Of a stretch of DNA of 64,000 bases, positions 1 through 64,000 are shown piece after piece (the first letter of the stretch is position 1; each line of letters opens with the position of its first letter). Source of the stretch: Syntrophaceae bacterium UBA4767. GTDB lineage: Bacteria > Desulfobacterota > Syntrophia > Syntrophales > UBA4767. The position numbers and the translations under genes were made by a program. The notes below the pieces were generated by a model. It was not told the origin of the DNA and did not search any database. It worked only from the letters and a program-made list of their open reading frames with translations. The stretch is from assembly GCA_002403385.1 (NCBI GenBank), contig DHHR01000067.1:7937-71936 (forward strand). The letters are read 5' to 3'.

Positions 1-75
1 CTTTTCTTTACGAGATGCCTCTTTATATCGCTTATAAAGAACCTCAAAATACTCTTCCTTGGATTTGGGACTCAT
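1..75 (-). CDS. 5' end (25 codons) of a CDS that runs off the left edge. The N-terminus MSPKSKEEYFEVLYKRYKEASRKEK is reminiscent of HTH N-termini of integrase-core/DDE transposases, but function is unproven.
   Basis: ATG at 75-73 (minus strand) with GGAGG (87-83) 7 nt upstream. The frame stays open to position 1. Too short to appear in the ORF track. Confidence 0.45.
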   Translation of the reverse strand, partial: MSPKSKEEYFEVLYKRYKEASRKEK

Positions 76-247
76 TGCTAGACCTCCGTTTCCGAATCTT
101 TTCTCGGTAACATCGGTTCATGAGTCAACGTATCCCTTTTATGCAACTCTTCGGTAACATTTTATTTGAGGCAATTCGATATTCTCAGGAACTATTGAAA
201 TCGTTCTACGAATTTGGTAGATTAGCGAAAAACAAGAGTGCATTGAT

Positions 248-1825
248 ATGGTTAGACAACGCTTAATAAGCGCTATACTGGCACTGTTCGTTGTGAGCTT
301 CTGGCCTTCCAGCAGTTTTGCCTTAAACGAGATTCTTAATATCAGACACTGGGTTGCGCCGGATCATACACGAGTTGTCATTGACGCAGCTTACGAACCT
401 CAGTACAGTTTTGAAAAAGACGAGCAAAGATTAACCGTTCATTTGTTTGATACTGTAATTTCGAAGAGTGTCCCTTCCGAAATTATTCTAAACAAGCCGG
501 GCATAAACAAGATCAGGGTTACTTCTCCTTTCCGGAATTCAGTAAACATTGAACTGTCTTTAACTGATCATGCCGAGACGAATTTGTTTGCCTTGAAAAA
601 GTTCCAGCAAAAGCCGGACCGCATTGTTATCGATATCTCCTTTCCCGATGTTGAGAAGAAAGAAAACCAGGAAAGAGAACAGGTGCGTGTTTTAAAAAAA
701 GAAAAGATCATTGTGATTGATCCTGGGCATGGGGGGGAAGACCCCGGAGCGATTGGGCAAAGAGGTACAAATGAAAAGGATGTTGTTCTTGATATAGCTA
801 AAAGGTTAAAGTTTTTACTGGACAAAAGAGGAGGGTATCGGGCTTTCTTGACAAGGAATGGTGATTACTACGTTCCTTTCAAAAAAAGACTGAAAATTGC
901 CCGCGAATACGGGGCTGACTTATTTTTAAGCATCCATGCGGACGCTTCCATGAATAGACAAGCTATGGGAAGTTCTGTTTATTGTCTCTCTATAGGCAGC
1001 GCAAGTTCCGTAGCTGCCCGCTTGTTGGCGAGGAATGAAAACCTGGCGGACATTGTAGGAGGTTATACAAACGTCGAAAATATCAATGAATCTGATCCCA
1101 TCATACTGAACATGTGTCAGACCAATACCATGAATCTGTCAAAAGCCTTCGGATATCAGTTGCTGCAAAATTTAAGTCAGGTAAATAAGGCTAAATACAA
1201 TGACGTTCAGGAAGCACCCTTCATTGTTCTAAAACTTCCGGAAATCCCATCCGTTTTGGTGGAAACGGCTTTCATCTCTAATCAAGGAGAAGAACGGCTC
1301 TTGAAAAGCAACCGTTTTAAAACTAAACTAGCGAAGGCGATGCTTGAAGCCATAGATAACTTTTTTCAAATATCTGTTCCTCCATTACAGACGCCGCCTT
1401 TGGTTATTGCGAAGGCAGAGCAAAAGGCACAGACTGAAGCCCGTTCGTCGGTTTCCATGGAGACGGTTTATAAGGTAAAGAAAGGCGATAACCTCTGCAG
1501 CATTGCGAAAAAATATGATACTACGGTGGGCGTTTTATTAAGGTTGAATGATATGAAGATGGAAGACCCCCTATATGTGGGTCGGATATTGAAGATACAA
1601 CCGGCAACAGATGGCGCTGATGATGACAAAAAAATAATTGAACCGTCCGTTCAAGACAAGAGGAAATTTTTTGTCTATAAAGTAAAAAAGGGTGATACGC
1701 TGGCAAAACTTGCCAGGGACTGCAAAGCAGACATTAATGAATTGCTCCGCCTTAACCACATGAAAATTTCGGATTACCTGCTGATAAATCAAAAATTAAA
1801 ACTTCCCAAGTCTCCAGGGTTATAA
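248..1825 (+). CDS. N-acetylmuramoyl-L-alanine amidase (AMIN-like N-domain, Amidase_3 core, two C-terminal LysM repeats)
   Basis: 525-aa ORF with a signal-peptide-like N-terminus. Amidase_3 motifs VIDPGHGGEDPGA and SIHAD. Two repeats of YKVKKGD-x-L-x-IA/LA...LN typical of LysM. Confidence 0.85.
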   Translation: MVRQRLISAILALFVVSFWPSSSFALNEILNIRHWVAPDHTRVVIDAAYEPQYSFEKDEQRLTVHLFDTVISKSVPSEIILNKPGINKIRVTSPFRNSVNIELSLTDHAETNLFALKKFQQKPDRIVIDISFPDVEKKENQEREQVRVLKKEKIIVIDPGHGGEDPGAIGQRGTNEKDVVLDIAKRLKFLLDKRGGYRAFLTRNGDYYVPFKKRLKIAREYGADLFLSIHADASMNRQAMGSSVYCLSIGSASSVAARLLARNENLADIVGGYTNVENINESDPIILNMCQTNTMNLSKAFGYQLLQNLSQVNKAKYNDVQEAPFIVLKLPEIPSVLVETAFISNQGEERLLKSNRFKTKLAKAMLEAIDNFFQISVPPLQTPPLVIAKAEQKAQTEARSSVSMETVYKVKKGDNLCSIAKKYDTTVGVLLRLNDMKMEDPLYVGRILKIQPATDGADDDKKIIEPSVQDKRKFFVYKVKKGDTLAKLARDCKADINELLRLNHMKISDYLLINQKLKLPKSPGL

Positions 1826-1837
1826 GAGAAAAAAATT

Positions 1838-2317
1838 ATGCCCCAATTTTTTTGTAAAATTTACCGAAACTTTTTTGTTTTCATGTTTTCTTCAGTATGG
1901 CTTTGGGGAAGCGGTGGATTCTCCGTCTGCACAGGATTCGAATGGGAACCATTCCATGTCCGTCCCGATTTGAGGTGGGATAGTCCCGCATATGCCCAGG
2001 AAAACAAGCCTTTTGTTGAACCCAGCCATCTTTATGAGATGGGAGACAATTATCGCCCGCCTCAGGGTTATGTTACCGAAACTAAAGAAGAGGCATGGAA
2101 TGCCATTTATTTTAAACCCTTTCGCCTGTCGTTCTCGCATTACAAGGAGCCGTCGTTAGTGAGGGAGGCAATTCATCAAAATCAAAGAAATCAGAGAAAC
2201 TCATGGTATATGATTAAGACCCTTCCTTCTGTATGGGGGAAGATTTCAGATCGAGAAAAGCTGGAATTGATAGGCGAGATATTCGAACCGCAGGTCAATA
2301 TGGAAATTCATTTCTAA
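1838..2317 (+). CDS. hypothetical protein with a hydrophobic N-terminus (probably exported)
   Basis: 159-aa ORF 12 nt after the amidase on the same strand. N-terminal hydrophobic stretch FFVFMFSSVWLWG. No recognisable family. Confidence 0.5.
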   Translation: MPQFFCKIYRNFFVFMFSSVWLWGSGGFSVCTGFEWEPFHVRPDLRWDSPAYAQENKPFVEPSHLYEMGDNYRPPQGYVTETKEEAWNAIYFKPFRLSFSHYKEPSLVREAIHQNQRNQRNSWYMIKTLPSVWGKISDREKLELIGEIFEPQVNMEIHF

Positions 2318-2320
2318 GGC

Positions 2321-2986
2321 ATGGTGGAGAAGAGGATTATGAAAGTATTTGATGGGCTTTATGCTTTTGTTTGGCACAATTACAGAGAAAATAATTGCAA
2401 CACTTACCTTATTAATGGAGACAAAAAAATTCTCATTGACCCCGGTCATCAGCATCTCTTTGGTGGCCATGTTGCAAATAAACTAAATGAATTGAACATC
2501 AATTTGAATCAGATAGATATAGTTATTGCAACGCATGGCCATCCCGATCATCTGGAAGCGGTAAGAATGTTTAATAAATCAACGCTGTATGCCATTCATC
2601 CGAGAGAACACCTATTTATCAGTGAGTTGGCTGGACACTTTGGTTATGAAGTGCCTCAACCGAATTTATTTTTGCAGGAGGGCGATTTGAGCATTGGGGC
2701 TTATAATTTCCAGGTTATTTCAACCCCAGGACATTCACCCGGATCAATATGTTTGTACTGGCCGGAGAAAAAAGCCCTCTTTTCGGGCGATGTGATCTTT
2801 TATCAGGGAATCGGGCGGACGGATATTCCGGGAGGAGAGTTCTCTCTCCTCAAGAAGAGCATTCGGAGGCTTCAAATGCTGGATGTGACGTATCTCTTGC
2901 CGGGACATGGGGATATTGTTATCGGAAAAGAAAAGGTACAGAAAAATTTCAGAGAAATTGGGCGGCACTGGTTCAATTTTTCATAG
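2321..2986 (+). CDS. MBL-fold metallo-hydrolase (glyoxalase II-like)
   Basis: 221-aa ORF with the HxHxDH motif ATHGHPDH and downstream TPGHSPGS and GD motifs. Confidence 0.85.
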   Translation: MVEKRIMKVFDGLYAFVWHNYRENNCNTYLINGDKKILIDPGHQHLFGGHVANKLNELNINLNQIDIVIATHGHPDHLEAVRMFNKSTLYAIHPREHLFISELAGHFGYEVPQPNLFLQEGDLSIGAYNFQVISTPGHSPGSICLYWPEKKALFSGDVIFYQGIGRTDIPGGEFSLLKKSIRRLQMLDVTYLLPGHGDIVIGKEKVQKNFREIGRHWFNFS

Positions 2987-3493
2987 TTTTCTTAACTGCT
3001 GTTTGAAGTCGTTATTCAAGGCTTTTTCTGTGGCAAACCACTGCTCATCTTGAAACAGATTAGGCAGGACAGAAGACCCGTGTATGCCCATTTTTTGAAG
3101 ATTATCTTTCAGGGTGGAAATCCTTTTTTCTTTTTCGGTGGTTATTTTATTCTGGAAGTCGTTCACGGTTTGCGCAAAGGGCGCAATTTCAACCCCCAGC
3201 AGTTCACTGAAAAGTTGGAAAATCTTTGAGTTATCTTCATATTGCTCCACAGAAAGACGTTCTCGAAGTTCCATTTTCATAAGGCTTTTTAGTTCGGGGA
3301 TACTCTTGCTTTCCCGCTGAAAGGCTGTCTTTAATTGATCCAACTCCATCTTATCGTCCATGAATTTTTGTACCCAACCTTTGATTTTTCCCGATCCTTC
3401 TTTTAAGAGAAGCTTCTGTCTTTCTTCTTCTGTCATGGACAGATTTTTTGTTTTTTCCATGATGATATCTAAGGTGCTTTTTATTTCCGCCAT
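2981..3493 (-). CDS. hypothetical protein, predicted helical and charged
   Basis: 170-aa ORF convergent with the MBL gene (6-nt overlap). No family recognised. Confidence 0.5.
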   Translation of the reverse strand: MAEIKSTLDIIMEKTKNLSMTEEERQKLLLKEGSGKIKGWVQKFMDDKMELDQLKTAFQRESKSIPELKSLMKMELRERLSVEQYEDNSKIFQLFSELLGVEIAPFAQTVNDFQNKITTEKEKRISTLKDNLQKMGIHGSSVLPNLFQDEQWFATEKALNNDFKQQLRKL

Positions 3494-3582
3494 TTTCAGT
3501 GCTTTCCATAATTATTTTCAGAGAAAACTACATCGTAATTTTCCTTATAGAATCAACGGGCGCATCCATTTTTCGTTCATGC

Positions 3583-3780
3583 TCAGTTCATCTTGAGCGC
3601 CTTGGCTCCTCTGATTTTCGAATTTTTCAATTCCGCAAGGGCTACATTGTATCCTCGAGCGGAAACCTTGATCAGTATTTCATCCGAAACCGGCTTTGGC
3701 CAATCCAACAGATCAAGCGGTATCCTGTTTTCCCTGAAGGAAAAATTCCCTTTAAGAGCATGGCCTTCATATTCGATCAC
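3583..3780 (-). CDS. small hypothetical ORF (65 aa); coding status doubtful
   Basis: Only non-trivial ORF in the 452-bp gap 3494-3945. No clear SD and no recognisable motif. Confidence 0.2.
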   Translation of the reverse strand: MIEYEGHALKGNFSFRENRIPLDLLDWPKPVSDEILIKVSARGYNVALAELKNSKIRGAKALKMN

Positions 3781-3886
3781 ATTTTAGCGCCCGCTATTTC
3801 TACTTTATATATAACACTAATACCCAAAAAATCAGAAGTGGAAATTTTGAAAAAGATCGGGCGATGGTTTACCTAAAATCCCCCTC

Positions 3887-3915
3887 TTGCCATTTCGACT
3901 TGTAATGTTTAAAAT
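3887..3915 (+). promoter_or_regulatory. sigma70-type promoter candidate for clpS-clpA-aat
   Basis: TTGCCA (3887-3892), 17-nt spacer, TAAAAT (3910-3915), about 30 nt upstream of the clpS start. Confidence 0.4.
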
Positions 3916-3945
3916 TAATGCCAAAAGAAAAAGCGAGGAGGAATT

Positions 3946-4269
3946 TTGTCCGATCGTCCCAAAGATGATCCGCAATTTTTAGGTGATCTGAGGCTTGACG
4001 CTGAATCGGATCCCCATGAACCTAAGATGTACAGAGTTATCCTTCACAATGACCACTATACGACCATGGACTTTGTTGTGGAGGTGCTTATGAAGGTGTT
4101 CCATAAGGCGGCAGCAGAGGCAATCAAGATCATGCTGGATGTTCATAAAAAGGGCAGCGGGCTCTGCGGCGTGTATGTCTATGATATTGCGATTACGAAG
4201 ATTTGCCATGTTCATCAGATGGCAAAACAAGCTGGCTTTCCCCTTAAGTGCAGCTATGAAGAGGTATAA
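3946..4269 (+). CDS. clpS: ATP-dependent Clp protease adaptor ClpS
   Basis: 107 aa with a TTG start and GGAGG 6 nt upstream. Core sequence MYRVILHNDHYTTMDFVVEVLMKVFHK is typical of ClpS. Confidence 0.92.
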   Translation: MSDRPKDDPQFLGDLRLDAESDPHEPKMYRVILHNDHYTTMDFVVEVLMKVFHKAAAEAIKIMLDVHKKGSGLCGVYVYDIAITKICHVHQMAKQAGFPLKCSYEEV

Positions 4270-4274
4270 GAAAC

Positions 4275-6530
4275 GTGAAGATCAATGAAGAGCTTAATCA
4301 TATCTTAACAGCTGCTTTTACGGAAGCAAAGGCTCGGGAACACGAATATTTGACACCGGAACATATTTTGTTCGCCGCCTTGTTTTTTGAATCGGCGGCG
4401 GAAATTATCCGTAAATGCGGCGGCAGTGTGGAAACCTTACATGCAAAGATTGAGGATTTCTTCAACAAAAAGATGCCTCATGCACAGCAAAACACGGACC
4501 CCTTGCAGAGCATCGGCTTTCAAAATGTCATGACGCGGGCAGTGTACCATACGGCGTCCTCGCAAAAAGAGGCACTGGACATCGGTGACATATTCGTTGC
4601 CATCCTGGATGAAACGGACTCCCATGCTGCGTTCTTTCTGCGTTCGGAAGGAATTAGCCGTTTTGATCTTCTAAATTACATCTCTCACGGGGTATCGGTT
4701 CTGCCGGATGAAAATGTGACTGCAGAAACGCCCAAACCAGAAGAAAAAGCGGATAAAACGCAGAAGACCAACAAGGCGCTATCCGTTTTCGCGACAGAGC
4801 TAGTACAGAAGGCAAGGGCAGGAGAACTGGAACCTGTTATCGGACGGGAGGATATCCTTGAACGTACCATCCAGGTGCTCTGTCGCCGCTATAAAAACAA
4901 CCCCGTTCATATCGGCGAGGCCGGAGTGGGCAAGACAGCGATAACAGAAGGACTTGCCCAACTTATTGTCAAAAATCATGTTCCGAAACCCCTTAAAAAT
5001 GCAAAGATTTATGCGCTAGACATGGGCGCATTGCTGGCGGGGACAAGATTTCGGGGTGACTTTGAAGAGAGGCTGAAAGAGGTTATCGGCGAGCTTCAAA
5101 AGATCCCAAATGTCATTTTGTTTATTGATGAAATACACACTATTGTGGGAGCAGGAAATGTTTTGGGCGGCTCCATGGATGCCTCAAATATCCTGAAACC
5201 CATTCTGACATCAGGCAAAATCCGTTGCATCGGTTCGACCACGTATGATGAATACCGGAAATATTTTGAGAAGGACAGGGCCTTATCACGGCGCTTCCAG
5301 CCCATCGAAGTGCCTGAACCCACGGTGGAGGATACATGCCAGATTCTTCGCGGACTCAAAGATAAATATGAATCCTTTCATGATGTCATTTATACAGATG
5401 AAGCGCTCCATGCCGCGGCAGAGCTTTCCGCTAAATATATCAAAGACCGACATCTCCCCGATAAGGCCATTGATGTTCTGGATGAAACGGGCTCACGGAC
5501 GCATATTTACAAGAAGGACGAGGAGGGAACTATTACCATTACTCCTCATGAAATAGAAAGCGTTGTGGCGCGGATTGCAAAAGTTCCAGAGAATTCCATC
5601 TCTTCTTCTGAAATAACCCGCTTGAGGGATCTTAATGCGGCTTTAAAATCCGTTATCTTTGGGCAAGATCAGGCCATCGAAACAGTGGTTAGCGCCATCA
5701 GACGATCACGCGCAGGGTTTCAGGATGCAGGCAAACCCATTGCCTCCTTGCTGTTCGCCGGGCCAACTGGCGTGGGGAAAACGGAATTGGCGCGCCAACT
5801 GGCCGCAACCATGGGAATTGCCCTTCATCGCTATGATATGTCGGAATATCAAGAAAAACATACGGTATCCAGGCTTGTGGGCGCTCCCCCCGGATATGTG
5901 GGATATGAAGAAGGCGGTCTTCTGACGGAGACTATTCGTAAATCACCGCACTCGGTTCTTTTGCTGGATGAAATCGAGAAGGCGCATTCGGATATCTTCA
6001 ACACCCTCCTTCAGGTAATGGACTATGCCACGCTGACGGATAATAACGGAAGAAAGGCGGATTTCAGAAATGTAATTATTATAATGACCTCCAACGCCGG
6101 CGCCCGTGATATCGGAAAAGCAAAGGTAGGGTTCGGCGAGAGAAGAATCCGGCGCCAAGCTATTGCGGATGCGGTCAAAAAAATATTTGCTCCCGAGTTC
6201 CGGAACCGTCTGGATGGCGTGGTTACCTTCAGCGATCTTGAAAAGGACGTGGTGATCGACATAGCAAGGAAACAAATCCGTGATTTTCAGAGCCAGCTCA
6301 AAAAGAAAAAAGTAGAGCTATCTGTTGATGGCAAAGTTTATGAGTGGTTAGCGGAGGCTGGGTATTCGGTAGAATTTGGCGCCCGGGAAATCGCCCGGCT
6401 TATTCAGGAGAAGATCAAGAATTTCTTTGTGGATGAGGTTCTTTTTGGAAGGCTTGTCAAAGGTGGGCAGGTGATGGCGACTGTCGAAGCTGATGACATT
6501 CTTCTTCAGGTGACGGAAAGCGGCGCATAG
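4275..6530 (+). CDS. clpA: ATP-dependent Clp protease ATP-binding subunit ClpA
   Basis: 751 aa with two AAA+ modules (Walker A motifs GEAGVGKTA and GPTGVGKTE). Sits directly after clpS. Confidence 0.95.
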   Translation: MKINEELNHILTAAFTEAKAREHEYLTPEHILFAALFFESAAEIIRKCGGSVETLHAKIEDFFNKKMPHAQQNTDPLQSIGFQNVMTRAVYHTASSQKEALDIGDIFVAILDETDSHAAFFLRSEGISRFDLLNYISHGVSVLPDENVTAETPKPEEKADKTQKTNKALSVFATELVQKARAGELEPVIGREDILERTIQVLCRRYKNNPVHIGEAGVGKTAITEGLAQLIVKNHVPKPLKNAKIYALDMGALLAGTRFRGDFEERLKEVIGELQKIPNVILFIDEIHTIVGAGNVLGGSMDASNILKPILTSGKIRCIGSTTYDEYRKYFEKDRALSRRFQPIEVPEPTVEDTCQILRGLKDKYESFHDVIYTDEALHAAAELSAKYIKDRHLPDKAIDVLDETGSRTHIYKKDEEGTITITPHEIESVVARIAKVPENSISSSEITRLRDLNAALKSVIFGQDQAIETVVSAIRRSRAGFQDAGKPIASLLFAGPTGVGKTELARQLAATMGIALHRYDMSEYQEKHTVSRLVGAPPGYVGYEEGGLLTETIRKSPHSVLLLDEIEKAHSDIFNTLLQVMDYATLTDNNGRKADFRNVIIIMTSNAGARDIGKAKVGFGERRIRRQAIADAVKKIFAPEFRNRLDGVVTFSDLEKDVVIDIARKQIRDFQSQLKKKKVELSVDGKVYEWLAEAGYSVEFGAREIARLIQEKIKNFFVDEVLFGRLVKGGQVMATVEADDILLQVTESGA

Positions 6531-6532
6531 AA

Positions 6533-7258
6533 ATGCCCATCTATCAGCTTATTGATGAGTGCATATTTCCACCCGTTGAGCTGGCCTCACGTGAAGGTTT
6601 GCTGGCTGTCGGCGGCGATCTTTCCTGTAAGCGATTGCTTCTTGCCTATCGGCATGGCATCTTCCCATGGTATTCAGAAGAAGAGCCTATCCTCTGGTGG
6701 TCGCCGGATCCCCGTTTTGTTCTTTTCCCCGAAAAGGTGCGAATTTCGCGGAGCATGAAACAAATCCTCAGGCAAGGTATTTTTACAATCACGTTCGATA
6801 GAAAATTTCAGGATGTAATGGAGGGATGCCGTCAGCCGCGAGAAGGGCAGAGAGGAACATGGATTACCGATGAAATGCTCAATGCCTATATAAAGCTCCA
6901 CCACATGGGCCTAGCCCATTGTGTTGAGGCATGGCACGGCGGGAAGCTTGCCGGCGGCCTTTATGGCGTATCTTTAGGAGGCTGCTTTTTTGGGGAATCC
7001 ATGTTTACAAAAATAAGCAACGCGTCAAAAGCCGCTCTTATTATCCTGACGTTGATGCTTAAGCTTCTTGGTTTCATCTTGATCGATTGCCAGATTTATT
7101 CGGATCACCTCAAAAGCCTCGGCGCTGAAACGATCTCGCGTCGGCAGTACTTGGATATTTTACAAGCAGCCCTCAAGCAAAAGACTTGGCAAGGGAGCTG
7201 GCGATCATGGGAGGAGAGGATCACAGATGTTATAGATTCAAACGGGCGGAGCTTGTAA
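6533..7258 (+). CDS. aat: leucyl/phenylalanyl-tRNA--protein transferase
   Basis: 241 aa with GIFPWY...PILWWSPDPR and GGLYGVSLGGCFFGESMF motifs. Starts 2 nt after clpA. Confidence 0.9.
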   Translation: MPIYQLIDECIFPPVELASREGLLAVGGDLSCKRLLLAYRHGIFPWYSEEEPILWWSPDPRFVLFPEKVRISRSMKQILRQGIFTITFDRKFQDVMEGCRQPREGQRGTWITDEMLNAYIKLHHMGLAHCVEAWHGGKLAGGLYGVSLGGCFFGESMFTKISNASKAALIILTLMLKLLGFILIDCQIYSDHLKSLGAETISRRQYLDILQAALKQKTWQGSWRSWEERITDVIDSNGRSL

Positions 7259-8120
7259 TGCCAAGCGCATCGTAAATCCTCAGGGTTGCCTTGGATCTGT
7301 TTAGCGTATAGAAATGCACACCCTTTACGTCGTTGTCAATGAGGTCCCTAACCTGTTCAGTTGCCCAGTGGATTCCGACCTTTTCAACGTAGTCGTTATT
7401 TTCAGCTCGGCTTAACGCTTTGAGCAGGCGGGCCGGGAAATTGGTTCCCGCCGATAATTCGGCTATCCGTCTCATTCCCTTGATAGAGGTAATGGGCATG
7501 ATGCCGGCGATGATGGGAACACTGATGCCGGCAATTTCACAGCGTTCGCAAAAGTCATAGAATACGTGATTGTCAAAAAAAAGCTGTGTGCAGATATAAT
7601 CGGCTCCCGCATCTACCTTGGCTTTCAGAAATTCCATTTCTTTGAGCCGATTTGGCGTTTCAGGGTGCCCTTCCGGGTATCCCGCAACCCCGATTCCCAT
7701 GTCAGGAAAAAATTTCTTAATAAATGAAACAAGCTCCGCGGCATAACGAAAGCCTCCTTCCGGAGCGACAAAAAAGCTCTGCCCCTGCGGCGGGTCGCCG
7801 CGCAGGGCCATGACATTCTCAATGCCACTGGCTTTGTATGTTTTTAAAACGTGGAGTATTTCGTTCTGCCTGGCTCCTACACACGTCAGATGAGAAACCA
7901 CCGTAAGGTTGGTTTCCTTTCGGATTTTAACCACCAGATTGTGGGTAAGTTCTCTGGCCGATCCTCCCGCTCCATAGGTGACACTCACATAAGATGGTTG
8001 TAGAGAAACAAGCGCTCGGATAGTCTGGAACAGTTGTTCCGAAGCTTTCGCATCTTTCGGGGGAAAAAACTCAAAGCTGAAGCTGAATTTTTGATTTTGA
8101 AGTATCTGAACAATTTGCAT
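7230..8120 (-). CDS. metF: 5,10-methylenetetrahydrofolate reductase
   Basis: 296 aa. Motifs FSFEFFPPK, VTYGAGGS and LRGDPP are typical of MetF. Confidence 0.9.
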   Translation of the reverse strand: MQIVQILQNQKFSFSFEFFPPKDAKASEQLFQTIRALVSLQPSYVSVTYGAGGSARELTHNLVVKIRKETNLTVVSHLTCVGARQNEILHVLKTYKASGIENVMALRGDPPQGQSFFVAPEGGFRYAAELVSFIKKFFPDMGIGVAGYPEGHPETPNRLKEMEFLKAKVDAGADYICTQLFFDNHVFYDFCERCEIAGISVPIIAGIMPITSIKGMRRIAELSAGTNFPARLLKALSRAENNDYVEKVGIHWATEQVRDLIDNDVKGVHFYTLNRSKATLRIYDALGITSSARLNL

Positions 8121-8138
8121 GGTATTTTAGGGATGATC

Positions 8139-9137
8139 CTATCTTGACACCCGTTCATAGCCCCTTGTCGTGTGGAAGGCCGCCTTGTCAAAGAAAAGGA
8201 TAATCCTGGTTTCAAGTTCAACGACCATATAAATATCCACGGTTTTCTGCCAAAGCCCCCGGGATAGCGCAAAATCCCAGATATGCCGACGGACAAGGCT
8301 CAGGGCGCTCAACGTCTCGCTTAAACTGAATCCCTTTTTGCGGCTGTCGCTTCCCAGTTTTATATAGAAATTGTTTACATCTCCATCGTGACCACGCAGC
8401 CACCGGCAGAACTTCGAAAGAATGCCATACACATTGTTGAAGAGCTTTTTTTCTTCGATCTTGTGATACGCCGAAGTAGATACATTGGTTTGCGCATCTC
8501 TGACCCAGTTCCAGGCAATCGCTTCAACGTTTTTTTCGATCACTTCCACAAGCCTGTCCGACAAAAGATTCCCCTTCTTTCCATATTGATCCTCTGCAAT
8601 TGCGCCGGCAAAAGAGTCCATAATAGCCCATGATTCCGCCTTGGTGCGAATGTACGTTTGAACCGCATGCTCATTCGATGGAAAAGCAAGCCTGGGAATC
8701 GCCTCTATAGGGAAATACCTTACGGCCACAGTATCGCTTCCCGGCAGGCAAATGCCTCCTGTTTGCTCAACCTCAAAGGCAATAAACAATAAATCTCCAT
8801 AAAAATAACTTGTACAGGATTCAACATCGATAAGGTTCTGGATTTTCCCCTCAATGCCCGTTTCCTCTCTAAGTTCTCTTAGCGCGGCTTCCTCGATGCT
8901 TTCACCGGACTCCGCAAAACCTGTCGGCAGGCACCACCGCCCTTTGTATGGCCGCTTTCCCCTCTTTACCAGCAACAGCTTCCTGTCTGAAACAACAATC
9001 GCCGATACGACAGGAAGGGGATTCTCATAGAAGAAAAGGTTACAGGCTTCACAAAAATCTCGAACAATTCCTTCTTCCGAATTTCGAGTGATATGCTTCC
9101 CACAATAGGGACAAAAAGTTCTTTTTTTCTTTTTCAT
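8139..9137 (-). CDS. NUDIX hydrolase fusion: N-terminal Cys4 zinc ribbon, NUDIX domain, and a ~170-aa C-terminal helical sensor-like domain
   Basis: 332 aa. Zinc ribbon CPYCGK-x16-CEAC. NUDIX box GRWCLPTGFAESGESIEEAALRELREETGI. The C-terminal half resembles RsbR-N/histidine-kinase N-terminal helical modules (weak call). Confidence 0.8.
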   Translation of the reverse strand: MKKKKRTFCPYCGKHITRNSEEGIVRDFCEACNLFFYENPLPVVSAIVVSDRKLLLVKRGKRPYKGRWCLPTGFAESGESIEEAALRELREETGIEGKIQNLIDVESCTSYFYGDLLFIAFEVEQTGGICLPGSDTVAVRYFPIEAIPRLAFPSNEHAVQTYIRTKAESWAIMDSFAGAIAEDQYGKKGNLLSDRLVEVIEKNVEAIAWNWVRDAQTNVSTSAYHKIEEKKLFNNVYGILSKFCRWLRGHDGDVNNFYIKLGSDSRKKGFSLSETLSALSLVRRHIWDFALSRGLWQKTVDIYMVVELETRIILFFDKAAFHTTRGYERVSR

Positions 9138-9139
9138 CG

Positions 9140-9991
9140 TTAGTTCCGCTTATGCAAAGGCCAAGAACACACAAAGATACGATCGTCTTTTGAAATGATA
9201 AATCCATTTTTGGCCATGCAGAGTTGCTGGACATACACGGATAAAATATCAATAAATGTCTCCACCTGCATTTGTGTGCCGGCAACAAAAAAAGGGCTCT
9301 TAAAACGGAAATATTCCATCAGTTGCGGGAACTCATCCGCCTTAAACGTCAAGGCATTTTTATAATCTATGGATTGAATGTCACCGAACCACGGCTTTAA
9401 TAATGCGGCTCCGTTCTGGGAAGAAAACCGGCTAATTATTCTCTCCATGGGCAGGAAATCGTCTTGCATCATGCCTTCTCTGCGTAAAATCTCCTTTGCG
9501 GTTTGCACCAGTTCCTCCATGTTTCTCTCATCGTGAGTAATAACGATAAAATGCCCTTGAGGATGCAAGATGCGGGAAATTTCCGGAATTAGTTCAGGGA
9601 AAAAATACAGGGCATAACTGCACAAAACAAGATCAAAAGAATCATCCGGAAACTTTTTGACAAAAGAACCCCCCGAAGCTTCAAATCGTCCTTTTATTCC
9701 GGCCTTTTTACAGGCATCCAGAAACGGGGCCTCATATGCTTCAACAATGTCCAGCCCCAAGATTTCTGCCTCCGGATGTACTCTGCCTTTCAGTGCTTCT
9801 GGGAAAAACCCGAATCCACAACCCAGATCGAGGATATTTCTGCATGCCTTCAAGGATAGCCCAGCCAGAGCAATTTGCCGTATATCGTCGGGATTGCTTG
9901 AATGCTTTTTTATCAGATCCGCTGTTAATTGATGGGCAATAACATCAAAAAAGACCTTGGCAACTTCAGGCTTGTTGACATCTTCCCGCAT
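9140..9991 (-). CDS. class I SAM-dependent methyltransferase
   Basis: 283 aa with motif I ILDLGCGFG and a later acidic loop. Lies 2 nt upstream of the NUDIX gene. Confidence 0.8.
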   Translation of the reverse strand: MREDVNKPEVAKVFFDVIAHQLTADLIKKHSSNPDDIRQIALAGLSLKACRNILDLGCGFGFFPEALKGRVHPEAEILGLDIVEAYEAPFLDACKKAGIKGRFEASGGSFVKKFPDDSFDLVLCSYALYFFPELIPEISRILHPQGHFIVITHDERNMEELVQTAKEILRREGMMQDDFLPMERIISRFSSQNGAALLKPWFGDIQSIDYKNALTFKADEFPQLMEYFRFKSPFFVAGTQMQVETFIDILSVYVQQLCMAKNGFIISKDDRIFVCSWPLHKRN

Positions 9992-10005
9992 GAAAGCCTC
10001 TATTG

Positions 10006-11103
10006 TCAGACAAAAATCGTCCTTCTGCCGTTGTACCTTTCCGTATCATACTGGGTTCTTACATCCAGCATCTTGATGCGGCCAAGAACCGTTTCAATCG
10101 GGACGGCCGTAACTTCTCCGTTTAAATAGCTTACCATCTTACCAAACTCCCCCTTGGCAATGAGATCAACGGCAGCGATGCCAAAATATCGTCCCATACG
10201 ACGATCGAACGCACAGGGCGCGCCCCCTCTCTGAAGATGACTCAAAACCACACAGCGCGTTTCAATGCCGGTGCCCAGTTCCACCTCCCCCGCTAAAAAG
10301 TCACCGATGCCTCCCAGGGTAGCATGCCCAAAGCTGTCCTTCTCACCATGCCTGGTTACCTGCCCCCCTCCCTTCGGTTTGGCTCCTTCCGCAACAACAA
10401 CAATTTCGTAGCGGTTGCCTCTCTTGACGCCTTCCAAAAGAAGTTCATTGACGCTCGACACCTCGAAATCATACTCAGGAATCAGTATAATATAAGCCCC
10501 GCTTGCTTCCCCCCCCTCCAAAGCAAGCCAGCCGGTATTTCTTCCCATTGTCTCCACAATAAAGATTCTCTTGTGGGATCCGGCCGTCGTTCTCAAGCGG
10601 TCGATCTCTTCAGTAATGACCTGCACTGCCGATTCAAAACCCAAGGTGTAGTCCGTGCCATGCAGGTCCTTATCTATGGTTTTAGGAATACCGATAACCC
10701 TTACCCCCATAGTATGCAGTTTATAGGCCACTCCCAGGGTATCCTCTCCTCCTATAGCCACAAGGCAATCGATGGAAAGAGCTTTCAGATTTTGAAGAAG
10801 TTTCTGGCTGCGATCATTTTTAGGATCGAACGGATTGGTCCGCGATGTCGCCAGCATCGTCCCCCCATAGCGATCCCATGTACGCACGACATCTTGATCT
10901 AAAGGGGTAACATACTGTTTATTGATTTCGCCGGGCATAAAATCCTCCTCAACAAGCCCTCTCCAACCTTCTCGAATGCCTACAATCTCAAAGGTCATAC
11001 CCATACGATGAGCCTCGAGGGCTGTTTTGACTACCCATTTTATGGCGGCATTAATCCCTGCGCAATCTCCACCGCCGGATAGAATTCCTATTCTTGTTGC
11101 CAT
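10006..11103 (-). CDS. pfk: 6-phosphofructokinase, probably PPi-dependent
   Basis: Motifs GILSGGGDCAGINAAI, IGGEDTLG and IPKTIDKDLHGTDYTLGF. Start moved to the ATG at 11103 (GGGAGG 8 nt upstream) rather than the ORF-track start at 11154. Confidence 0.88.
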   Translation of the reverse strand: MATRIGILSGGGDCAGINAAIKWVVKTALEAHRMGMTFEIVGIREGWRGLVEEDFMPGEINKQYVTPLDQDVVRTWDRYGGTMLATSRTNPFDPKNDRSQKLLQNLKALSIDCLVAIGGEDTLGVAYKLHTMGVRVIGIPKTIDKDLHGTDYTLGFESAVQVITEEIDRLRTTAGSHKRIFIVETMGRNTGWLALEGGEASGAYIILIPEYDFEVSSVNELLLEGVKRGNRYEIVVVAEGAKPKGGGQVTRHGEKDSFGHATLGGIGDFLAGEVELGTGIETRCVVLSHLQRGGAPCAFDRRMGRYFGIAAVDLIAKGEFGKMVSYLNGEVTAVPIETVLGRIKMLDVRTQYDTERYNGRRTIFV

Positions 11104-11168
11104 TTGGTTCTTACCTCCCACACAAAAGCCTTTCCGAAAAAAGAAAATCTTCAAATGTTGCTACAGCG

Positions 11169-13682
11169 CTAAAGCTGGTCATCTTTTGGAAGTCCAGAGA
11201 ACAGGTCGTCCTCGTCCCCCTCTTCCGGCAGCAAGTCCTCTTTTCCCTCTGCTTCCCTTTCCGCACGGGCCAATCCCACTAATTTTTCCTCAGTATCCAG
11301 ATCAATCAACTTGACCCCTTGGGTTGCCCGATGAATAAGGGGGATTTCCTCCACGCGCAGCCTGATGATCTTCCCCGCATCGCTAATCAGAACAATGTCT
11401 TCATTCCCCGCAACCTGGCAAATTCCAGAAACAAAACCCACTTTAGACACCATTGTTTTAAGATTGATAGTGCCTTTGCCCCCACGGGTTTGCACACGGT
11501 ATTCCTCTACCGCTGTTCGCTTGCCGAAGCCCCTTTCCGAAATCGTCACAAGGGAATTCCCCTCGTGAAGAACTTCCACCCCAACAACCTTGTCATCGGG
11601 ACCCATCGTAATCCCCCGGACTCCTCTCGCCGTTCGGCCAACCTCCCTGACATCTACCTCTCGAAAGCGGATGGCCTTCCCCTTTCTTGTTCCCAGGAAG
11701 ATGTCCTGGTTTCCCATGGTCAACTGGACGTCAATGAGCTCGTCCCCTTCATCAATGGAAATGGCAATTATTCCCATTGCCCGAGGGTTGGAATACGCCG
11801 ATAGTTTCGTCTTTTTTACAATGCCCCGCCTGGTTACCATAACTACGAATTTCCCATCCGCAAAACTCCTCACAGGCAACACGGCAGCCACCCTTTCACC
11901 TGCCGACATGTTAATCAAATTAACAATGGCTTTCCCCCTCGCTGCCCTGCCCGCTTGTGGGATCTGATAAACTTTCAGCCAGTAAACCCGCCCCTGGTTC
12001 GTGAAAACCAGCACATAATGATGGGTGGAGGCAATGAAGATCTTCTCGACAAAATCTTCTTCCCTGGTGGCCATTCCCATCTTGCCGCGGCCACCTCTAT
12101 GCTGGCTTCGATACAGGCTGACGGGATTCCTCTTGATGTAGCCGGAATGGGACACCGTGACCATCATATCCTCTTCTACGATCATATCTTCTATATTTAT
12201 ATCCCCCGAGTCGACCACAATTTCCGTCCTTCGCTCATCGCCATAGAGCTTCTTTATCTCCTCAAGCTCATTTACAACAACCTCCGCCACCTTCAGGGGA
12301 TCATCGAGAATCCCCTGCAACTGGAGGATCAGCTTCGCCAAATCTCCATGTTCTTCATCAATTTTGGTCCGTTCCAAACCGGTCAGACGTTGCAGGCGCA
12401 TCTCCAGGATCGCCTTCGCCTGCGCTTCGGTTAAACCGAAGTTTCCACATAAAGCGTCAGAGGCTTCCTGGGGGGTCCGGGAAGCTTTTATCAGGGCAAT
12501 CACGGCATCAATGTGGTCAAGGGCAATAATCAGACCTTCGAGGATATGGATTCTCTCTCTTGCTCTGGCCAGCTCGAAGCTCGTCCGACGTACGACAACC
12601 TGCTTCCGGAAGCCGATAAAGCTCTGTAGAATTTCCTTAAGATTGAATACCCGCGGCTGTCCATTTTCAATGGCCAGCATGATAATGCCAAAAGAGACTT
12701 CCATTTGGGTATGTTTGTAAAGTTGATTCAGGATTACGCCGGAAGCCTCATCACGTTTTAAATCCAGCGCTATACGTATACCTTCCCTGTCTGATTCATC
12801 CCTTAAATCGGCAATACCTGATATTTTTTTCTCCTTAACAAGTTCAGAAATTTTTTCGATTAGATTTGCCTTATTCACTTGATACGGCAATTCCGTAATT
12901 ATGATGCTTTCTCTTCCGCTTAGCTGATTGTGCTCAAACAAAGCCCGCGCCCGTAGTCGGATAATGCCGCGACCCGTCTTATAAGCGGAAATGATTCCTT
13001 CCCGCCCATTGATAAATCCAGCCGTCGGAAAATCAGGTCCTTGCACATATTGCATCAGTCCTTCAATGGTGATGTCCTGATCGCGAACCAACGCGATGGT
13101 CCCCGCCAGCAATTCCCGAAGATTGTGAGGAGGAATGTTGGTCGCCACACCCACAGCAATGCCGGAAGAGCCGTTAAGCAGGATCATGGGTGCGCGGGAC
13201 GGCAGCACGGTCGGCTCATAAAGGGATTCATCGTAGTTCGGCACAAAATCAACGGTTTCCTTCTCCAGATCAACCAGCAACTCTTCAGAAATGCGGGCCA
13301 TTCTGACCTCTGTGTACCTCATGGCCGCCGGCGGATCGCCGTCAATGGATCCGAAGTTTCCCTGCCCGTCAATAAGCGGATACCGCATGGAAAAATCCTG
13401 CGCCATGCGGACAATGGCATCATAGGCGGCGGCATCCCCGTGGGGGTGATACTTACCGATAATGTCCCCCACGATCCTGGCGGACTTTTTATACGGCTTG
13501 TTCCAGCGGTTGCCCATTTCATGCATGGCAAAAAGAACGCGGCGGTGCACCGGCTTGAGGCCATCCCGGACATCCGGTATCGCCCGACCGATGATGACAC
13601 TCATGGCGTAATCCATATAGGATTTCTTCATCTCGTCTTCGATATTAACAGGTATATTTTTTTGAAAAAGTTGTTGTTCCAT
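11169..13682 (-). CDS. gyrA: DNA gyrase subunit A
   Basis: 837 aa. [18 protein letters not shown] and AAMRYTE active-site region, with an acidic C-terminal tail. Confidence 0.97.
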
Positions 13683-13763
13683 ACGCTCCCCAAACAGAAA
13701 ACAAGGGGTAAATATCCATGATTAATGCCGCCCCTTGTTCATTCCAGCTTCTTATGGCATCCT

Positions 13764-16202
<2,439 letters not shown>

Positions 16203-16220
16203 CTAAAAAAATTATTAACT

Positions 16221-17336
16221 TTATATCTTAAGGGGCATTACAATGCATATATACTGCTCGTTGTCTTTGGCTCTGATCAATGCGGGCCTCATCCCCTCGC
16301 TAACCTCAAAAAGCACTTCCTCCTGTGTTATCACCTCCACCGCATCCATAAGATAATTCACATTATACCCCACTTCCATTTCTTTCCCCTGATAAGAAAC
16401 AGCTATTTCATCGCTGGCTTTTCCGACATCGGGATTTACTGAGCTTAAACCCATTTTATTCTCCGACAATTTCACAACCACCCCATTGTATTTATCAGAT
16501 GAAACAACTTTCATCCTTTTTAAGGCGTGTAAAAAATCGTCTCTACGAAATTGAATGATATTTTCTCCGGTAGGCGGTATAACCTTTCGATACTCAGGAT
16601 ATTCTCCATCAATCAAACTTACCTTGAGGGTTGTGTCGCTTGTTTTTAAAACACATATCCCCTTTTGAATAGCCATAAGAATATCTTCACCTTCATCCTC
16701 GGCAAGCCTTCTGATCTCCTGAAGACCTTTTCTCGGAATAATAACTCCCTTCTCTAGTTCAAAAAAATCACCTTCCATCTCTACGCGAGCCATCGCCAGA
16801 CGATGTCCATCCGTAGCAGTCATACTAACCATACACGCTGGTCCTTCTTTTTTTGTCTCCAAAAACCCGCCATTTAAATTTCTCCGTAACTCATCTGTAG
16901 AAACAGCAAAAAAAGTTTTCCTGATTAATTCCTGTAAAGCGCTCCCCTTGCTCCTGAACATGGGAATCTCTTCCCCATTAAAAATACCGGGAAATTCGTC
17001 TGCCGGAACACCAGGAATCTCATAAACAACCTTTTGAGAAACAACCGTAACGATATTTGTTTCACTTTTTCTTAAGTGAATCGTCTCCCCCTGCGTTTCC
17101 TTTATCATCTCATATAATCTCTTCGCAGAAATGGTAATATCACCTTCCGAAACCACTTGTGCGACACAGCTTGTAACAATACCAATTTCCCTGTCCGTAG
17201 CCGCTATTTCCATTTTTCCATCTCGCACTCGGACAAGAATATTATTGAGAATAGGCATAGTTGTTTTCTTTTCAACAATTCCCAATGTTTTTTGAATACC
17301 AAGCAGCATTCTGTTTCGCTCAATATGACATTCCAT
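16221..17336 (-). CDS. dnaN: DNA polymerase III beta sliding clamp
   Basis: 371 aa between dnaA and gyrB. C-terminal end MPLKI is typical of the beta clamp. Confidence 0.93.
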   Translation of the reverse strand: MECHIERNRMLLGIQKTLGIVEKKTTMPILNNILVRVRDGKMEIAATDREIGIVTSCVAQVVSEGDITISAKRLYEMIKETQGETIHLRKSETNIVTVVSQKVVYEIPGVPADEFPGIFNGEEIPMFRSKGSALQELIRKTFFAVSTDELRRNLNGGFLETKKEGPACMVSMTATDGHRLAMARVEMEGDFFELEKGVIIPRKGLQEIRRLAEDEGEDILMAIQKGICVLKTSDTTLKVSLIDGEYPEYRKVIPPTGENIIQFRRDDFLHALKRMKVVSSDKYNGVVVKLSENKMGLSSVNPDVGKASDEIAVSYQGKEMEVGYNVNYLMDAVEVITQEEVLFEVSEGMRPALIRAKDNEQYICIVMPLKI

Positions 17337-17582
17337 TATCTACCCCCATCCTTATCTTTATGACTAAAACCTATCCTTTAACTTACAACCACATTTGACA
17401 AAACCAGCCTTTTTACGAATCCATCACATTTATTATATCTAAATATCTAAGTAATATTCTTTTTAAATAAAAGAACTAATATTAGTACTAGATCGCGTGT
17501 ATAAAGTTTATAACCATAATTAATTAACAATTACCTATTTATAACATGACAATCCTTGTTGATAATCCTTTATAATATTTTG
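17337..17582. other. candidate oriC / DNA-unwinding region (dnaA-dnaN intergenic)
   Basis: 246-bp non-coding spacer. It is extremely AT-rich from about 17430 to 17580. Contains TGTTGATAA (17557-17565, 1 mismatch to TGTGGATAA) and CGTGTATAA (17496-17504, 2 mismatches). Confidence 0.45.
17557..17565. promoter_or_regulatory. DnaA-box-like 9-mer TGTTGATAA
   Basis: One mismatch to the TGTGGATAA consensus. The same 9-mer, in a similar context (CCTTGTTGATAATCC here, CCTGTTGATAACC there), recurs at 18977-18985. Confidence 0.35.
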
Positions 17583-18941
17583 TTAACTCCTGTGAAGTAA
17601 AGTATCTTTAATTTTTTCAATAAACTCTCTTGTTTTTTTATCCAATTCAATAACCTTTTTTATCTTTTGATTTGCGTATATAACCGTTGAATGATCTCTT
17701 CCCCCAATTTTTTCCCCAATGTCTGGGTAAGAAGCAGTGGTAAGTTCTCTGGACAAATACATCGCGACCTGTCTAGCTAACGCAATATTCTTACTCTTTT
17801 TATGTGATTTTATATCGCTTATTTTAACATTAAACTTTCCACACACAGATTTAACAATTTCTTCTATTGTCAGCTCCTCTTTATCATTTTGCTTTAATAT
17901 TTTTTTTAATACTTCCTTAGCCAGAGACATATCTATTTCCCTATTGGTAACAGAAGCATAAGCGCTTATCCGGACAAGAAAACCTTCGAGCTCACGAATA
18001 TTTGATTCAGCCTGCTGGGCAATGAAATATGCAACGTTATCAGGTAAGATAATATTGTTTTCCTGACTTTTTTTCTCGACAATAGCGACCCTCGTTTCTA
18101 TTTCAGGAGGTTGTATATCAGCGATTAATCCCCACTCAAAGCGTGAGCACAATCGTTTTTCTAGATTTGGTATATCTCTAGGGAATTTATCACTTGTGAC
18201 AACAATCTGTCTGCCAGAATCATGCAACGCATTAAATGTATGGAAGAATTCTTCTTGAGTCCTTTCCTTTCCGGCAATAAACTGAATATCATCAATTAAC
18301 AAACACCAGATATTTCTGTACTTTTCACGGAAATTCGGCATTTTGTCGTATCTTATGGAATTGATCAGCTCATTAACGAACTCTTCTGCCGATACATACA
18401 CAATATTCATCTCTGGATATAAAGAAAGGCTACGAATACCAATAGCATTCAATAAATGAGTTTTTCCCAAACCAACCCCTCCATATATAAACAGAGGGTT
18501 ATAATTTTTAGCTGGCTGCTCAGCGGCAGCTATAGCTGCCGCATGGGCGAATTGATTGCTTGCCCCAATGACAAAACGCTCAAAAGTATAATTATGGTTG
18601 AGGGAAGAGGATGTACAGGACCTCACAGCTTTTTGGGGTGTGATAACGGTTTTCGTTTCCCTTTGATTGTGGACAGCAGGAGAATCATTTTTACTGTTAT
18701 GATTACTCTGAACAGTGAAATCTATCTGAAAATCCACTCCAGAAGCAGAGTTAAGAGCTTTCTTAATGATAGCACCGTAATTTTCTAACAGCCAGTCCTT
18801 AAAAAATTTATTGGGTACGGCCAAACATATATTCTGGCCTTCCATAGAGACGATACTAATGGGTTTTATCCATGTTTCAAAATTCTGCGGACTAACGTTT
18901 TCTTTAATAATCCTAACTGTTTTTTCCCAGACTGCTTGCAC
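17583..18941 (-). CDS. dnaA: chromosomal replication initiator DnaA
   Basis: 452 aa with a GTG start. Walker A GGVGLGKTHLL. C-terminal DNA-binding region GGRDHSTVIYA. Confidence 0.97.
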   Translation of the reverse strand: MQAVWEKTVRIIKENVSPQNFETWIKPISIVSMEGQNICLAVPNKFFKDWLLENYGAIIKKALNSASGVDFQIDFTVQSNHNSKNDSPAVHNQRETKTVITPQKAVRSCTSSSLNHNYTFERFVIGASNQFAHAAAIAAAEQPAKNYNPLFIYGGVGLGKTHLLNAIGIRSLSLYPEMNIVYVSAEEFVNELINSIRYDKMPNFREKYRNIWCLLIDDIQFIAGKERTQEEFFHTFNALHDSGRQIVVTSDKFPRDIPNLEKRLCSRFEWGLIADIQPPEIETRVAIVEKKSQENNIILPDNVAYFIAQQAESNIRELEGFLVRISAYASVTNREIDMSLAKEVLKKILKQNDKEELTIEEIVKSVCGKFNVKISDIKSHKKSKNIALARQVAMYLSRELTTASYPDIGEKIGGRDHSTVIYANQKIKKVIELDKKTREFIEKIKDTLLHRS

Positions 18942-18976
18942 GAGGGCAACACCTTATTAACAGCTTTGTAAACACC

Positions 18977-18985
18977 TGTTGATAA
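18977..18985. promoter_or_regulatory. DnaA-box-like 9-mer TGTTGATAA upstream of dnaA
   Basis: One mismatch to consensus. TTATTAACA (18954-18962, 2 mismatches) lies nearby in the 111-bp parB-dnaA spacer. Confidence 0.35.
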
Positions 18986-19052
18986 CCAATTGATGACCAA
19001 GAAATTTAAATCTGATTACTTTCTTTGTTTGCGTGAAAACAAACAATATATC

Positions 19053-19916
19053 TCAATCCATTTTAATATCCATGAGCATAGACACCAAACGGTGAAAATC
19101 TTCTTTTGTGGAGAATCTTATATTTATGGAGCCCTTGTTGTTTCCATGTATGATATGAACTTCCGTCATCAATACGGCAGATAAACTTCTTTCTAGATCA
19201 GTGGTATAAACATCATTCTTCTTCTTCTTCTTATCTTTTTTAATAGAAAAACTCTTTTTCTTGTGGATTAGCGCTTCTGTTTCTCTTACACTTAAGTTTT
19301 TTTCGATGATGAGCTTCAGCAGATGCTCCTGCTCTTCCGGAGACTCCAGAGAAAGAAGAGCCCTTGCATGTCCACTGGATATTTTTTTCTCAATAATGGC
19401 ATTTTTTGCCATATCCGAAAGCTTCAATAAGCGGATCGTATTGGCAATGGTTGAGCGATCTTTTCCGACATTTGCGGAAATCTCATCCTGCGAAAGACCA
19501 AACTTACTGCTTAGCGTTGCGTATGCGTGCGCTTCCTCTATGGGATTTAAATTTTCTCTTTGGATGTTTTCGATCAGCGATAATTCTACGACGGCTAAAT
19601 CCTCAACATCTCTAATAATAATAGGCACTTCCTTGAATCCTGCCGCTTGTGCCGCCCGCCACCTTCGTTCTCCAGCAATAATTTCGTAACCAGTGCCAAA
19701 CTTTCTTACAATGATAGGTTGAATGATGCCACTTTTTTTTATGGATGCAACCAGCCGTTTTTGATCCTGAAGATTAAAATCCTTTCTCGGCTGATACCGG
19801 TTCGGTACAAGTTCTTCAATTCCACACAAAACAAAAGAAGGTTTTTGCGTCACATCATCCAGGAGATCGGAAAAGATAGCGCCCAAGCCTTTACCAAGGG
19901 AATTTTTGGGCGGCAT
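19053..19916 (-). CDS. parB: chromosome partitioning protein ParB
   Basis: 287 aa with the GERRWRAA motif and an HTH region. Immediately follows parA. Confidence 0.93.
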   Translation of the reverse strand: MPPKNSLGKGLGAIFSDLLDDVTQKPSFVLCGIEELVPNRYQPRKDFNLQDQKRLVASIKKSGIIQPIIVRKFGTGYEIIAGERRWRAAQAAGFKEVPIIIRDVEDLAVVELSLIENIQRENLNPIEEAHAYATLSSKFGLSQDEISANVGKDRSTIANTIRLLKLSDMAKNAIIEKKISSGHARALLSLESPEEQEHLLKLIIEKNLSVRETEALIHKKKSFSIKKDKKKKKNDVYTTDLERSLSAVLMTEVHIIHGNNKGSINIRFSTKEDFHRLVSMLMDIKMD

Positions 19917-20702
19917 CTATATCCTCCCGTTCGTAAGAATCTCTTGTGCAAGGTTCATATAAGCCATTGCTCCGCGCGACTTTATGTCATAGAGAATAAT
20001 CGGCAACCCATGACTTGGGCTTTCCGAGAGCCTAACGTTTCTGGGGATAATGGTGTTAAAAACCTTATTCCCAAAATGTTTTTTTATTTCCTCCGTTACT
20101 CTGTGGGACAGCAGATTTCTCGAGTCGAACATGGTAAGCAGAATTCCCCCCAACGAAAGAGTGGGATTCAATCTGGCCTTAACCAGTTTGACGGTGTTGA
20201 GAAGATGCCCCAGACCTTCCATCGCGAAATACTCGCATTGAAGGGGAACGATGAGAAAATCGGCTGCCACCAGAGCGTTTACCGTCAGAAACCCCAAAGC
20301 TGGAGGGCAATCAATAATAACAAAGTCATATGAGATATCAAGCTGTTTTATGAGATTTTTTAGTCTTTTTTCTCGATTCTCAAGATGGATAAATTCAACC
20401 TCTATCCCGATCAGATTTTGGTCGGCTGGAACCATGTTCAGGTGTGTAATTTGCGTATCTACGATCATATCCTTTAAAGGAGCCTGATCACTGAGCGCGA
20501 GATACAGGTTTTGCTTTGCAATCACATCCTTACCGATCCCCAATCCGCTGCTGGCATTACCCTGAGAATCACAATCGATAATAAGGGTTTTTTTTTCAGC
20601 CACGGCCAGAGAGGCTGATAAATTGATTGCCGTTGTTGTTTTCCCGACCCCTCCTTTTTGATTGGCTATACATATGATTTTACACATAAATCCGTATGGC
20701 AT
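19917..20702 (-). CDS. parA: chromosome partitioning ATPase ParA/Soj
   Basis: 261 aa with the deviant Walker A NQKGGVGKTTT. The start could instead be the internal Met 5 codons downstream. Confidence 0.93.
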   Translation of the reverse strand: MPYGFMCKIICIANQKGGVGKTTTAINLSASLAVAEKKTLIIDCDSQGNASSGLGIGKDVIAKQNLYLALSDQAPLKDMIVDTQITHLNMVPADQNLIGIEVEFIHLENREKRLKNLIKQLDISYDFVIIDCPPALGFLTVNALVAADFLIVPLQCEYFAMEGLGHLLNTVKLVKARLNPTLSLGGILLTMFDSRNLLSHRVTEEIKKHFGNKVFNTIIPRNVRLSESPSHGLPIILYDIKSRGAMAYMNLAQEILTNGRI

Positions 20703-20788
20703 TTTTATGTATTTATATTAACGCTCCGGTGTGGAACCTACCATAAAAAGTCCTTTTTTTGAAGGGGTATTTCTTCCAAAAGCCAGAA

Positions 20789-21475
20789 TCACCCAACTTT
20801 TTGATATACCATGATTTTTCTTGGAATCCCTGTTAGGGGCAAATGAATATCATAGCAATCTAAAAAGGCAAGCCCCCATTGATCCAATGGCAATTGGGCA
20901 GCAAGCCTTTCTTCCTCAATATTGGGACCCTTCATGGCAATGAGAAGCCCATCTTTCACGACCAAGGTGCCGCCTGCCTGTATAAATCTGGGAAGTTTTA
21001 AGGTGGCGCGCGAAATGACCGTATCAAATAAAACGGGAGGCGGCTCTTCAAGCAGCTTTTCAAGGCGACGATGTATCACATGTATTTCCTGTAGGGCCAG
21101 GGTACGAATGACATGCTTGAGAAAGGAGACCTTCTTGCGAGAAGCTTCCAGCAATGAGACCTTAAGGGAGGGAACGGCAATTTTTATGGGAATCCCTGGA
21201 AATCCGGCTCCGGCTCCAATATCGAGCACATGGCAGCCTTTATTGGCTATAAAGGGAATCGGGGCCAGGGAGTCGAGAAAATGTTTGGCCCATATATCGT
21301 CAAGCGCTTTTGTTGAGAGGAGGCTCATTTTTTTGTTCCAGAAGATAAGCTCTTGATGGTAACGCTCAAAAAGAGAAAGCTCCCTTTTTCCCAAAGTAAG
21401 CCCTAATATTGAAGCGGCCTTAGATAATGTTTTGCAAGCGGGATTTTCCATGTGGCGTTGCGTAGCTCTCACCAA
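20789..21475 (-). CDS. rsmG: 16S rRNA (guanine527-N7)-methyltransferase RsmG
   Basis: 228 aa with SAM motif LDIGAGAGFPGIP, upstream of parA. The true start may be Met9 (MENPA...). Confidence 0.88.
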   Translation of the reverse strand: MVRATQRHMENPACKTLSKAASILGLTLGKRELSLFERYHQELIFWNKKMSLLSTKALDDIWAKHFLDSLAPIPFIANKGCHVLDIGAGAGFPGIPIKIAVPSLKVSLLEASRKKVSFLKHVIRTLALQEIHVIHRRLEKLLEEPPPVLFDTVISRATLKLPRFIQAGGTLVVKDGLLIAMKGPNIEEERLAAQLPLDQWGLAFLDCYDIHLPLTGIPRKIMVYQKVG

Positions 21476-21585
21476 ATTTTGTTTTGCTTCCTAGGGAAAT
21501 AACACGTATAAGAAATTCGCTTGGGCAAAAGAATATCAAAAAACATCCAGACAAGCAATAGGCAACGGGGGCAAAATAAGGTAAA

Positions 21586-22320
21586 ATGCAGACAACGGCG
21601 GCGCTGCAAAATATAGCTATCGTGTTGAACAAGCCCAAGCGCTCGGGGAATATCGGCTCTGTAGCCCGTTGCGCTAAGAATATGGGGATCGAACGTATTT
21701 TTGTGGTAGGGCATGCGGATCCTGACGGGGAAGAGATGAGAAAAATGTCCACACATCTTGCGACTGACTTGGTCGATAGCATCCGGTACTTTAATTGTCT
21801 GGATACGGCATTGGCCCACTTTCAATATGTGGTTGGGATGACCGCAAGGAAGGGCGCCGCAAGAGGGGCAACGCTTTCACCGCGGGAAGCCGCCGCATCT
21901 TTGGTAGATATATCGCAACACAATGAAATCGCATTGCTTTTTGGCCCGGAGAACACGGGACTGACCAACGATAATCTCAAGTTTTGCCACGCGGTTGTAA
22001 CCATTCCCACGTCGTCATTCAAATCTATTAACCTGTCCCATGCTGTGATGATACTGTGTTATGAAATCTTTATCGCCCGAATGGAAACAGCGGAGAGGTT
22101 TACACCCCGGCTGGCCACATCTGCCGAACTGGAAGGCATGTACTCTCAGATAAAGGAACTATTAATGAAAATCGGTTTTCTCAATCCGCAAAATCCCGAA
22201 CGCTGGATGATGTATATCCGTCGCTTTTTTCCCAGAACGAAACTGCGCTCGCGGGAGGTAAAGATTGTTCGGGGGATTTGCCGGCAGATGGAGTGGTATC
22301 TAGACAACAAAAAGGTTTAA
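21586..22320 (+). CDS. SpoU/TrmH-class RNA 2'-O-methyltransferase (TrmJ-like)
   Basis: 244 aa with NIGSVARCAKNMG, LLFGPENTGL and INLSHAV motifs. Confidence 0.82.
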   Translation: MQTTAALQNIAIVLNKPKRSGNIGSVARCAKNMGIERIFVVGHADPDGEEMRKMSTHLATDLVDSIRYFNCLDTALAHFQYVVGMTARKGAARGATLSPREAAASLVDISQHNEIALLFGPENTGLTNDNLKFCHAVVTIPTSSFKSINLSHAVMILCYEIFIARMETAERFTPRLATSAELEGMYSQIKELLMKIGFLNPQNPERWMMYIRRFFPRTKLRSREVKIVRGICRQMEWYLDNKKV

Positions 22321-22365
22321 CCCTTCCGCCAACCAATAGGCGCATGTTCTAATGCGCAATAATCA

Positions 22366-22394
22366 TTGACAAACCGGTGCGACCGGCCTATATT
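22366..22394 (+). promoter_or_regulatory. sigma70-type promoter candidate for ubiE
   Basis: TTGACA (22366-22371), 17-nt spacer, TATATT (22389-22394). Confidence 0.45.
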
Positions 22395-22471
22395 CCGCCA
22401 TCTGGAGCGCTCAAAAATCTTGCCGTAAGGTATTGGTTATAAAATTATACCCTGTGAGGGAGCGGACAAAC

Positions 22472-23209
22472 ATGCCGAAAGTAAAGGCGCCTGAAGATGG
22501 GAGGCGACAAACGCCGCTTGACCGTATGTTCGGTGTAATACATGGGCGGTACGATCGGATCAATCGATTGTTTACCTGGGGTATGGATAAGCGTTGGCGC
22601 AAGCGGCTGGTTGCGGCATTGCTCAAACTCGAGCCGAAAAAGGTGCTGGATATTGGTTGTGGCACAGGAGACCTTTCTATTAGTATTGCCCGGCAATCCC
22701 ATGGGAAGGTGGAAATTACGGGTTGTGATTTCAGCAAACCGATGCTGGAAATGGCGGTTAAGAAGGCGAAGGAATTGGCGCCGAACGGTAAGGCAACCTT
22801 TATCCACGGCGAGGTTGCGCAAATGCCGTTTCCCGATGAAACCTTTGACTGCATAGGCATTGCTTTTGCCCTGCGCAACCTGATTTTTGAGAATCCGTTG
22901 GCAGGAAAGCATCTATCTGAAATCATCAGGGTGCTCAAGCCGGGAGGATATTGCCTGATCGTTGAGTCAAGTCAGCCGAGCAATAAAATTATTCGGTTAC
23001 TGTCTCATCTGTACCTGCGCACCTACGTCTATGGTGTGGGCATCTTGATATCTGGCAGCCGGGATGCTTATCGGTATCTTGTCCAATCGGCCATTCATTT
23101 TTATACGCCGGAAGAGTTGGAAAAGCTCCTTCTTGCCGCCGGCTTTCGGCGGTTTTCTTTTCGGCCTCTGTTCTTCGGCGCCGCAGGCATTTATCAGGCG
23201 CAGAAATAG
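22472..23209 (+). CDS. ubiE: demethylmenaquinone/ubiquinone C-methyltransferase (UbiE/MenG family)
   Basis: YDRINRLFTWGMDKRWRK and VLDIGCGTGD motifs. Start set at ATG 22472 (GAGGGAG upstream) instead of the ORF-track start at 22433. Confidence 0.85.
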   Translation: MPKVKAPEDGRRQTPLDRMFGVIHGRYDRINRLFTWGMDKRWRKRLVAALLKLEPKKVLDIGCGTGDLSISIARQSHGKVEITGCDFSKPMLEMAVKKAKELAPNGKATFIHGEVAQMPFPDETFDCIGIAFALRNLIFENPLAGKHLSEIIRVLKPGGYCLIVESSQPSNKIIRLLSHLYLRTYVYGVGILISGSRDAYRYLVQSAIHFYTPEELEKLLLAAGFRRFSFRPLFFGAAGIYQAQK

Positions 23210-23373
23210 GATCGTCCGCGCGAATGCAGTAACAGTTTTCCTTGTCGGGATGAAGAGAAGCGCAAAGCAAGAAAAAGGCTTGACTTTCCCACAAGGGCAC
23301 CTTATTGAATCAGTCAATTAAATTTTTTTGATCCTTATCTCATTTCAAGTGGGTAGTCCTTCTTTGACTCTTC

Positions 23374-23443
23374 GTCATCCTTCGACAGGCTCAGGATGAC
23401 ATGTCATGGTGTGCTTGTCGAACCATTACCCACACGGTACGAG
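23374..23443. repeat. intergenic palindromic repeat, copy A (two adjacent REP-like hairpin units)
   Basis: First unit is GTCATCC-ttcgacaggctca-GGATGAC (23374-23400). It is followed by GTCATGGTgtgcttgtcgaACCAT. The loop of one unit is the reverse complement of the other, and the units are related to copies at 43121 and 57742. Confidence 0.7.
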
Positions 23444-23487
23444 AAAGAGTCGTTTTTACATTATTTAAAGACAGGGGAATTTAGAAC

Positions 23488-24645
23488 ATGAAAAAATTTT
23501 TTACCTTTGCAGGTGCAAAAAAGATCGTTTTTGGCCAGGGCTCTTTTGAGACCTTGCTGGAGCAGCTTCGTGAACTCAATGCGTCGAAACCGCTGGTCGT
23601 TCTGGATCAAAGCCTGGCCAAGATGGGTTTCAGGGAAAAAGTGGCGGCGATATTTGAGAAGGCCAAATGCCGCTTTGAATTATTCGAAAAGGTCTCCCCT
23701 GAACCCCGGATAGAATTGGCTGACGAAGGAGCAAAAGTGGCCCTGAAGGGAAAATGTGATGCTGTTGTTGGCATCGGCGGCGGCAGCGCCATGGATGCGG
23801 CCAAGGCGATTGCGGTCATTGCGGCCAATAAAGGAAAAGCAGTCGATTACCTTGGGTTGAACAATATCCCCGGCCCGGGTTTGCCCAAAATCATGATTCC
23901 CACAACAGCCGGAACAGGAAGCGAGGTGACCTTTACTTCTGTTTTTATACGGCAGGAGCTGAAAAAGAAAGAGGGAATGAACAGTCCCTATCTCTATCCT
24001 GACATTGCCCTTCTGGATCCACTGCTTACGGTAACGCTGCCACCTTTTCCGACAGCAACGACAGGCATTGACGCCCTTTGTCATGCCATCGAATCCTATA
24101 CATCCATCAACGCATCGCCCATGAGTGAGCTAATTTCCCTGGAGGCGATCCGACTGATCGCGGAAAATTTGAGGACATGTGTTCACGACGGGAGCAATAT
24201 TGCGGCGCGAGAACAGATGCTTTTGGGAAGTCTTTATGCAGGGTTGGGGCTGGCCAATGCGGGCGTTACGGCGGTTCATTCCCTTTCCTACCCTCTGGGC
24301 GGGAAATATGGAGTGCCTCATGGGCTGGCCAATACGGTGATGCTCCCCGCCGTAATGGCATTTAATCTGCCGGGTACGTTGGAAAAATTTGCGATCATGG
24401 CGGAGGCAATGGGGGAAGTTACGGATGGGCTTCCGCTTAGAGAAGCGGCTTATCTGGCCATTGATGCGGTGGAAGCCTTAATCGAGGATTGCGATATTCA
24501 GGAAACACTGGAAACCTTGAAAATACCCGAGGAAGCATTTCCGGAACTGGCCAAGGTCGCCATGACGGTTGCCAGACCCCTGGAAAACAATCCCCGGAGG
24601 GTGACGGCGGAAGACGCTATCGTGATTTATTCGGAAGCGTATTAA
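23488..24645 (+). CDS. iron-containing (group III) alcohol dehydrogenase family protein
   Basis: 385 aa with GIGGGSAMDAAKAIA and the His-rich metal site region (CHAIES, VHSLSYPLG...PHG). Confidence 0.88.
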   Translation: MKKFFTFAGAKKIVFGQGSFETLLEQLRELNASKPLVVLDQSLAKMGFREKVAAIFEKAKCRFELFEKVSPEPRIELADEGAKVALKGKCDAVVGIGGGSAMDAAKAIAVIAANKGKAVDYLGLNNIPGPGLPKIMIPTTAGTGSEVTFTSVFIRQELKKKEGMNSPYLYPDIALLDPLLTVTLPPFPTATTGIDALCHAIESYTSINASPMSELISLEAIRLIAENLRTCVHDGSNIAAREQMLLGSLYAGLGLANAGVTAVHSLSYPLGGKYGVPHGLANTVMLPAVMAFNLPGTLEKFAIMAEAMGEVTDGLPLREAAYLAIDAVEALIEDCDIQETLETLKIPEEAFPELAKVAMTVARPLENNPRRVTAEDAIVIYSEAY

Positions 24646-24715
24646 TCTATTGAAACAGTGTTGCACGGTAACAAATGTGAAAATTAACAGATAGCGGCAA
24701 AGGGGAGGAGATCTC

Positions 24716-25918
24716 ATGGCGGGTGCAGAACTTATCGGGAAAGAAGAAATGAAACAAGTGATGGACGTTTTAAAAACGGGGGTTCTGATGCGGTATGGCT
24801 TTGATAAGGAACGAAAGGGTATTTTCAAAGTCCGCGAATTGGAACAAGAATTTGCGAAGTACTGTGGCGCCAAATACGCGCTGGGGGTAACCTCTGGCTC
24901 ATCAGCCCTGAAAGTGGCGTTGACGGCCCTGGACGTGGGGCCCGGCGATCAGGTCATCTGCCCGGCCTTTACCTTCCTTGCGACCTATGAAGCGGTGCTG
25001 GAAGTAGGCGCTATTCCCGTTATGGCGGACATTGATGAATCATTGAATCTTGATCCCGATGATATTGAAAGGAAGCTGACCTCCTCCACGAAGGCGGTCA
25101 TTCCCGTACACATGTGCGGGGCGCCTGCGCGCATCGATAAGATCCTGAAGGTGGCAAAGAAGCATAAATTGTTGGTTTTGGAAGACAATGCGCAGGGTTG
25201 CGGGGGATCCTTCAAGGGGAAAAAGCTGGGAACTTTCGGACAGATGGGCATCTTCAGTTTTGATTACTACAAAACGCTGACCACCGGCGAAGGCGGGATG
25301 ATTCTGACGGACTCTCAGAAGCTGTACCAGCGTGCCGATTGGTACCACGACCATGGCCATGATCACAATCCCAAGGTCAGCCGGGCCATGGAAGGACGGT
25401 CTATTTTAGGATTCAACTACCGAATGAACGAGCTGCAGGGGGCGGTGGGGCTTGCCCAGTTGAGAAAGCTGGACGGGCTCATTGCCGAGCAGAAAAAAAA
25501 TAAGCAGGCGATAAAAGACGTGCTTGCCCAGGTCAAAGGTGTCAAATTCAGAAAGATTCCCGATCCCGCCGGAGATACGGCGACGTTTTTGGCCTTTAAC
25601 TTTCCCTCCGAAACCCATGCGGAAAAGTTCCAGAAAGCCATGGCGGACAAAGGGGTGGATGCCGTCATTTTCAAGAAGAATGCTTGGCACTACGTTCCCA
25701 ACTGGGAGCATTTCCTGGCAAAATCCACGGCCAATTCCAAGAAATATCCCTTTGCCGATCCAATTAACAAAGGCGCGGTAAAATACGATAGAAAGTCTAT
25801 CCCTCAGGCGGAGGATCTGCTGGGACGGACGCTGGTGATAGGGATTTCGGTTAAGATGCCGAAAGAGAGATTCAACAAAATCAAGGCAGCCATTGAAAAA
25901 GCCGCGGACGTTCTTTAG
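24716..25918 (+). CDS. DegT/DnrJ/EryC1/StrS-type PLP-dependent (sugar) aminotransferase
   Basis: 400 aa with TSGSSALKVAL and FSFDYYKTLTTGEGGMI (PLP lysine region). Confidence 0.85.
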   Translation: MAGAELIGKEEMKQVMDVLKTGVLMRYGFDKERKGIFKVRELEQEFAKYCGAKYALGVTSGSSALKVALTALDVGPGDQVICPAFTFLATYEAVLEVGAIPVMADIDESLNLDPDDIERKLTSSTKAVIPVHMCGAPARIDKILKVAKKHKLLVLEDNAQGCGGSFKGKKLGTFGQMGIFSFDYYKTLTTGEGGMILTDSQKLYQRADWYHDHGHDHNPKVSRAMEGRSILGFNYRMNELQGAVGLAQLRKLDGLIAEQKKNKQAIKDVLAQVKGVKFRKIPDPAGDTATFLAFNFPSETHAEKFQKAMADKGVDAVIFKKNAWHYVPNWEHFLAKSTANSKKYPFADPINKGAVKYDRKSIPQAEDLLGRTLVIGISVKMPKERFNKIKAAIEKAADVL

Positions 25919-25931
25919 AGGCGGAAAGAAG

Positions 25932-26903
25932 ATGATTGTTGTCACCGGCGGAGCCGGCTTCATCGGCAGCGCTTTCGTCTGGAAGCTCAATCAGGAAGGG
26001 ATTGATGATATCATCATCGTCGATCGTCTGGGGACCTCCGATAAATGGAAGAACCTTGTCAACCGACGATTTGTCGATTACATCCACAAGGACGAATTTC
26101 ATGGACGGCTGGAGGCAGATCGCCTTCCCTTTGACGTTGGCGCCGTAATCCACATGGGGGCGTGTTCTTCCACGACGGAGCGGGATGCGGATTACCTCAT
26201 GGAAAACAATTACCATTATACCTGCGCATTGGCCAGTTGGGCGCTGAAAAAGGGCATCCGGTTTATTTACGCCAGCTCCGCCGCCACTTACGGGGATGGC
26301 TCACATGGATTTTCCGATGGCGACGAAACCACGAAAAAGCTGCGTCCCATCAATATGTACGGGTATTCAAAGCAGCTGTTTGATCTATGGGCGCTGCGCC
26401 AGGGGATGCAGAACAAGATGGCAGGCGTCAAATTTTTCAATGTCTTTGGACCTAACGAATATCACAAGGGCGAAATGACGAGCGTAATATACAAGGCTTT
26501 TCATCAGATCAAAGAAACTGGTCGGGTCCGGTTGTTTAGGTCATACAAACCACAGTATGCCGACGGGGGGCAGAGGCGGGATTTTGTTTATGTGAAGGAC
26601 TGCGTGGATGTGATGTGGTGGCTCTTCAATCATCCCGAAACCAACGGTATATTCAATCTGGGTACGGGCAAGGCGCGGACGTGGAACGCTCTGATCCGTG
26701 CCGTGTTTTCCGCGATGGGCATCGAGCCTCGGATCGAATATATCGAAATGCCGGAGGGTATCCGCAATCAGTATCAATATTTTACCGAGGCAAAGATGGA
26801 TAAGCTCGCAGAGACGGGCTGTCCCTTATCCTTCCGTGAGATGGAAGATTCAATCCGGGATTATGTGGCCGGACATCTGCAGACGCCCGATCCCTATCTT
26901 TAG
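25932..26903 (+). CDS. hldD: ADP-L-glycero-D-manno-heptose 6-epimerase
   Basis: MIVVTGGAGFIGS..., HMGACSSTTE and YASSAATYG match the E. coli HldD blocks as I recall them. Start set at ATG 25932, not the ORF-track start at 25893. Confidence 0.9.
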   Translation: MIVVTGGAGFIGSAFVWKLNQEGIDDIIIVDRLGTSDKWKNLVNRRFVDYIHKDEFHGRLEADRLPFDVGAVIHMGACSSTTERDADYLMENNYHYTCALASWALKKGIRFIYASSAATYGDGSHGFSDGDETTKKLRPINMYGYSKQLFDLWALRQGMQNKMAGVKFFNVFGPNEYHKGEMTSVIYKAFHQIKETGRVRLFRSYKPQYADGGQRRDFVYVKDCVDVMWWLFNHPETNGIFNLGTGKARTWNALIRAVFSAMGIEPRIEYIEMPEGIRNQYQYFTEAKMDKLAETGCPLSFREMEDSIRDYVAGHLQTPDPYL

Positions 26904-26912
26904 AGGGTGTTT

Positions 26913-27656
26913 ATGAGGGTTGCGTGTGTTATTCCGTCTCGTTTTCAATCGTCCCGTTTTCCCGGCAAACCCCTGGCGGACATCTGGGGCAAGCCCATGA
27001 TCCAGCGCGTCTATGAACGGGTTTTAAAGGCAAAAACAGTTTCTTCTGTGGCTGTGGCTACCGATGATAAGCGCATTTTCGCTGCCGTGCGGAAGTTTGG
27101 CGGACATGCGATTATGACCTCTTCGGAGCACAAATCGGGAACGGATCGCATCGCGGAAGCTGCAACCTACCTTGACCTTGAACCTTCGGATATCGTGGTG
27201 AACATCCAGGGGGACCAGCCCCTGTTTGAACCGTCCCAGATTGATGAGGTGGCGGCGCCGCTGATAGCGGATCCGGCGATTTCCATGTCCACCTTAATCT
27301 ATAAGATTATCAGGGAAGAAGAGATCACCCACCCCAATGCGGTAAAAACCGTCTTCGATAAGCAGGGTTTTGCCCTGTACTTTTCCCGTGCCACCATTCC
27401 CTATGTGCGGGATCAGGGCCTGAAAGCTGAGTATTACAAGCATCACGGGATTTATGCCTACCGCAGAGGTTTTCTGGAGACGTTCACCCGTCTGCCTGTC
27501 GGGGCGCTGGAAAAACTGGAAGCCCTTGAACAGCTCCGGGCGCTGGAGCATGGGTATAAGATCAAGGTCGTCGTAACCCCTCACGACTCCATTGAAGTTG
27601 ATACCCCCCAGGAACTGGAGCGGGTAAAGAGCCTGTTGGACAGCGCTACTCCTTGA
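26913..27656 (+). CDS. kdsB: 3-deoxy-manno-octulosonate cytidylyltransferase (CMP-Kdo synthetase)
   Basis: [23 protein letters not shown] and QLRALEHG motifs. ATG 26913 is preferred over the GTG at 26907. Confidence 0.9.
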
Positions 27657-29307
27657 AGACAGCTCCAGTGCTGGCTGATGATACAAGCTTAGCGTAACGG
27701 GCCAGATATCCGCTTTTTATTTTGGGCTGGCGGAGTTTCCATGCCTTTTCCCGTCGGGCAAATTCTTCCTTGCTTATTTTGAGTGTGAGAGTTTTCTTTG
27801 GAAGATGGATGGCAATCCGGTCGCCTTCCTGAACAAGGGCGATGGGGCCGCCTTCCGCCGCTTCCGGGGAGATATGGCCGATTGCCGCCCCCCTTGTTCC
27901 ACCGCTGAAGCGGCCGTCGGTGAGCAACGCAACCGTTTTATCGAGCCCCATACCAACAATGGCCGAAGTGGGCCCCAACATCTCACGCATTCCCGGCCCG
28001 CCTTTAGGGCCTTCATAGCGAATGACGACAATATCTCCCGCATGGATTTTCCCGCCTAAGATGGCGGCAATGGCATCGTCTTCAGAGTCAAAGACCCGGG
28101 CAATGCCCTCATTGACCAGCATATTTTCGGCTACGGCCGATTGTTTAACAACGGCTCCGTCGGGCGCCAAGTTGCCCCTTAAGATAGCGATTCCGCCTTC
28201 TTTCTGGTAGGGCTTTCTAACCGGGCGGATGACTTCGTGGCTTAAAATACGCGCTCCCTGTAGATTTTGCCTGAGAGTTTTGCCCGTTGCCGTCATGGCG
28301 TTCAGATGAAGGACGCCAAGGGGACTGATTTCTTTCAGAACGGCATGGATTCCACCCGCCATATCCAGGTCTTCCATGTGATGAGGGCCCGCGGGACTCA
28401 ACCGGCAGAGATTGGGAACTTTTGCGCTGATGGCATTGAACAGATCGAGATCAAGCGTTATTCCCGCTTCATGGGCGATTGCCGGGAGGTGCAGGACGGT
28501 ATTGGTGGAACAACCCAGCGCCATGTCCACTGCGATGGCATTTTTGAAGGCATCAAGGGTGGCAATGTCCCGTGGCCGGATATTCTTTCTGAGCAGGTCC
28601 ATGATTTTCATGCCGGCCTGTTTTGCCAGGCGAACCCTGGCGGCCTGAACGGCAGGGATGGTGCCGTTTCCGGGCAGCCCCATTCCCAGCGCTTCGGTTA
28701 CGCAATTCATGGAATTTGCCGTGTACATGCCTGAGCAGGACCCACATCCCGGGCAGGCACAATCCTCAAGCATCTTTAATCGGCTTGGTGTGATGCGTTT
28801 GGCTTTTACGCCGCCAACTCCTTCGAAAACACTTATAAGATCAACGGTTTCGCCCTCCAGTTTCCCCGCCAGCATGGGGCCCCCACTGATGAAGATGGCG
28901 GGGATATTCAGCCTGAGGGCCGCCATCAGCATGCCGGGGACGATCTTATCACAGTTGGGAATCATGACGAGTCCGTCGAAAGGATGCGCCATAGCCATGA
29001 CTTCAATGGAATCTGCGATCAACTCACGGCTGGCCAGGGAATATTTCATGCCCATATGACCCATGGCGATGCCATCGCACACCCCGATGGCGGGAAATGC
29101 GACCGGCATTCCGCCAGCCAGACGAACCCCTGCTTTGACGGCTTCCGCCATAAGATTCAGGTGAATATGCCCTGGAATAATCTCGTTGGCGGAATTGACA
29201 ACGCCGATCAGGGGACGGCTAATTTCCTCGTCCGTGTAGCCCATGGCCTTCAGCAGAGAACGATGGGGAGCCCTTCCCAGCCCTTTTTTGACGACATCGC
29301 TTCGCAT
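27646..29307 (-). CDS. ilvD: dihydroxy-acid dehydratase
   Basis: 553 aa with [27 protein letters not shown] and TDGRFSGGT motifs. Confidence 0.96.
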
Positions 29308-29351
29308 AAATTCTCCCTTTTTCTATAGTTTCTATAGTTGGCAGGTTCCGG

Positions 29352-30398
29352 TTACTTTTTCCTTCTTTCCGGCCTCAACGCGCGCAGGGTTGCTCCCGTC
29401 TGCCACATTTCACTGTTTTTCATGGCATCCAGCTCCTTTTGCAGTTTTTCCCGGTAATCGGGAGCGCTGTTGGCGGAAAGGACAACCGCGGTTTCTTTCC
29501 CCTCGACCACTCTTTTGTAAAGTTCATCAAATACAGGGGCGACGGCATCCCGGAATTTATTTTTCCAGTCCAGGGCGCCGCGCTGGGCGGTTGTGCTGCA
29601 ATTGGCATACATCCAGTCCATGCCGTTTTCGGCGACCAAAGGCATGAGGCTTTGGGTCAGCTCTTCGACGGTTTCGTTGAAAGCCTCGCTGGGGCTGTGA
29701 CCGTGTTTTCTAAGGAGATTATATTGAGCTTCCAGGACACCGGCCAGACATCCCATGAGCGCCCCCCTTTCGCCGGTCAGGTCACTGAAAACTTCTTTTT
29801 CAAACGTGGTCGGGAAAAGATAGCCGGATCCTACAGCGATTCCCATGGCCAGGGTTCTTTCGGTGGCCCGCCCGGTGTAATCCTGATAGACGGCGTAGCT
29901 GGAATTGATGCCGCTGCCGGCAAGAAAGTTTCTCCGGACGGTGATCCCCGCGCCTTTGGGGGCAACCAGAATGACATCTATATCGGCAGGAGGGATAACC
30001 CCCGTTTGTTCCTTGTAAACGATGGAAAACCCGTGGGAAAAATAAAGGGCATTGCCTTCCTCAAGACAGGCTTTCATGACCGGCCACATGGCTTTCTGCC
30101 CGGCATCGGAGAGCAAATATTGGATGATGGTCCCTCGTTTTGCCGCTTCTTCCGGAGGGAAGAGAGTTTCCCCGGGCACAAAGCCGTCTTTTATGGCTTT
30201 TTGCCAGGAATAGTCGCCTTCTCCCACGATAACCCGAAAGCCATTGTCTCTCATGTTTAGCGCTTGGCCCTGTCCCTGGACGCCATAGCCGATAACGGCA
30301 ATCGTTTCATCCTGCAAGGTTTCCTGCGCCTTTGTTAAGGGGAATTCCTCCGAAGTAACAACATCTTCCGAAGCGCCGCCGAAACAGATCTTTGCCAT
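29352..30398 (-). CDS. ilvC: ketol-acid reductoisomerase (class I, atypical cofactor loop)
   Basis: 348 aa with Rossmann motif VIGYGVQGQGQALNMRDNG followed by VIVGEGDYSWQKA. Lies in ilv operon context. Confidence 0.9.
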   Translation of the reverse strand: MAKICFGGASEDVVTSEEFPLTKAQETLQDETIAVIGYGVQGQGQALNMRDNGFRVIVGEGDYSWQKAIKDGFVPGETLFPPEEAAKRGTIIQYLLSDAGQKAMWPVMKACLEEGNALYFSHGFSIVYKEQTGVIPPADIDVILVAPKGAGITVRRNFLAGSGINSSYAVYQDYTGRATERTLAMGIAVGSGYLFPTTFEKEVFSDLTGERGALMGCLAGVLEAQYNLLRKHGHSPSEAFNETVEELTQSLMPLVAENGMDWMYANCSTTAQRGALDWKNKFRDAVAPVFDELYKRVVEGKETAVVLSANSAPDYREKLQKELDAMKNSEMWQTGATLRALRPERRKK

Positions 30399-30414
30399 GA
30401 ATATCCTCCTCCTT

Positions 30415-30903
30415 TTATGATTTGCAACGTTTTAAAACAATGCACCCCGTTCTGGTAAAATCATCCATTCCCAGCGGAGCCAGCAGAGCCAACGCGTCAT
30501 CAATGAGTTCTTTATCTCCCGTCACTTCTACAATGCAGGAAGATGGATCCATGCTGACGACTCTCCAGTTGTAGGTATTGATAGCTTTCATAACTTTGCC
30601 TTTGTTTTCTTCCGTTAGCTTGATGCGGATAAGGATCATCTCGCCGCAGGCGGAATCGACATCCGTCAGGTCATCTACCTGAAGGACATCTACGAGTTTG
30701 TGGAGTTGCTTTTCCATTTTGGTAACCGTTTGCTTGTTACCCCGCGTGGTAATGATGATTTTGGTGATGGCTGGGTTCATCATCACGTTTGCGGAGATGC
30801 TTTCGATGTTGAATCCCCGGCCGCTGAAGGTGCCGGCAATGCGGGCCAGCACATCGGGTTTGTTGTTTACGAGGATGGAAATGATATTTTCTCGAACTTC
30901 CAT
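30415..30903 (-). CDS. ilvN: acetolactate synthase small (regulatory) subunit
   Basis: 162 aa with an ACT domain (ISILVNNKPDVLARIAGTFSGRGFNIESI), directly after ilvB. Confidence 0.92.
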   Translation of the reverse strand: MEVRENIISILVNNKPDVLARIAGTFSGRGFNIESISANVMMNPAITKIIITTRGNKQTVTKMEKQLHKLVDVLQVDDLTDVDSACGEMILIRIKLTEENKGKVMKAINTYNWRVVSMDPSSCIVEVTGDKELIDDALALLAPLGMDDFTRTGCIVLKRCKS

Positions 30904-30966
30904 AAGGACAAGCCTTTCTTTATTTGGCAGAGGAAGAACTCAATGGTTTTCAACGGGTCGCAACCG

Positions 30967-32667
30967 CTACGCGACAATATTGCTGTCGCCTAAAGACATT
31001 TCCGTAAGCGGATCCCCTGATTTGACCATGGGGTAAACACATTCTTCCGGTTCAACTTCGAAATCCATCATGACGGGACCCCGCGTATGGAGACCTTTTT
31101 TGAGGACGGTTTCTACTTCATCAGGCGCAGATGCCCGGAATCCCGTGGCGCCGTAAGCTTCCGCCAGTTTAACGAAATCCGGCGCATGGCTCATATCCGT
31201 ATGCGAATAGCGCTTGTCGAAGAATAATTCCTGCCATTGCCGCACCATGCCCAAAAAGTTGTTGTTCAGGATAACCACCTTTACGGGGATGTTATACTGA
31301 ACCGCCGTGGCCAATTCCTGAATGTTCATCTGGATGCTTCCGTCTCCGGCAATATCCACGACAAGTTTGCCCGGGCAGGCCACTTGTGCGCCGATGGCTG
31401 CCGGCAAGCCGAATCCCATTGTCCCTAGTCCACCGGAGGATATGAAGGTGTTGGGGCGATCAAAACGGTAGAACTGGGCCGTCCACATCTGGTTCTGGCC
31501 GACTTCTGTTGTAATGATGGCTTCGCCATTGGTAATCTTCCATAATGTCTCGATGACGCATTGGGGCTTGATCTTTTTGCTCCGGCAGTAAGCCAGGGGA
31601 AACTTCTCTTTCCACTGACGGATCTGCTGGCGCCAGCTTTTTATCTGTTCAGCCGGAAGGGAAAGGCGTCCGCTCGTGATTTCCTTGTTAAACCACTGTA
31701 AAGCCGGCTTGCAATCTCCCACGATAGACAAATGGGATTTTACAATCTTATCAATCGAGGCGGGATCAATATCAATGTGAATAATTTGGGCATGGGGAGC
31801 AAAGGCTTCGACGTTTGAGGTTACCCTGTCGTCAAACCGGACACCCACCGCAATCAGAAGATCGCTGTAACTTACTGCCATATTGGCGTAGTACGTTCCA
31901 TGCATTCCCAGCATGCCAAGCCACAGGGGGTCTGATGCCGGAAATGTGCCCAGCCCCATCAACGTGGATGTCACGGGGATATTCAGCACTCTTGCAAAGG
32001 ATCTGAGTTCTTCCGAGGCCCTGCCGAGCAGGACGCCGCCGCCGCTGATGATAACGGGTTTCTGTGCTTTCTTGAGAAGATCGAGAGCCTTCGCGCATCT
32101 TTTGGCATTGGGAATCACAGGTTTGTCAGGAAGGCTGATGGAATATTTTAGCTCTGCTTCATCAATACGCGTCTGGATGACGTCTTTAGGGAGGTCAACC
32201 AGCACGGGGCCTGGGCGTCCGGAGCGGGCGATGCGAAAGGCTTCTTTAATGGTTGTGGCCACATCTTCAATACGTCTGACCAAAAAATTATGCTTTGTGC
32301 ACGGTCGGGTAATGCCGGTAATATCCACTTCCTGAAAAGCATCGTTGCCGATAAGCCATGTTTGCACCTGCCCGGTAAAAACGACGAGGGGAATGGAGTC
32401 CATATAGGCATTGGCAAGGCCGGTGACGGTATTGGTGGCGCCGGGTCCGGAAGTGACCAGGCAAACGCCCACTTTGCCGGAAACCCTGGCGTAACCATCA
32501 GCGGCGTGAACGGCTCCCTGTTCATGCCGGACGAGAATATGTTTTATGTTCTGTCGGAACAATTCGTCATATATATCCATGACACTACCGCCAGGGTAAC
32601 CAAAAATGGTATCTACATTTTCTTCCTTTAGAATTTTAAAAAGGATCTGTGATCCTGTTAGTTGCAC
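30967..32667 (-). CDS. ilvB: acetolactate synthase large subunit
   Basis: 566 aa with a GTG start and GGAGGG 9 nt upstream. ThDP motif GLGTMGFGLPAAIGA...GDGSIQMNIQEL. Confidence 0.96.
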   Translation of the reverse strand: MQLTGSQILFKILKEENVDTIFGYPGGSVMDIYDELFRQNIKHILVRHEQGAVHAADGYARVSGKVGVCLVTSGPGATNTVTGLANAYMDSIPLVVFTGQVQTWLIGNDAFQEVDITGITRPCTKHNFLVRRIEDVATTIKEAFRIARSGRPGPVLVDLPKDVIQTRIDEAELKYSISLPDKPVIPNAKRCAKALDLLKKAQKPVIISGGGVLLGRASEELRSFARVLNIPVTSTLMGLGTFPASDPLWLGMLGMHGTYYANMAVSYSDLLIAVGVRFDDRVTSNVEAFAPHAQIIHIDIDPASIDKIVKSHLSIVGDCKPALQWFNKEITSGRLSLPAEQIKSWRQQIRQWKEKFPLAYCRSKKIKPQCVIETLWKITNGEAIITTEVGQNQMWTAQFYRFDRPNTFISSGGLGTMGFGLPAAIGAQVACPGKLVVDIAGDGSIQMNIQELATAVQYNIPVKVVILNNNFLGMVRQWQELFFDKRYSHTDMSHAPDFVKLAEAYGATGFRASAPDEVETVLKKGLHTRGPVMMDFEVEPEECVYPMVKSGDPLTEMSLGDSNIVA

Positions 32668-32702
32668 GCGCTTGTTCCCTCCATCTAATCCGTATTTTTC
32701 CG

Positions 32703-32739
32703 AAAAAAAACCGTTACCAGGAGCCGGTAACGGTTTTTT
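32703..32739 (-). terminator. intrinsic terminator (attenuator) in the ilvB leader
   Basis: On the minus strand, CCGTTACCGG / CTGGTAACGG forms a stem of about 10 bp followed by a run of 8 T. It lies 35 nt upstream of the ilvB start and 30 nt downstream of the leader ORF stop. Confidence 0.7.
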
Positions 32740-32765
32740 GTTTCTGATATGTTAAACGCAAACCA

Positions 32766-32843
32766 TCAGCCAGCCTCCCTATACGGGGGGATAATTATCG
32801 CTATCTCGATCAAGTAGCCAGCCCTGTCGCGCATGTGCATCAT
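32766..32843 (-). CDS. candidate ilv leader peptide MMHMRDRAGYLIEIAIIIPPYREAG (25 aa)
   Basis: My own translation of the minus strand. Five Ile and one Leu fall within 8 consecutive residues. The IIIPP block is identical to one in E. coli IlvL as I recall it. Positioned just upstream of the terminator. Confidence 0.5.
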   Translation of the reverse strand: MMHMRDRAGYLIEIAIIIPPYREAG

Positions 32844-32879
32844 AAAAACCTCTACTAACCTTAACCTAGAGGCTTTTTA
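32844..32879. terminator. A5-hairpin-T5 bidirectional terminator-like hairpin upstream of the leader ORF
   Basis: CCTCTA (32849-32854) pairs with TAGAGG (32867-32872), with a 12-nt loop, A-run on one side and T-run on the other. Role unclear because it overlaps the candidate ilv promoter. Confidence 0.3.
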
Positions 32880-32902
32880 CCAGCTATTACCTGTTTTGTC
32901 AA
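32874..32902 (-). promoter_or_regulatory. candidate ilv operon promoter (extended -10)
   Basis: On the minus strand: TTGACA (32902-32897), 17-nt spacer ending in TGG, then TAAAAA (32879-32874). Confidence 0.25.
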
Positions 32903-33066
32903 GGATAGTTTTACTTCCGTGTAAAGAAAACATTGGTTCATTTTATCCGTAGATCATATCCTGCTTTTTCGCATGGCAATGCGAACCGCTCCACTTCATT
33001 CCCCAAGGGTGTTGGCAGAAATAGGTTGGTGAACTTGTTGGACTATGCGCTTATAATGAAAATCTG

Positions 33067-33095
33067 TTGACAGAACAAAATGGAGGGGATATAAA
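33067..33095 (+). promoter_or_regulatory. near-consensus sigma70 promoter of tRNA-Gln
   Basis: TTGACA (33067-33072), 17-nt spacer, TATAAA (33090-33095), 20 nt upstream of the tRNA 5' end. Confidence 0.6.
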
Positions 33096-33114
33096 ACCTC
33101 CGTTCATTTATTAC

Positions 33115-33188
33115 TGGGAGATCGTTCAACGGCAGGACAACGGACTCTGACTCCGTGAATCGTGGTTCGAATCCACGTCTCCCAGCCA
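33115..33188 (+). tRNA. tRNA-Gln (anticodon CUG)
   Basis: Hand-folded cloverleaf. Acceptor stem TGGGAGA/TCTCCCA, D stem GTTC/GGAC, anticodon stem ACGGA/TCCGT with loop CT-CTG-AC, T arm CGTGG-TTCGAAT-CCACG, discriminator G and an encoded CCA. Confidence 0.9.
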
Positions 33189-33195
33189 ACAGATC

Positions 33196-33225
33196 AAGCT
33201 CCCGGCAGAGGGAGCTTTTTGGTTT
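33196..33225 (+). terminator. intrinsic terminator after tRNA-Gln
   Basis: AGCTCCC-ggcaga-GGGAGCT hairpin followed by TTTTT. Confidence 0.7.
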
Positions 33226-33261
33226 GTCCATATCTTCTGCTACAGTATATAATTCGCGCCG

Positions 33262-34179
33262 CTATGGTTGAGCAGCTCCTTCCGGGTTGGGCGCCGGCGC
33301 AAAGTAGGTGTTTTTTATCCGGTAGAAATTTCTCATGAGAAAAAAAAGCGGTCTCCTGAAGGGGTATTTGTTTTTAGGAAAGAATGTAAGCTTATTGAGC
33401 TTTTCCCATCCTTCGAGCATGTTATTTGCGTCCCATGCAACCGTGTTTTTGTTCTGAGTGAAGTTCCACGTGTTGAATTTATTTGCGAGTTCTTCACTGC
33501 GAAAGACAGCCTCGAAGCGCAATGGCCCCGGCAGAATTAATGGTTTCATGCTGAAGGCTTCACGAACCGCTGTTTCGGCTACCTCCTGCAACCTTTTTCT
33601 GCCGTTTAAGATGTACTGAACACTTTCCTCCCCCGAGGCATAGGCTTCCTTACGTTTGTCCACGATCACGAATTTTGCCCACGGCAGACACTGCAGGGCC
33701 TGCCTGACGGCGATATCCTCCCCGGAGACAAATCCCACCGGCACGCCGCATTCACCGAGGCAGGCGCCATAGATATCCATTTCGCAGGCGAGCTTTCCAT
33801 TTATCCTTATTTCAGAGAAGATTCCATAATGGGTGTGTGGGAAGAAAGCATCCGGCGTTCCCGAGGCGGCATGGATGGCAACATATAAAACCAAATCGTA
33901 CTGCGAAATATTTCCGAATAATGTCGGCCTGATGTAATGCCCGCCGATATAACGCGCCCTGCGGTCCAACTGGTTGATAATACAGTTAAAACCGACGTCA
34001 TGGGTGTCTTTTACCGTCACCTTCTGCGCCCCGCCGTTGAAGGCTCCCTGAATAACGCAGTTGACGTCTTTGGTCAAACATTGCCTGCCGTATTGCCACT
34101 CTGCGGTCCCCGTACGGCATTGGCGCATACGCCAGATGCCGAAACTTCCTTCAATATCAGCAAAAATTCCTACGTGCAT
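33262..34179 (-). CDS. M55 family metallopeptidase (DppA D-aminopeptidase-like)
   Basis: FADIEGSFGI, VKDTHD and YVAIHAASGTP blocks parallel the B. subtilis DppA blocks as I recall them. Start set at ATG 34179 (AGGAG 5 nt upstream), not the ORF-track start at 34257. Confidence 0.75.
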   Translation of the reverse strand: MHVGIFADIEGSFGIWRMRQCRTGTAEWQYGRQCLTKDVNCVIQGAFNGGAQKVTVKDTHDVGFNCIINQLDRRARYIGGHYIRPTLFGNISQYDLVLYVAIHAASGTPDAFFPHTHYGIFSEIRINGKLACEMDIYGACLGECGVPVGFVSGEDIAVRQALQCLPWAKFVIVDKRKEAYASGEESVQYILNGRKRLQEVAETAVREAFSMKPLILPGPLRFEAVFRSEELANKFNTWNFTQNKNTVAWDANNMLEGWEKLNKLTFFPKNKYPFRRPLFFLMRNFYRIKNTYFAPAPNPEGAAQP

Positions 34180-34265
34180 TTCTCTCCTTAATTGTCCTTC
34201 AAAATCAAATTGACGCGCAGTTTGTAGCCAATGAGGCATATTATGGTTAATGCTCAACCAAGGAT

Positions 34266-35360
34266 TTACTTGTCTTTGAAAGGGTCAGCGCCATAATGTT
34301 TTATTTCCTCCTCTTTCCGCATAACCCGTAGGCCGCCGTCGGCAAGAGCCGACATTTCATCTTCTCCGGCAAAAACAAAGACGGGAGAGAGAAATTGGAC
34401 CCACTCCTTGATCCATTCCGTCAACATCTCAGAATTGGCGAGCCCTCCGGTGAGGATGACGCCGTCTATCTGCCCCTTAAGAACAACGCTCATGGCTCCA
34501 ATATCCTTGGCCGCCTGGTAAGCCATAGCTTTGAAGATTAATTTGGCCTTCTCATCTCCCGCACGGATCATGCCTTCAATTTTTTTCACGTCTGTCGTGC
34601 CCAAATAGGCAAAGAGGCCGCCTTGCCCCACAAGTCGGTTCTGAATATTGTTTTTGTCAAACTTTTCCGAAAAGACAAGGTCAAGCAGATCGGTTGTCGG
34701 AAGAGCCCCCGCTCTTTCGGGCGTCAAAGGCCCCTCCCCAAGACCATGTGTGCAATCAATTACCTTGCCGTTTTGATGGGCGCCGATGGTAATGCCGCCG
34801 CCAAGGTGAGCAACGACGAGATTCATTTCCTCATATTTCTTTCCCCATTTCAATGCAAGGCGCCTTGCGGCTATCTTCTGGTTCAATGCATGAAAGGCGC
34901 TCTTGCGCTCTATTTCTGGAATGCCGGAAATCCTGGCAATGGGATGCAATTCATCTGTGCTCGGTGGATCGATGACGATAGCCGGCATGCCGCATCTCCT
35001 TGATATGTTCAAAGACACGACAGGTCCAAGCGCCGAAGGATGTTTTCCGTATCTTCCTTCCAGCAGGTCATGACACATTGCATCATCAATTCTGTAAGCT
35101 CCTGCCGGCGCCGGCTTTCCCAAGCCACCGCGGCTCACAATCATATCGATAGTTTTCAGGTCGATGCCGTTTGCCTTTAAAAAGGCAAAGAGGTCCTTTT
35201 CCCTAAGGGGCAATTGCGCGCGCAAAGAAGGATAAGGGGCAAGGGCCTCGCTGCTGTATCGTATCGTATCCAGAATGGACGGCTTTCCTCCCGTGAACAA
35301 ACCGACCTTCGTCGATGTCGAACCGACATTGATCACAAGCAGGCGATAATTATTATCCAT
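34266..35360 (-). CDS. buk: butyrate (short-chain acyl) kinase
   Basis: 364 aa, ASKHA fold. Motifs LVINVGSTSTKVGLF and VAHLGGGITIGA. Length and motifs fit Buk rather than AckA. Confidence 0.88.
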   Translation of the reverse strand: MDNNYRLLVINVGSTSTKVGLFTGGKPSILDTIRYSSEALAPYPSLRAQLPLREKDLFAFLKANGIDLKTIDMIVSRGGLGKPAPAGAYRIDDAMCHDLLEGRYGKHPSALGPVVSLNISRRCGMPAIVIDPPSTDELHPIARISGIPEIERKSAFHALNQKIAARRLALKWGKKYEEMNLVVAHLGGGITIGAHQNGKVIDCTHGLGEGPLTPERAGALPTTDLLDLVFSEKFDKNNIQNRLVGQGGLFAYLGTTDVKKIEGMIRAGDEKAKLIFKAMAYQAAKDIGAMSVVLKGQIDGVILTGGLANSEMLTEWIKEWVQFLSPVFVFAGEDEMSALADGGLRVMRKEEEIKHYGADPFKDK

Positions 35361-36270
35361 GTTTCATTCCCCTTGCGGATATCAAGGTTGCGATGGCAAT
35401 TTCAACTAAGCGATTTTCATCGGAGATAAAAGGCGGATTCAGCGCCACCGGTTTTGTGGTTCCCATAAGGATGCCCGCAGTTTTCATCTTGCCCCAAAAA
35501 ACAAGAGCCTCAATAAGCGAATAGCCTGTTTCTATGCAGGGAACAAGAAAGATATCTGCGTTGCCGGTCACGACGCTCATGATTCCCTTTCTTTTCGCTG
35601 CGACGCAGCTTACGGCACAGTCCATATCGAGCGGCCCTTCGACGATAGCCTTTCCGAATTGTTTTCTGTCCGCCATCTTGGCAAGGACAGCCGCATCAAC
35701 CGTTGATGGAATGCTTGGATTCACCTGTTCAATGGCAGCAAGAACCGCGACTTTGGGTTCTTTAATCCCAAGTATGTCGGCCAGACCGAGGGCGTGTTCA
35801 AGAATCAGTTGTTTTTCGACAATCCCCGGAGAGTTATTCACCAAAGTATCGGTCACGATAATTAACTTATTGCGTTTCTGCAATTGAACAACGGAGGGAT
35901 AACTTGCCACCTTGTCTTTCAGCAGACCTGTTTTGACATTTAGCGCTGCCTGTATGAAGGTTTTCTGATCTTCCCCTCCTTGCATCAGGATATCCGCTCG
36001 ATCTTCCCTGGCAAGCCTTATCGCCGCCCGAAGCGCCTCACCAGCGCCCCTTGCATTTATGATCTCGTGCTCCATGGATGCCAGGGGACTCTTTTTCAGT
36101 GTGGCTCTAATTGCCTTGCCGTCACCGACCAACAGGGGAATAACGGGCATTTTTGTAGCTGCCTTACAGAGAAGTTCTATCTCTTGCTTGTTTGGTGACG
36201 GAACCGCCAGACGTTTTTTTCCCTCATCCTTTCTCGCCCTTTTAGCAATTCCCGTGAATGTGCCGATCAT
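35353..36270 (-). CDS. ptb: phosphate acyltransferase of the PTA/PTB family (phosphate butyryltransferase-like)
   Basis: 305 aa, about the length of stand-alone phosphate butyryltransferases; family call by overall resemblance. Its stop overlaps the buk start by 8 nt. Confidence 0.8.
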   Translation of the reverse strand: MIGTFTGIAKRARKDEGKKRLAVPSPNKQEIELLCKAATKMPVIPLLVGDGKAIRATLKKSPLASMEHEIINARGAGEALRAAIRLAREDRADILMQGGEDQKTFIQAALNVKTGLLKDKVASYPSVVQLQKRNKLIIVTDTLVNNSPGIVEKQLILEHALGLADILGIKEPKVAVLAAIEQVNPSIPSTVDAAVLAKMADRKQFGKAIVEGPLDMDCAVSCVAAKRKGIMSVVTGNADIFLVPCIETGYSLIEALVFWGKMKTAGILMGTTKPVALNPPFISDENRLVEIAIATLISARGMKHG

Positions 36271-36271
36271 C

Positions 36272-37201
36272 TCAACTCACCGATTTTCCTATTCTGTCGG
36301 CCACAACAACTCCCATGGCAATTTGCGTTATAATAGCATCGCGAAGATCCGATCGCGCGGGGATGCATACTGCTCCCCTGGAAGTCACGGTAAGAGAACA
36401 ACGCTTTACCCCAAGCAGCAGGTCGAGTTTGCAGAGAATGTTTCCCGTGTCAAGGCAGGGAACGAGGAAGATATGGGGTGTTTTCATGAGATCGATTTCA
36501 CTGTAATTGTTTAAATGCCCCCCCATACCCATGAAGATTTCGGAGAGAGACGTGGAATCGATGATTTCGCACTCTCCCATATCGCCAGAAGCAGCAACCT
36601 GTTTGAGCGATTCATAATCATGATAAGAAGACAATGTTTCACTGAACTCCCGTTGGGCGGAGAGTACGGCTATTTGCGGTTTTTTATACCCAAACAGATG
36701 GTACAGAAAGACGGCATTCTTGAGGATTTCCACCTTTGTCTTGAAATCCGGATTAATAGTGACACCCGTGTCTGTGATGGCAACCAAGTGATCGACTTCG
36801 GGCATTTCCCAGAGCGATATGACGCTTACTTTCATGCCGGAGCCCGCTTTCGCTTCGGCCCTAATTGTCGAGCGGTAGATGTAGGATGTGGGTATCTGAC
36901 CTTTGCTTACAATGGACAGCTTTCCCGAAAAGAGCAGGTTGATCCCAAGATCGGAGATGGTTTGCCGGTCGTTTTCGACAATCTTTTCAAATCCACTGAT
37001 GTCGAATTTAATGTTTTTTGCTAGCCGTTCCATCTTTTTTGTATTCCCGATGAGGATCGGTTCGATATACCCCATCTCACAGCTTCTTTTTACGGCAAGC
37101 ATGAACTCTTCATCTTCCGGAGCAAGGACGGCAAGTTTCTTCGGCCCACATTTCTGCGCCAGCTTGGCAATGTCTCTTAACGATCGAACCATTGATTCCA
37201 C
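36272..37201 (-). CDS. second, divergent PTA/PTB-family paralog
   Basis: 309 aa with the same architecture as the downstream ptb, but clearly divergent in sequence. One nucleotide separates the two genes. Confidence 0.7.
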   Translation of the reverse strand: MESMVRSLRDIAKLAQKCGPKKLAVLAPEDEEFMLAVKRSCEMGYIEPILIGNTKKMERLAKNIKFDISGFEKIVENDRQTISDLGINLLFSGKLSIVSKGQIPTSYIYRSTIRAEAKAGSGMKVSVISLWEMPEVDHLVAITDTGVTINPDFKTKVEILKNAVFLYHLFGYKKPQIAVLSAQREFSETLSSYHDYESLKQVAASGDMGECEIIDSTSLSEIFMGMGGHLNNYSEIDLMKTPHIFLVPCLDTGNILCKLDLLLGVKRCSLTVTSRGAVCIPARSDLRDAIITQIAMGVVVADRIGKSVS

Positions 37202-37226
37202 CTTTCGACTACTTTTGCGGATCGGG

Positions 37227-38750
37227 TCAAATCCGGAAAAAATTCAGGCCACCTTTTAAGCGCACCTTGCCTTTTTTACCGATAAACTCTCGTTTTGTCA
37301 TCTCATCGATTGCATCCTTATCCGGTTCGGCTTTTGCCAAAAAGCGGTGGCCGTTGGGGAGTCTTCCGATGATTGTCGCATCTACAGGACGGCCTTCTCT
37401 GTCGTGGAAAATGCTGTAGGTTTCAATCTCTGCATCCCCGGAGGCATCCGACAGAAGTTGCGGCCCTTTTATCTCATCCAGATCCTTCCGGTAGACGTCA
37501 GGAGCGGGGATGTTGTGAGGAGTTTGCCGCCATCTTCCAGAATATATGCCCACAGAGTGCTTGCTGATAAACCAGCTTAGAGCCTGGACCAAACCAATCT
37601 TGTCCTTCTCGCGCCGGAGCAGCTCGACCATTTTGCAGATTGCATGCAGAGCATAATTGTTGCCAGGTCCGCCGAAATAGGGCATGCCTCCTGTGACAGA
37701 GAGAGGCCGCCGGTTGTCGTGTATGCCCAGCATGTCGCGCACCATGCGCGGCGCGCAGGGAAAACAGCTATACAGGTCAAGGTAGTCAATTTTATCGATG
37801 GTTATTCCCGCTTGGTCCAGAGCCATCGCTGCCGCAATCTTGACCGAAGGCGACGAAAAACAATTCACCCGTTCAGATACATGCCAGATATCCATAGCGT
37901 CTCCCGATCCCACAAGATAGACCCATTTTTCTGCGGGAACGCCCAATTCTGACGCGGTCCGCTCACTCGTCAGAAAAAGAGCCGCACCCTGATCCACCTG
38001 CATGATCGAGCACATAAATTTTGTATAGGGGAAGGATACCATTGGATTAGAGCTTGATACGTTGATAATTTCCTCCATCGTTTTTTTATCCCTGAACCAT
38101 GAAAATGGGTTCTCGGCGGCTATGGCGGACAGTCCGGCGCAGAACTCGCCTAATTCCGCGGCGTGGTTTTCGATGGAAAGATTTTTGTGATGCCGAAAGG
38201 CATTTTCGAAGAGGGGATATACGTTGATGGGAAGCGTGAGTCCATATTTCACTTCCAGAGCAGAGGACGGGTCACGGAGTTCCCCTGCCATCCATGGCTT
38301 TTTAGGAGGCAAATCCCACTGCTGAAATATTTTTCGCTTGAGTTTCGCTTCGATTTTTGCAGAGTGAAACGCTTCTCCACCGCAAATCAGGGCAATGCCT
38401 GTCTTCCCTTCAAAAATATTCTTGGCGGCCTGGTTGACAAACCATTGGGGGGCGGTTGCCCCGATCCATGTGTAGGCTTTTTGCCTCGGTGCAATGCCAA
38501 TCCTTGACGATATTTCTGAAAGAGGGTCAGAGTAATGACTCGACATGATATTCACCAGATAAAGCGTGTCCACCTTTTCTGTCAGCTTTTTTGTGCATGA
38601 ATCATCTTGCGCCGCACGAACGGCCGCTTCAATCATGTCCAGGGGGTTTTTGATGTCCACAGGATCGTAAGATCTGTTGACGCTCTGCCCTATGCCAATG
38701 ATCACAGGGCGCTGATGGGAAGAGAAAATAGGCATTTGGTTTTTCCTCAT
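37227..38750 (-). CDS. thiolase-like protein, TLP1/SCP-x-thiolase-related, with an extra C-terminal beta-rich domain
   Basis: Thiolase-fold blocks are present (GGEAF, LYSCFPCAP, GGMPYFGGPGNNYALHAI). The position of the nucleophilic Cys reads IGATAPQ, with no Cys. The start is uncertain: 38750 or 38735 (AGGA upstream). The ORF-track start at 38846 would overlap marR. Confidence 0.7.
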   Translation of the reverse strand: MRKNQMPIFSSHQRPVIIGIGQSVNRSYDPVDIKNPLDMIEAAVRAAQDDSCTKKLTEKVDTLYLVNIMSSHYSDPLSEISSRIGIAPRQKAYTWIGATAPQWFVNQAAKNIFEGKTGIALICGGEAFHSAKIEAKLKRKIFQQWDLPPKKPWMAGELRDPSSALEVKYGLTLPINVYPLFENAFRHHKNLSIENHAAELGEFCAGLSAIAAENPFSWFRDKKTMEEIINVSSSNPMVSFPYTKFMCSIMQVDQGAALFLTSERTASELGVPAEKWVYLVGSGDAMDIWHVSERVNCFSSPSVKIAAAMALDQAGITIDKIDYLDLYSCFPCAPRMVRDMLGIHDNRRPLSVTGGMPYFGGPGNNYALHAICKMVELLRREKDKIGLVQALSWFISKHSVGIYSGRWRQTPHNIPAPDVYRKDLDEIKGPQLLSDASGDAEIETYSIFHDREGRPVDATIIGRLPNGHRFLAKAEPDKDAIDEMTKREFIGKKGKVRLKGGLNFFRI

Positions 38751-38800
38751 GTTGCAATGTTTTTTAATGAAGGTTCTCTGTTTGGGAAAGATGATTTGTC

Positions 38801-39217
38801 TTACGGCAACTCCAGCCGACTCAAATATTCTTGAAATCGCTTCCATTCATCGGGGGCGAAGCGGTTTACAAAATGGCTATTTGTTTGCTCAAACAAGCTT
38901 AAAAAATCCCCTTTATTATTTATGGCTTTAGCAGATGGAAAAATTCGATACATGCGACGATCCCTAGGTTCCGTATGCCGTTCAACCCAGCCATCCCTCT
39001 CGAGTCTATCAAGCAGACCCGTGGCAGTGGGACGATCCAGTTCAGTTTTGTCGGCCAGTTGGCTTGGCAGAAGACCTTCTTCTTCTAAAATTGCGCACAG
39101 CATGAAAAACTGCCCATGTGTCAGCCCGTATTTTGTTATGCCTTCCCGATATCTTCGTCTGATTTTTTGTGAAGCTCGATTAAGCTGAAAACAAACGCAT
39201 CGTTCCAATTCGCTCAT
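38801..39217 (-). CDS. MarR family transcriptional regulator
   Basis: 138 aa with winged-HTH region LTHGQFFMLCAILEEEGLLPSQLADKTELDRPTATGLLDRLERDGWVER. Confidence 0.9.
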   Translation of the reverse strand: MSELERCVCFQLNRASQKIRRRYREGITKYGLTHGQFFMLCAILEEEGLLPSQLADKTELDRPTATGLLDRLERDGWVERHTEPRDRRMYRIFPSAKAINNKGDFLSLFEQTNSHFVNRFAPDEWKRFQEYLSRLELP

Positions 39218-39231
39218 CTATTCATCCTTTT

Positions 39232-40161
39232 CTATCTTTTGCGTATAAGTCCATCTTCTTGCCGTATTACCTTGCCTTCCTGCTCGAGCTTAATCAGGTG
39301 GCTCTCCAGCAATTGGGGGCCAGGGAATAATTGGACAGTAGGTTTAGGGTAAAGTTTGCCGCATAGATCCATGAAGCTTAGAGGACGATCGCCTAGAGTC
39401 TGCAATATGAGCGATTCGAGTTGAAGAATGTGCGCCTTGGTGCGTTCAATCGCCTCACGCGCCATTACGATATTTTCACCATGAGAAGGTAAAATAATGC
39501 GGGCATTTAACTTTGCAAGCCGCTCCAGGCCATTAAGATAACCGATGGCTCCCCCGGAAGACGGCGAATACCATGCCACTACCTTTCCCACCACATCTCC
39601 GGTAAATAATACTCCGCTGTCGGGGTCAAAAAGAGAAACATGGCCGGGGGCATGGCCAGGTGTGTGAATTACATGGAAACGGAATTTACCCATGCACAGG
39701 GTGTCTCCATCCGTCATGGCGTTGGTAGCGTGCGAGGAAGACATAGGACATAGCCCGGCAAAATAATCCAAGACATTGATGTTTTCTAAAGAGGGGTTAC
39801 TTTCAGATGATCCGCGTCTTTTGGCGAGGTTGTAGTCAAAAGTCTGGTTCAGGAGCTGGGGGTCGGCAGCCAGAGGGATTTCAAAGTCATGCAGGTATAT
39901 GCGCGGGGATATCTCTTGCAACAAAAAACCCATCGCCCCCATGTGGTCTGGGTGGGCATGGGAAATCACAATGGTATGGACATCACGAAGGCTAAGACCT
40001 TCATTATTCAAAAAATTTTTCAAGGTGTTGAATTTTTCTTCTTTTCCGCAACCGACGTCAATGAGGATGGCTCCATCTCGATCACGGACAAGGAATACAT
40101 TTGCAGAAGCAGGCCACATGTGACTTTCTTCTCTCATTACTTTTATTTCACCAGATATCAC
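39232..40161 (-). CDS. MBL-fold metallo-hydrolase
   Basis: 309 aa with a GTG start and GGAGG upstream. Motifs ISHAHPDHMG and TPGHAPGH. Carries a C-terminal extension of about 70 aa. Confidence 0.85.
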   Translation of the reverse strand: MISGEIKVMREESHMWPASANVFLVRDRDGAILIDVGCGKEEKFNTLKNFLNNEGLSLRDVHTIVISHAHPDHMGAMGFLLQEISPRIYLHDFEIPLAADPQLLNQTFDYNLAKRRGSSESNPSLENINVLDYFAGLCPMSSSHATNAMTDGDTLCMGKFRFHVIHTPGHAPGHVSLFDPDSGVLFTGDVVGKVVAWYSPSSGGAIGYLNGLERLAKLNARIILPSHGENIVMAREAIERTKAHILQLESLILQTLGDRPLSFMDLCGKLYPKPTVQLFPGPQLLESHLIKLEQEGKVIRQEDGLIRKR

Positions 40162-40352
40162 GCTACCTCCAGGCTTTTAGTGACTTTTCAGTTTTTGCCT
40201 TTTGTTCCATTTACTTAAATCAGATGAGGCTCTAAAAGTAAGCTATCGGGCGCGAAATATAAACTATACTAGATGCGGATGCAACAGTAAAAGTATGTAC
40301 GCACCCGATAGGAAATAAATACAAAACGCTGCCATTAAACGTTTACATATTC

Positions 40353-42845
40353 TTATCCCAACCCCTGGACGGTTCTCTGGATGATATTGTCCTGAGTTTT
40401 GCGGCTGATGTCCACAAAATGAGCGCTGTAACCAGCTACACGAACAATCACCTCTGAGTATTTCTCTGGATCCTTTTGCGCAGCACGGAGCGTCGCATCA
40501 TCAATCATGTTAAACTGAACATGATCATTCCCGAGATCAGCCCATGTATGCATGTATGCTTTCCAAAGCTGATAACCTTTCTCTCCGGCTAACTGTGTTG
40601 GAGATAAGCGTTGATTTAACAAAAACGCCCGCCCGTCACTGACATGATCAATTTTTCCGCATGATTTCAATACAGCCGTTGGGCCCTTTTTATCCAGACC
40701 CGGCCCTGGAGAGATACCGCCATCATACAAAGCGTCGCCAAGCCTTCTGCCATTGGGTAGCGCCCCTACAACGTTGGCATAATGTATATTGCCGCTCACA
40801 TTCTCGGGAAGAGCAGGCCAGTTATTCCCTGAAGTGCACTTAATAACCCGGGAATGGCGCGCTGCTTCTCTTAAACATCGAAGCATAATCTGATCCACAT
40901 AGTTATCATCATTACCCCACTTCGGCGCATTGCGAACAAAATCCATCCGCATTTCTTCGAAACCTTCCCAATTAGCCTCCAGAGCATCCATCAACTGAGC
41001 CATCGTGTATTTCTTATCATCAAAAACCAACTTCTTAACCGCAGCAAGACTATCTGCATTCTCCACCCAGGTAAAGAAAGTAACCCAAGCATTGCCGCGC
41101 TCACCCTCAGGACTTATAGCATCAATCCCTGATTCTACGGAACGTTCATATATCGCTGATAAAAACGGGCGACCATTGTTCTTGGGATCAAGCATTCTTC
41201 CCATATTTACTGTTCGGGTCAAAATATTCATAATCCATTCCATCTGCTTGACCCATGCACTAAAAAGCTGTTCAAAATCAGCAAACTTTCGCGCATCTCC
41301 TGTCTTTGGCCCCATCTGCATATTGACTACACGGTCATATCCATTAGAAAGAGCATATTCAATCATCTTGGCGGTGTTAGCCGTAGCATGAGCCATACGC
41401 ATAGCCAGACACCCATGCTTAGTAGTAGGACAAGGAGACATACAGGCCTGATGAACCCAGGTTCTTGCTTCTTCAACGGGATGACCATGCCAGTTCATGG
41501 AATTGGCAATCAGAACGGGATCATTTCGCATAGAAGGGTACCCCAAACCTTGCCTGATACATTCGAAACACTCCCGCATGACTTCATCTTTCACCTTGGG
41601 GTGCCATCTAAAACCAAATGTCGGATTAGATACTCTTACCAACCTCGCAGCCTGCATATAAGCTACAGTTATATCATTACATGCATCAGAGCCATCTGGA
41701 TGAACTCCTCCCATAGTCCAAACCCAGGTTCCGGTAATGCCCTGAAGTCCCTCTCTTCCCAAACGTGGAACAAAAATCCCAATTTCATAGGCCCTTATTA
41801 GTTGCTCTCCAATTAGATCCAAAGCGTCTTCTTTGGTTAACCGTTTTTCAACATTTACATCTTTATCATAATAAGACCCATGAACATAATCCGGGCGATG
41901 CGGCCAGGCCAATTCTATTCCTTCTATACGTGAAAGCACGTGCACAAAATGGTCAAACTGCAAAGATTCTTGAAGATTCCGTGGTGGCATAGCGGGAACA
42001 CGTTCACAGGTCTCGGCAATACGCAAAAGTTCCTCTTTTCTTTTCGTATCCATTTCAAAATGCTCTGCAATGATTCGTGCAAGTCGAGAATATCTTTGTG
42101 CATAACGAATTGCAGCATCAAGGATGAGCTGCATGCCTTCCCAATTTCGCATCTTCTCATAAAGAGGAAAGAGTTCTGGTCCGGAAGGCCCCTGAAGCTT
42201 TTCATCTGTTTCATCCAGATGCTTTTCAATTTCGGCGATTATCGCTTTAAATCCTTTAAATATGAAATTAAAATCTTTGCTGGCATAACCACCAAACGAG
42301 GTAGGAACGCCCCAACCTATGGCGCCACTGACAAATTTCACTGCATCTTCAGGATCAATAGCGCGAACCAGGTGATCGAGCGCAGTCCGTCCAGCCCAAT
42401 AATCATTCAATTCAGCCAAAAGCTTTAATGATTCATCTTCTGGCTCAGGAATGAGACCTTGGGTATTATAGACTTCCTCATTAAACATACTCGCCCATTC
42501 ATGTGCATGAAGCAAAGTATGTGGCGCGTTAGAAACACATCCTACTATTTGAGATTGATCCGTAATAAATATGGAGATATTGTCTAATACATTTGCTAAT
42601 GCCTTTGCTTTTCTTAGCATGGTTGAATCATGCTCACTGGCCTTCCACCCTTCTGTGAAGAGAACTGATCTTTCTAGGTCAACTTTTATTCCTGGTGCAT
42701 ACAAACCACCAATAGCTCCTTTCTTCCATACCGCTTTTCTTAAATAATCCAATCTCTTCGATCTGGTTTTTTCCGCCATCCACCACCACTCACGATTTTC
42801 TTTGAGCTCTTCTAACGATTTATCTTTCGATGCGGTTACGGACAT
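40353..42845 (-). CDS. glycyl radical enzyme, X-succinate synthase (fumarate-adding, BssA/AssA-like) clade candidate
   Basis: 830 aa from ATG 42845 (GGAGGG 7 nt upstream). Glycyl motif VRVAGYSAHFVD (Gly codon 40431-40433). Cys loop HQACMSPCP (Cys codon 41442-41444). Additional blocks APKWGNDDNY, ANWEGFEEMRMDF, DKKGPTAVLKS and LLNQRLSP. Confidence 0.85.
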   Translation of the reverse strand: MSVTASKDKSLEELKENREWWWMAEKTRSKRLDYLRKAVWKKGAIGGLYAPGIKVDLERSVLFTEGWKASEHDSTMLRKAKALANVLDNISIFITDQSQIVGCVSNAPHTLLHAHEWASMFNEEVYNTQGLIPEPEDESLKLLAELNDYWAGRTALDHLVRAIDPEDAVKFVSGAIGWGVPTSFGGYASKDFNFIFKGFKAIIAEIEKHLDETDEKLQGPSGPELFPLYEKMRNWEGMQLILDAAIRYAQRYSRLARIIAEHFEMDTKRKEELLRIAETCERVPAMPPRNLQESLQFDHFVHVLSRIEGIELAWPHRPDYVHGSYYDKDVNVEKRLTKEDALDLIGEQLIRAYEIGIFVPRLGREGLQGITGTWVWTMGGVHPDGSDACNDITVAYMQAARLVRVSNPTFGFRWHPKVKDEVMRECFECIRQGLGYPSMRNDPVLIANSMNWHGHPVEEARTWVHQACMSPCPTTKHGCLAMRMAHATANTAKMIEYALSNGYDRVVNMQMGPKTGDARKFADFEQLFSAWVKQMEWIMNILTRTVNMGRMLDPKNNGRPFLSAIYERSVESGIDAISPEGERGNAWVTFFTWVENADSLAAVKKLVFDDKKYTMAQLMDALEANWEGFEEMRMDFVRNAPKWGNDDNYVDQIMLRCLREAARHSRVIKCTSGNNWPALPENVSGNIHYANVVGALPNGRRLGDALYDGGISPGPGLDKKGPTAVLKSCGKIDHVSDGRAFLLNQRLSPTQLAGEKGYQLWKAYMHTWADLGNDHVQFNMIDDATLRAAQKDPEKYSEVIVRVAGYSAHFVDISRKTQDNIIQRTVQGLG

Positions 42846-42884
42846 AATAACACCCTCCTTCCTTAAGTTCATTCCAATCTTGTT

Positions 42885-42902
42885 TTGTTAATTGAATAAC
42901 AA
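42885..42902. promoter_or_regulatory. 18-bp palindrome TTGTTAATTGAATAACAA, candidate operator (MarR-type?)
   Basis: 7 of 9 positions are self-complementary. Located 40-57 nt upstream of the GRE start codon. Confidence 0.3.
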
Positions 42903-43120
42903 GGAACAATTCACAGTGTTTTTGTTTCTATCCGCCTCCTATTTTGCAAATAAGCTTGCCCAAAGATGATTTCTCTATAAAAATAGTATTCCGCTAGGTC
43001 ACGCAACCATATGGCAAGACTTCAGGTAAATAACTAGCACACTAATTATTTAAACGCAAACTATTTTTTACCAGTTAGATGTAAAAATATGATAACTGCC
43101 TAGGGCGAACAATGAATTTT

Positions 43121-43217
43121 GACAAAATCGTAAAAAGTCAAAATTCGCGGATTTTGTCATGGTGAGCACTTCGGCCGGCTCAGGGTGACAATTGGGACTT
43201 TTTACGAGTGCATCAAT
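43121..43217. repeat. intergenic repeat, copy B
   Basis: A 47-nt module, GACAAAATCGTAAAAAGTCAAAATTCGCGGATTTTGTCATGGTGAGC, differs at 1 nt from 57742-57788. A second module, CTCAGGGTGACAATTGGGACtTTTTACGAGtgCATCAAT, matches 57839-57877. Confidence 0.8.
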
Positions 43218-43237
43218 TTTGAAAGGAGAATTACGTA

Positions 43238-44434
43238 TCACAGATCATTCAGTTCGATTTTGAGGGAAAGGAAATTAAGCATGTCTTTCAGGGCAATGAC
43301 CCCTGCCAGGCGTTCCCCGTCTGCCACCATAAGTCGGCTGTTTCCCGAGCGGCTCATGAGAGACAGAGCATATGCCGCATCGTCGTTGGGGCTGACAATT
43401 GTCTCCGGAGCGCATGGTATGGCAATGTCCCCCACCGTACGAAGGGGCCGCTCCTTATAGTCCACTCCTGCTACCTCCTTGACCGTGACGCAACCCAGCA
43501 GTTTCCCCCATGATACCACGGGAAACATTTTAAAATGATATTTATAGACGTATTCATTGACAAATTCTTCCATGGAAGTGGAAGGGGGAACGGTTATAGG
43601 GTTGGCAATCATAAAGCGACTTACTTTCTCCCCCTCCAGCGCTTTGCGTGTGAGCGCCTGCCGGTAGGACATCTGGGCGGCGTTCTTGACAAAAATCCCG
43701 ATCATGAACCACCACAGTCCTCCGATGAAATTTTGTCTGAAGAAACTGATGATTCCTAAAACAATCAACACAATACCAAAACCCGAACCGATCTGGGCGG
43801 CAATATTGGTGGCCCAGCGGAAGTTCTTTTTCCAGTTCCACAGGGTGGCACGAAGCACACGGCCTCCATCAAGGGGAAATGCAGGAATCAGATTGAATAC
43901 GGCCAGCGCCAGGTTGAGCCATGCCAGATAGTAAATCACAGCGATGACGCATACGGACAGTCCGCTTGATATGCCTGCTTTGGAAAGGCCATAAAGGACC
44001 ATGCCGATAAAAAAACTGGACAGTGGTCCAGCGCCTGCCATGAAAAATTCGGCTTTTGCGCTGGGAGGTTCATCGTCCATTTCTGCAACGCCACCGAAGA
44101 TAAAAAGGGTGATGCCCTTCATAGGGATGCCATAACGGGTGGCGACCAGAGAATGACATAACTCGTGGAAAACAAGGGACAAAAATAACCCCAGCGCCCC
44201 GGCAGCGCCCATCCACCAGTAAGTTGATGGAGGCATGTTCGGATACTGAGTGGGGAAGTATCCTCTTGCCAGGGACCACGTTACAAACCAGGCAAGAATC
44301 AACCAGCTGGCATCCATGCGGACTTCGAAACCCAAGAGCCTGAAAAGTGTAAGTCTTTTTCCGAACACGGCTTCCCTATTAATTAAGATTTTACGGCGCT
44401 TCCATGGAAGCAGGACACCAAACCCCATTCTCAC
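43238..44434 (-). CDS. M50 (site-2 protease class) zinc metalloprotease with a C-terminal CBS pair
   Basis: 398 aa and polytopic, with the HExxH motif HELCHSLVA and a second metal motif region (NLIPAFPLDGG). The CBS-like C-terminus ends in ...GVIALKDML. The start codon is uncertain. Confidence 0.85.
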   Translation of the reverse strand: MRMGFGVLLPWKRRKILINREAVFGKRLTLFRLLGFEVRMDASWLILAWFVTWSLARGYFPTQYPNMPPSTYWWMGAAGALGLFLSLVFHELCHSLVATRYGIPMKGITLFIFGGVAEMDDEPPSAKAEFFMAGAGPLSSFFIGMVLYGLSKAGISSGLSVCVIAVIYYLAWLNLALAVFNLIPAFPLDGGRVLRATLWNWKKNFRWATNIAAQIGSGFGIVLIVLGIISFFRQNFIGGLWWFMIGIFVKNAAQMSYRQALTRKALEGEKVSRFMIANPITVPPSTSMEEFVNEYVYKYHFKMFPVVSWGKLLGCVTVKEVAGVDYKERPLRTVGDIAIPCAPETIVSPNDDAAYALSLMSRSGNSRLMVADGERLAGVIALKDMLNFLSLKIELNDL

Positions 44435-44679
44435 CTATATAACAAATAAAAGGTAAAGTGCACATGGTTTTTAGTAATCGGAAAAGACCATTCCGAAAAA
44501 GCTTCTTGCTGTCATGGCGCTGCAGAAAAGGATGTCTTATCTTAGGGCGCCCCGCGAGCAGAAAATGATAGGACACAAAAAACTTGACTATTTGTGCTCC
44601 AACCACATAGAAATACATCTTTAAAAGTTATCCTAAAGATGTAAACAACCCACAAGGAAGGATTGATGGGCAACTCACG

Positions 44680-45840
44680 GTGAGAATACACGAATTTCAG
44701 GCCAAGGAGCTTTTGCGGCGCTATGGTGTGCCTGTGCCTTTGGGTGAGATGGCGCAAACCCCTGAGTCGGTTCGTAAGATCGCTTTGCAACTGGGAACGA
44801 AAGTGGTAATCAAAGCGCAAATCCACGCGGGGGGGCGGGGTAAGGCAGGAGGGATCCTTTTTGCGGAAACGCCTGAGGATGCATACCGGAAAGCGAAAAA
44901 GCTCATAGGCAGGACTCTGGTTACGGCGCAGACAGGACCTGAAGGGAAGCGTGTCCAAAAGGTCATGGTCGAAAGGCTGACGCCTGTCCGGAAAGAAATG
45001 TACCTCGCTTTGATCATAAGCCGCGCGCGGGGCATGGAATGTCCTGTTTTCATGGCTTCCAGCATAGGGGGGATGGAGATAGAGAAAATAGCCACAAAAG
45101 CTCCGGAAGAGCTGGCAACGGTTGCCGTTCACCCTGCTGTGGGATTTAGCCCTTTTCAAGGGAGAAAACTTGCCGGCGGACTGGGTTTGAAGGATTCTTT
45201 GAGAGAGCAACTGACTGATATTGTCAAAAACATATACGATTTTTTCGTTCAAAACGATGCGTTGCTCGTGGAAATCAATCCCCTGGGAATCGATGATCAG
45301 GAACGGCTTGTTGCTTTGGATGCGAAAATCCAGTTCGACGAAGACGCTCTTTTTCGCCATCCGAAACTAAAGGAACTTCAGGACGTGACACAAGTGGATC
45401 CTTTGGAGTGGGAGTCCCTTGCTGCGGGGTTTAGATATATTGTCCTGGATGGCGACGTGGGATGCATTATCAATGGGGCGGGACTCGCAATGGCAACGAT
45501 GGACTTGATTAAACTGGCCGGAGGGAAGCCGGCGAATTTTCTGGATGTGGGAGGGGGGGCATCTCCCGGGCAGATAGCACAGGCGTTTCGTATCCTGGCT
45601 TCACATCCGAATGTCAAGGTTATATTGATCAATGTCTTTGGAGGGATTCTTCGCTGTGATTGGGTGGCAGCGGGGTTGTGCGAAGCGGTCCCAAAAATGA
45701 GAAGAGATATACCTGTGGTTATCCGTCTGCAAGGGACCAACAAGGAAGAAGGCCGTCGCCTTCTCAAGGAGGCGGACTTTCATTTTGAAACGGCGGAAGG
45801 TCTTTTCGAGGCGGTGCAAAAGGCTGTATCTTTAACTTGA
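44680..45840 (+). CDS. sucC: succinate--CoA ligase (ADP-forming) beta subunit
   Basis: 386 aa with a GTG start. N-terminus MRIHEFQAKELL and an ATP-grasp domain. Confidence 0.95.
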   Translation: MRIHEFQAKELLRRYGVPVPLGEMAQTPESVRKIALQLGTKVVIKAQIHAGGRGKAGGILFAETPEDAYRKAKKLIGRTLVTAQTGPEGKRVQKVMVERLTPVRKEMYLALIISRARGMECPVFMASSIGGMEIEKIATKAPEELATVAVHPAVGFSPFQGRKLAGGLGLKDSLREQLTDIVKNIYDFFVQNDALLVEINPLGIDDQERLVALDAKIQFDEDALFRHPKLKELQDVTQVDPLEWESLAAGFRYIVLDGDVGCIINGAGLAMATMDLIKLAGGKPANFLDVGGGASPGQIAQAFRILASHPNVKVILINVFGGILRCDWVAAGLCEAVPKMRRDIPVVIRLQGTNKEEGRRLLKEADFHFETAEGLFEAVQKAVSLT

Positions 45841-45872
45841 AACAATGAAAAATACGAAAGAATGACTTGAAA

Positions 45873-46760
45873 ATGGCCATACTTTTTGATAAGAACTCCC
45901 GAGTCGTCTCCCAGGGCATTACAGGGGAAACAGGGCGCTTCCATACCCGTGAAGCCATCAAGTTTGGAACCAGGATTGTTGCCGGCGTGGCGGTGGGGAA
46001 AGGCGAAACGTTTTTTGACGGGATTCCTGTCTATGATCGGGTGGTTGATGCCGTAAAGCGACATGGGACTAATGCTTCGGGGATATATGTCCCCCCAGCC
46101 TCTGCGATGGACGCAATTATTGAGCAGATTGAAGCGGGGATTTCCTTAATCGTATGTGTGACGGAAGGTATTCCCCTTCATGATATGGTGAAGGTCAAAC
46201 AGGCGCTGAAAGGTTCGGCGTCTCGGATGATCGGCCCGAATTGTCCGGGCATCACCACCCCTGGAGACGGTAAAATTGGCTTTATGCCTAACTTTATTCA
46301 TAAAAAAGGCCATGTGGGTGTGGTTTCCAAAAGCGGAACGCTCACCTATGAGATTATCTGGCAGCTGACCCAGATGGGCATCGGTCAATCGACCTCGGTG
46401 GGAATTGGCGGCGATCCCATTGTGGGTTCCGATTTCGTTGATATATTGGCCCTTTTTGAACAGGATTCCCAGACGAAACTGATCGTGCTCATCGGGGAAA
46501 TCGGCGGCGATGCGGAGCATGAAGCGGCCGATTTTATTAAGGAAAAGATGAAAAAGCCGGTGGTTGCCTTTGTGGCGGGTCGAACGTCTCCTCCGGGAAA
46601 AAGGATGGGCCATGCCGGTGCGATCATCGGCGGGGCCAGAGAAACGGCGCAGGAGAAGGAAAAAGCATTGAAAAGGGCGGGTGCGACCATTGCGGAAAAT
46701 CCTGTTGAGATTGGTGTCGTGGTCAAGGAAATCCTGGCTGGGGCGTATACCCGTTCATAA
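45873..46760 (+). CDS. sucD: succinate--CoA ligase alpha subunit
   Basis: GITGETGRFH, SKSGTLTYE and MGHAGAII (phosphohistidine loop) motifs. ATG 45873 is preferred over the TTG at 45867. Confidence 0.95.
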   Translation: MAILFDKNSRVVSQGITGETGRFHTREAIKFGTRIVAGVAVGKGETFFDGIPVYDRVVDAVKRHGTNASGIYVPPASAMDAIIEQIEAGISLIVCVTEGIPLHDMVKVKQALKGSASRMIGPNCPGITTPGDGKIGFMPNFIHKKGHVGVVSKSGTLTYEIIWQLTQMGIGQSTSVGIGGDPIVGSDFVDILALFEQDSQTKLIVLIGEIGGDAEHEAADFIKEKMKKPVVAFVAGRTSPPGKRMGHAGAIIGGARETAQEKEKALKRAGATIAENPVEIGVVVKEILAGAYTRS

Positions 46761-46861
46761 CGATAGTTGTTTTGATAAGGATTCAATATTTTAGAGGAAG
46801 GAGGATGTAAGCGGAGGTGTAAGGCCGGCGGAAAGCTGGTTGGAGCACACCGTGGAGGGTT

Positions 46862-49045
46862 ATGTCGAAAGATCAAAATCAAAACAAAGAACCGCAATGT
46901 GCAAATGTAGATGTGGGTTTGTTTGCCGAATTTTCCGGTGTGACATACAAACAGTGGCGTGATGCTGCCGAACAGACCCTGAAAGGGGCGCCTTTTGAGA
47001 AGAAACTCGTTACCAAAACATATGAGGGAATAGACCTTCAGCCTATCTACTGGCAGGAGGATATCGAAACTTTATCCCATACCGCTTCCTTTCCGGGGAA
47101 AATTCCCTATCTCCGCCATCGCGACATACTAGGTTACCTGTTGGAACCATGGCGGGTAAGCCAGGAGTTGGTGGATGCAACGCCTGCGTTGCTGAATCAA
47201 GCAGCCCGCAATGATTTGGAAAGAGGGCAGACGGAATTGAATGTTTTGTTGGACCAGGCCGCTCTGGCGGGTATGGATGCCGATGCGGCGAAGACACAGC
47301 AGGTAGGCAAGGGCGGCGTTTCCATATCGAGTAGTGAAGATATGGCAAAGATGCTGGAAGATATCGCCATCGATAAGGCGCCGATTTACCTTCAGGCCGG
47401 CGCTGTGGCGCTGCCGGCGCTGGCGCTGTTGATCTCCGTGACAAAGGATCGCAAAATTCCGCTTGACAAGCTAAGCGGGTGTGTCGGCATGGACCCGCTT
47501 GCCGTTTTAGCCGATAAGGGCGCCTTACCCTATTCTTTGCAGGGGGCCTACGATATGATGGCGGCCTTGACCCTGTGGGCGAAAAAAAACGTTCCCGCAT
47601 TGCAAACAATTGTGGTTCAGACCCACCCTTACCATAATGGCGGCGGTAATTCCGTTCAGGAGCTGGCCTACGCCATGGCGACGGCGGTGGAATACGTAAG
47701 CGAAATGCTCTCCAGGGGCATCTCCATTGATGAGATAACTCCACGGATTCGATTTTCCTTCTCTGTGGGTTCGAAATTTTTTATGGAAGTTGCCAAATTG
47801 CGGGCGGCCCGGCTGCTTTGGACACAGATCGTGCAAGCTTTTGGAGGGCAAGAAGAAGCGCAGAAGATGCACATGCATGTTTGTACCTCCCTCTGGACAA
47901 AAACCGTCTATGATCCCTATGTGAACATGTTAAGGACAACAACGGAGGCTTTTTCGGGAATCATGGGAGGCGCCAACAGCATTCACGTGGGAGCTTTCGA
48001 TCAGGTCATCCGGCCGCCGGATGAATTCTCCCGGCGTATTGCCAGAAATATTCAAATTATTTTGGAAAAGGAATCCAAGCTAGGCGTTCCCATCGATCAG
48101 TCAGGAGGTTCATGGTACATTGAAAAGCTGACCGATGAGGTGGCGAAAAAAGCATGGTCTGTCTTCCAGGAGCTGGAGGCGAAGGGCGGTATGTCCAAAG
48201 CATTGAAGGAAGGCATTCCCCAGGCACAAATCGCCAAGGTGGCGGCGGAGCGAAAAACAAACATCGGCCATCGTCGCGACATTTTTGTCGGAACGAATAT
48301 GTATCCCAACTTGGGAGAAACTCCTCTGCCTCCCCGGGCGGTGGATCATGAGGCTGTTCAGGAAGAACAGTCTGAGCAGTTGGCTCGTTTCCGAGCTTTG
48401 CGGGATGAAAAAAAGCTAAAGGCGGCATTGGGGATGCTTGCCGCGGCCAAGAAAACCGCGGGCGAAGAACTGGTTGCTGCTGCCATTGCGGCAGCCCAAG
48501 CCGGGGCCACACTGGGCGATATTGCCGAAAAGCTTAGGGATGATGCTGTAACACCGAAAATTCAGGCTATTCCATGTGAACGAGGAGCCGAAATTTTCGA
48601 GGCCCTGCGGAAAGCGGCAGAGCAATATCAGACAAAAACAGGCTCCCGGCCGAAGGTGTTTTTGGCCAACATGGGGCCCATCCCCCAGCATAAAGCCCGG
48701 GCGGATTTTTCCACAGGTTTTTTTGAAACGGGCGGATTTGAAGTGATCAAGAACGACGGCTTTCCAACCGTGGAAGATGCGGCAAAAGCCGCTCTTGAAT
48801 CGAAAGCATCGCTGGTTGTGATTTGCTCGACGGACGATACCTATCCGGAATTGGTCCCACCGCTTGCAAAACGGATAAAGGAAGCGAGTCCGAATGTAAC
48901 GATTATTCTTGCCGGTTATCCGGTGGATCATGTGGATGCCTTCAAGCAGGCGGGCGTTGATGACTTTATCCACATGAGGGCAAATTGTTATGAGATGCTT
49001 CGCAAGTTACAGGAGAAGAAAGGAGTGGCGTATAATGGCAAATAA
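46862..49045 (+). CDS. mutA: methylmalonyl-CoA mutase family, non-catalytic beta-type subunit (lacks the B12 His ligand motif)
   Basis: 727 aa with the mutase barrel ([15 protein letters not shown]) and a C-terminal flavodoxin-like domain. That domain reads [14 protein letters not shown] where the alpha subunit has DxHxxG. Confidence 0.85.
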
Positions 49046-51224
49046 ACCGGATTTCACTGCGATTGAATATGGAAAAGGGAATGTCCCGACTCTTTCGCTT
49101 GACGCCTGGCGCAAGCAGGCTGAAAAAGAAGCGGGAAGGACGCTGGAAGCGCTGTATTGGAAAACCGACGAGCAGATCGCCGTCAAACCTCTTTATATCA
49201 GAGAGGATTTGGATAAGGAAGAACACATCGGTTTTACGGCAGGGATTGAACCTTTCCTGCGGGGGCCGTATCCCACGATGTATGTGACAAGGCCATGGAC
49301 GGTTCGCCAGTACGCCGGTTTTTCGACGGCGGAGGAAAGCAATGCCTTTTATCGCCGCAATTTGGCGGCCGGTCAGAAGGGGCTTTCCATCGCTTTCGAT
49401 CTGGCAACCCATCGTGGCTATGATTCCGATAACCCCCGTGTCGTTGGCGATGTTGGAAAGGCGGGGGTGGCCATCGATTCGCTGTTGGACATGAAGATCC
49501 TCTTTGACGGCATTCCCCTCGATAAAATGTCCGTTTCCATGACCATGAACGGCGCCGTGCTCCCTGTGATGGCCTTTTACATTGTAGCCGCGGAAGAGCA
49601 GGGGGTCAAATTTCCCCAGCTCAACGGCACCATTCAAAATGACATCCTCAAAGAATACATGGTGCGCAATACTTACATCTATCCACCTTCGCCTTCCATG
49701 CGGATCATCGCCGATATTTTTGAGTTCACGTCCAAAAACATGCCGAAATATAACAATATCAGCATTTCCGGTTACCATATGGAGGAGGCGGGAGCGACAT
49801 CGGACCTCGAGCTGGCCTATACGCTGGCGGACGGATGGGAATATGTGAGGGCGGGAATTAAGGCGGGGATCGATATTGACGCCTTCGCTCCGAGGCTGTC
49901 CTTCTTTTTTGCCGTCGGCATGAATTATTTCATGGAAGTGGCCAAATTGCGGGCTGCCCGGCTGCTCTGGGCGAAGATCATCAAGCAGTTTAATCCCAAG
50001 GATTCCAGATCCCTGGCGCTGCGCACCCATTGCCAGACGTCGGGCTGGAGCCTAACGGAGCAGGATCCCTACAACAATGTGGCAAGAACCTGCGTGGAGG
50101 CCATGGCGGCAGCCATGGGACATACCCAATCGCTGCATACCAATTCTTTTGACGAAGCGTGTACATTGCCGACGGATTTTTCGGCGCGTATTTCCCGTAA
50201 TACCCAGCTCTATCTGCAGGATGAAACGGGCATGTGCGCCGTGGTGGATCCCTGGGGCGGGTCGTATTATGTGGAAGCGCTGACAGGCGCCCTCGCCCGC
50301 AGGGCGTGGCAGCATATACAGGAGGTCGAGTCGCTGGGCGGAATGGCCAAGGCCATCGAAACGGGCTTGCCTAAGATGCGTATAGAGGAAGCTGCCGCGC
50401 GTCGTCAGGCCCATATTGATTCCGGCAAGGAAGCCATCATCGGGGTCAACAAGTATCGTCTGGCCAAAGAAGAACCCCTGGAAATTTTGGAAATCGATAA
50501 CACGGCTGTTCGCACGGCTCAGATTAATCGCCTGGCAAAACTGCGCAAGGAACGGGACGAAGCGAAGGTGCGGGCAGCCCTCAATGCGATTACCAAGGCG
50601 GCGGAAACAGGCAAGGGAAATCTGTTGGCCCTTTCCATTGAAGCGGCCCGGGCGCGGGCGTCGTTGGGAGAAATTTCAGATGCCATGGAAAAGGTGTTCG
50701 GGCGCCATAAGGCCGTTATCCGATCCATCTCCGGTGTGTACAGCGCCGAATTCGGCGAGGAGGAAGACGTGGCGAAGGTCCGTAAGATGACGGATGAATT
50801 CGAAAAACATGAAGGACGCCGTCCCCGGATTATGATCGCGAAAATGGGACAGGATGGACACGACCGCGGCGCGAAAGTCATTGCCACGGCATTCGCGGAT
50901 ATGGGATTTGATGTGGATATCGGGCCCCTTTTCCAAACACCGGAAGAAACGGCTCAGCAGGCGGTGGAAAATGATGTCCATGTGATCGGCATGAGTTCTC
51001 TGGCCGCCGGCCACAAGACCCTCTTGCCAAAACTGGTGGAGGAACTAAAGCGACTCGGTCGGGAGGACATCCTGATTGTAGCAGGCGGTGTTATCCCCGC
51101 GCAGGATTATGAATATCTCAAAACAAATGGAGCGGCTGCGATTTTCGGTCCGGGAACGGTTATTCCTGTTGCCGCTCAGAAGGTTCTCGAGGAGATCAAC
51201 CGCCGCTTGACGGAAACACATTAA
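49035..51224 (+). CDS. mutB: methylmalonyl-CoA mutase catalytic alpha subunit
   Basis: 729 aa from ATG 49035 (AGGAG 9 nt upstream), overlapping mutA by 11 nt. Motifs [13 protein letters not shown] and [15 protein letters not shown]. The B12 motif is [12 protein letters not shown]. Confidence 0.95.
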
Positions 51225-52361
51225 ATGATGACGCCTAAAAAGCAGAGGCCAGAATGGGCGCCGCTGGAAAGTGGTGACGCTTTTACCTCGTTTGTGATGG
51301 AGGGGGTGGAAGGCGGTCATGACGGTATGCCGGGGCAATCTACAAGAGGTTCTGCCAATGTTATCCGACCGGTGTATCGCCGGCTTTCCGTGGAAGATTA
51401 TGTCAAGGGAGTGTTGGCAGGAAATCGAACCATCCTGGCGCAGGCCATTACACTGATTGAAAGCAACGCGCCGGCTCACGTGGAAATGGCGCAGGAAGCG
51501 CTTAAGCAACTTTTGCCCCATACCGGCAGGGCTATGCGTGTGGGCATTACCGGTGTTCCGGGATCGGGGAAGAGCACCTTCATCGAAGCTCTGGGGTGTA
51601 TGCTTTGCGCTCAGGGGCATAAGGTAGCGGTTCTGGCGGTCGATCCGAGCAGCACCATTACTCGTGGCAGTATTTTAGGGGATAAGACGCGTATGGACGC
51701 CCTTTCCCGTAAAAAGCATGCTTTTATCCGCCCTTCTCCTTCGGGAGGAACGCTGGGAGGTGTCGCCCGTAAGAGCCAGGAAACCATGCTGGTTTGCGAG
51801 GCTGCCGGTTTTGATGTGGTTCTTATCGAGACGGTAGGCGTGGGTCAGAGCGAAGTCACCGTGCGGTCCATGGTGGATTTTTTTCTGTTGCTTGTGCTTA
51901 CGGGAGCCGGTGACGAATTGCAGGGCATAAAAAGAGGGGTCATGGAACTGGCCGATGCGTTGGTGATAAATAAGGCGGACGGGGACAACAGGCTTCGCGC
52001 TCAATCCACCAAGGCAGAGTATGACCGGATTTTGCACTATCTCCAGCCCGCGACGGAAGGTTGGATAACGCGCGCCTTTACCTGTTCGTCGCTGACAGGG
52101 GAAGGAGTGGAGGAGATTTGGGCTGTCATTGAGGATTTTCGGGAAAAGACGGTGAAATCAGGCGTGTTTTATGACAGAAGGCGGGCTCAGATCTTGGATT
52201 GGGTCTATACGATGGTTTGGGAGCACCTGCGGATAAGGTTTCTGAATCATCCGGGTGTTGCGGCAATTACCCCCAAGGTGGAGCAGGATGTTTTGAATGG
52301 GAAGCTTTCCGCGACGATGGCGGTCAGAGAGCTGATCGACACGTTTGAAAGGCAAAAATAA
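51225..52361 (+). CDS. meaB: methylmalonyl-CoA mutase-associated G-protein chaperone (MeaB/ArgK)
   Basis: P-loop GVPGSGKST, plus DPSS and the G4 motif INKADG. The N-terminus is about 50 aa longer than usual, so the start is uncertain. Confidence 0.9.
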   Translation: MMTPKKQRPEWAPLESGDAFTSFVMEGVEGGHDGMPGQSTRGSANVIRPVYRRLSVEDYVKGVLAGNRTILAQAITLIESNAPAHVEMAQEALKQLLPHTGRAMRVGITGVPGSGKSTFIEALGCMLCAQGHKVAVLAVDPSSTITRGSILGDKTRMDALSRKKHAFIRPSPSGGTLGGVARKSQETMLVCEAAGFDVVLIETVGVGQSEVTVRSMVDFFLLLVLTGAGDELQGIKRGVMELADALVINKADGDNRLRAQSTKAEYDRILHYLQPATEGWITRAFTCSSLTGEGVEEIWAVIEDFREKTVKSGVFYDRRRAQILDWVYTMVWEHLRIRFLNHPGVAAITPKVEQDVLNGKLSATMAVRELIDTFERQK

Positions 52362-52384
52362 TATTAATTCGAGAGGAATGTATC

Positions 52385-52789
52385 ATGAAAACACTGAAGG
52401 TTGACCACATTGGCATAGCAGTTCAAAGCATCGGGGAAGCATTGAAATTCTATTCTGATATCCTGGGCTTGAAATTGGCAGGAGAAGAAGTGGTTCAGGA
52501 ACAAAAGGTGAAAACGGCTTTTCTTCCCATCGGCGATACGGAGGTAGAGCTTCTGGAATCCACGGCGCCGGATGGGCCCATCGCAAAGTTCATCGAGAAG
52601 AAGGGGGAAGGAATTCAGCACATCGCCTTTTTGGTGGATAATATTGAAGAGGCCCTGAAAGAACTTGGAGAAAAAGGGGTCAAGATGATTGACCAGAAGC
52701 CGCGTATGGGCGCAGGTGAAAAACGCATCGCATTCCTTCACCCGAAAGATACCTACGGCGTTTTGGTGGAGCTGTGTGAGAAAAAATAA
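52385..52789 (+). CDS. mce: methylmalonyl-CoA epimerase (VOC superfamily)
   Basis: 134 aa with VDHIGIAV...EGIQHIAF...HPK motifs. Lies in the mutase operon. Confidence 0.9.
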   Translation: MKTLKVDHIGIAVQSIGEALKFYSDILGLKLAGEEVVQEQKVKTAFLPIGDTEVELLESTAPDGPIAKFIEKKGEGIQHIAFLVDNIEEALKELGEKGVKMIDQKPRMGAGEKRIAFLHPKDTYGVLVELCEKK

Positions 52790-52830
52790 CGGTTTGACAT
52801 TCCGTTCAAACAAATGAAGGAGAAACTTAA

Positions 52831-54384
52831 ATGAGCGAGAAACCCTTGAAGTTAAAGGAAATGGAGGAAATGGCTGCTCGTATTCGGGCCATGGGCGGCG
52901 AAAAACAGGTCAAAAAGCATCGTGAAGGTGGAAGGTTGACGGCCAGGGAAAGGCTCGATAAATTGTTTGATCCGGGATCGTTCAATGAAGTGGGTCTTTT
53001 TGTAAAGCACCGTGGCACCGGTCTTGGCATGGCAAATATGGATATTCCGGCGGACGGCGTCATCACGGGTTTTGGGACGGTGAATGGTCGCACGGCGCTT
53101 GCCTTTTCACAGGATTTTACCTCCCGCGCGGGAACCCTGGGAGAGATGCATGCCAAAAAAATCTGCAAGGTCATGGATCTATCCTTAAAAATGAAGGCGC
53201 CCCTTGTCGGATTTAACGATTCCGGCGGGGCACGTATTCAAGAAGGTGTGGATGCCCTAGGCGGTTACGGCGAGATATTTTTCAGAAATTCTTGTGCGTC
53301 AGGCGTTGTTCCACAGATTTCCGCCATTATGGGGCCGACGGCCGGAGGAGCAGTGTATTCTCCTGCCATGACGGATTGGGTGTTTATGGTCAAACAAACC
53401 TCCCGGATGTTCATCACGGGGCCTGATGTCATCAAGACGGTAACAGGAGAAGAGATTGATCCGGAATCTCTGGGCGGGGCCATGACCCACAACACGAAAA
53501 GCGGTGTGGCGCACTTTGCCTGTGAAAGCGACGCGGAAGCCGTCGAGCAGATCAAGGTGATGTTGAGCTACTTGCCGTCGAGCAACCTCGAAAAGCCTCC
53601 CTTTGTAGAGACGGGAGACGATCCGGCAAGGATGGATGAAAAGTTAGATACCATTGTGCCCGAAAATCCGAGAAGAATGTATGACATGAAGACGGTAATC
53701 CATTCCTTGGTGGACAACGGTGAATTTCTGGAGCCTCATGAACACTATGCACGTAATATAATTGTCTGTTTCGCGCGCATGGGAGGACGAGCAGTAGGAA
53801 TCATCGCCAATCAGCCGAAAGTTCTGGCCGGGTGTCTGGATGTCGATGCCTCCGATAAGGCGACGCGTTTTATCCGTTTCTGTGACGCTTTCAATATTCC
53901 CCTGCTGACCCTTACGGATGTCCCCGGCTACCTTCCAGGAAGCGATCAGGAATGGCGCGGGATTATCCGCCACGGGGCAAAGCTTTTGTGGTGTTATTCG
54001 GAAGCCACGGTGCCTAAGATAATGCTGGTTACCCGCAAGGATTACGGTGGTTCTTATCTGGCCATGTGCAGTCAGCATCTGGGGGCGGATATTGTTCTGG
54101 CGTGGCCGACAGCGGAAATCGCCGTGATGGGCGCCGAAGGCGCAGCCAACATTATCTTTCGTAAAGAGATCGAGGCGGCAGAAGATCCAGAGGCAAAGCG
54201 GGAAGAGAAGATCAAGGAGTACAGAGACCGTTTTTCGAACCCTTACATTGCAGCAGCGAGGGGTTTTGTGGATGAGGTTATTGCCCCCCGGGAAAGCCGG
54301 CCCAGAATCATTCACGCATTGAAAATGCTTGAAAACAAAGAGGAAAAACGCCCATATAAAAAGCATGGCAACATTCCCATGTAA
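52831..54384 (+). CDS. acyl-CoA carboxyltransferase (methylmalonyl-CoA carboxyltransferase 12S / propionyl-CoA carboxylase beta type)
   Basis: 517 aa with DSGGARIQEG and MGPTAGGAVYSPA motifs and a duplicated crotonase-like carboxyltransferase fold. Confidence 0.92.
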   Translation: MSEKPLKLKEMEEMAARIRAMGGEKQVKKHREGGRLTARERLDKLFDPGSFNEVGLFVKHRGTGLGMANMDIPADGVITGFGTVNGRTALAFSQDFTSRAGTLGEMHAKKICKVMDLSLKMKAPLVGFNDSGGARIQEGVDALGGYGEIFFRNSCASGVVPQISAIMGPTAGGAVYSPAMTDWVFMVKQTSRMFITGPDVIKTVTGEEIDPESLGGAMTHNTKSGVAHFACESDAEAVEQIKVMLSYLPSSNLEKPPFVETGDDPARMDEKLDTIVPENPRRMYDMKTVIHSLVDNGEFLEPHEHYARNIIVCFARMGGRAVGIIANQPKVLAGCLDVDASDKATRFIRFCDAFNIPLLTLTDVPGYLPGSDQEWRGIIRHGAKLLWCYSEATVPKIMLVTRKDYGGSYLAMCSQHLGADIVLAWPTAEIAVMGAEGAANIIFRKEIEAAEDPEAKREEKIKEYRDRFSNPYIAAARGFVDEVIAPRESRPRIIHALKMLENKEEKRPYKKHGNIPM

Positions 54385-54456
54385 TGGATTTATCCGGGTT
54401 ACGTTTTTTACCGGCTCGTCGTAAATAAATAGAGGAGGGGTGGCAAAGCTTTTCCC

Positions 54457-54486
54457 TTGACAGGAAGGGAGATAGCATTGTATGAA
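54457..54486 (+). promoter_or_regulatory. candidate promoter of the pyr leader
   Basis: TTGACA (54457-54462), 18-nt spacer, TATGAA (54481-54486). Confidence 0.3.
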
Positions 54487-54526
54487 CCAAACCCTATAAA
54501 CCCTATATAAATAGCGCGTAGAAATG

Positions 54527-54561
54527 TCCTTTTAATTTAGTCCGGAGAGATTGAAAAAGGA
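54527..54561 (+). promoter_or_regulatory. PyrR-binding anti-antiterminator hairpin (pyr leader)
   Basis: Upper stem TAGTC/GATTG closes the loop CGGAGA, and the lower stem is TCCTTTT/AAAAGGA. AGUCCGGAGAGAUUG compares with the PyrR binding-loop consensus AGUCCAGAGAGGCUG, with compensatory stem changes. Confidence 0.65.
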
Positions 54562-54596
54562 AAGGTAATATGAAGGTGCTTTTATAACGCAAACAG

Positions 54597-54636
54597 AGGC
54601 CTTCTCGAGCAGGGAAGGCCTTTTTCTTGGTTTTTT
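54597..54636 (+). terminator. intrinsic terminator (mcm operon end / pyr attenuator)
   Basis: AGGCCTTC-tcgagcagg-GAAGGCCT followed by TTTTCTTGGTTTTTT. Located 46 nt upstream of the pyrR ATG. Confidence 0.75.
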
Positions 54637-54681
54637 GTATCCCGTTTTGTTTAAAACTTGAAATATAAAGGGGAAGCGCGC

Positions 54682-55221
54682 ATGAAACAGAAAAAACAGG
54701 TCATGGATGCCGCAGGCATTGACAGGTCGCTGATCCGAATTGCTTACGAAATTCTGGAAAAAAATAAGGGTGCAAGCGAGCTGGTCCTTGTGGGAATCAG
54801 GACAGGCGGGGTTTTTTTAGCGGAACGTCTAAAAAAGAAAATTTCGAGTATTGAAGGCATTGACGTTCCCCTGGGGATTTTGGACATTACCTTTTATCGG
54901 GATGATTTTTCTACCGCAAAGCAAAAACCGCGTCCAGGCAAAACCGATATACCCTTTTCCCTGGACAATAAAAAAGTTGTTTTAGTGGATGATGTCCTTT
55001 TTACCGGCAGAACAATACGGGCGGCGATGGATGCTCTGATTGACTTTGGCAGGCCCAAGCTGATCCAGCTGGCCGTTCTCATTGACCGGGGACATCGGGA
55101 GCTTCCCATCAGGGCTGATTATGTGGGGAAAAATTTGCCCTCTTCATTGTGGGAAGCGGTCAGCGTTAATCTCGTGGAGAAGCAGCGTCAAGATGAAGTT
55201 GTTATAGAAGAGAGCGCTTAA
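54682..55221 (+). CDS. pyrR: bifunctional pyr operon regulator / uracil phosphoribosyltransferase PyrR
   Basis: 179 aa from ATG 54682. PRPP motif [17 protein letters not shown]. Confidence 0.93.
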
Positions 55222-55268
55222 TTTTAAAAACCCCCAAAACCAAATTATTTTTTTAGGGGAGTTCGATT

Positions 55269-56192
55269 ATGAAGCTATCAAGAAAGGATATTTTGGGGAT
55301 AAAGGAACTGGGCGCCGACGAGATCAATCTGATTCTGGATACGGCAGAAACTTTCATAGAGGTTTCGACGAGAGAAATCAAGAAGCTCCCGACTCTGCGG
55401 GGGAGAACCATCATCAATCTGTTTCTCGAAGCTAGCACCCGAACAAGGACATCGTTCGAAATTGCGGGCAAGAGGCTCAGCGCGGACACCATCAACATTT
55501 CGTCTTCCACCAGCAGTATGGTAAAAGGGGAGACTCTTATTGATACCGCAAGGAATTTGGAAGCCATGAATCCTGATGTCATAGTCATTCGCCATCGATC
55601 GGCAGGCGCTCCTCATCTACTGGCAAGGATGGTGAAGCAACCCGTTATCAATGCCGGAGACGGGGCGCACGAACATCCCACTCAGGCTTTGCTCGACATG
55701 ATGACCATCCGGTCAAAGAAAGGAAAGATGGAAGGCCTTAAAGTGGCCATTGTTGGCGACATCGCTTACAGCCGTGTTGCGCGGTCTAATATTTATGGTT
55801 TGAGGAAAATGGGCGCTCATGTGGTCATCGCGGGGCCTGCGACCATGCTGCCGCGGGATATCGAACGGATGGGCGTAGCGGTTTACTGCCGTTTGGAAGA
55901 GGCGATAAAGGGTGCGGATATCATTATGATGCTTAGGATCCAGACGGAAAGGCAGCAGCAGAATATCTTCCCTTCCCTTCGAGAATACGCGAATTATTTC
56001 TGCCTGAACGGGGAAAATATCAAACTGGCAAAAGAGGATGTCTTGGTTATGCATCCTGGGCCGATCAACCGGGGAGTGGAAATATCGCCTGATGTAGCCG
56101 ATGGCCCGTATTCTGTCATTCTCGATCAGGTAACCAACGGTGTTGCGGTAAGAATGGCGCTCCTGTATCTGGTGACGGGAGGCGGGCAATGA
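55269..56192 (+). CDS. pyrB: aspartate carbamoyltransferase catalytic subunit
   Basis: 307 aa with [13 protein letters not shown] and HPGP motifs. Confidence 0.96.
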
Positions 56193-57496
56193 GATTACTG
56201 CTTAAAGGGGGAAGGGTCATTGATCCTTCCCGTGATATGGATGATCAGATGGATGTTCTTGTTGAAAAGGGAAAGATTGCCAAGCTCGGGAAAAATATAT
56301 CTGACGACTCCCAGGGAGTGGGGGCAAAAGGGCAGAAAGGAGATCTGGAAATAATCAATGTTCAGGACTTGCTTGTCGTGCCGGGTTTGATTGACATACA
56401 CTGCCATCTTCGCGAACCTGGTTTTGAATACAAGGAAACAATCCAAACCGGTTCTGAAGCCGCCGCCGCCGGCGGCTTCACCTCTGTGGCCTGTATGGCC
56501 AACACCGATCCCGTGCACGACAACCGGTCGGTGACTGAATTTATCCGGCAGAAGGTTGCGCAGTCCGATCTGATTAATGTGTTCCCCGTGGCATCCATCA
56601 GTGTGGGGCTGCAAGGACAGATATTAACAGAATTTATCGACCTGAAAAATGCCGGAGCTGTTGCTTTTTCGGATGATGGCAAGCCGGTAATGAACAGCGC
56701 TCTCATGAGGAGGGCTCTGGAGTATGCCTATTCGATTGGCATGCCCGTTATTTCCCATTGTGAAGATGCTAACCTTTCAAACGAGGGGGTGATGAATGAA
56801 AGCTTTGTTGCAACAGAACTGGGTCTTAGCGGCATCCCTTCCGTTGCTGAGGAGATGATGGTTGCGAGGGATATCCTTCTTGCCCAGTACACTCGGACGG
56901 CCGTTCATCTCGCCCATGTCAGCACGGCGGGATCCGTTCAAATAATAAGGGACGCCAAGAACAGAGGTGTTAAGGTAACAGCGGAGACGGCGCCGCACTA
57001 TTTCACCCTGACGGAGGAGTTCCTGCGGGACTACAATCCGAATATGAAAGTCAATCCGCCCCTCAGAAGCTCCGAAGACCGTGAGGCGCTTAAACAGGGA
57101 CTGAGAGATGGGACGATTGACGTCATCGCGACGGATCACGCGCCGCATGCCCGGACGGACAAGGAAGTGGAATTTGAATATGCGGCAAGCGGGATTGTCG
57201 GGCTGGAAACCTCTCTTCCCTTGAGCTTAAGGCTCGTTGAGGAAGGCGTTGTGACATGGAAGCAATTGATCGCAATGATGAGCTTCAATCCGGCCAGAAT
57301 TCTCAAAATTCCGAAGGGAACATTAAAAGCAGGAGCAGATGCGGATATTACGGTGGTTGACTTGAATAAAAAATGGACCGTCAGCCGTGACACGTTGCAT
57401 TCGCGAAGCAAGAACACGCCTTTTGACGGATGGGAAATGAAGGGAAAGGCGGTTCTCACGGTGGTTGGCGGGAAGATAAAGCATCGGGAACTATGA
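56189..57496 (+). CDS. pyrC: dihydroorotase
   Basis: 435 aa with [10 protein letters not shown] and ATDHAPH motifs. Overlaps pyrB by 4 nt. Confidence 0.95.
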
Positions 57497-57558
57497 GGCG
57501 TGGAGCCCCAAGAAATCTTTGCTCCACCCGGCGCAAAAACAAATTTCATAGACATTAA

Positions 57559-57731
57559 GAGACCTTTGAATTTGTGATTAAATCGCCTTGCCGTCATTCC
57601 GTGCTTGACTTGAGCCTGCCCCGTACTCGATACGGGGGAATCCAGTGTTTTCAAGCCGTTATAGATTCCGCCCCGATTTTCATCGGGGTGACGCGTCGGA
57701 ATGACGTGAGAGGCCGTTTTTCAAAGGTCTC
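57559..57731. repeat. composite ~173-bp palindromic element (two inverted ~85-nt units, MITE-like)
   Basis: Outer arms GAGACCTTTGAA (57559-57570) and TTCAAAGGTCTC (57720-57731). Inner arms CGTCATTCCG (57592-57601) and CGGAATGACG (57697-57706). Each half carries its own CCCCG-N8/9-CGGGG hairpin. Confidence 0.75.
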
Positions 57732-57741
57732 ATTAAATAAT

Positions 57742-57877
57742 GACAAAATCGTAAAAAGTCAAAATTCGCGGGTTTTGTCATGGTGAGCCTGTCGAACCAT
57801 GACGTAATATCAATTATTTATGTTCACCCTTCGACAGTCTCAGGGTGACAATTGGGACCTTTTACGAGACCATCAAT
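57742..57877. repeat. intergenic repeat, copy C (expanded version of copy B)
   Basis: Same 47-nt and 39-nt modules as 43121-43217, with an internal insertion carrying GTCATGGTgagcctgtcgaACCATGAC and CCTTCGACAGTCTCAGGGTGAC hairpin units. Confidence 0.8.
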
Positions 57878-57878
57878 A

Positions 57879-59126
57879 ATGAACACCGAGCAGACGATCA
57901 TGAGACCGATGATTACAGATGATATATTCTTAAGCGAGCTGCTTAATCGGCCCGTTCTCGATCGAAGAGGAAATGAGATTGGCAAGATCAAGGACCTAAA
58001 CGTCATTCCGGGAGAGACCTTCCCCGTGGTGGAAGGCCTTTATTTGCAAAGCCCGAAGGGACTTTTTTATATTCCTATTCCTGATGTGAGCGTCCTGAAC
58101 AAGCGCTATATATCCCTGCAGAGCGACATCAGCACATATAGACCGGTTCAATACCGGCAGGGCGAGACGCTTGTCGGCAAGCAGATCATGGATAAGCAGG
58201 TAGTGGATGTTAACGGTGTAAAGGTCGTCCGTGTCAATGATGTTCACCTCGGATGGGTCAATAATCAGTTCGGTCTTATTGCCATTGATGTGGGCTTCGG
58301 CGGCCTCCTGCGTCGCATGGGGTTTGGAAGGGTCAAAAAAGGAACACTGATCTCCTGGCAGTATCTGAAACCACTAGAGGCGGGCTTGGATCGTCTGACG
58401 CTGACCGTTACCCGCACCGCTCTGGATCAGATGCATCCGTTTGATATTGCAGAGATATTATCACAAATTTCCATCCAGGAGCGCTCCACGCTGCTGGATG
58501 CGTTGGACAAGGAAACCGCAGGGGATGTCATTTCCGAACTGGATGAAGAAACCCAGGTAAATATCATCAAACAGATGGAGCCGGAAAAAGCGGCTGATGT
58601 CCTGGAAGCCATGAATCCGGATGAAGCGGCTGATATTCTCGGCGAAATGCCGGATCGTCAGGCCAAGGAAATTCTGGATTTGATGGAAGAGGAAGATGCG
58701 GCAGATGTTCAGGAACTTCTGGAGCATGACGAGGATACTGCTGGTGGGTTGATGACGACGGACTATCTGTCTCTTTCTCCAGACGCTACGATGGAGGATG
58801 CCATAAGGGAAATCAGGCTTTTGGCGCCTGATATCGAGATGATTTACTACCTTTATGTTTTGGATACGGAAGACCGATTGGAAGGTGTTTTGTCTCTGAA
58901 AGACCTATTGATGGCTTCTCCTTATGAAAAGCTGGCGGATATTATGACGGCCAATCCCAAGAAGGTTCTTGTGGATGCCGATAAAAAAGAAGTGGCGGAG
59001 TTGGTTTCCAAGTATAATCTCATCGCTGTTCCCGTCGTGGATGAAGAAAACCACCTGCTGGGCATCATTACCGTTGATGATATTGTGGACATCCTTCTTC
59101 CCACCCCCTTAAGGAAAAAACGTTAG
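57879..59126 (+). CDS. soluble MgtE-like cytoplasmic-domain protein: two PRC-barrel-like repeats, MgtE_N domain and CBS pair, with no membrane domain
   Basis: Acidic helical MgtE_N repeats (EKAADVLEAMNPDEAADILGEMPDRQAKEILDLMEEEDAADVQELL), then TAGGLMTTDY and a CBS pair. The ORF ends directly after the CBS pair. The start is uncertain: the ORF-track TTG at 57852 lies inside repeat C. Confidence 0.8.
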   Translation: MNTEQTIMRPMITDDIFLSELLNRPVLDRRGNEIGKIKDLNVIPGETFPVVEGLYLQSPKGLFYIPIPDVSVLNKRYISLQSDISTYRPVQYRQGETLVGKQIMDKQVVDVNGVKVVRVNDVHLGWVNNQFGLIAIDVGFGGLLRRMGFGRVKKGTLISWQYLKPLEAGLDRLTLTVTRTALDQMHPFDIAEILSQISIQERSTLLDALDKETAGDVISELDEETQVNIIKQMEPEKAADVLEAMNPDEAADILGEMPDRQAKEILDLMEEEDAADVQELLEHDEDTAGGLMTTDYLSLSPDATMEDAIREIRLLAPDIEMIYYLYVLDTEDRLEGVLSLKDLLMASPYEKLADIMTANPKKVLVDADKKEVAELVSKYNLIAVPVVDEENHLLGIITVDDIVDILLPTPLRKKR

Positions 59127-59129
59127 TTC

Positions 59130-60374
59130 ATGCGCCGGCTGATCAAACATCTCAAAAGCAAGAAGCTCCTGATTTTTCTGAGTGTCATCGGGCCTGGAAT
59201 CATCACTGCCAATGTGGACAACGATGCAGGCGGGATCGCTACTTATTCCCTCGCTGGGGCTCATTTCGGCTACAGCCTGCTGTGGTCGCTCCTTCCTGTA
59301 GCAATACTCCTGGTGATGGTGCAGGAAATGGTGGCGCGCCTTGGGGTGGTGACAGGCAAGGGACTTTCGGATTTAATCCGGGAGGAATACGGTGTAAAAA
59401 CAACACTTTTTGTCATGACCGCCCTTTTGTTAACCAATCTGGGGAATATAACGGCCGAGTTCGCCGGTGTCGCGGCTAGTTTAGGGATATTCGGCATCAG
59501 CCGGTATATTTCGGTTCCTGTTGGGGGGGCGATGATATGGTATCTGGTTGTGCGCGGCAATTACCGGCTTGTGGAGAAGGTATTTCTCGCTGCCTGCGCG
59601 ATTTATCTGGCCTACGTTATTTCGGGAATACTGGCAAGGCCGGACTGGAGCGCTGTCATGGAAGGGATCGTTCAGCCTCAAATGAAAATGGACCTCCCAT
59701 ATTTGGTTATGCTGGTTGGCATTGTCGGAACGACAATTGCGCCGTGGATGCAGTTTTATCAGCAATCTACAATCGTTGAAAAAGAAATCAAGGTGGAACA
59801 TTACCGCTATGTCAGATGGGACGTGATTATTGGGTGTGTTTTTGCCGCCGTCGTGGTTGTTTTTATCATCATTGCCTGTGCGGCGACACTGCACGTCAAC
59901 AATATTCGGATTGAAACTGCCGAAGATGCGGCGGTGGCCCTGGCCCCGCTGGTGGGAAACTACGCAAGTTTTTTATTCGCGCTGGGGCTGGCCAATGCTT
60001 CCCTTTTTGCGGCATCCATCCTCCCTTTGAGTACGGCTTACTCTGTTTGTGAGGGAATGGGTTGGGAGGCGGGCATCAACAAAAGTTTCCATGAAGCGCC
60101 TCAATTTATTGGTCTTTATACAGGTCTCATCATCATTGGCGGGGCGCTGGTCCTGCTCCCAGAGGCGCCGTTGATCCATATCATGCTGATTTCCCAGGTC
60201 ATCAACGGAATCCTCCTGCCGTTCATTCTAATTTTCATCCTTCTGTTGGTGAACAAAAAAGCTCTTATGGGACGTCACGTGAATCCACCTTGGTACAATA
60301 AGATTGTCTGGGTGGCCGTTGTTTTATTGATAATTTTGAACGTGATGCTTTTGGCAATGATGGTTCAGGGTTGA
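59130..60374 (+). CDS. NRAMP/SLC11-related transporter with a non-canonical metal-binding site (NRMT-like, possible Mg2+ transporter)
   Basis: 414 aa and polytopic. The TM1 region reads ANVDNDAGGIAT (59214-59243) where canonical NRAMP has DPGN. The TM6 region reads TIAPWMQFY (APW at 59739-59747) where canonical NRAMP has MPH. Confidence 0.8.
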   Translation: MRRLIKHLKSKKLLIFLSVIGPGIITANVDNDAGGIATYSLAGAHFGYSLLWSLLPVAILLVMVQEMVARLGVVTGKGLSDLIREEYGVKTTLFVMTALLLTNLGNITAEFAGVAASLGIFGISRYISVPVGGAMIWYLVVRGNYRLVEKVFLAACAIYLAYVISGILARPDWSAVMEGIVQPQMKMDLPYLVMLVGIVGTTIAPWMQFYQQSTIVEKEIKVEHYRYVRWDVIIGCVFAAVVVVFIIIACAATLHVNNIRIETAEDAAVALAPLVGNYASFLFALGLANASLFAASILPLSTAYSVCEGMGWEAGINKSFHEAPQFIGLYTGLIIIGGALVLLPEAPLIHIMLISQVINGILLPFILIFILLLVNKKALMGRHVNPPWYNKIVWVAVVLLIILNVMLLAMMVQG

Positions 60375-61162
60375 TGAATGCCATGATGCGCTATAGAACA
60401 GCCGCCTTTGTCCTTCGCTGTATGGATTACGGTGAATCCGACCGGATAGTTACCTTCTATACGGAGGAGCTTGGGAAGCTGAAAGGTATTGCCAAAGGCG
60501 CAAAGCGCAGCAAAAAAAGATTTGCAAATGCTTTGGAGCCATTTTCCTGCCTGCGGATTTTTTTTTCTAGGCATAGACAAGATTCATTGGCCTTGATTGA
60601 GGGTTGTGATGTTCTGAGCCATTTTCCTGCCATCAGAGCCGACCTGGAGAAAACCCTTATCGCTTCCTATATGGTTGAGCTGACGGATCAGTTTACCATG
60701 GAAGGGAAGAAAAACGATGCCTTATTCCAGATGCTTCAGGTTTTTTTGGGTTTTTTGAACTCCGAGACTCTTGTGGAAGGACTGCTTCATTTTTTTGAAA
60801 TTCGCTTTCTTAAAGTTGCCGGTTATGGACCGGCGCTTGACCGATGCATAGTCTGCAAAACACCGGTGGGAGGCGAGAGCCGCTATATGTTTGTCCCTCA
60901 AGAGGGGGGAATCAGGTGCGGTAGTTGCTGTATGACGGGAAATGGAGTTTTTCCTCTATCTCTCGGAACAATTAGGACGCTTACATTAGGGCAAGAATTG
61001 GAACTTGCCCAGCTCAAGCGCTTACCGCTGTCAGAACAGACCATAGCGGAAAGCAGGGCCGCCTTAACGGCTTTTATCCGCCATCTCACCGGCAAGGATT
61101 TAAAATCGTGGCAGGTTATCCAGCAGATAAGAAGGATAGAATCTCAGAGAAGCAACGTTTAA
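60374..61162 (+). CDS. recO: DNA repair protein RecO
   Basis: N-terminal OB fold (AFVLRCMDYGESDRIVTFYT...GKLKGIAKGAKRSKKRF) and a Cys4 zinc motif CIVC...CGSC. The exact start among ATGs at 60374, 60383 and 60386 is unclear. Confidence 0.88.
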   Translation: MNAMMRYRTAAFVLRCMDYGESDRIVTFYTEELGKLKGIAKGAKRSKKRFANALEPFSCLRIFFSRHRQDSLALIEGCDVLSHFPAIRADLEKTLIASYMVELTDQFTMEGKKNDALFQMLQVFLGFLNSETLVEGLLHFFEIRFLKVAGYGPALDRCIVCKTPVGGESRYMFVPQEGGIRCGSCCMTGNGVFPLSLGTIRTLTLGQELELAQLKRLPLSEQTIAESRAALTAFIRHLTGKDLKSWQVIQQIRRIESQRSNV

Positions 61163-61239
61163 TGTTGACACGGACATTTGGCCGTGTTACTTAGCCGCGG
61201 GAGTAAAGAGATAAATAGGTCATAAAACTAGGAGGATAC

Positions 61240-62118
61240 GTGACTTTTCAGGAACTGATTCTTGGCCTTGAGCGGTACTGGGCTGATCACGGATGTGTAA
61301 TTCAGCAGCCCTACGATGTGGAGGTCGGCGCCGGCACGTTCAATCCGGCTACGTTTCTGCGGGCGCTGGGGCCGGAGCCCTGGAATGTGGCCTATGTTGA
61401 GCCTTCCCGCAGACCCACGGACGGCCGGTACGGGGAAAATCCCAATAGGCTTCAGCATTATTACCAGTATCAGGTTCTTATGAAGCCGTCGCCCATGAAT
61501 ATTCAGGAACTTTACCTGGATTCCCTGAAGAGTTTCGGCATCGATCCCCTCGAGCATGATATCCGTTTTGTGGAGGATGACTGGGAATCCCCCACTGTCG
61601 GAGCATGGGGACTGGGCTGGGAGGTCTGGCTGGATGGCATGGAAATCACGCAATTTACTTATTTTCAGCAGGTTGGCGGCATTGACTTGAATCCCATCAG
61701 TGCGGAGCTGACGTACGGCATTGAGCGGATTGCCATGTATATCCAAGGTGTTGATAATGTTTATGACCTGTGCTGGAACGAACAGGTCAAATATGGCGAT
61801 GTGCATCATAAGGGCGAAGTGGAGTGGTCAACCTATAATTTTGAAATGGCCGATATAGACATGCTGAGAAAACTTTTCGATATGTATGAAGCCGAGGGAA
61901 TACGGATGTCTGAGCAGGGACTGGTGCTGCCGACCTACGACCATTGCCTCAAGTGTTCTCATACGTTTAACATGCTCAACGCTAGGGGCGCCATTAGCGT
62001 GGCGGAAAGGACGAGCTATATCGCTCGTGTAAGAGCTCTGGCTAAACTCAGCGCCGATGGGTATCTAAAACAGCGTGAAAGCATGGGCTATCCGCTGATG
62101 AAAAAGAAGAATCGCTGA
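61240..62118 (+). CDS. glyQ: glycine--tRNA ligase alpha subunit
   Basis: 292 aa with a GTG start and GGAGG upstream. The [24 protein letters not shown] block is highly typical of GlyQ. Confidence 0.96.
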
Positions 62119-62164
62119 AGCGCCCGCTGTAAGGATAGCTCTCAACTTCTTTGGAGATTTTTTC

Positions 62165-64000
62165 ATGGCAAAGGAACTGTTGCTGGAAATTGGAACGGAA
62201 GAAATTCCGGCTGCTTTTCTGCCGGCCGCGCAGGCAGATATGGCTGCACTTATAGAGAAGGCGCTTTCCGGCATACGGGTACGTCATGGAGAAATAAAAA
62301 CGATGGCAACTCCCAGAAGACTTTGCCTTGTTGTGATGGATGTCGTTGAAAAGCAGGAAGATCAAATTATGGAAAGGCTGGGGCCGGCCAAACGGGTGGC
62401 GTTTGATGAAACCGGCAAACCATCCAAGTCGCTTATTGGTTTTGCCAGGGGACAGGGAATGGAGGTTGCGGAACTGGCGACTGTTTCTACAGAAAAGGGG
62501 GAGTATATCTGCGCCCGCAAACATGTGGCCGGCCAGGAAACCGTAAGCTTGCTTCCGGATGTTCTAACAAAGCTCGTCTATTCGATTCCCTTCAGAAAAT
62601 CCATGCGGTGGTCGGACCTTCAGATCCGCTTTGCCCGTCCAATTCACTGGATACTGGCTCTTTGGGGCGGGGAGGTGGTATCGTTTAAGATAGAAAACAT
62701 TACAGCCGGGAATCAAAGTTTCGGACATCGCTTCATGAGCCCGGGCGCCATAATGGTATCCAATTTTCAAGATTATGTGGAAAAATTGCGGCAAAATTAT
62801 GTCATGGTTGATCCGGAAGAAAGACGAAAGTTTATACTGCAAGAGGCCGAAAAAGCCGCTGCCAACGTTTCAGGAAGGATTCTGCGAAAGGATGAGCTCC
62901 TTGAAACCGTGACATACCTTGTAGAATATCCCATCGCCATCTGCGGAAGTTTTGACCGTAAATACCTTCGTCTTCCCGAAGAAGTGCTTATCACGTCCAT
63001 GATGTCCCATCAGAAATATTTTCCTGTGGTGGATGAAAAAGGAAATCTTCTGCCCTATTTCATAACCATTGCCAATACAAAAACTCGCGATTTATCTGTC
63101 GTAGCGCGAGGCAATGAGAGGGTTATCCGCGCGCGGCTCTCCGATGCACGGTTCTTTTTCGAGGAAGACCAGAAAGTTTCTCTGGAAAAACGTGTAGAAG
63201 ATTTGAAAAAAGTGGTTTTTCATACCCTTTTGGGGACATCGTACGAAAAGGTCATGCGCTTCAGGGCGCTGGCGGACTTTATTGCCGAGCAACTGTACCC
63301 AGCTTTGAAACCGACGGTCAATCGCGCTGCCTATCTGGCGAAAGCCGATCTGGATACGCAGATGGTGGGGGAATTCCCCGAGCTTCAAGGCGTCATGGGC
63401 AGAGAGTACGCCCTGCTTGCTGGCGAAAACTCTGTAGTGGCAAAGGCTATCTATGAACATTATCTTCCCGTTGTTGCAGGGGGACAGTTGCCGGAAACGG
63501 ATGAAGGCGCCATTTTAAGTATAGCGGATAAGATGGACACCATCGTGGGGTTTTTCGGGGTGAATTTGATTCCCACCGGCACGGCCGATCCCTATGCCTT
63601 GAGGCGTCATGCCCTGGGTATTATCAATATTATCTTAGACAAGCGGTATTCTCTGCGAATCAATGAACTTGTCGATAAAAGCCTTGATATCCTCCACGAT
63701 AAAATAAAAGAGGATAAAGGACAGATTAAAAGTGATGTCCTGGAATTTTTCAGGGGGCGCTTCGGCAATCAACTGATTGCTCATGGCCATCCCTATGATG
63801 TGGTAGACGCTGTTTTAGTGACGGGCATCTCGGATATCGTGAAAGCTCTGAGGAAGATCGAGGCGATGGAGGCTTTCAAAGCGCATGCGGACTTTGAACC
63901 GCTGGCCATTGCCTTCAAACGGGCAAGCAATATACTGAAAGGTTTCTCCGGAGGCGTCGTAAATCCTGCCCTTTTCGAAGCAGCCGCCGAAAAAACCCTG
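62165..64000 (+). CDS. glyS: glycine--tRNA ligase beta subunit (3' end outside the window)
   Basis: My own translation from ATG 62165 gives MAKELLLEIGTEEIPAAFLP..., and the frame stays open to the window end (612 codons). It is absent from the ORF track because no stop lies inside the window. Confidence 0.93.
   Translation, partial: MAKELLLEIGTEEIPAAFLPAAQADMAALIEKALSGIRVRHGEIKTMATPRRLCLVVMDVVEKQEDQIMERLGPAKRVAFDETGKPSKSLIGFARGQGMEVAELATVSTEKGEYICARKHVAGQETVSLLPDVLTKLVYSIPFRKSMRWSDLQIRFARPIHWILALWGGEVVSFKIENITAGNQSFGHRFMSPGAIMVSNFQDYVEKLRQNYVMVDPEERRKFILQEAEKAAANVSGRILRKDELLETVTYLVEYPIAICGSFDRKYLRLPEEVLITSMMSHQKYFPVVDEKGNLLPYFITIANTKTRDLSVVARGNERVIRARLSDARFFFEEDQKVSLEKRVEDLKKVVFHTLLGTSYEKVMRFRALADFIAEQLYPALKPTVNRAAYLAKADLDTQMVGEFPELQGVMGREYALLAGENSVVAKAIYEHYLPVVAGGQLPETDEGAILSIADKMDTIVGFFGVNLIPTGTADPYALRRHALGIINIILDKRYSLRINELVDKSLDILHDKIKEDKGQIKSDVLEFFRGRFGNQLIAHGHPYDVVDAVLVTGISDIVKALRKIEAMEAFKAHADFEPLAIAFKRASNILKGFSGGVVNPALFEAAAEKTL

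Follow-up and report, generated by a model that had tools for sequence, protein, structure and literature searches.

Anaerobic degradation of alkanes by syntrophs such as Smithella drives methanogenic biodegradation of oil, and to our knowledge the steps after fumarate addition, as well as the energy balance, have been assigned by analogy alone. The closest described enzymes are the (1-methylalkyl)succinate synthases (MASS) and alkylsuccinate synthases (Ass), i.e. MasD of Azoarcus sp. HxN1 and AssA of Desulfatibacillum, Desulfoglaeba and Smithella, glycyl radical enzymes (GRE) whose full-length alpha subunit, with its Gly and Cys loops, is encoded in an ass/mas operon together with the gamma (MasC/AssC), beta (MasB) and delta (MasE) subunits and an activase. 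MasB and MasE are both required for activity of the HxN1 enzyme (PMC12358834). The bbs operon (BbsEF, G, H, CD, AB) shares the concept of a fumarate-adding GRE followed by CoA-dependent processing, with a CoA-transferase, an acyl-CoA dehydrogenase, a hydratase and a 3-hydroxyacyl-CoA dehydrogenase, and this processing ends in an unusual thiolase-fold enzyme. Another protein of that fold, the monomeric thiolase-like protein type 1 (MsTLP1) of Mycobacterium smegmatis (PDB 4egv), has a TLP1 C-terminal domain, no nucleophilic Cys and no described gene partners; thiolase activity was not seen and no function was established in the paper describing its structure (PMC3406046, 2012), and neither that paper nor the literature searched assigns a function to the TLP1 family.

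Three further systems are relevant here. DppA of B. subtilis (PDB 1hi9) represents the M55 fold family, and the Ptb-Buk pair of butyrate-forming anaerobes (Clostridium acetobutylicum type) combines butyrate kinase, an acyl kinase, with one PTA_PTB transferase, phosphate butyryltransferase. ADP-forming acyl-CoA synthetase (ACD; CoA_binding/Succ_CoA_lig plus ATP-grasp_5), a different protein family, catalyses the same net reaction as Ptb and Buk together, acyl-CoA + ADP + Pi <-> acid + CoA + ATP.

Relatives of MasD, MsTLP1, DppA and Ptb-Buk occur side by side in a ten-kilobase cluster within the 64-kb stretch of DNA analysed here (the window). The explanation that we favour, with a probability of roughly 0.55, is that this cluster is a mosaic of three separately inherited units in a Smithella-like (Syntrophales) syntroph, in which the GRE is not an obligatory metabolic partner of the other genes.

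Organization and boundaries of the cluster

A preliminary description of this DNA had listed eight co-directional genes, and all of them (8/8 ORFs) were recovered on the minus strand in the order GRE-MBL-MarR-TLP1-Ptb1-Ptb2-Buk-M55, with each of the proposed family assignments reproduced by profile search. The spacings of 191 nt (GRE/MBL), 14 nt (MBL/MarR) and 1 nt (Ptb1/Ptb2) and the 8 nt overlap of Ptb2 and Buk are as first given. So is the gap of 86 nt between Buk and M55, using the M55 ATG at 34179, a start that is preceded by an AAGGAG ribosome-binding site and agrees with 305-aa homologs. Two further gaps need adjustment: that between TLP1 and Ptb1, given as 25 nt, is 25–34 nt depending on the choice of start codon, and that between MarR and TLP1, given as about 50 nt, is 65 nt with the homolog-supported TLP1 start at 38735. 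The longest TLP1 ORF reaches 38846, and the overlap with MarR that results from it is an artefact.

The downstream boundary of the cluster is a tRNA-Gln(CTG) gene (33115..33188, plus strand; ARAGORN and Rfam), convergent with M55. Although this tRNA gene abuts the cluster, a genomic island integrated at the tRNA was rejected: no integrase was evident in Pfam scans of the flanking genes, and no att-like repeat of the tRNA 3' end was found anywhere in the 64-kb window. A search for repeats flanking the GRE was likewise negative. The cluster is adjoined within the window by a divergent sucCD-mcm-meaB-epimerase-carboxyltransferase operon.

An AssA/MasD-type radical enzyme without its partners

The GRE gene (40353..42845, minus strand; PFL-like barrel, PF02901 4e-121; C-terminal glycyl-radical domain, PF01228 3e-28) most likely starts at 42845 rather than at 42872 or 42902, given a GGAGGG ribosome-binding site and the presence of the corresponding 830-aa form in the protein collection. 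It matches MasD (PDB 9o8u) over its full length with 1,368 bits, compared to 502 bits for benzylsuccinate synthase (BssA) and at most 329 bits for eliminases, so that its first assignment as "X-succinate-synthase-like" was correct and can be narrowed to AssA/MasD. Identity with AssA proteins encoded in canonical operons is 72–85%. The Gly loop RVAGYSAHF, invariant in the AssA alignment, and the Cys loop QACMSPCPTTKHG, conserved within the AssA clade, are both intact; the ORF is full length and retains every conserved loop as well as 470-plus invariant positions. Contigs from several samples (6 examined) carry the identical sequence. By its sequence, the GRE is thus an intact catalytic (alpha) subunit of an AssA/MasD-type alkylsuccinate synthase, predicted to add n-alkanes to fumarate.

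Unlike the MASS/Ass genes in their ass/mas operons, this gene sits within an unrelated module under MarR control. No homologs of MasB, MasC/AssC or MasE were found in the 64-kb window (tblastn with nine accessory proteins from loci L007, L069 and L074), no small accessory-type ORFs flank the GRE, and five activases gave no significant tblastn match in the window. A Radical_SAM domain was absent from the 40 Pfam-scanned ORFs, which comprise most, not all, of the large ORFs of the window. The GRE is therefore an orphan in the 64-kb window, without beta, gamma and delta subunits or activase. By contrast, AssC, MasB-like and MasE-like genes are present at the canonical AssA loci (L007, L069-72, L074/75), and accessory subunit genes adjoin the relatives of the GRE in L007, L069-75 and L087. 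Most canonical AssA loci also have an activase, with none within 10 kb at the Smithella loci L069-72. Another orphan AssA was noted in D. naphthae, adjoining unrelated TetR-RND genes. Several alpha subunits are commonly encoded in one operon with an incomplete accessory set (L007, L073), which makes sharing of subunits in trans plausible.

A conserved module of TLP1 and M55

The MBL-fold metallo-hydrolase (39232..40161, minus strand; PF00753 2e-30) features an HAHPDH metal motif, and its best solved relative is 2zo4, a structure without assigned function. Its identity with the first gene product of the corresponding module in Ca. Smithella cisternae M82, the nearest named relative, is 75%, and the C-terminus of MBL is also found at the start of L080. 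The MarR-family regulator (38801..39217, minus strand; PF01047 1.6e-14) is 87% identical to the M82 copy, and TLP1 has a MarR gene upstream in L009, L010, L012, L013, L019, L020, L024-26, L058, L080 and L081.

The TLP1-type thiolase-like protein (37227..38735, minus strand) is recognized by PF18313 (7e-15, 55 bits against a 26-bit cut-off) and aligns with MsTLP1 over residues 2–480, albeit as a distant relative (203 bits). It had been described as catalytically atypical, and indeed the nucleophilic Cys is absent, as in MsTLP1: IGATAPQ occupies the place of the CxS nucleophile motif, and its aligned counterpart in MsTLP1 is IGGQSPQ, with Gly102 instead of Cys89. The YSCF fingerprint (in place of NEAF) is kept and is invariant in the TLP1 alignment. 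The GGL fingerprint reads GGP(GNNY), compared to GGL(GNNY) in MsTLP1, and the NGG motif of MsTLP1 is not conserved, the position being occupied by ALSWF.

The M55 (DppA-like) zinc hydrolase (33262..34179, minus strand; PF04951 7e-54, 183 bits) aligns to DppA with conservation of one Asp, one Glu, two His and a further Glu at the positions of the DppA zinc ligands. Equivalence with the D-aminopeptidase DppA was rejected, with a score of 79 bits against the 430-bit cut-off of NF058634. The two proteins belong to the same fold family, yet match with only 57 bits, and unlike DppA the M55 gene of the window is coupled to TLP1, outside any dipeptide-transport operon. An M55 gene starts 20–90 nt downstream of TLP1 in L009-13, L019, L020, L025, L026, L056 and L083-86; M55 is a conserved partner of TLP1 in this subfamily. 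A fixed M55 partner and a neighbouring ACD or Ptb/Buk thus set the subfamily apart from MsTLP1, and TLP1 is regarded as the core enzyme of the module.

Among TLP1 relatives, L021-23 feature a bbs-like SDR-ECH-TLP1 arrangement. A bbs-type beta-oxidation of an X-succinate in the cluster was nevertheless rejected: none of the four enzyme families that the bbs route requires is represented among the eight genes, and TLP1 lacks the catalytic Cys used by BbsB-type thiolases, to which it is barely similar (26 bits against a 750-bit cut-off).

The Ptb1-Ptb2-Buk cassette and its ACD counterpart

Three genes separate TLP1 from M55 in the window, encoding a divergent phosphotransacylase paralog (Ptb1; 36272..37192, minus strand; PF01515 2.8e-14), a phosphate acyl/butyryl-transferase (Ptb2; 35353..36270, minus strand; PF01515 8.3e-26) and a butyrate (acyl) kinase (Buk; 34266..35360, minus strand). 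As in the C. acetobutylicum type, an equivalog-grade kinase (TIGR02707, 440 bits against a cut-off of 289; NF002834, 470 against 222) stands beside a PTA_PTB transferase with a translationally coupled overlap. The window cassette differs in having two transferases, both above the gathering score of PF01515 but below the Ptb equivalog cut-off (TIGR02706, 410.5 bits; Ptb2 225 bits, Ptb1 133 bits). Ptb1 and Ptb2 share an identity of 20–23%, and each belongs to an orthologous group of its own. Orthologs of Ptb1 are 60–79% identical across Syntrophales, and Ptb2 always comes directly after Ptb1 in the contexts examined. In L076-79, Ptb1-Ptb2-Buk (Ptb1-Ptb2 alone in L079) adjoins acyl-CoA dehydrogenases under LysR or sigma-54 regulators. 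The trio is a self-contained, independent cassette specific to Syntrophales, usually located beside acyl-CoA dehydrogenases, unlike the C. acetobutylicum pair, and here found within the short TLP1-M55 spacer.

The window cluster itself lacks ACD, which takes the equivalent place in the module of other lineages: its subunits lie within 6 kb of TLP1 relatives in about 10 distinct contexts, and both ACD and Ptb-Ptb-Buk occur at the TLP1 loci L080/L081 and L056. The link between TLP1 and an acyl-CoA/ATP step in the preliminary description thus holds, and an ATP-coupled acyl-CoA/acid enzyme, either ACD or Ptb/Buk, is a recurrent partner of this TLP1 family.

Probable separate inheritance of the three units

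On scaffold 45 of strain M82, an MBL-MarR-TLP1-M55 module is found with TLP1 and M55 51 nt apart and nrdD upstream. Part of the neighbourhood is kept in this relative, but Ptb/Buk and AssA are absent there: assA of M82 is located on scaffolds 109 and 226, and the 16.7 kb around the module contain neither its single buk gene nor either of its two ptb genes. The nearest relative with the Ptb insertion is L080/L081 (TLP1 93%), whose sequence ends inside MBL.

These patterns can be accommodated by a mosaic of three units. The first and ancestral one would be the MarR-controlled MBL-MarR-TLP1-M55 module, pairing a Cys-less thiolase-fold enzyme with an M55 zinc hydrolase and, judging from gene context, most likely handling an unusual acyl-CoA in a beta-oxidation-like setting. 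The second, the Ptb1-Ptb2-Buk cassette, would have been inserted into the short spacer between TLP1 and M55, where it may catalyse acyl-CoA + Pi <-> acyl-phosphate + CoA, then acyl-phosphate + ADP <-> acid + ATP, the same net step that ACD would supply in other lineages of the module. Direction and substrate are tentative, with the ATP-yielding direction favoured because the syntroph is energy-limited. The third would be the intact orphan assA/masD, lying between an upstream regulatory block and MBL; activity of its product would presumably depend on beta, gamma and delta subunits and an activase supplied by a canonical ass operon at another genomic location. The lower GC of the GRE that had been remarked upon is real (0.445 overall) and extends to GC3 (0.39, against 0.48–0.62 in most neighbours), in support of a separate origin, but this is weak evidence because MarR (0.40), dnaA and dnaN are also low in GC3. 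The event itself may have been a gain of the GRE here or a loss in M82.

A putative regulatory block upstream of the GRE

A conserved noncoding block (43027..43119, minus strand), a putative promoter/operator of the module, matches the MBL-upstream spacer of M82 over 95 nt (77% identity, E=1.7e-14; for scale, coding genes common to the window and M82 are 78–83% identical in DNA). This is the only significant match of that spacer in the 3.07 kb from the M50 stop to the MBL start. The block contains a 24-bp near-palindrome, AAATAATTAGTGTGCTAGTTATTT (43028-43051; 18/24 self-complementary), is present in single copy in the window and, among 87 loci (0.95 Mb), occurs only in the window organism and L009. 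Its distance to the next gene start downstream is about 185 nt here, where the GRE follows, and about 190 nt in M82, where MBL follows, which suggests promoter capture. An inverted repeat at 43119-43216, just past the M50 stop, could terminate the upstream transcript. Since the GRE is situated between the regulatory block of the module and MBL, it is probably transcribed from the MarR-type promoter of the module. The cluster as a whole is probably co-regulated, with co-transcription suggested by the one conserved block and the lack of a canonical terminator.

Alternatively, the GRE could stand here by chance, with its own promoter and regulated together with distant ass genes, while an operon from MBL to M55 would start within the 191-nt GRE-MBL spacer (40162..40352, minus strand). 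We consider this unlikely. The spacer does harbour a promoter-like hexamer pair (40291-40263, the one site that a consensus scan gave within the spacer) and a stable stem-loop (40243-40311) whose 12-bp stem precedes a U-rich stretch, and the distinct GC3 of the GRE, the orphan AssA of D. naphthae beside unrelated genes and the unlinked units in M82 all fit such a juxtaposition. However, the promoter-like site is weak evidence because 25 such sites, compared to 16.8 expected, occur across the scanned region, and the stem-loop, with its 46-nt loop and a fold z-score of -1.68, does not qualify as a canonical intrinsic terminator, none of which was found in the spacer by consensus scan. Moreover, the spacer could not be aligned with the MBL-upstream region of M82, the sole noncoding match to which precedes the GRE. 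The suggestion in the preliminary description that the GRE and the remaining genes are independent units is thus closer to the evidence as far as inheritance is concerned, but less clearly so in terms of regulation, because the conserved block precedes the GRE and because a second lineage has the module near an ass operon.

Relation to alkane metabolism

That second lineage, a distant and independent one within Desulfobacterales, has TLP1-M55-ACD, with another GRE directly upstream of TLP1, about 15 kb from a complete ass operon (AE-AssC-AssA) on the same contig, together with genes for MeaB, a B12-binding subunit and a carboxyltransferase and beta-oxidation genes, which argues for more than chance association. 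L073 shares its MFS-FKBP-ECH junction with L087, and the module may therefore lie just past the end of the L073 contig.

These observations bear on a reading of the cluster as one integrated route, in which the AssA-type GRE would add a hydrocarbon or other substrate to fumarate and the CoA ester would be processed by TLP1, MBL and M55; Buk and Ptb would either run in reverse, activating the substituted succinate for one ATP, or convert a short acyl-CoA to ATP. Besides the Desulfobacterales contig, the co-directional, tightly spaced genes, the lack of a canonical terminator after the GRE, its position downstream of the conserved regulatory block of the module and the divergent sucCD-mcm-meaB-epimerase-carboxyltransferase operon next to the cluster are in favour of such a route, as is the fact that M82 and the relatives named among the matches are alkane degraders or assA carriers. 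On balance this route also appears improbable to us. The module and assA are on different scaffolds in M82, genes of the other cluster families are absent (0) from the 6–10 kb flanks of the canonical AssA loci L007, L069-72 and L074/75, and none of about 25 or more distinct TLP1 contexts features an AssA-type GRE; the GRE directly upstream of TLP1 in the Desulfobacterales lineage is of a different class (PFL2/dehydratase-like). The acyl-CoA dehydrogenase, hydratase and 3-hydroxyacyl-CoA dehydrogenase needed for a bbs-like route are also missing from the cluster, as are the essential accessory subunits of the GRE in cis. The single conserved pathway from GRE to ATP envisaged at the outset is thus not borne out, given the unlinked units of M82, the AssA flanks without module genes and the independence of Ptb1-Ptb2-Buk.

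A bolder and likewise improbable idea is that MarR-TLP1-M55 and its ATP-coupled step (ACD or Ptb1-Ptb2-Buk) belong to anaerobic fumarate-addition (alkane) metabolism, as an accessory branch that has not been described. TLP1 would then act on a CoA ester derived from an alkylsuccinate in a non-Claisen C-C step, which might be decarboxylation of (2-methylalkyl)malonyl-CoA or cleavage of a branched 3-oxoacyl-CoA. Kinase and transacylase would spend one ATP to activate the substituted succinate or harvest one, and the orphan AssA would have been wired into the MarR-controlled promoter of the module. Finally, that the GRE is a silent or decaying paralog, left over from recombination, is very improbable: accessory subunits and activase were not found in the 64 kb and GC3 is atypical, but the ORF is full length with its loops and invariant positions retained, has a good ribosome-binding site, is identical in several samples and could share subunits in trans, as the common multi-alpha operons with incomplete accessory sets indicate.

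Significance of the proposed mosaic cluster

The GRE is ordinary for an AssA/MasD protein as far as its sequence goes; what is unusual is its setting, in that it occurs singly, lacks neighbouring accessory subunits and follows the regulatory region of a different operon. If promoter capture is real, it illustrates how a paralog of a radical enzyme can come under a new small-molecule sensor. If the coupling is positional only, the cluster amounts to a common kind of accessory-gene mosaic.

Irrespective of the GRE, the analysis defines a conserved module consisting of TLP1, M55 and either ACD or Ptb/Buk, usually with MarR. This provides a first genomic context for the TLP1 family, a context suggestive of an acyl-CoA process coupled to ATP in Syntrophales and Desulfobacterales. 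Should the module indeed form an accessory branch of alkane metabolism, this would constitute the first function for the TLP1 family, and a so far unassigned step in the alkane pathway of energy-limited syntrophs would be filled.

Gene content and surroundings of the cluster

The cluster consists of eight minus-strand open reading frames, arranged head to tail between positions 33262 and 42872, for a PFL-like glycyl radical enzyme (GRE), an MBL-fold hydrolase (MBL), a MarR regulator, a protein with the C-terminal domain of the thiolase-like protein TLP1, two PTA_PTB phosphotransacylase paralogs (Ptb1 and Ptb2), butyrate kinase (Buk) and an M55 peptidase. All eight family assignments of the preliminary description were reproduced with Pfam and NCBIfam, the butyrate kinase exceeding its equivalog cut-off, and the intergenic gaps of 191, 14 and 1 nt and the 8-nt overlap noted there were confirmed. 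Starts backed by homologs (GRE 42845, TLP1 38735, Ptb1 37192, M55 34179) set the MarR-TLP1 gap at 65 nt and the Buk-M55 gap at 86 nt.

The remainder of the window is core chromosome, with dnaA-dnaN-gyrBA-parAB, pyrBC and recO, ilvBNCD downstream of the cluster and a gene for an M50/CBS protease upstream of it. One gene from the GRE, a divergent operon (44680-54384, plus strand) encodes SucCD, a two-subunit methylmalonyl-CoA mutase, MeaB, a glyoxalase-type epimerase and a carboxyltransferase. In the pathways proposed in print for Smithella M82 and Desulfatibacillum, methylmalonyl-CoA mutase and carboxyltransferase carry out skeleton rearrangement and decarboxylation once the alkane has been activated. 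The remaining genes of the operon could contribute to fumarate regeneration; the operon could equally serve housekeeping propionate metabolism. Within the core region, dnaA (GC 0.37, GC3 0.33) and dnaN (GC 0.41), at 16221-18941, are far more AT-rich than the window mean (0.48) and the adjoining gyrB and gyrA.

A plus-strand tRNA-Gln(CTG) gene (33115-33188), with a terminator-like hairpin of its own (33196-33217), converges with the end of the M55 gene. In a strain variant (L003), a CMD-domain reading frame was called after this tRNA gene, just before the contig end. Genomic island signatures were looked for in the form of an att-like repeat of the tRNA-Gln 3'-end, direct or inverted repeats on either side of the GRE, and an integrase, and none was found. 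A search of 32.6-44.7 kb against Rfam at a permissive threshold returned the tRNA alone.

An orphan alkylsuccinate synthase alpha subunit

Judged by its sequence, the GRE is an alkylsuccinate synthase alpha subunit of the AssA/MasD type. It matches MasD of strain HxN1 (PDB 9o8u) over its full length with 1,368 bits, against 502 bits for benzylsuccinate synthase, is 72-85% identical to proteins of Desulfoglaeba, Desulfatibacillum, Smithella and Desulfothermus, and has both the glycine loop (RVAGYSAHF) and the cysteine loop (QACMSPCPTTKHG) intact. The enzyme of HxN1 is built as an alpha-beta-gamma-delta complex and requires MasB and MasE for activity (PMC12358834). In canonical operons (L007, L069-75, L087), the relatives have as neighbours a 54-aa BssC_TutF protein and MasB-like (about 122 aa) and MasE-like (about 73 aa) proteins, and most have one or two activases nearby; the Smithella loci L069-72 have none within 10 kb. 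A sensitive tblastn search with 16 queries, together with a listing of small reading frames, detected no homolog of MasB, MasC, MasE or the activase beside the GRE or anywhere in the 64 kb, and the GRE is thus an orphan alpha subunit.

Desulfothermus naphthae has a second orphan AssA, 77% identical (L008, GCA_054657475.1, 10001-12514); genes for a TetR regulator and an RND efflux system come after it, and no small subunit is encoded within 10 kb of it. AssA-like GREs also occur in three to four copies per contig in Spirochaetota metagenome-assembled genomes (P0106, P0114, P0117 and P0118 on a 121-kb contig; P0036, P0081 and P0086 on a 162-kb contig), each 69-72% identical to the GRE of the window. 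Both the phylum and the copy number are unexpected for alkylsuccinate synthases.

The GC3 of the GRE (0.39) lies below that of most of its neighbours (0.48-0.62). We downgraded this value as proof of horizontal transfer and consider it weak evidence of separate origin, since MarR, dnaA and dnaN are equally low.

Three separately inherited units

Genome and metagenome collections were scanned for TLP1, the genome collection by exact 8-mers (12 loci returned), and neighbouring genes were surveyed by tblastn. The cluster proved to be composed of three units that are inherited separately. The first is an MBL-MarR-TLP1-M55 module. In Candidatus Smithella cisternae M82, the nearest named relative (gene products 75-87% identical), this module lies on scaffold 45 (L009) with 51 nt between TLP1 and M55, a divergent nrdD upstream and no Ptb or Buk. 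According to the published analysis of M82, assA is located on scaffolds 109 and 226, and the genome has one buk gene and two ptb genes, none of which was found in the 16.7 kb around the module. TLP1 and M55 are also directly adjacent in several contexts in Desulfobacterales (L010-13, L019, L020, L025, L026, L056, L083-86). In the window and in a relative whose TLP1 is 93% identical (L080/L081), the spacer between them is filled by the second unit, Ptb1-Ptb2-Buk.

Ptb1 orthologs are 60-79% identical across Syntrophales, where the trio is self-standing, next to acyl-CoA dehydrogenases and under LysR or sigma-54 regulators; one locus (L079) has Ptb1-Ptb2 only. A divergent and a canonical phosphotransacylase, usually followed by Buk, are kept together across the order (L076-L079 and positions 34266-37192 of the window). 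Ptb1 and Ptb2 are just 20-23% identical and form two distinct orthologous groups. Their conserved pairing suggests a heteromeric transacylase or one of two specificities. The cluster's Ptb/Buk set is of a known kind, present in a two-transferase variant.

The third unit is assA itself. No gene of the module was found in the flanks of the canonical AssA loci (L007, L069-72, L074/75) or of the D. naphthae orphan. A possible exception is L073, because it has an MFS-FKBP-ECH junction in common with L087, a locus from the second lineage in which the module occurs.

The module in Desulfobacterales

The Desulfobacterales loci L083 and L087 overlap over 5,169 nt with 100% identity. Joined, they read PFL2-type GRE, TLP1, M55 and BtrH_N/DUF4872; then, on the other strand, TetR, ACD-alpha and ACD-beta (subunits of an ADP-forming acyl-CoA synthetase, ACD) and an MFS transporter; then FKBP, ECH, TPR, DUF4037, epimerase, DUF4125, carboxyltransferase, activase, AssC and AssA. 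This puts the module some 15 kb away from a complete ass operon. The same junction is present in L012 (QZKW01000021.1) and L073. The gene content of L083 with L087 (JGI contig Ga0376531_000571, 34,690 bp), L012 and L073 resembles an alkane-degradation supercluster, with genes for a thiolase, a FadB-like protein, a B12-binding subunit, an NMO-like protein, ECH and MeaB preceding GRE-TLP1-M55, ACD and the part up to AssC-AssA.

The GRE located directly upstream of (MarR-)TLP1-M55 in this Desulfobacterales clade (L010 6606-8999; L012 6423-8816; L025; L065; L083 7159-9552) is a 797-aa protein of a different, uncharacterised class. It falls under every NCBIfam cut-off, its best solved match is the B12-independent glycerol dehydratase (400 bits), and no activase was found near it within the fetched flanks. 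The possibility that it too is an X-succinate synthase was considered and rejected: it is most similar to glycerol dehydratase and HypD, and shares 30-32% identity with AssA. Across lineages, the same module has GREs of two classes as neighbours, plus nrdD in M82.

TLP1 and its ATP-coupled partners

TLP1 aligns with MsTLP1 (PDB 4egv; 203 bits) and is like it in lacking the nucleophilic cysteine; in TLP1 of the cluster, IGATAPQ stands at the CxS position, and the YSCF fingerprint of the family is retained. MsTLP1 is without thiolase activity and without known function (PMC3406046). An HxHxDH motif is present in the MBL protein. The best solved relative is without assigned function, and the likeness of MBL to thioesterases, PqsE and glyoxalase II among them, is marginal. 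Alignment of the M55 protein with DppA (1hi9) reveals a conserved Asp, Glu, two His and a further Glu, which we take to be the zinc-ligand positions of DppA, at a score far under the DppA equivalog cut-off.

This TLP1 family most often has ACD as its neighbour, in about ten distinct contexts, either as CoA_binding/Succ_CoA_lig and ATP-grasp_5 subunits or as a fused 712-aa protein. ACD has the same net reaction as Ptb plus Buk. Arrangements include MarR-ACD-ACD-ACD-TLP1-M55-ECH (L013/L020) and ACD subunits on both sides of Ptb1-Ptb2-Buk, divergent from ACD-TLP1-M55 (L056); TLP1 relatives also occur as SDR-ECH-TLP1 (L021-23) and AMP-ligase-TLP1 (L016), and ECH/HCDH genes are frequent around them. 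The enzyme that supplies the ATP step of the module is interchangeable between ACD and Ptb/Buk. Both are present in the 93% relative, which reads MBL-ACD-MarR-TLP1-Ptb1-Ptb2-Buk-M55: here a fused 712-aa ACD gene missing from the window (L080 1-2273; also L081) separates MBL and MarR. L080 opens with 86 nt of coding sequence for the MBL C-terminus; the contig begins inside that gene, and the region upstream of MBL is therefore absent from it.

The preliminary description had tied the thiolase-like protein to conversion of an acyl-CoA to ATP, and this link is supported, as ACD or Ptb/Buk adjoin TLP1 in independent lineages. It had further proposed a single route from the radical enzyme to ATP. 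Such a truly integrated pathway would agree with the ass operon near the module in Desulfobacterales; with module-free AssA loci elsewhere, we consider it improbable.

A conserved block upstream of the GRE

The spacer upstream of MBL in M82 was compared by blastn with the entire part of the window bounded by the M50 stop and the MBL start. Only one match was significant (95 nt, 77% identity, E=1.7e-14), and it maps to 43027-43119, on the upstream side of the GRE; the GRE-MBL spacer has no alignable homology to the M82 region. The block is about as conserved as coding genes (78-83% DNA identity between window and M82), is present once in the window, is confined to the window organism and M82 among 0.95 Mb of fetched loci, and in both lies some 185-190 nt from the first start codon. 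The simplest reading of these alignments is that the GRE lies between the regulatory region of the module and MBL.

Within the block is a 24-bp near-palindrome (18/24 self-complementary), and near-palindromes of this type are bound by MarR dimers. Because no sigma-70 hexamer pair within the block was convincing by eye or reported by a promoter scan, we only infer that the palindrome is an operator to which MarR would bind.

Directly past the M50/CBS protease stop, a 27-nt inverted repeat (43119-43216; 78% complementary, 44-nt spacer) may be a putative terminator of that gene, which would set it apart from the GRE unit. The GRE leader folds no better than shuffled sequence (z = -0.19). No canonical terminator came up in a scan of the 191-nt GRE-MBL spacer; a 12-bp stem enclosing a 46-nt loop, followed by a U-rich stretch, is borderline (z = -1.68), and co-transcription of the GRE with the module is plausible. 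The same spacer has one promoter-like site, consistent with the other option of the preliminary description, independent units; given the block ahead of the GRE, we regard fully independent transcription as doubtful.

A probable mosaic origin of the cluster

The model best supported, to which we give a probability slightly above one half, is that of a mosaic. An ancestral MarR-controlled MBL-MarR-TLP1-M55 module acting on some acyl-CoA would have gained the Syntrophales Ptb1-Ptb2-Buk cassette as an ATP-coupled step between acyl-CoA and acid, and an orphan assA behind the module promoter. Ptb/Buk would then presumably run in the ATP-yielding direction, and a canonical ass operon at another place in the genome may complement the GRE in trans. 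Smithella has a six-carbon dismutation of propionate, yielding butyrate, the proposal of which is cited in PMC5606693, and TLP1 with Ptb/Buk might serve it; we assign this a low probability, as the module also occurs in Desulfobacterales and TLP1 lacks the catalytic cysteine. A silent GRE, for which its orphan state might speak, is very improbable with both catalytic loops intact.

In the literature searched, no paper reports a cluster in which Ass is linked to Ptb/Buk, TLP1 or M55. The GRE belongs to a known family in an unusual setting. The main use of this analysis lies not in the proposed pathway but in defining a conserved module that combines TLP1 and M55 with either ACD or Ptb/Buk, which provides the first genomic context for TLP1, a protein family without function.

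Follow-up and report, generated by a model that had tools for sequence, protein, structure and literature searches.

The glycyl radical enzyme (GRE) gene in the analysed stretch of 64 kb, hereafter called the window, encodes, judged by its residues and similarity, a bona fide alkylsuccinate synthase alpha subunit of the AssA/MasD type. We consider it, with a probability of roughly 60 %, to be a functional alpha subunit that was acquired horizontally without its partners and would be served in trans by genes outside the 64 kb. The locus is an ordinary variant of a known system. Alkylsuccinate or (1-methylalkyl)succinate synthases are GREs that add n-alkanes to fumarate in the anaerobic bacterial attack on alkanes.

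Table 1 Features of the assA locus and its surroundings in the window
Feature	Position	Strand	Remarks
assA/masD-type alkylsuccinate synthase catalytic (alpha) subunit	40353..42845	(-)	830 aa; Pfam, PDB match
Downstream spacer	40162..40352	(-)	191 bp, to GTG start of MBL-fold gene; without small-subunit gene
12-nt inverted repeat in downstream spacer	40243-40254 / 40300-40311		
Upstream spacer	42846..43237	(-)	365-392 bp (from 42846 or 42873), to stop of M50/CBS protease gene
Repeat element copy in upstream spacer	43110-43223		Repeat D1/D2, shared with 57731-57883
M50 metalloprotease with CBS domains, upstream neighbour	43238..44434	(-)	Pfam; not an ass gene
MBL-fold hydrolase, downstream neighbour	39232..40161	(-)	Pfam, NCBIfam; not an ass gene
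MarR regulator, thiolase-like protein, two phosphate butyryltransferase paralogues, butyrate kinase	34266..39217	(-)	Pfam, NCBIfam
Methylmalonyl-CoA pathway block, divergent	44680..54384	(+)	Pfam

Identity of the catalytic gene

Two starts are available to the open reading frame. The longer reading, from an alternative upstream ATG at 42872, covers 40353..42872 (-) with 839 aa; the true start is likely the ATG at 42845, giving the 830-aa protein. GGAAGGAGGG precedes this ATG, and the gene start has a strong Shine-Dalgarno sequence that sits inside the upstream spacer. The 830-aa protein is identical to a database protein (P0001). A barrel domain (PFL-like, PF02901, 4e-121), a C-terminal glycyl radical domain (Gly_radical, PF01228, 3e-28) and a mid-barrel cysteine place it among the glycyl radical enzymes of the PFL-like superfamily; the Cys loop reads ACMSPCP and the glycyl motif RVAGYSA. 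Among the PDB chains, MasD, the alpha subunit of MASS from Azoarcus sp. HxN1 (9o8u_A; PMC12358834), was matched over its full length (residues 17-839) with about 75 % identity (E=0, 1368 bits), compared to 502 bits for the BSS alpha subunit and at most 329 bits for other GREs. The protein is nearer to MasD and AssA than to BssA or any other GRE.

The alignment with MasD revealed the same Cys loop and glycyl motif, and C477, R492, E690, Y194, T598, F600 and W185 were all kept. The residues of the fumarate-binding site and the alkane pocket (Arg492, Glu690, Tyr194, Thr598, Phe600 and Trp185; list taken from PMC12358834) are each conserved in 90 to 95 of the 95 family members aligned. A further pocket position, Phe192 of MasD, is a glycine in the window protein, as in 28 of the 95 members. 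The regions that contact beta and delta in MASS are conserved in comparison with 9O8U. The best database matches, with 69-85 % identity, were all AssA-type proteins with ass accessory genes on their contigs; in the scanned species-representative genomes no homologue exceeded 77 % identity. The first-pass annotation had called the gene an XSS-like GRE. The kinship stands, the wording is too weak, since all catalytic and fumarate-binding residues are kept and the identity to MasD is about 75 %. The proper annotation is alkylsuccinate synthase alpha subunit, not formate acetyltransferase. An analogy to the PflD-type enzymes of Archaeoglobus, also drawn at first pass, was not apt: the PDB chains 2f3o (pyruvate formate-lyase 2) and 8yjo (PflD) reached 219-261 bits against the 1368 bits of MasD, and in the PFL2-3 model of NCBIfam the protein scored 378 at a cut-off of 678.

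Absence of partner genes

Neither a dedicated radical-SAM activase (AssD/MasG) nor the gamma (AssC/MasC), beta (MasB) and delta (MasE) subunits that adjoin alpha in holoenzyme loci were found in the 64 kb. The CxxxCxxC motif was absent from every stop-to-stop frame of at least 50 aa in the whole window, and Pfam searches of 50 ORFs, nearly all large ones, detected neither a Radical_SAM nor a BssC_TutF domain. Profile HMMs were constructed for the activase AssD/MasG, gamma AssC/MasC, beta MasB, delta MasE and one further cluster protein from 57-116 family members each, originating from 78 genomic ass loci. Searched against all 1813 six-frame segments of at least 20 aa with the filters off, they yielded a best E value of only 0.085, with less than 10 bits, and the top matches, all weak, were positioned within or antisense to other genes. 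The first reading of the DNA, that no activase and no small subunit is encoded beside the GRE or elsewhere in the 64 kb, was borne out by the agreement of motif search, Pfam and six-frame HMMs.

The spacers have the sizes estimated at first pass (191 bp downstream, about 390 bp upstream) and hold, as described there, trivial ORFs only, of 23-57 aa and not rich in cysteine. A small-subunit gene in the spacers had been named beforehand as a possible refutation. HMMs without filters, tblastn (word size 2) and blastn of the spacers against the flanks of relatives obtained only noise, and hidden small-subunit genes as well as pseudogene remnants in the spacers were rejected. No Rfam family matched either spacer. 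Because many ass clusters lie beside sigma-54 activators, an upstream sigma-54 promoter was expected, but TGGCAC-N5-TTGCW had no match with one mismatch or less anywhere in the window.

The genes at 34266..39217 lie downstream of the GRE gene in the same orientation. The divergent block encodes the beta and alpha subunits of succinyl-CoA ligase, two methylmalonyl-CoA mutase subunits, MeaB, a glyoxalase-fold protein, which may be the epimerase, and a carboxyltransferase. Genes for mutase, MeaB and carboxyltransferase are also located beside canonical ass operons, namely in L099, in L108 and on the contig of P0021. The MBL-fold protein was considered as a recurring neighbour of solitary assA genes and rejected as coincidence, being only 22 % identical to the MBL proteins in the vicinity of other assA genes. 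The GRE gene is located about 22 kb from dnaA in the core chromosome. The solitary arrangement is not an assembly artefact: the identical protein, between the same neighbours and with the same junctions, recurs on no fewer than 12 independent contigs of JGI and ENA metagenomes, which stem from different samples and years.

Comparison with other ass and mas loci

Thirty-six assA genes had at least 5 kb of flanking sequence on both sides, and 27 of these were accompanied by all three small subunits and the activase, in accordance with the premise of the first-pass annotation that characterised XSS loci encode activase and small subunits. Fully solitary were four of the 36 well-flanked genomic loci (about 11 %), and some other assA loci retain only gamma or only beta. 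Together these loci show that linkage among the ass genes is not strict; assA copies that stand alone are few but recur. The literature searched yielded no account of solitary assA genes. The four solitary genes (L014, L017, L024 and L049) resemble the window gene in lacking small-subunit and activase genes within 10 kb, but represent different AssA lineages (70-75 % identity) and stand in different contexts, e.g., with sigma-54 activators upstream. Three of them have a complete cluster elsewhere in their own MAG (L014 with L039, L017 with L028, L024 with L047).

The canonical loci differ from the window in the presence of the partners. While masD lies within masBCDE with masG, the window alpha has no beta, gamma, delta or activase in 64 kb. 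AssA proteins of Desulfatibacillum alkenivorans, Desulfosarcina alkanivorans and Desulfomonilaceae MAGs (L023, L040, L015, L011, L013) have 71-77 % identity, the same length and the same domains; AssD, gamma, beta and delta are encoded within about 1.5 kb. The nearest relative, with 85 % identity and 126 differences, is the second alpha subunit of a tandem ass operon (P0002 on the ENA contig L091). Both proteins have the lineage-specific substitutions Y103C, W113H, Q302H and G312L in common, but P0002 is encoded with beta and gamma upstream, delta downstream and two activases in the operon, and the 42 % GC of its contig indicates an organism different from that of the window. In Smithella-type clusters (L046, L118-L126) the activase is likewise not adjacent, with none within 10 kb, but gamma, beta, alpha and delta are, and the alpha is only about 72 % identical to the window protein. 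The order of these hosts is related to the window host (GyrB about 72-76 % identity).

An activase or a canonical operon from the same samples was sought in metagenomes. A scan with an AssD alignment, the patterns of which matched all GRE activases, recovered at least six AssD-like loci; none from the relevant samples was among the matches listed. The assA homologues P0003, P0008, P0094, P0073, P0021, P0043 and P0101 and the activase P0365 led neither to such an operon nor to such an activase: the contigs looked up belonged to other samples or, within the same ENA series, to Smithella from sister samples. The Smithella of the sister samples was rejected as being the same organism, as its tetranucleotide correlation was 0.91 compared to 0.94-0.97 within the window. 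None of the database matches checked was a further assA of close kinship from these samples; the window assA could be the only assA in its genome.

Intactness and selection

The first-pass annotation had asked whether the ORF is intact and under purifying selection. It is intact at 830 aa, with every functional residue there. With every available relative the synonymous sites had reached saturation, so pN versus pS, relative-rate and site-class tests were used in place of dN/dS proper. Against the gene for P0002, pN was 0.10 and pS 0.79, the latter saturated. The relative-rate test of Tajima counted 41 versus 40 unique substitutions against the operon-embedded relative, thus no acceleration. 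Of 348 family-conserved columns, 12 deviated, a total within the range of canonical genes; six of the 12 are common to the operon-embedded L091b. Only nine of the 68 differences to a sister protein with 92 % identity (P0122, encoded on a 40-kb JGI contig) fell into the conserved 42 % of the sites (p=3e-7). Purifying selection is evident from this pattern of substitutions. On a single JGI contig of 18 kb the gene is frameshifted (P0125 and P0127), probably through a sequencing error, as the old assemblies contain further split genes; a pseudogenised allele is the less likely alternative.

Origin and function of the solitary gene

The GC content at third codon positions (GC3) is 0.387 for the GRE gene, the mean of the window 0.523 and that of the neighbours 0.48-0.57. 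Together with the 42 % GC of the contig carrying the nearest relative, this suggests a horizontal origin. The alpha gene would have been acquired alone from a donor lineage in which such an alpha takes the second alpha place in a tandem ass operon, by a host that appears to be an uncultured Syntrophales-like bacterium of methanogenic hydrocarbon-degrading communities. In order to function, the protein would need maturation by an AssD/MasG-type radical-SAM activase and assembly with gamma for solubility, beta for substrate gating and delta for control of the glycyl radical domain, all of them necessarily encoded outside the 64 kb. Helpers located elsewhere in the genome are postulated by analogy: three of the four solitary assA genes reside in MAGs with a full cluster, and the Smithella activase is not adjacent to its cluster. 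The first-pass annotation had suggested activation in trans of a bare alpha subunit. Its first part is the best supported explanation, with these precedents in other genomes; the bare alpha is not supported, since MasD, with 75 % identity, is insoluble alone and needs beta and delta. The MASS alpha alone formed inclusion bodies, beta and delta were needed for activity in E. coli, and the BSS alpha alone is insoluble like that of MASS (PMC13450708, PMC12358834).

An alpha subunit that works without some or all of gamma, beta and delta, activated by a generic glycyl-radical activase, would account for the absent neighbours and would fit the roughly 11 % of solitary assA loci and those with gamma or beta only. 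We regard such an enzyme as very improbable: beside the experiments with MASS and BSS, the contact regions and the Trp185 gate are kept, and a lineage-specific burst of substitutions, as remodelling of the hydrophobic gamma patch would leave, is missing. The window alpha is nested in the canonical clade, and the 85 % identical P0002 has its own beta, gamma, delta and two activases adjoining, which refutes at the clade level the structurally simpler XSS lineage proposed at first pass. Decay of a former ass operon, another proposal from that stage, is less probable still. A neighbourhood with mutase, MeaB and carboxyltransferase genes is reminiscent of the margins of canonical clusters and would agree with it, yet the ORF with its complete functional residues, the low pN without rate acceleration, the substitutions avoiding conserved sites and the spacers free of small-subunit remnants speak against a remnant.

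The gene may also be an intact but useless passenger of a recent transfer without partners, in a genome lacking compatible helpers, with the protein unmade or insoluble. The atypical GC3 that suggests horizontal arrival, the multi-copy repeat element in the upstream spacer, the 64 kb without partner genes, the frameshifted variant on one contig and the lack of a co-occurring close paralogue among the database matches checked are consistent with this explanation. It is nevertheless unlikely: the protein was retained unchanged across 12 or more assemblies that differ in sample and year, the sister population at 92 % identity differs mainly at non-conserved sites, the rate is not accelerated against the operon-embedded relative, and the Shine-Dalgarno sequence is strong. 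A functional alpha subunit served in trans is preferred. Very improbable is a genome without gamma, beta, delta and an AssD-type activase in which the alpha is active all the same; a milder variant would be one accessory set and activase serving interchangeable alphas.

Implications

assA is a widely used marker gene for anaerobic alkane degradation. The solitary gene of the window, kept under selection, shows that the presence of assA on a contig is no guarantee of a complete enzyme at the locus, and that missing assBCD genes beside it do not make the gene dead. An alpha subunit active without any partner genes would be a synthase that does without the accessory subunits regarded as indispensable for solubility and gating and for installing the radical, or one whose maturation is left to a generic activase. 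If one accessory set and one activase serve several interchangeable alphas, these could have different alkane ranges. The structure of MASS now defines the subunit contacts and thereby renders service in trans testable. If solitary alphas are served in this way, organisms could add to the alkanes they use by acquiring further alpha subunits, with a single accessory set retained for all.

Identity of the solitary alpha subunit

The region 40162-43237 holds a single large ORF (minus strand, 40353..42872, 839 aa). No ribosome-binding site precedes its first ATG (42872). The ATG at 42845 follows GGAAGGAGGG and yields a product of 830 aa identical to the database protein P0001, and we take the gene as 40353-42845. 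Among solved structures, the best match of this glycyl radical enzyme (GRE) was chain A of 9O8U (E=0, 1368 bits), i.e., MasD, the alpha subunit of (1-methylalkyl)succinate synthase (MASS) of Azoarcus sp. HxN1, with ~75 % identity over residues 17-839. Scores were 502 bits to the alpha subunit of benzylsuccinate synthase (BSS) and at most 329 bits to all other glycyl radical enzymes. The functional residues were checked against the list in the MASS paper. The catalytic Cys477 and the radical glycine are kept, and so are Arg492, Glu690, Tyr194 and Thr598, which bind fumarate, Phe600 in the pocket and Trp185 at the gate, each of them in 90-95 of 95 aligned family members. The only listed position that differs is the variable pocket position Phe192, where this protein, like 28 of the 95, has a glycine. 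In the pairwise alignment, the regions of MasD in contact with beta and delta are well conserved. By sequence the protein is thus a true alpha subunit of the AssA/MasD type and its gene, broadly taken, an orthologue of assA/masD; the first-pass annotation "XSS-like" (XSS, X-succinate synthase) understated the identity.

Absence of activase and small-subunit genes from the window

No CxxxCxxC motif occurs in any stop-to-stop reading frame of at least 50 aa in the 64 kb. Among 50 ORFs annotated with Pfam, which take in almost every large one, there were neither Radical_SAM nor BssC_TutF domains, only genes of housekeeping and central metabolism (dnaA, dnaN, gyrB, gyrA, parAB, gidB, ilv and pyr genes, the methylmalonyl-CoA pathway, butyrate kinase). 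Since small subunits are easily overlooked, dedicated profile HMMs were built: 78 genomic loci with GRE relatives were retrieved, the small ORFs around canonical copies were examined, and profiles were made for the activase and three small Cys-containing proteins. These are gamma (MasC/AssC, ~54 aa), beta (MasB, ~122 aa) and the rubredoxin-like delta (MasE, ~75 aa) (PMC12358834). Against 1813 six-frame segments of at least 20 aa, with the HMMER filters off, the best matches reached E=0.085-0.7 and less than 10 bits, all of them within or antisense to other genes. The spacers measure 191 bp downstream, to the MBL-fold hydrolase start, and 392 bp upstream, from the M50/CBS protease stop to the preferred start, in agreement with the earlier 191 and ~390 bp. 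Both contain only ORFs of 23-57 aa without Cys clusters; tblastn and blastn detected no trace of eroded small-subunit genes in them, and no Rfam family matched. The reported lack of activase and small subunits, beside the gene and in the whole window, was thereby confirmed, as was the lack of Cys-rich coding in the spacers. A mis-assembly was rejected, because the identical protein occurs with the same neighbours on at least 12 independent contigs (JGI, ENA). The inverted repeat behind the stop codon has no T-run and was rejected as a classical intrinsic terminator.

Features of the window around the solitary assA gene
Feature	Position	Strand	Remark
gidB, parA, parB, dnaA, dnaN, gyrB, gyrA	10006-21475	all minus	origin region; GC falls to 0.37-0.40 at 16-20 kb
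tRNA gene	33115-33185		Rfam RF00005, 57.7 bits; far end of the co-directional block beginning with the GRE gene
Thiolase-like gene (TLP1 C-terminal domain), two tandem phosphate butyryltransferase paralogues, butyrate kinase	34266-38846		directly downstream of MarR and GRE
MBL-fold hydrolase	GTG start at 40161		next ORF downstream of GRE
Inverted repeat, 12 nt	40243-40311		CTATCGGGCGCG / CGCACCCGATAG, 45-nt loop; just past the GRE stop codon
GRE gene (assA)	40353-42845	minus	preferred start
Repeat element, copy in GRE upstream spacer	43110-43223		intergenic
M50/CBS protease	stop at 43238		upstream neighbour of GRE
Methylmalonyl-CoA mutase ORFs	46862-49045 and 48990-51224		56-nt overlap; in metagenome gene calls the second starts 45 nt later (729 aa), overlap 11 nt
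Repeat element, other copy	57731-57883		intergenic

Relatives and the distribution of solitary assA genes

The nearest relative is P0002 (85 % identity), the second alpha on the ENA contig L091 (TANS21 scaffold_3800). In contrast to the alpha alone in the window, L091 carries a tandem ass operon with two alphas, duplicated gamma and delta and two activases, in the order delta', activase, activase', delta, gamma, alpha1, beta, gamma, alpha2, delta. The window protein and alpha2 have the lineage-specific substitutions Y103C, W113H, Q302H and G312L in common. The two L091 alphas show signs of gene conversion; dS between them is 0.79 and relative-rate counts are skewed with one copy as outgroup. 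The next relatives (77 % identity), from Desulfomonilaceae and Desulfobacteraceae MAGs, also belong to complete clusters. A structurally simpler XSS lineage, as had been proposed, is thus refuted for this clade: the nearest relatives have adjacent small-subunit genes, and it is not a clade that does without them.

The survey took in 36 assA genes that, in species-representative genomes, are flanked by 5 kb or more on each side. Gamma, beta, delta and activase were all nearby in 27, a few retained gamma only or beta only, and four (11 %; L014, L017, L024, L049) had none of these partners within 10 kb. In three of these four cases the same MAG also contains a complete cluster, on one contig for the pairs L014 + L039 and L017 + L028, and 27 kb apart for L024 + L047. 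Canonical Smithella-type clusters (L118-L126, Smithella MAGs) have DctP, gamma, beta, alpha and delta, the related loci L102-L106 beta, gamma, alpha and delta followed by an AMP-binding ligase; both lack an activase within 10 kb. Trans-encoded activases and alpha genes apart from their accessory genes are recurrent among assA loci, and the window locus is an example of a minority, solitary arrangement already visible in public genomes of the family.

Intactness and selection

The ORF is intact with every functional residue present. Compared with the P0002 gene, non-synonymous divergence is 0.10 per site and synonymous divergence is saturated (pS 0.79). Tajima relative-rate counts between the gene and its operon-embedded relative were balanced with seven outgroups (e.g. 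41 vs 40), therefore the solitary gene evolved no faster. With an eighth, L091a, the tandem partner of L091b (alpha2), the counts were 65 vs 25, a skew that we put down to gene conversion within the tandem pair. In an alignment of 51 alphas that have small subunits next to them, 348 columns are conserved to 95 % or more; at these columns the window protein deviates 12 times, six in common with L091b, which deviates 8 times; canonical Smithella-type alphas deviate 7-8 times, and the canonical leave-one-out range is 0-34. A sister-population orthologue, P0122 (92 % identity; JGI, 40,427-bp contig), has 68 differences, only 9 of them in the conserved 42 % of sites vs 28.5 expected (p=3e-7). Intact as the first-pass check had asked, the gene is by these comparisons under purifying selection, which argues against a decaying remnant. 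Pieces of the same GRE with several frameshifts, P0125 (478 aa) and P0127 (336 aa), lie on one 18,103-bp JGI contig. We attribute these frameshifts to sequencing error, because the thiolase (L008, L090) and the butyrate kinase (L090) are likewise split in old assemblies of this population, with the caveat that they could represent a pseudogenised allele.

Host, gene neighbourhood and origin of the gene

The window includes the chromosomal origin region, and assA lies in the core chromosome, only ~22 kb from dnaA. Among named genomes, GyrB is nearest to Syntrophales, Smithella and Syntrophus MAGs (72-76 % identity). The contigs of this population were found in JGI and ENA metagenomes whose sample numbers are near those of samples with canonical Smithella ass clusters. 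As tetranucleotide composition correlates with Smithella contigs at r ~0.91 and within the window at 0.94-0.97, the host is related to Smithella but a different organism.

Divergent on one side of assA are genes for succinyl-CoA ligase, methylmalonyl-CoA mutase, MeaB, a glyoxalase-fold protein, which we infer to be the epimerase, and a carboxyltransferase. These functions would regenerate fumarate. They adjoin canonical ass clusters as well, and the insertion site is thus functionally sensible. In pathway proposals, the mutase performs the carbon-skeleton rearrangement and the carboxyl transferase the decarboxylation (PMC5606693). From the thiolase-like gene to butyrate kinase runs an acyl-CoA to ATP module, of a kind to be expected in a fatty-acid-oxidising syntroph.

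At 0.387, the GC3 of assA is below that of all its neighbours (0.48-0.57) and ~1.9 SD under the window mean of 0.523, and P0002 resides on a contig of 42 % GC. The repeat element (~115-150 nt; 85-91 % identity between copies, an extra ~39-nt insert in copy B) contains nested palindromes, TTTTGAC-N13-GTCAAAA, as well as a GC-rich stretch that resembles a hairpin. Several metagenome contigs of the population terminate at or near its copies, and the element is therefore probably multi-copy (MITE/REP-like), or else a shared operator. Low GC3, the 42 % GC relative and the repeat would fit a horizontal transfer that brought in only the alpha gene.

Function of the solitary alpha subunit

We consider it probable (about 0.6) that the solitary alpha is functional, with gamma, beta, delta and activase supplied from elsewhere in the genome. 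Dependence on partners is proposed because the alpha subunits of MASS and BSS, when produced without the other subunits, end up completely in inclusion bodies (PMC13450708) and alkylsuccinate formation in E. coli requires MasB and MasE (PMC12358834). The alpha would be made and bound by gamma, covering its hydrophobic patch; an AssD/MasG-type activase would mature it, and beta and delta would gate it as in MASS, all of them encoded elsewhere. The weak point of this reading is that no partner gene turned up; the candidates looked up came from other samples. No closer paralogue was present among the database matches examined, thus it may be the only assA of its genome.

An intact but useless passenger would suit a gene acquired without its partners; with the signs of purifying selection we regard it as unlikely. 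The bare locus could also reflect an autonomous or simplified enzyme; given relatives in complete clusters and the insolubility of lone alphas, this is very improbable. Least credible is a decaying remnant, as the differences to P0122 avoid conserved sites. The first-pass observation was accurate and its question reasonable, and the answer is mostly ordinary.

Follow-up and report, generated by a model that had tools for sequence, protein, structure and literature searches.

In oil reservoirs, seeps and contaminated aquifers, the breakdown of alkanes without oxygen begins with alkylsuccinate synthases, and surveys of this process use assA as their standard marker gene; AssA-like genes have also been implicated in the activation of iso- and cycloalkanes. 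In Desulfoglaeba alkanexedens (P0035), Smithella (P0101), Desulfatibacillum (P0054/P0059) and a metagenomic tandem operon (L036, which carries P0002), the alpha gene lies beside genes for a gamma subunit (54 aa, BssC_TutF), a beta subunit (~122 aa), a delta subunit (~73 aa, a MasE/AssB-like rubredoxin) and one or two activases. In the denitrifying betaproteobacterium Azoarcus/Aromatoleum sp. HxN1, the alpha subunit MasD (PDB 9O8U) acts on C6-C8 n-alkanes, and its own operon has masB, masC, masE and an activase gene; in E. coli this enzyme (MASS) reportedly requires its beta and delta subunits to be active, while gamma likely improves solubility (PMC12358834). BssA of Thauera aromatica (PDB 4PKC/5BWE) belongs to the same superfamily and shares the fumarate-addition chemistry, but its enzyme, BSS, has beta and gamma only, and toluene is bound.

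The gene described here lies in a 64-kb stretch of DNA (the window; GC ~48%) from an uncultured Syntrophales host of deltaproteobacterial type. An assignment to Smithella sp. SCADC, for which the literature (PMC4208337) gave a lead, was not adopted, because the host's GyrB shares just ~72% identity with Smithella-named proteins and the GC of the window departs from the reported 44%. It probably encodes a functional AssA/MasD-type alpha subunit that has become detached from its operon and is served by partners in trans. The locus represents a well-supported case of an alpha gene separated from its helpers yet constrained like housekeeping genes.

Gene structure and family placement

The ORF spans 40353-42872 on the minus strand (839 aa) and opens at an in-frame upstream ATG at 42872. 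Because a ribosome-binding site, the N-termini of homologs and a database entry (P0001; 830 aa, 100% identical to the product and with the same start) all point to the ATG at 42845, the CDS was set at 40353-42845, as an earlier sequence-only reading had already delimited it. Residue numbers follow the 839-aa frame, with codon coordinates computed as 42872-3n+1. The ORF is intact and forms a complete glycyl radical enzyme gene, with Pfam matches to PFL-like (PF02901, E 4e-121, residues 58-680) and Gly_radical (PF01228, E 3e-28, residues 718-820).

40353-42845, minus strand: assA/masD-type gene, predicted alpha subunit of alkylsuccinate / (1-methylalkyl)succinate synthase, 830 aa (ORF, Pfam, MasD match, clade, dN/dS)
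42854-42860, minus strand: ribosome-binding site AAGGAGG, 8 nt before the ATG at 42845, read from the sequence

Solved glycyl radical enzyme chains matching the query over its full length numbered 37. The score for MasD of strain HxN1 (9o8u_A) was 1368 bits, full length, with 69.3% identity over 825 residues, compared with 502 bits and 36.3% identity for BssA and at most 329 bits for each of HypD, GDH, CutC, IslA, HPAD and PFL; none of the NCBIfam equivalogs for other glycyl radical enzyme functions reached its cutoff on the query. A total of 119 full-length homologs were found at 69-85% identity, from sources that include the alkane degraders Desulfothermus naphthae and Desulfoglaeba alkanexedens as well as Smithella and Desulfatibacillum MAGs. 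The operon-encoded AssAs named above share 72-85% identity and the same clade with the query. In a neighbour-joining tree with 27 AssA/MasD-type sequences (query included), the query fell within the AssA/MasD clade, whose separation from the BssA-type clade was recovered in 100/100 bootstraps, and the AssA and BssA sequences together were set apart from outgroup glycyl radical enzymes by a long branch.

The scores, the tree, the CMSP loop and Arg492 all agree with the original proposal of a fumarate-adding X-succinate synthase as opposed to a PFL- or dehydratase-type enzyme, and the phylogeny groups the query with the X-succinate synthases, inside the AssA/MasD clade. The accompanying statement that the substrate could not be named needs to be narrowed: since identity is 69% to MasD and 70-85% to AssA proteins of known alkane degraders (35-37% to BssA-type proteins) and the clade placement is that of AssA/MasD, the substrate class can be named as alkanes, whereas chain length and branching still cannot. 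Judged by sequence comparison, the protein is a predicted AssA/MasD-type alkylsuccinate or (1-methylalkyl)succinate synthase alpha subunit. Apart from its solitary location it is an ordinary family member and does not reveal a new enzyme class.

Catalytic residues and the alkane pocket

All eight motifs quoted in the sequence-only reading were found where it had placed them:

Residues 396-409: DACNDITVAYMQAA
Residues 437-447: ECIRQGLGYPS
Residues 472-482: WVHQACMSPCP, Cys loop
Residues 613-660: KKLVFDD...NYVD block
Residues 717-737: DGGISPGPGLDKKGPTAVLKS
Residues 751-758: LLNQRLSP
Residues 784-791: HVQFNMID
Residues 809-821: IVRVAGYSAHFVD, glycyl radical motif region

The BssA blocks cited for comparison in that reading do align with these motifs in a HMMER alignment to PDB 4pkc_A, for example KKLVFEEKKYTLEQL...NWEGFEEMRVDF..APKWGNDDDY, DACNDMTDAIL, DKKGPTAVLRS, LLNQRLS and IVRVSGYSARFVD. 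The query shares with BssA the CMSP Cys loop, the Arg at Cys+15 and the KWGNDD, DKKGPTAV, LLNQRLS and RVxGYSA blocks. KWGNDDD is the site of the widely used bssA/assA reverse primer, and a degenerate back-translation of PKWGNDD had a single match, at 40906-40925. With the primer site intact, assA marker surveys will therefore count such orphan copies, which otherwise stay hidden under the generic names 'formate C-acetyltransferase' and 'pyruvate formate lyase family'.

The codons of the predicted active site are as follows:

42285-42314, minus strand: WGVPTSFGGY, codons 187-196, beta(-1)/beta1 segment with gate Trp187, Tyr196 and F193-G194
41442-41444, minus strand: Cys477, predicted thiyl radical site in ACMSPCP, equivalent to MasD Cys477 / BssA Cys493
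41397-41399, minus strand: Arg492, predicted fumarate-carboxylate-binding Arg, equivalent to MasD Arg492 / BssA Arg508
41073-41081, minus strand: Thr598-Phe599-Phe600, of which T598 and F600 are MASS-type active-site residues (BSS Asn615, Ile617; roles from PMC12358834)
40803-40805, minus strand: Glu690, MASS-type residue facing fumarate (Gln707 in BSS; role from PMC12358834)
40431-40433, minus strand: Gly814, predicted glycyl radical site in RVAGYS, aligned with the glycyl-motif Gly of MasD and BssA

The Gly and Cys codons lie exactly where they had first been assigned, and Arg492 follows Cys477 by the claimed 15 residues. The thiyl radical role of the Cys477 equivalent and the binding of the fumarate carboxylate by the Arg (BSS R508 / MASS R492) are taken from PMC12358834. 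Gly814, Cys477 and Arg492 are each invariant in 119/119 family members. The active-site segments align with MasD without gaps and with the same Cys477/Arg492 numbering, and the two proteins agree in the fumarate and pocket residues (MasD W185, Y194, T598, F600 and E690) and in the glycyl motif RVAGYSAHF; query W187 corresponds to the gate residue W185 of MasD, and query Y196 to Y194. The query has the complete set of MASS-specific residues identified by cryo-EM (PMC12358834), that is W187, Y196, C477, R492, T598, F600, E690 and G814, and this includes the fumarate-binding set (Arg492, Glu690, Tyr196, Thr598) on which the first interpretation depended. Their family frequencies are high, with Y196 in 119/119 members, T598 in 118/119, E690 in 117/119, F600 in 110/119 and W187 in 101/119.

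The alignable motif blocks common to the query and BssA might be taken to indicate an aromatic, benzylsuccinate-synthase-like enzyme. The chance of this is negligible, since identity to BssA is so low, the query lies outside the BssA-type clade, and the active site differs: where the query has E690, T598 and F600, BSS has Q707, N615 and I617, and the position of W187 is occupied by M in BssA. Moreover, the MasD counterparts of W187 and F600 are described as blocking the toluene site. Identity, tree and active-site residues being all against it, the BssA-like identity was rejected.

The residues CPTTKHGC after the Cys, initially regarded as an unusual feature, proved to be largely AssA family consensus: P482, T484 and K485 are invariant across the 119 members, C481 occurs in 115/119, G487 in 118/119 and C488 in 24/119. 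The operon-encoded AssAs have the same consensus Cys loop, ACMSPCPTTKHG. Relative to MasD the query carries the substitutions A191F, F192G, A599F, N481C, T488C, S489L and P490A, and two near-invariant family residues beside Arg492 are altered (Q489L, P490A). The lineage-specific pair F193-G194, the counterpart of MasD A191-F192, lies at the far end of the alkane pocket, and no other pocket position varies as much across the family as 192 (MasD numbering; Y47/F25/V21/...). In total, the query departs from columns conserved at 90% or more 10 times, which equals the family median.

These differences bear on whether the orphan could be a specialised paralog acting on something other than n-alkanes, such as an iso-alkane, a cycloalkane or an uncharacteristic chain-length range. 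The pocket changes (A191F, F192G, A599F, T488C), the presence of L489 and A490 in place of near-invariant Q and P, the variability of position 192 and the implication of AssA-like genes in iso- and cycloalkane activation would all fit such a specialisation. However, the FGG pocket variant is not specific to the orphan, because the operon-encoded sister P0002 has it too, and both F599 (39/119) and C488 are common family states, so that we consider a shift of this kind unlikely.

Absence of partner genes from the locus

The initial description of the gene as stand-alone holds across the whole 64 kb, in contrast to the MasD operon. Neither tblastn of the window (best E 0.13) nor profile HMMs, each built from 31-48 sequences, run against all six-frame segments (best E 0.33) revealed AssC/gamma, MasB/beta, AssB-MasE/delta or activase. 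For the activase in particular, tblastn with three AssD-type activases gave a best E of 0.40 in the window and a 48-sequence HMM a best E of 0.69, and no Radical_SAM Pfam domain was present among the annotated ORFs of the window. The 392-bp upstream region holds no trace of assC. A metagenome scan with the first glycyl radical enzyme of the L036 operon (GRE1) retrieved 79 loci, none of them from the orphan gene's samples. Look-ups of the Syntrophaceae-type AssA P0108, of P0076 and of the activases P0367 and P0358, picked because their mix of database sources resembled that of the orphan, all led to other samples, and an activase homology search gave no match sharing the orphan's occurrence pattern.

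The solitary state, although true for the window, is unexceptional, and orphan assA genes are not rare. Flanks were adequate at 29 metagenomic AssA loci, of which 5 have no partner gene at all and 24 have at least one of gamma, beta and delta adjoining alpha. All three lie beside alpha in L007, L008, L010, L011, L012, L036 and L038, whereas L009 has beta alone; many of the surveyed loci have only beta or only gamma nearby. The orphan assA of Desulfothermus naphthae (P0004, L037; 77% identity to the query) and P0076 (L124/L126, beside ACAD and mutase genes; 71% identity) resemble the query in having alpha without an accessory or activase gene within the 5.5-10 kb of flank available. P0004 differs from the query in its TetR/RND efflux neighbours, and L124 in having a split mutase and cytochrome bc; P0076 is like the query in adjoining methylmalonyl-CoA-mutase-type genes. 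As P0004, P0076 and the query represent separate lineages, they seem to have become orphans independently of one another.

Two explanations of the missing partners were weighed. One is a minimal or partner-independent enzyme, consisting of alpha and activase only or relying on non-homologous helpers, without gamma, beta and delta. The lack of partner genes throughout 64 kb, the persistence of the orphan state in two lineages under strong purifying selection, the recurrence of orphan assA elsewhere (5/29 loci; L037; L124/L126) and the many loci with just beta or just gamma nearby are in its favour. Nevertheless, the MASS findings on beta, delta and gamma (PMC12358834) speak against it, and absence from 64 kb is silent on the rest of a genome of several Mb. 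In addition, conservation reaches or exceeds the family median in the alpha regions that contact the activase, beta and delta in MASS (glycyl radical domain, loop 1 and C-terminal helix bundle), and only the helix-loop-beta(-1) segment is slightly lower (0.77 vs 0.82 median); conservation in three of four subunit-contact regions fits retained interactions. A minimal enzyme is quite improbable on this balance. The other explanation is that, since the partners do not lie in the window, the accessory subunits and activase most likely have their genes at another locus of the genome and are supplied in trans, a view that draws on the analogy with MASS. Orphan alpha genes provide a natural setting in which to ask whether paralogous catalytic subunits can draw in trans on common accessory subunits and activases. 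There is also a small chance that the lineage keeps alpha without any accessory subunits in its genome, or swaps the orphan alpha onto a shared accessory/activase scaffold with a change in alkane range; in either case the multisubunit architecture of MASS would be not obligatory, or modular.

Selective constraint and origin

A 91.8%-identical ortholog (P0122), with the same orphan synteny, occurs in other samples and defines a sister lineage. Between the query and P0122, dN/dS is 0.044 at dS 0.99, among the lowest of the eight genes compared, the seven flanking genes giving 0.026-0.204. A gene in an orphan context that is as constrained as its housekeeping neighbours is expected to be functional, and the comparison points to its maintenance by purifying selection. 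The rate relative to the operon-borne sister shows no acceleration (48 vs 42 unique changes, chi-square 0.4), and assA with its neighbours recurs on at least 12 contigs, which come from at least 8 samples.

Adjacent partners are absent, the GC3 of assA is atypically low for the locus (0.39 vs 0.48-0.62 in the neighbours), and the gene appears split by frameshifts in one JGI assembly (P0125/P0127), all of which might suggest a relic, that is, a translocated or laterally acquired alpha gene now out of use. The dN/dS comparison already largely refutes this, and the unaccelerated rate, the intact ORF with a strong ribosome-binding site and a full set of catalytic residues, and the identical protein on at least 12 contigs argue in the same direction; the P0125/P0127 split may be a sequencing artefact, as the L040 assembly of the locus also splits neighbour genes. 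A non-functional relic is therefore highly improbable. Gene conversion or a mosaic origin was considered for the low GC3 and rejected, as the syntenic ortholog is a closer match than P0002 throughout the gene. The functional, detached alpha subunit was probably derived from a copy within an operon, of the kind seen in its closest operon-encoded relative. DNA similarity to relatives ends at the ends of the assA ORF, and no duplication scars, flanking repeats or IS features were found around assA.

Identity, clade, active-site residues, partner absence in 64 kb, conserved synteny and purifying selection were observed directly, and the catalytic cycle would follow the family pattern. A radical-SAM activase would take a hydrogen from Gly814, and the glycyl radical would then generate a thiyl radical on Cys477, which would in turn take hydrogen from an alkane bound in a hydrophobic pocket probably lined by W187, F193/G194 and F599/F600. 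The alkyl radical would add to fumarate, predicted to be held by the Cys-loop amides, Arg492, Glu690, Tyr196 and Thr598, to give the alkylsuccinate. The enzyme would need an activase and, by analogy with MASS of strain HxN1, the gamma, beta and delta subunits, and the orphan alpha would serve as an extra or alternative catalytic subunit, perhaps with a distinct alkane range.

Genomic neighbourhood

The gene is flanked by the following features:

38801-39217, minus strand: MarR-family regulator, downstream of the MBL-fold hydrolase gene
39232-40161, minus strand: MBL-fold hydrolase, directly downstream of assA, position kept in the sister lineage
42846-43237, minus strand: upstream intergenic region, 392 bp, AT-rich, presumed promoter/operator (sequence reading)
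44680-54384, plus strand: methylmalonyl-CoA pathway cluster, divergent from assA (Pfam, JGI gene calls on identical contigs), comprising the next six entries
44680-45840, plus strand: sucC
45867-46760, plus strand: sucD
46862-49045 and ~49035-51224, plus strand: mutase subunits
51225-52361, plus strand: meaB
52385-52789, plus strand: epimerase (glyoxalase-fold)
52831-54384, plus strand: carboxyltransferase

The synteny of the methylmalonyl-CoA cluster with assA is repeated in the sister lineage, and the cluster is of the kind proposed to regenerate fumarate; the adjoining pathway could do so from propionyl-CoA. Mutase and MeaB genes also flank canonical ass operons, as well as another orphan assA. 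The mutase near the query is of the classical fused MutA/MutB type, whereas that beside canonical ass operons is of the split type. We infer a functional link between assA and the cluster, although the latter may be no more than a syntroph's housekeeping pathway for propionate. A role of the MBL-fold hydrolase or the MarR regulator in assA regulation is putative.

A replication origin at ~44.5 kb, where the GC skew has its minimum, was rejected, as there is no DnaA-box cluster and the skew tracks gene orientation. A sigma-70 consensus scan upstream of assA gave no convincing promoter, nor was a convincing terminator seen downstream, and a sigma-54-like TGGGCA...TTGCA upstream was discarded because its spacing is wrong. 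The region upstream of assA does contain an imperfect inverted repeat, with arms at 43119-43145 and 43190-43216.

Family assignment

The gene at 40353-42845 (minus strand) lies in a single ORF of 839 aa spanning 40353..42872, whose frame is used for residue numbers. The ATG at 42845 is most likely the real start, giving a predicted 830-aa product, since AAGGAGG precedes it at 8-nt spacing and both the homologs and an identical database protein (P0001) begin there, which bears out the coordinates of the sequence-only reading. Every motif quoted in that reading occurs in the translation, Gly814 and Cys477 occupy the claimed codons, and Arg492 follows Cys477 by 15 residues. The blocks cited in that reading for the benzylsuccinate synthase (BSS) alpha subunit BssA align with the query motifs in a HMMER alignment to PDB 4pkc_A, and the degenerate back-translation of the PKWGNDD primer site matches once, at 40906-40925. 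Two Pfam domains are recognized, PFL-like at E 4e-121 and Gly_radical at E 3e-28.

Among solved structures, the top match by far was MasD (9o8u_A, 1368 bits, residues 17-839), the alpha subunit of strain HxN1's (1-methylalkyl)succinate synthase (MASS), compared with 502 bits for BssA/TutD and at most 329 bits for all other glycyl radical enzyme (GRE) classes. In a neighbour-joining tree of 37 sequences and 794 columns, which sampled MasD, BssA of Thauera aromatica and further BssA-type proteins, with other GREs as the outgroup, the query grouped with AssA/MasD-type proteins in 100/100 bootstraps, with the operon-encoded P0002 as its sister. The earlier assignment to the fumarate-adding X-succinate synthases is therefore correct. 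Its comparison with BssA stands insofar as the shared blocks align, but the proper comparator is AssA/MasD (measured identity 69.3% to MasD versus 36.3% to BssA); this placement names the substrate class, alkanes, where the earlier reading had left the substrate unnamed.

A large protein collection contains well over 100 homologs that share 69-85% identity with the query, among them proteins of Desulfothermus naphthae (77%), Desulfoglaeba alkanexedens (74%), and Smithella and Desulfatibacillum (~72%). Their annotations are mostly generic only; no NCBIfam equivalog matched the query at its cutoff, which explains the uninformative public names. The query adds one member to a well-known family that has hundreds of close homologs and includes a solved structure at 69% identity; the gene's conserved, selected orphan position is the only unusual aspect.

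Active site

Cryo-EM of MASS defined Cys477 and Arg492 among its key residues, Glu690 (BSS Gln707), Tyr194 and Thr598 (BSS Asn615) around fumarate, and Phe600 (BSS Ile617), the gate Trp185, and Phe192 at the alkane pocket's far end (PMC12358834). An alignment that combined 119 family members with MasD and BssA shows W187, Y196, C477, R492, T598, F600, E690 and G814 in the query, which has the MASS state at each discriminating position; the fumarate-binding set (R492, E690, Y196, T598) is present in its MASS form. By family analogy, the enzyme would hold a glycyl radical on Gly814 and a thiyl radical on Cys477, abstract hydrogen from an alkane and then add the alkane to fumarate, itself presumably bound by Arg492, Glu690, Tyr196, Thr598 and the amides of the Cys loop.

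The segment CPTTKHGC, previously regarded as an oddity, is mostly consensus (C481 in 115/119, P482, T484 and K485 invariant, G487 in 118/119), and at columns conserved at 90% or more the query departs 10 times, exactly the family median, versus 27 for MasD. True peculiarities are F193-G194 (MasD A191-F192) and L489-A490, where 97-99% of the family has Q and P. P0002 carries the FGG variant too, so it is a lineage trait; among pocket positions of the family, 192 varies the most, and this variant may therefore help determine chain length.

Stand-alone state and partner genes

Nearly all long ORFs in the window were annotated, and none of them encodes a radical-SAM activase. Partner proteins taken from L036, the canonical operon that encodes P0002, and from the canonical D. 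alkanexedens operon L038 gave no tblastn match in the window besides the GRE itself (best E 0.13). The window's six-frame translation was also scanned with profile HMMs for gamma (41 sequences), delta (31), beta (40) and activase (48), and no partner gene was detected (best E 0.33). The description of the gene as stand-alone accordingly holds for the 64-kb window, whereas partner genes directly adjoin alpha at L007, L008, L010, L011, L012, L036 and L038, and beta alone lies beside alpha at L009.

The orphan state is not unique to the query. The assA gene of D. naphthae, a cultured alkane degrader (77%; L037:10001-12514, GCA_054657475.1), is likewise an orphan, with no gamma, beta, delta or activase gene within 10 kb on each side; a TilS-like gene lies upstream, and TetR and an RND efflux system downstream. 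Directly after another orphan, P0076 (71% identical; L124:5541-11674, L126:16-6149), come an acyl-CoA dehydrogenase and a methylmalonyl-CoA-mutase-type pair split into 581 aa and a 132-aa B12-binding protein; P0076 looks like an independent instance of an alpha gene parked beside downstream-pathway genes; its organism also encodes a cytochrome b/Rieske complex. Across 29 metagenomic AssA loci flanked by 1.5 kb or more on each side, five were partner-less and many others had beta only or gamma only.

Of the canonical operons, the closest has a tandem layout, with paralogous alphas within one cluster (GRE1 versus GRE2: 81% identical, dN/dS 0.15):

L036:3674-12671: delta-like 85-aa ORF, two different activases (322 and 307 aa), delta (73 aa), gamma (54 aa), GRE1 (831 aa), beta (122 aa), second gamma (54 aa), GRE2 (P0002, 828 aa), second delta

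MASS is reported to require beta and delta for activity, with gamma as a likely aid to solubility (PMC12358834). A putative activase and gamma, beta and delta subunits encoded elsewhere would serve the orphan alpha in trans. Searches beyond the window, in species genomes, in metagenomic loci and through related AssA and activase proteins, did not find these genes of the host. The orphan position is modestly relevant to the sharing of accessory subunits and activases.

Integrity of the locus and selection

The identical protein with identical neighbours recurs in eight or more samples, on no fewer than 12 contigs, which rules out a chimeric assembly. Between query and P0002, synonymous sites are saturated (pS 0.79, pN 0.10), a divergence that could be older than the orphan state. 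P0122, 91.8% identical and syntenic in two further samples, provides the better test; it shares the arrangement epimerase-meaB-mutase-sucDC divergent from M50 protease-assA-MBL hydrolase, so the orphan arrangement, as read from this synteny, predates the split of the two lineages. Between them, the orphan shows dN/dS 0.044 at dS 0.99, versus 0.026-0.204 for seven flanking genes; assA is among the most constrained genes of the neighbourhood.

No rate acceleration relative to operon-borne P0002 was found (48 versus 42 unique changes). The glycyl radical domain, which contacts the activase and MASS delta, is 0.96 identical to consensus (family median 0.91); loop 1 and the C-terminal helix bundle equal or exceed the family median, and helix-loop-beta(-1) is slightly under it (0.77 versus 0.82).

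No mosaicism was detected along the gene, nor repeats or mobile-element scars at assA, and DNA similarity to relatives stops at the ORF boundaries. GC3 is 0.39 for assA (40353-42845), versus 0.52 for the syntenic ortholog (L121:10001-12493) and 0.48-0.63 for neighbours in both lineages; the offset is uniform over the gene and may reflect residual foreign composition or lineage-specific drift. In one assembly (P0125/P0127, 18,103-bp JGI contig) the orphan gene occupies two ORFs, the protein sequence diverging past residue ~461 and again past ~820, and in another (L040) the splits fall in the thiolase-like and kinase-like neighbours; sequencing frameshifts, not genuine pseudogenes, are the probable explanation.

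Host and genomic neighbourhood

The GyrB encoded in the window shares 72-76% identity with proteins under the names Syntrophales, Syntrophaceae, Syntrophus or Smithella, which places the host, on this marker, as an uncultured member of Syntrophales, an order with syntrophic alkane degraders. assA has an M50/CBS protease gene upstream; farther out lies a divergent cluster that comprises sucCD, a classical two-subunit methylmalonyl-CoA mutase, meaB, a glyoxalase-fold epimerase and a carboxyltransferase. In established pathway models (Desulfatibacillum alkenivorans AK-01), such activities regenerate fumarate from propionyl-CoA, and related enzymes have been proposed for alkylsuccinyl-CoA rearrangement and decarboxylation. 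Mutase and MeaB genes also occur beside canonical ass operons and another orphan assA, making a link between assA and this cluster suggestive. However, the window mutase is of the fused MutA/MutB type whereas ass clusters carry the split type, and the cluster could be the syntroph's housekeeping propionate pathway. No cobalamin riboswitch was detected with Rfam near the B12-dependent mutase genes. Long ORFs at 44542-45360, 52364-52813 and 47043-47744 (all minus) were rejected as mechanical artefacts antisense to sucC, the epimerase gene and the mutase gene, respectively.

Features around assA and in the origin-type region
11169-20702: origin-type gene set gyrA, gyrB, dnaN, dnaA, parB, parA
33115-33185, plus strand: tRNA gene, the window's sole Rfam match at gathering threshold
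33262-34257, minus strand: M55 peptidase
34266-35360, minus strand: acetate/butyrate-kinase-like gene
35353-36270 and 36272-37201, minus strand: two PTA_PTB-family phosphotransacylase-like genes
37227-38846, minus strand: thiolase-like protein with TLP1 C-terminal domain
43119-43145 / 43190-43216, in the intergenic stretch from M50 protease gene to assA: imperfect inverted repeat with 44-nt spacer and 27-nt arms that are 78% complementary
52385-52789, plus strand: real epimerase gene, called on identical JGI contigs

The same-strand string at 33262-38846 (minus), downstream of assA/MBL/MarR, is present in all contigs of the assA locus. The inverted repeat, with a core of TTGACAAAATCG...CGATTTTGTCAA-like half-sites, could be an operator, a MarR gene being nearby, or the protease gene's terminator.

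The window is a chromosomal origin-proximal region (dnaA, dnaN, gyrB, gyrA, parAB), with a low-GC block at 16-20 kb (0.375-0.39; dnaA GC3 0.33). DnaA-box-like 9-mers (at most one mismatch) show no clustering where GC skew is lowest, near 44.5 kb; 32 occur in the window versus 13.5 expected, including on both sides of dnaA (17557, 18977).
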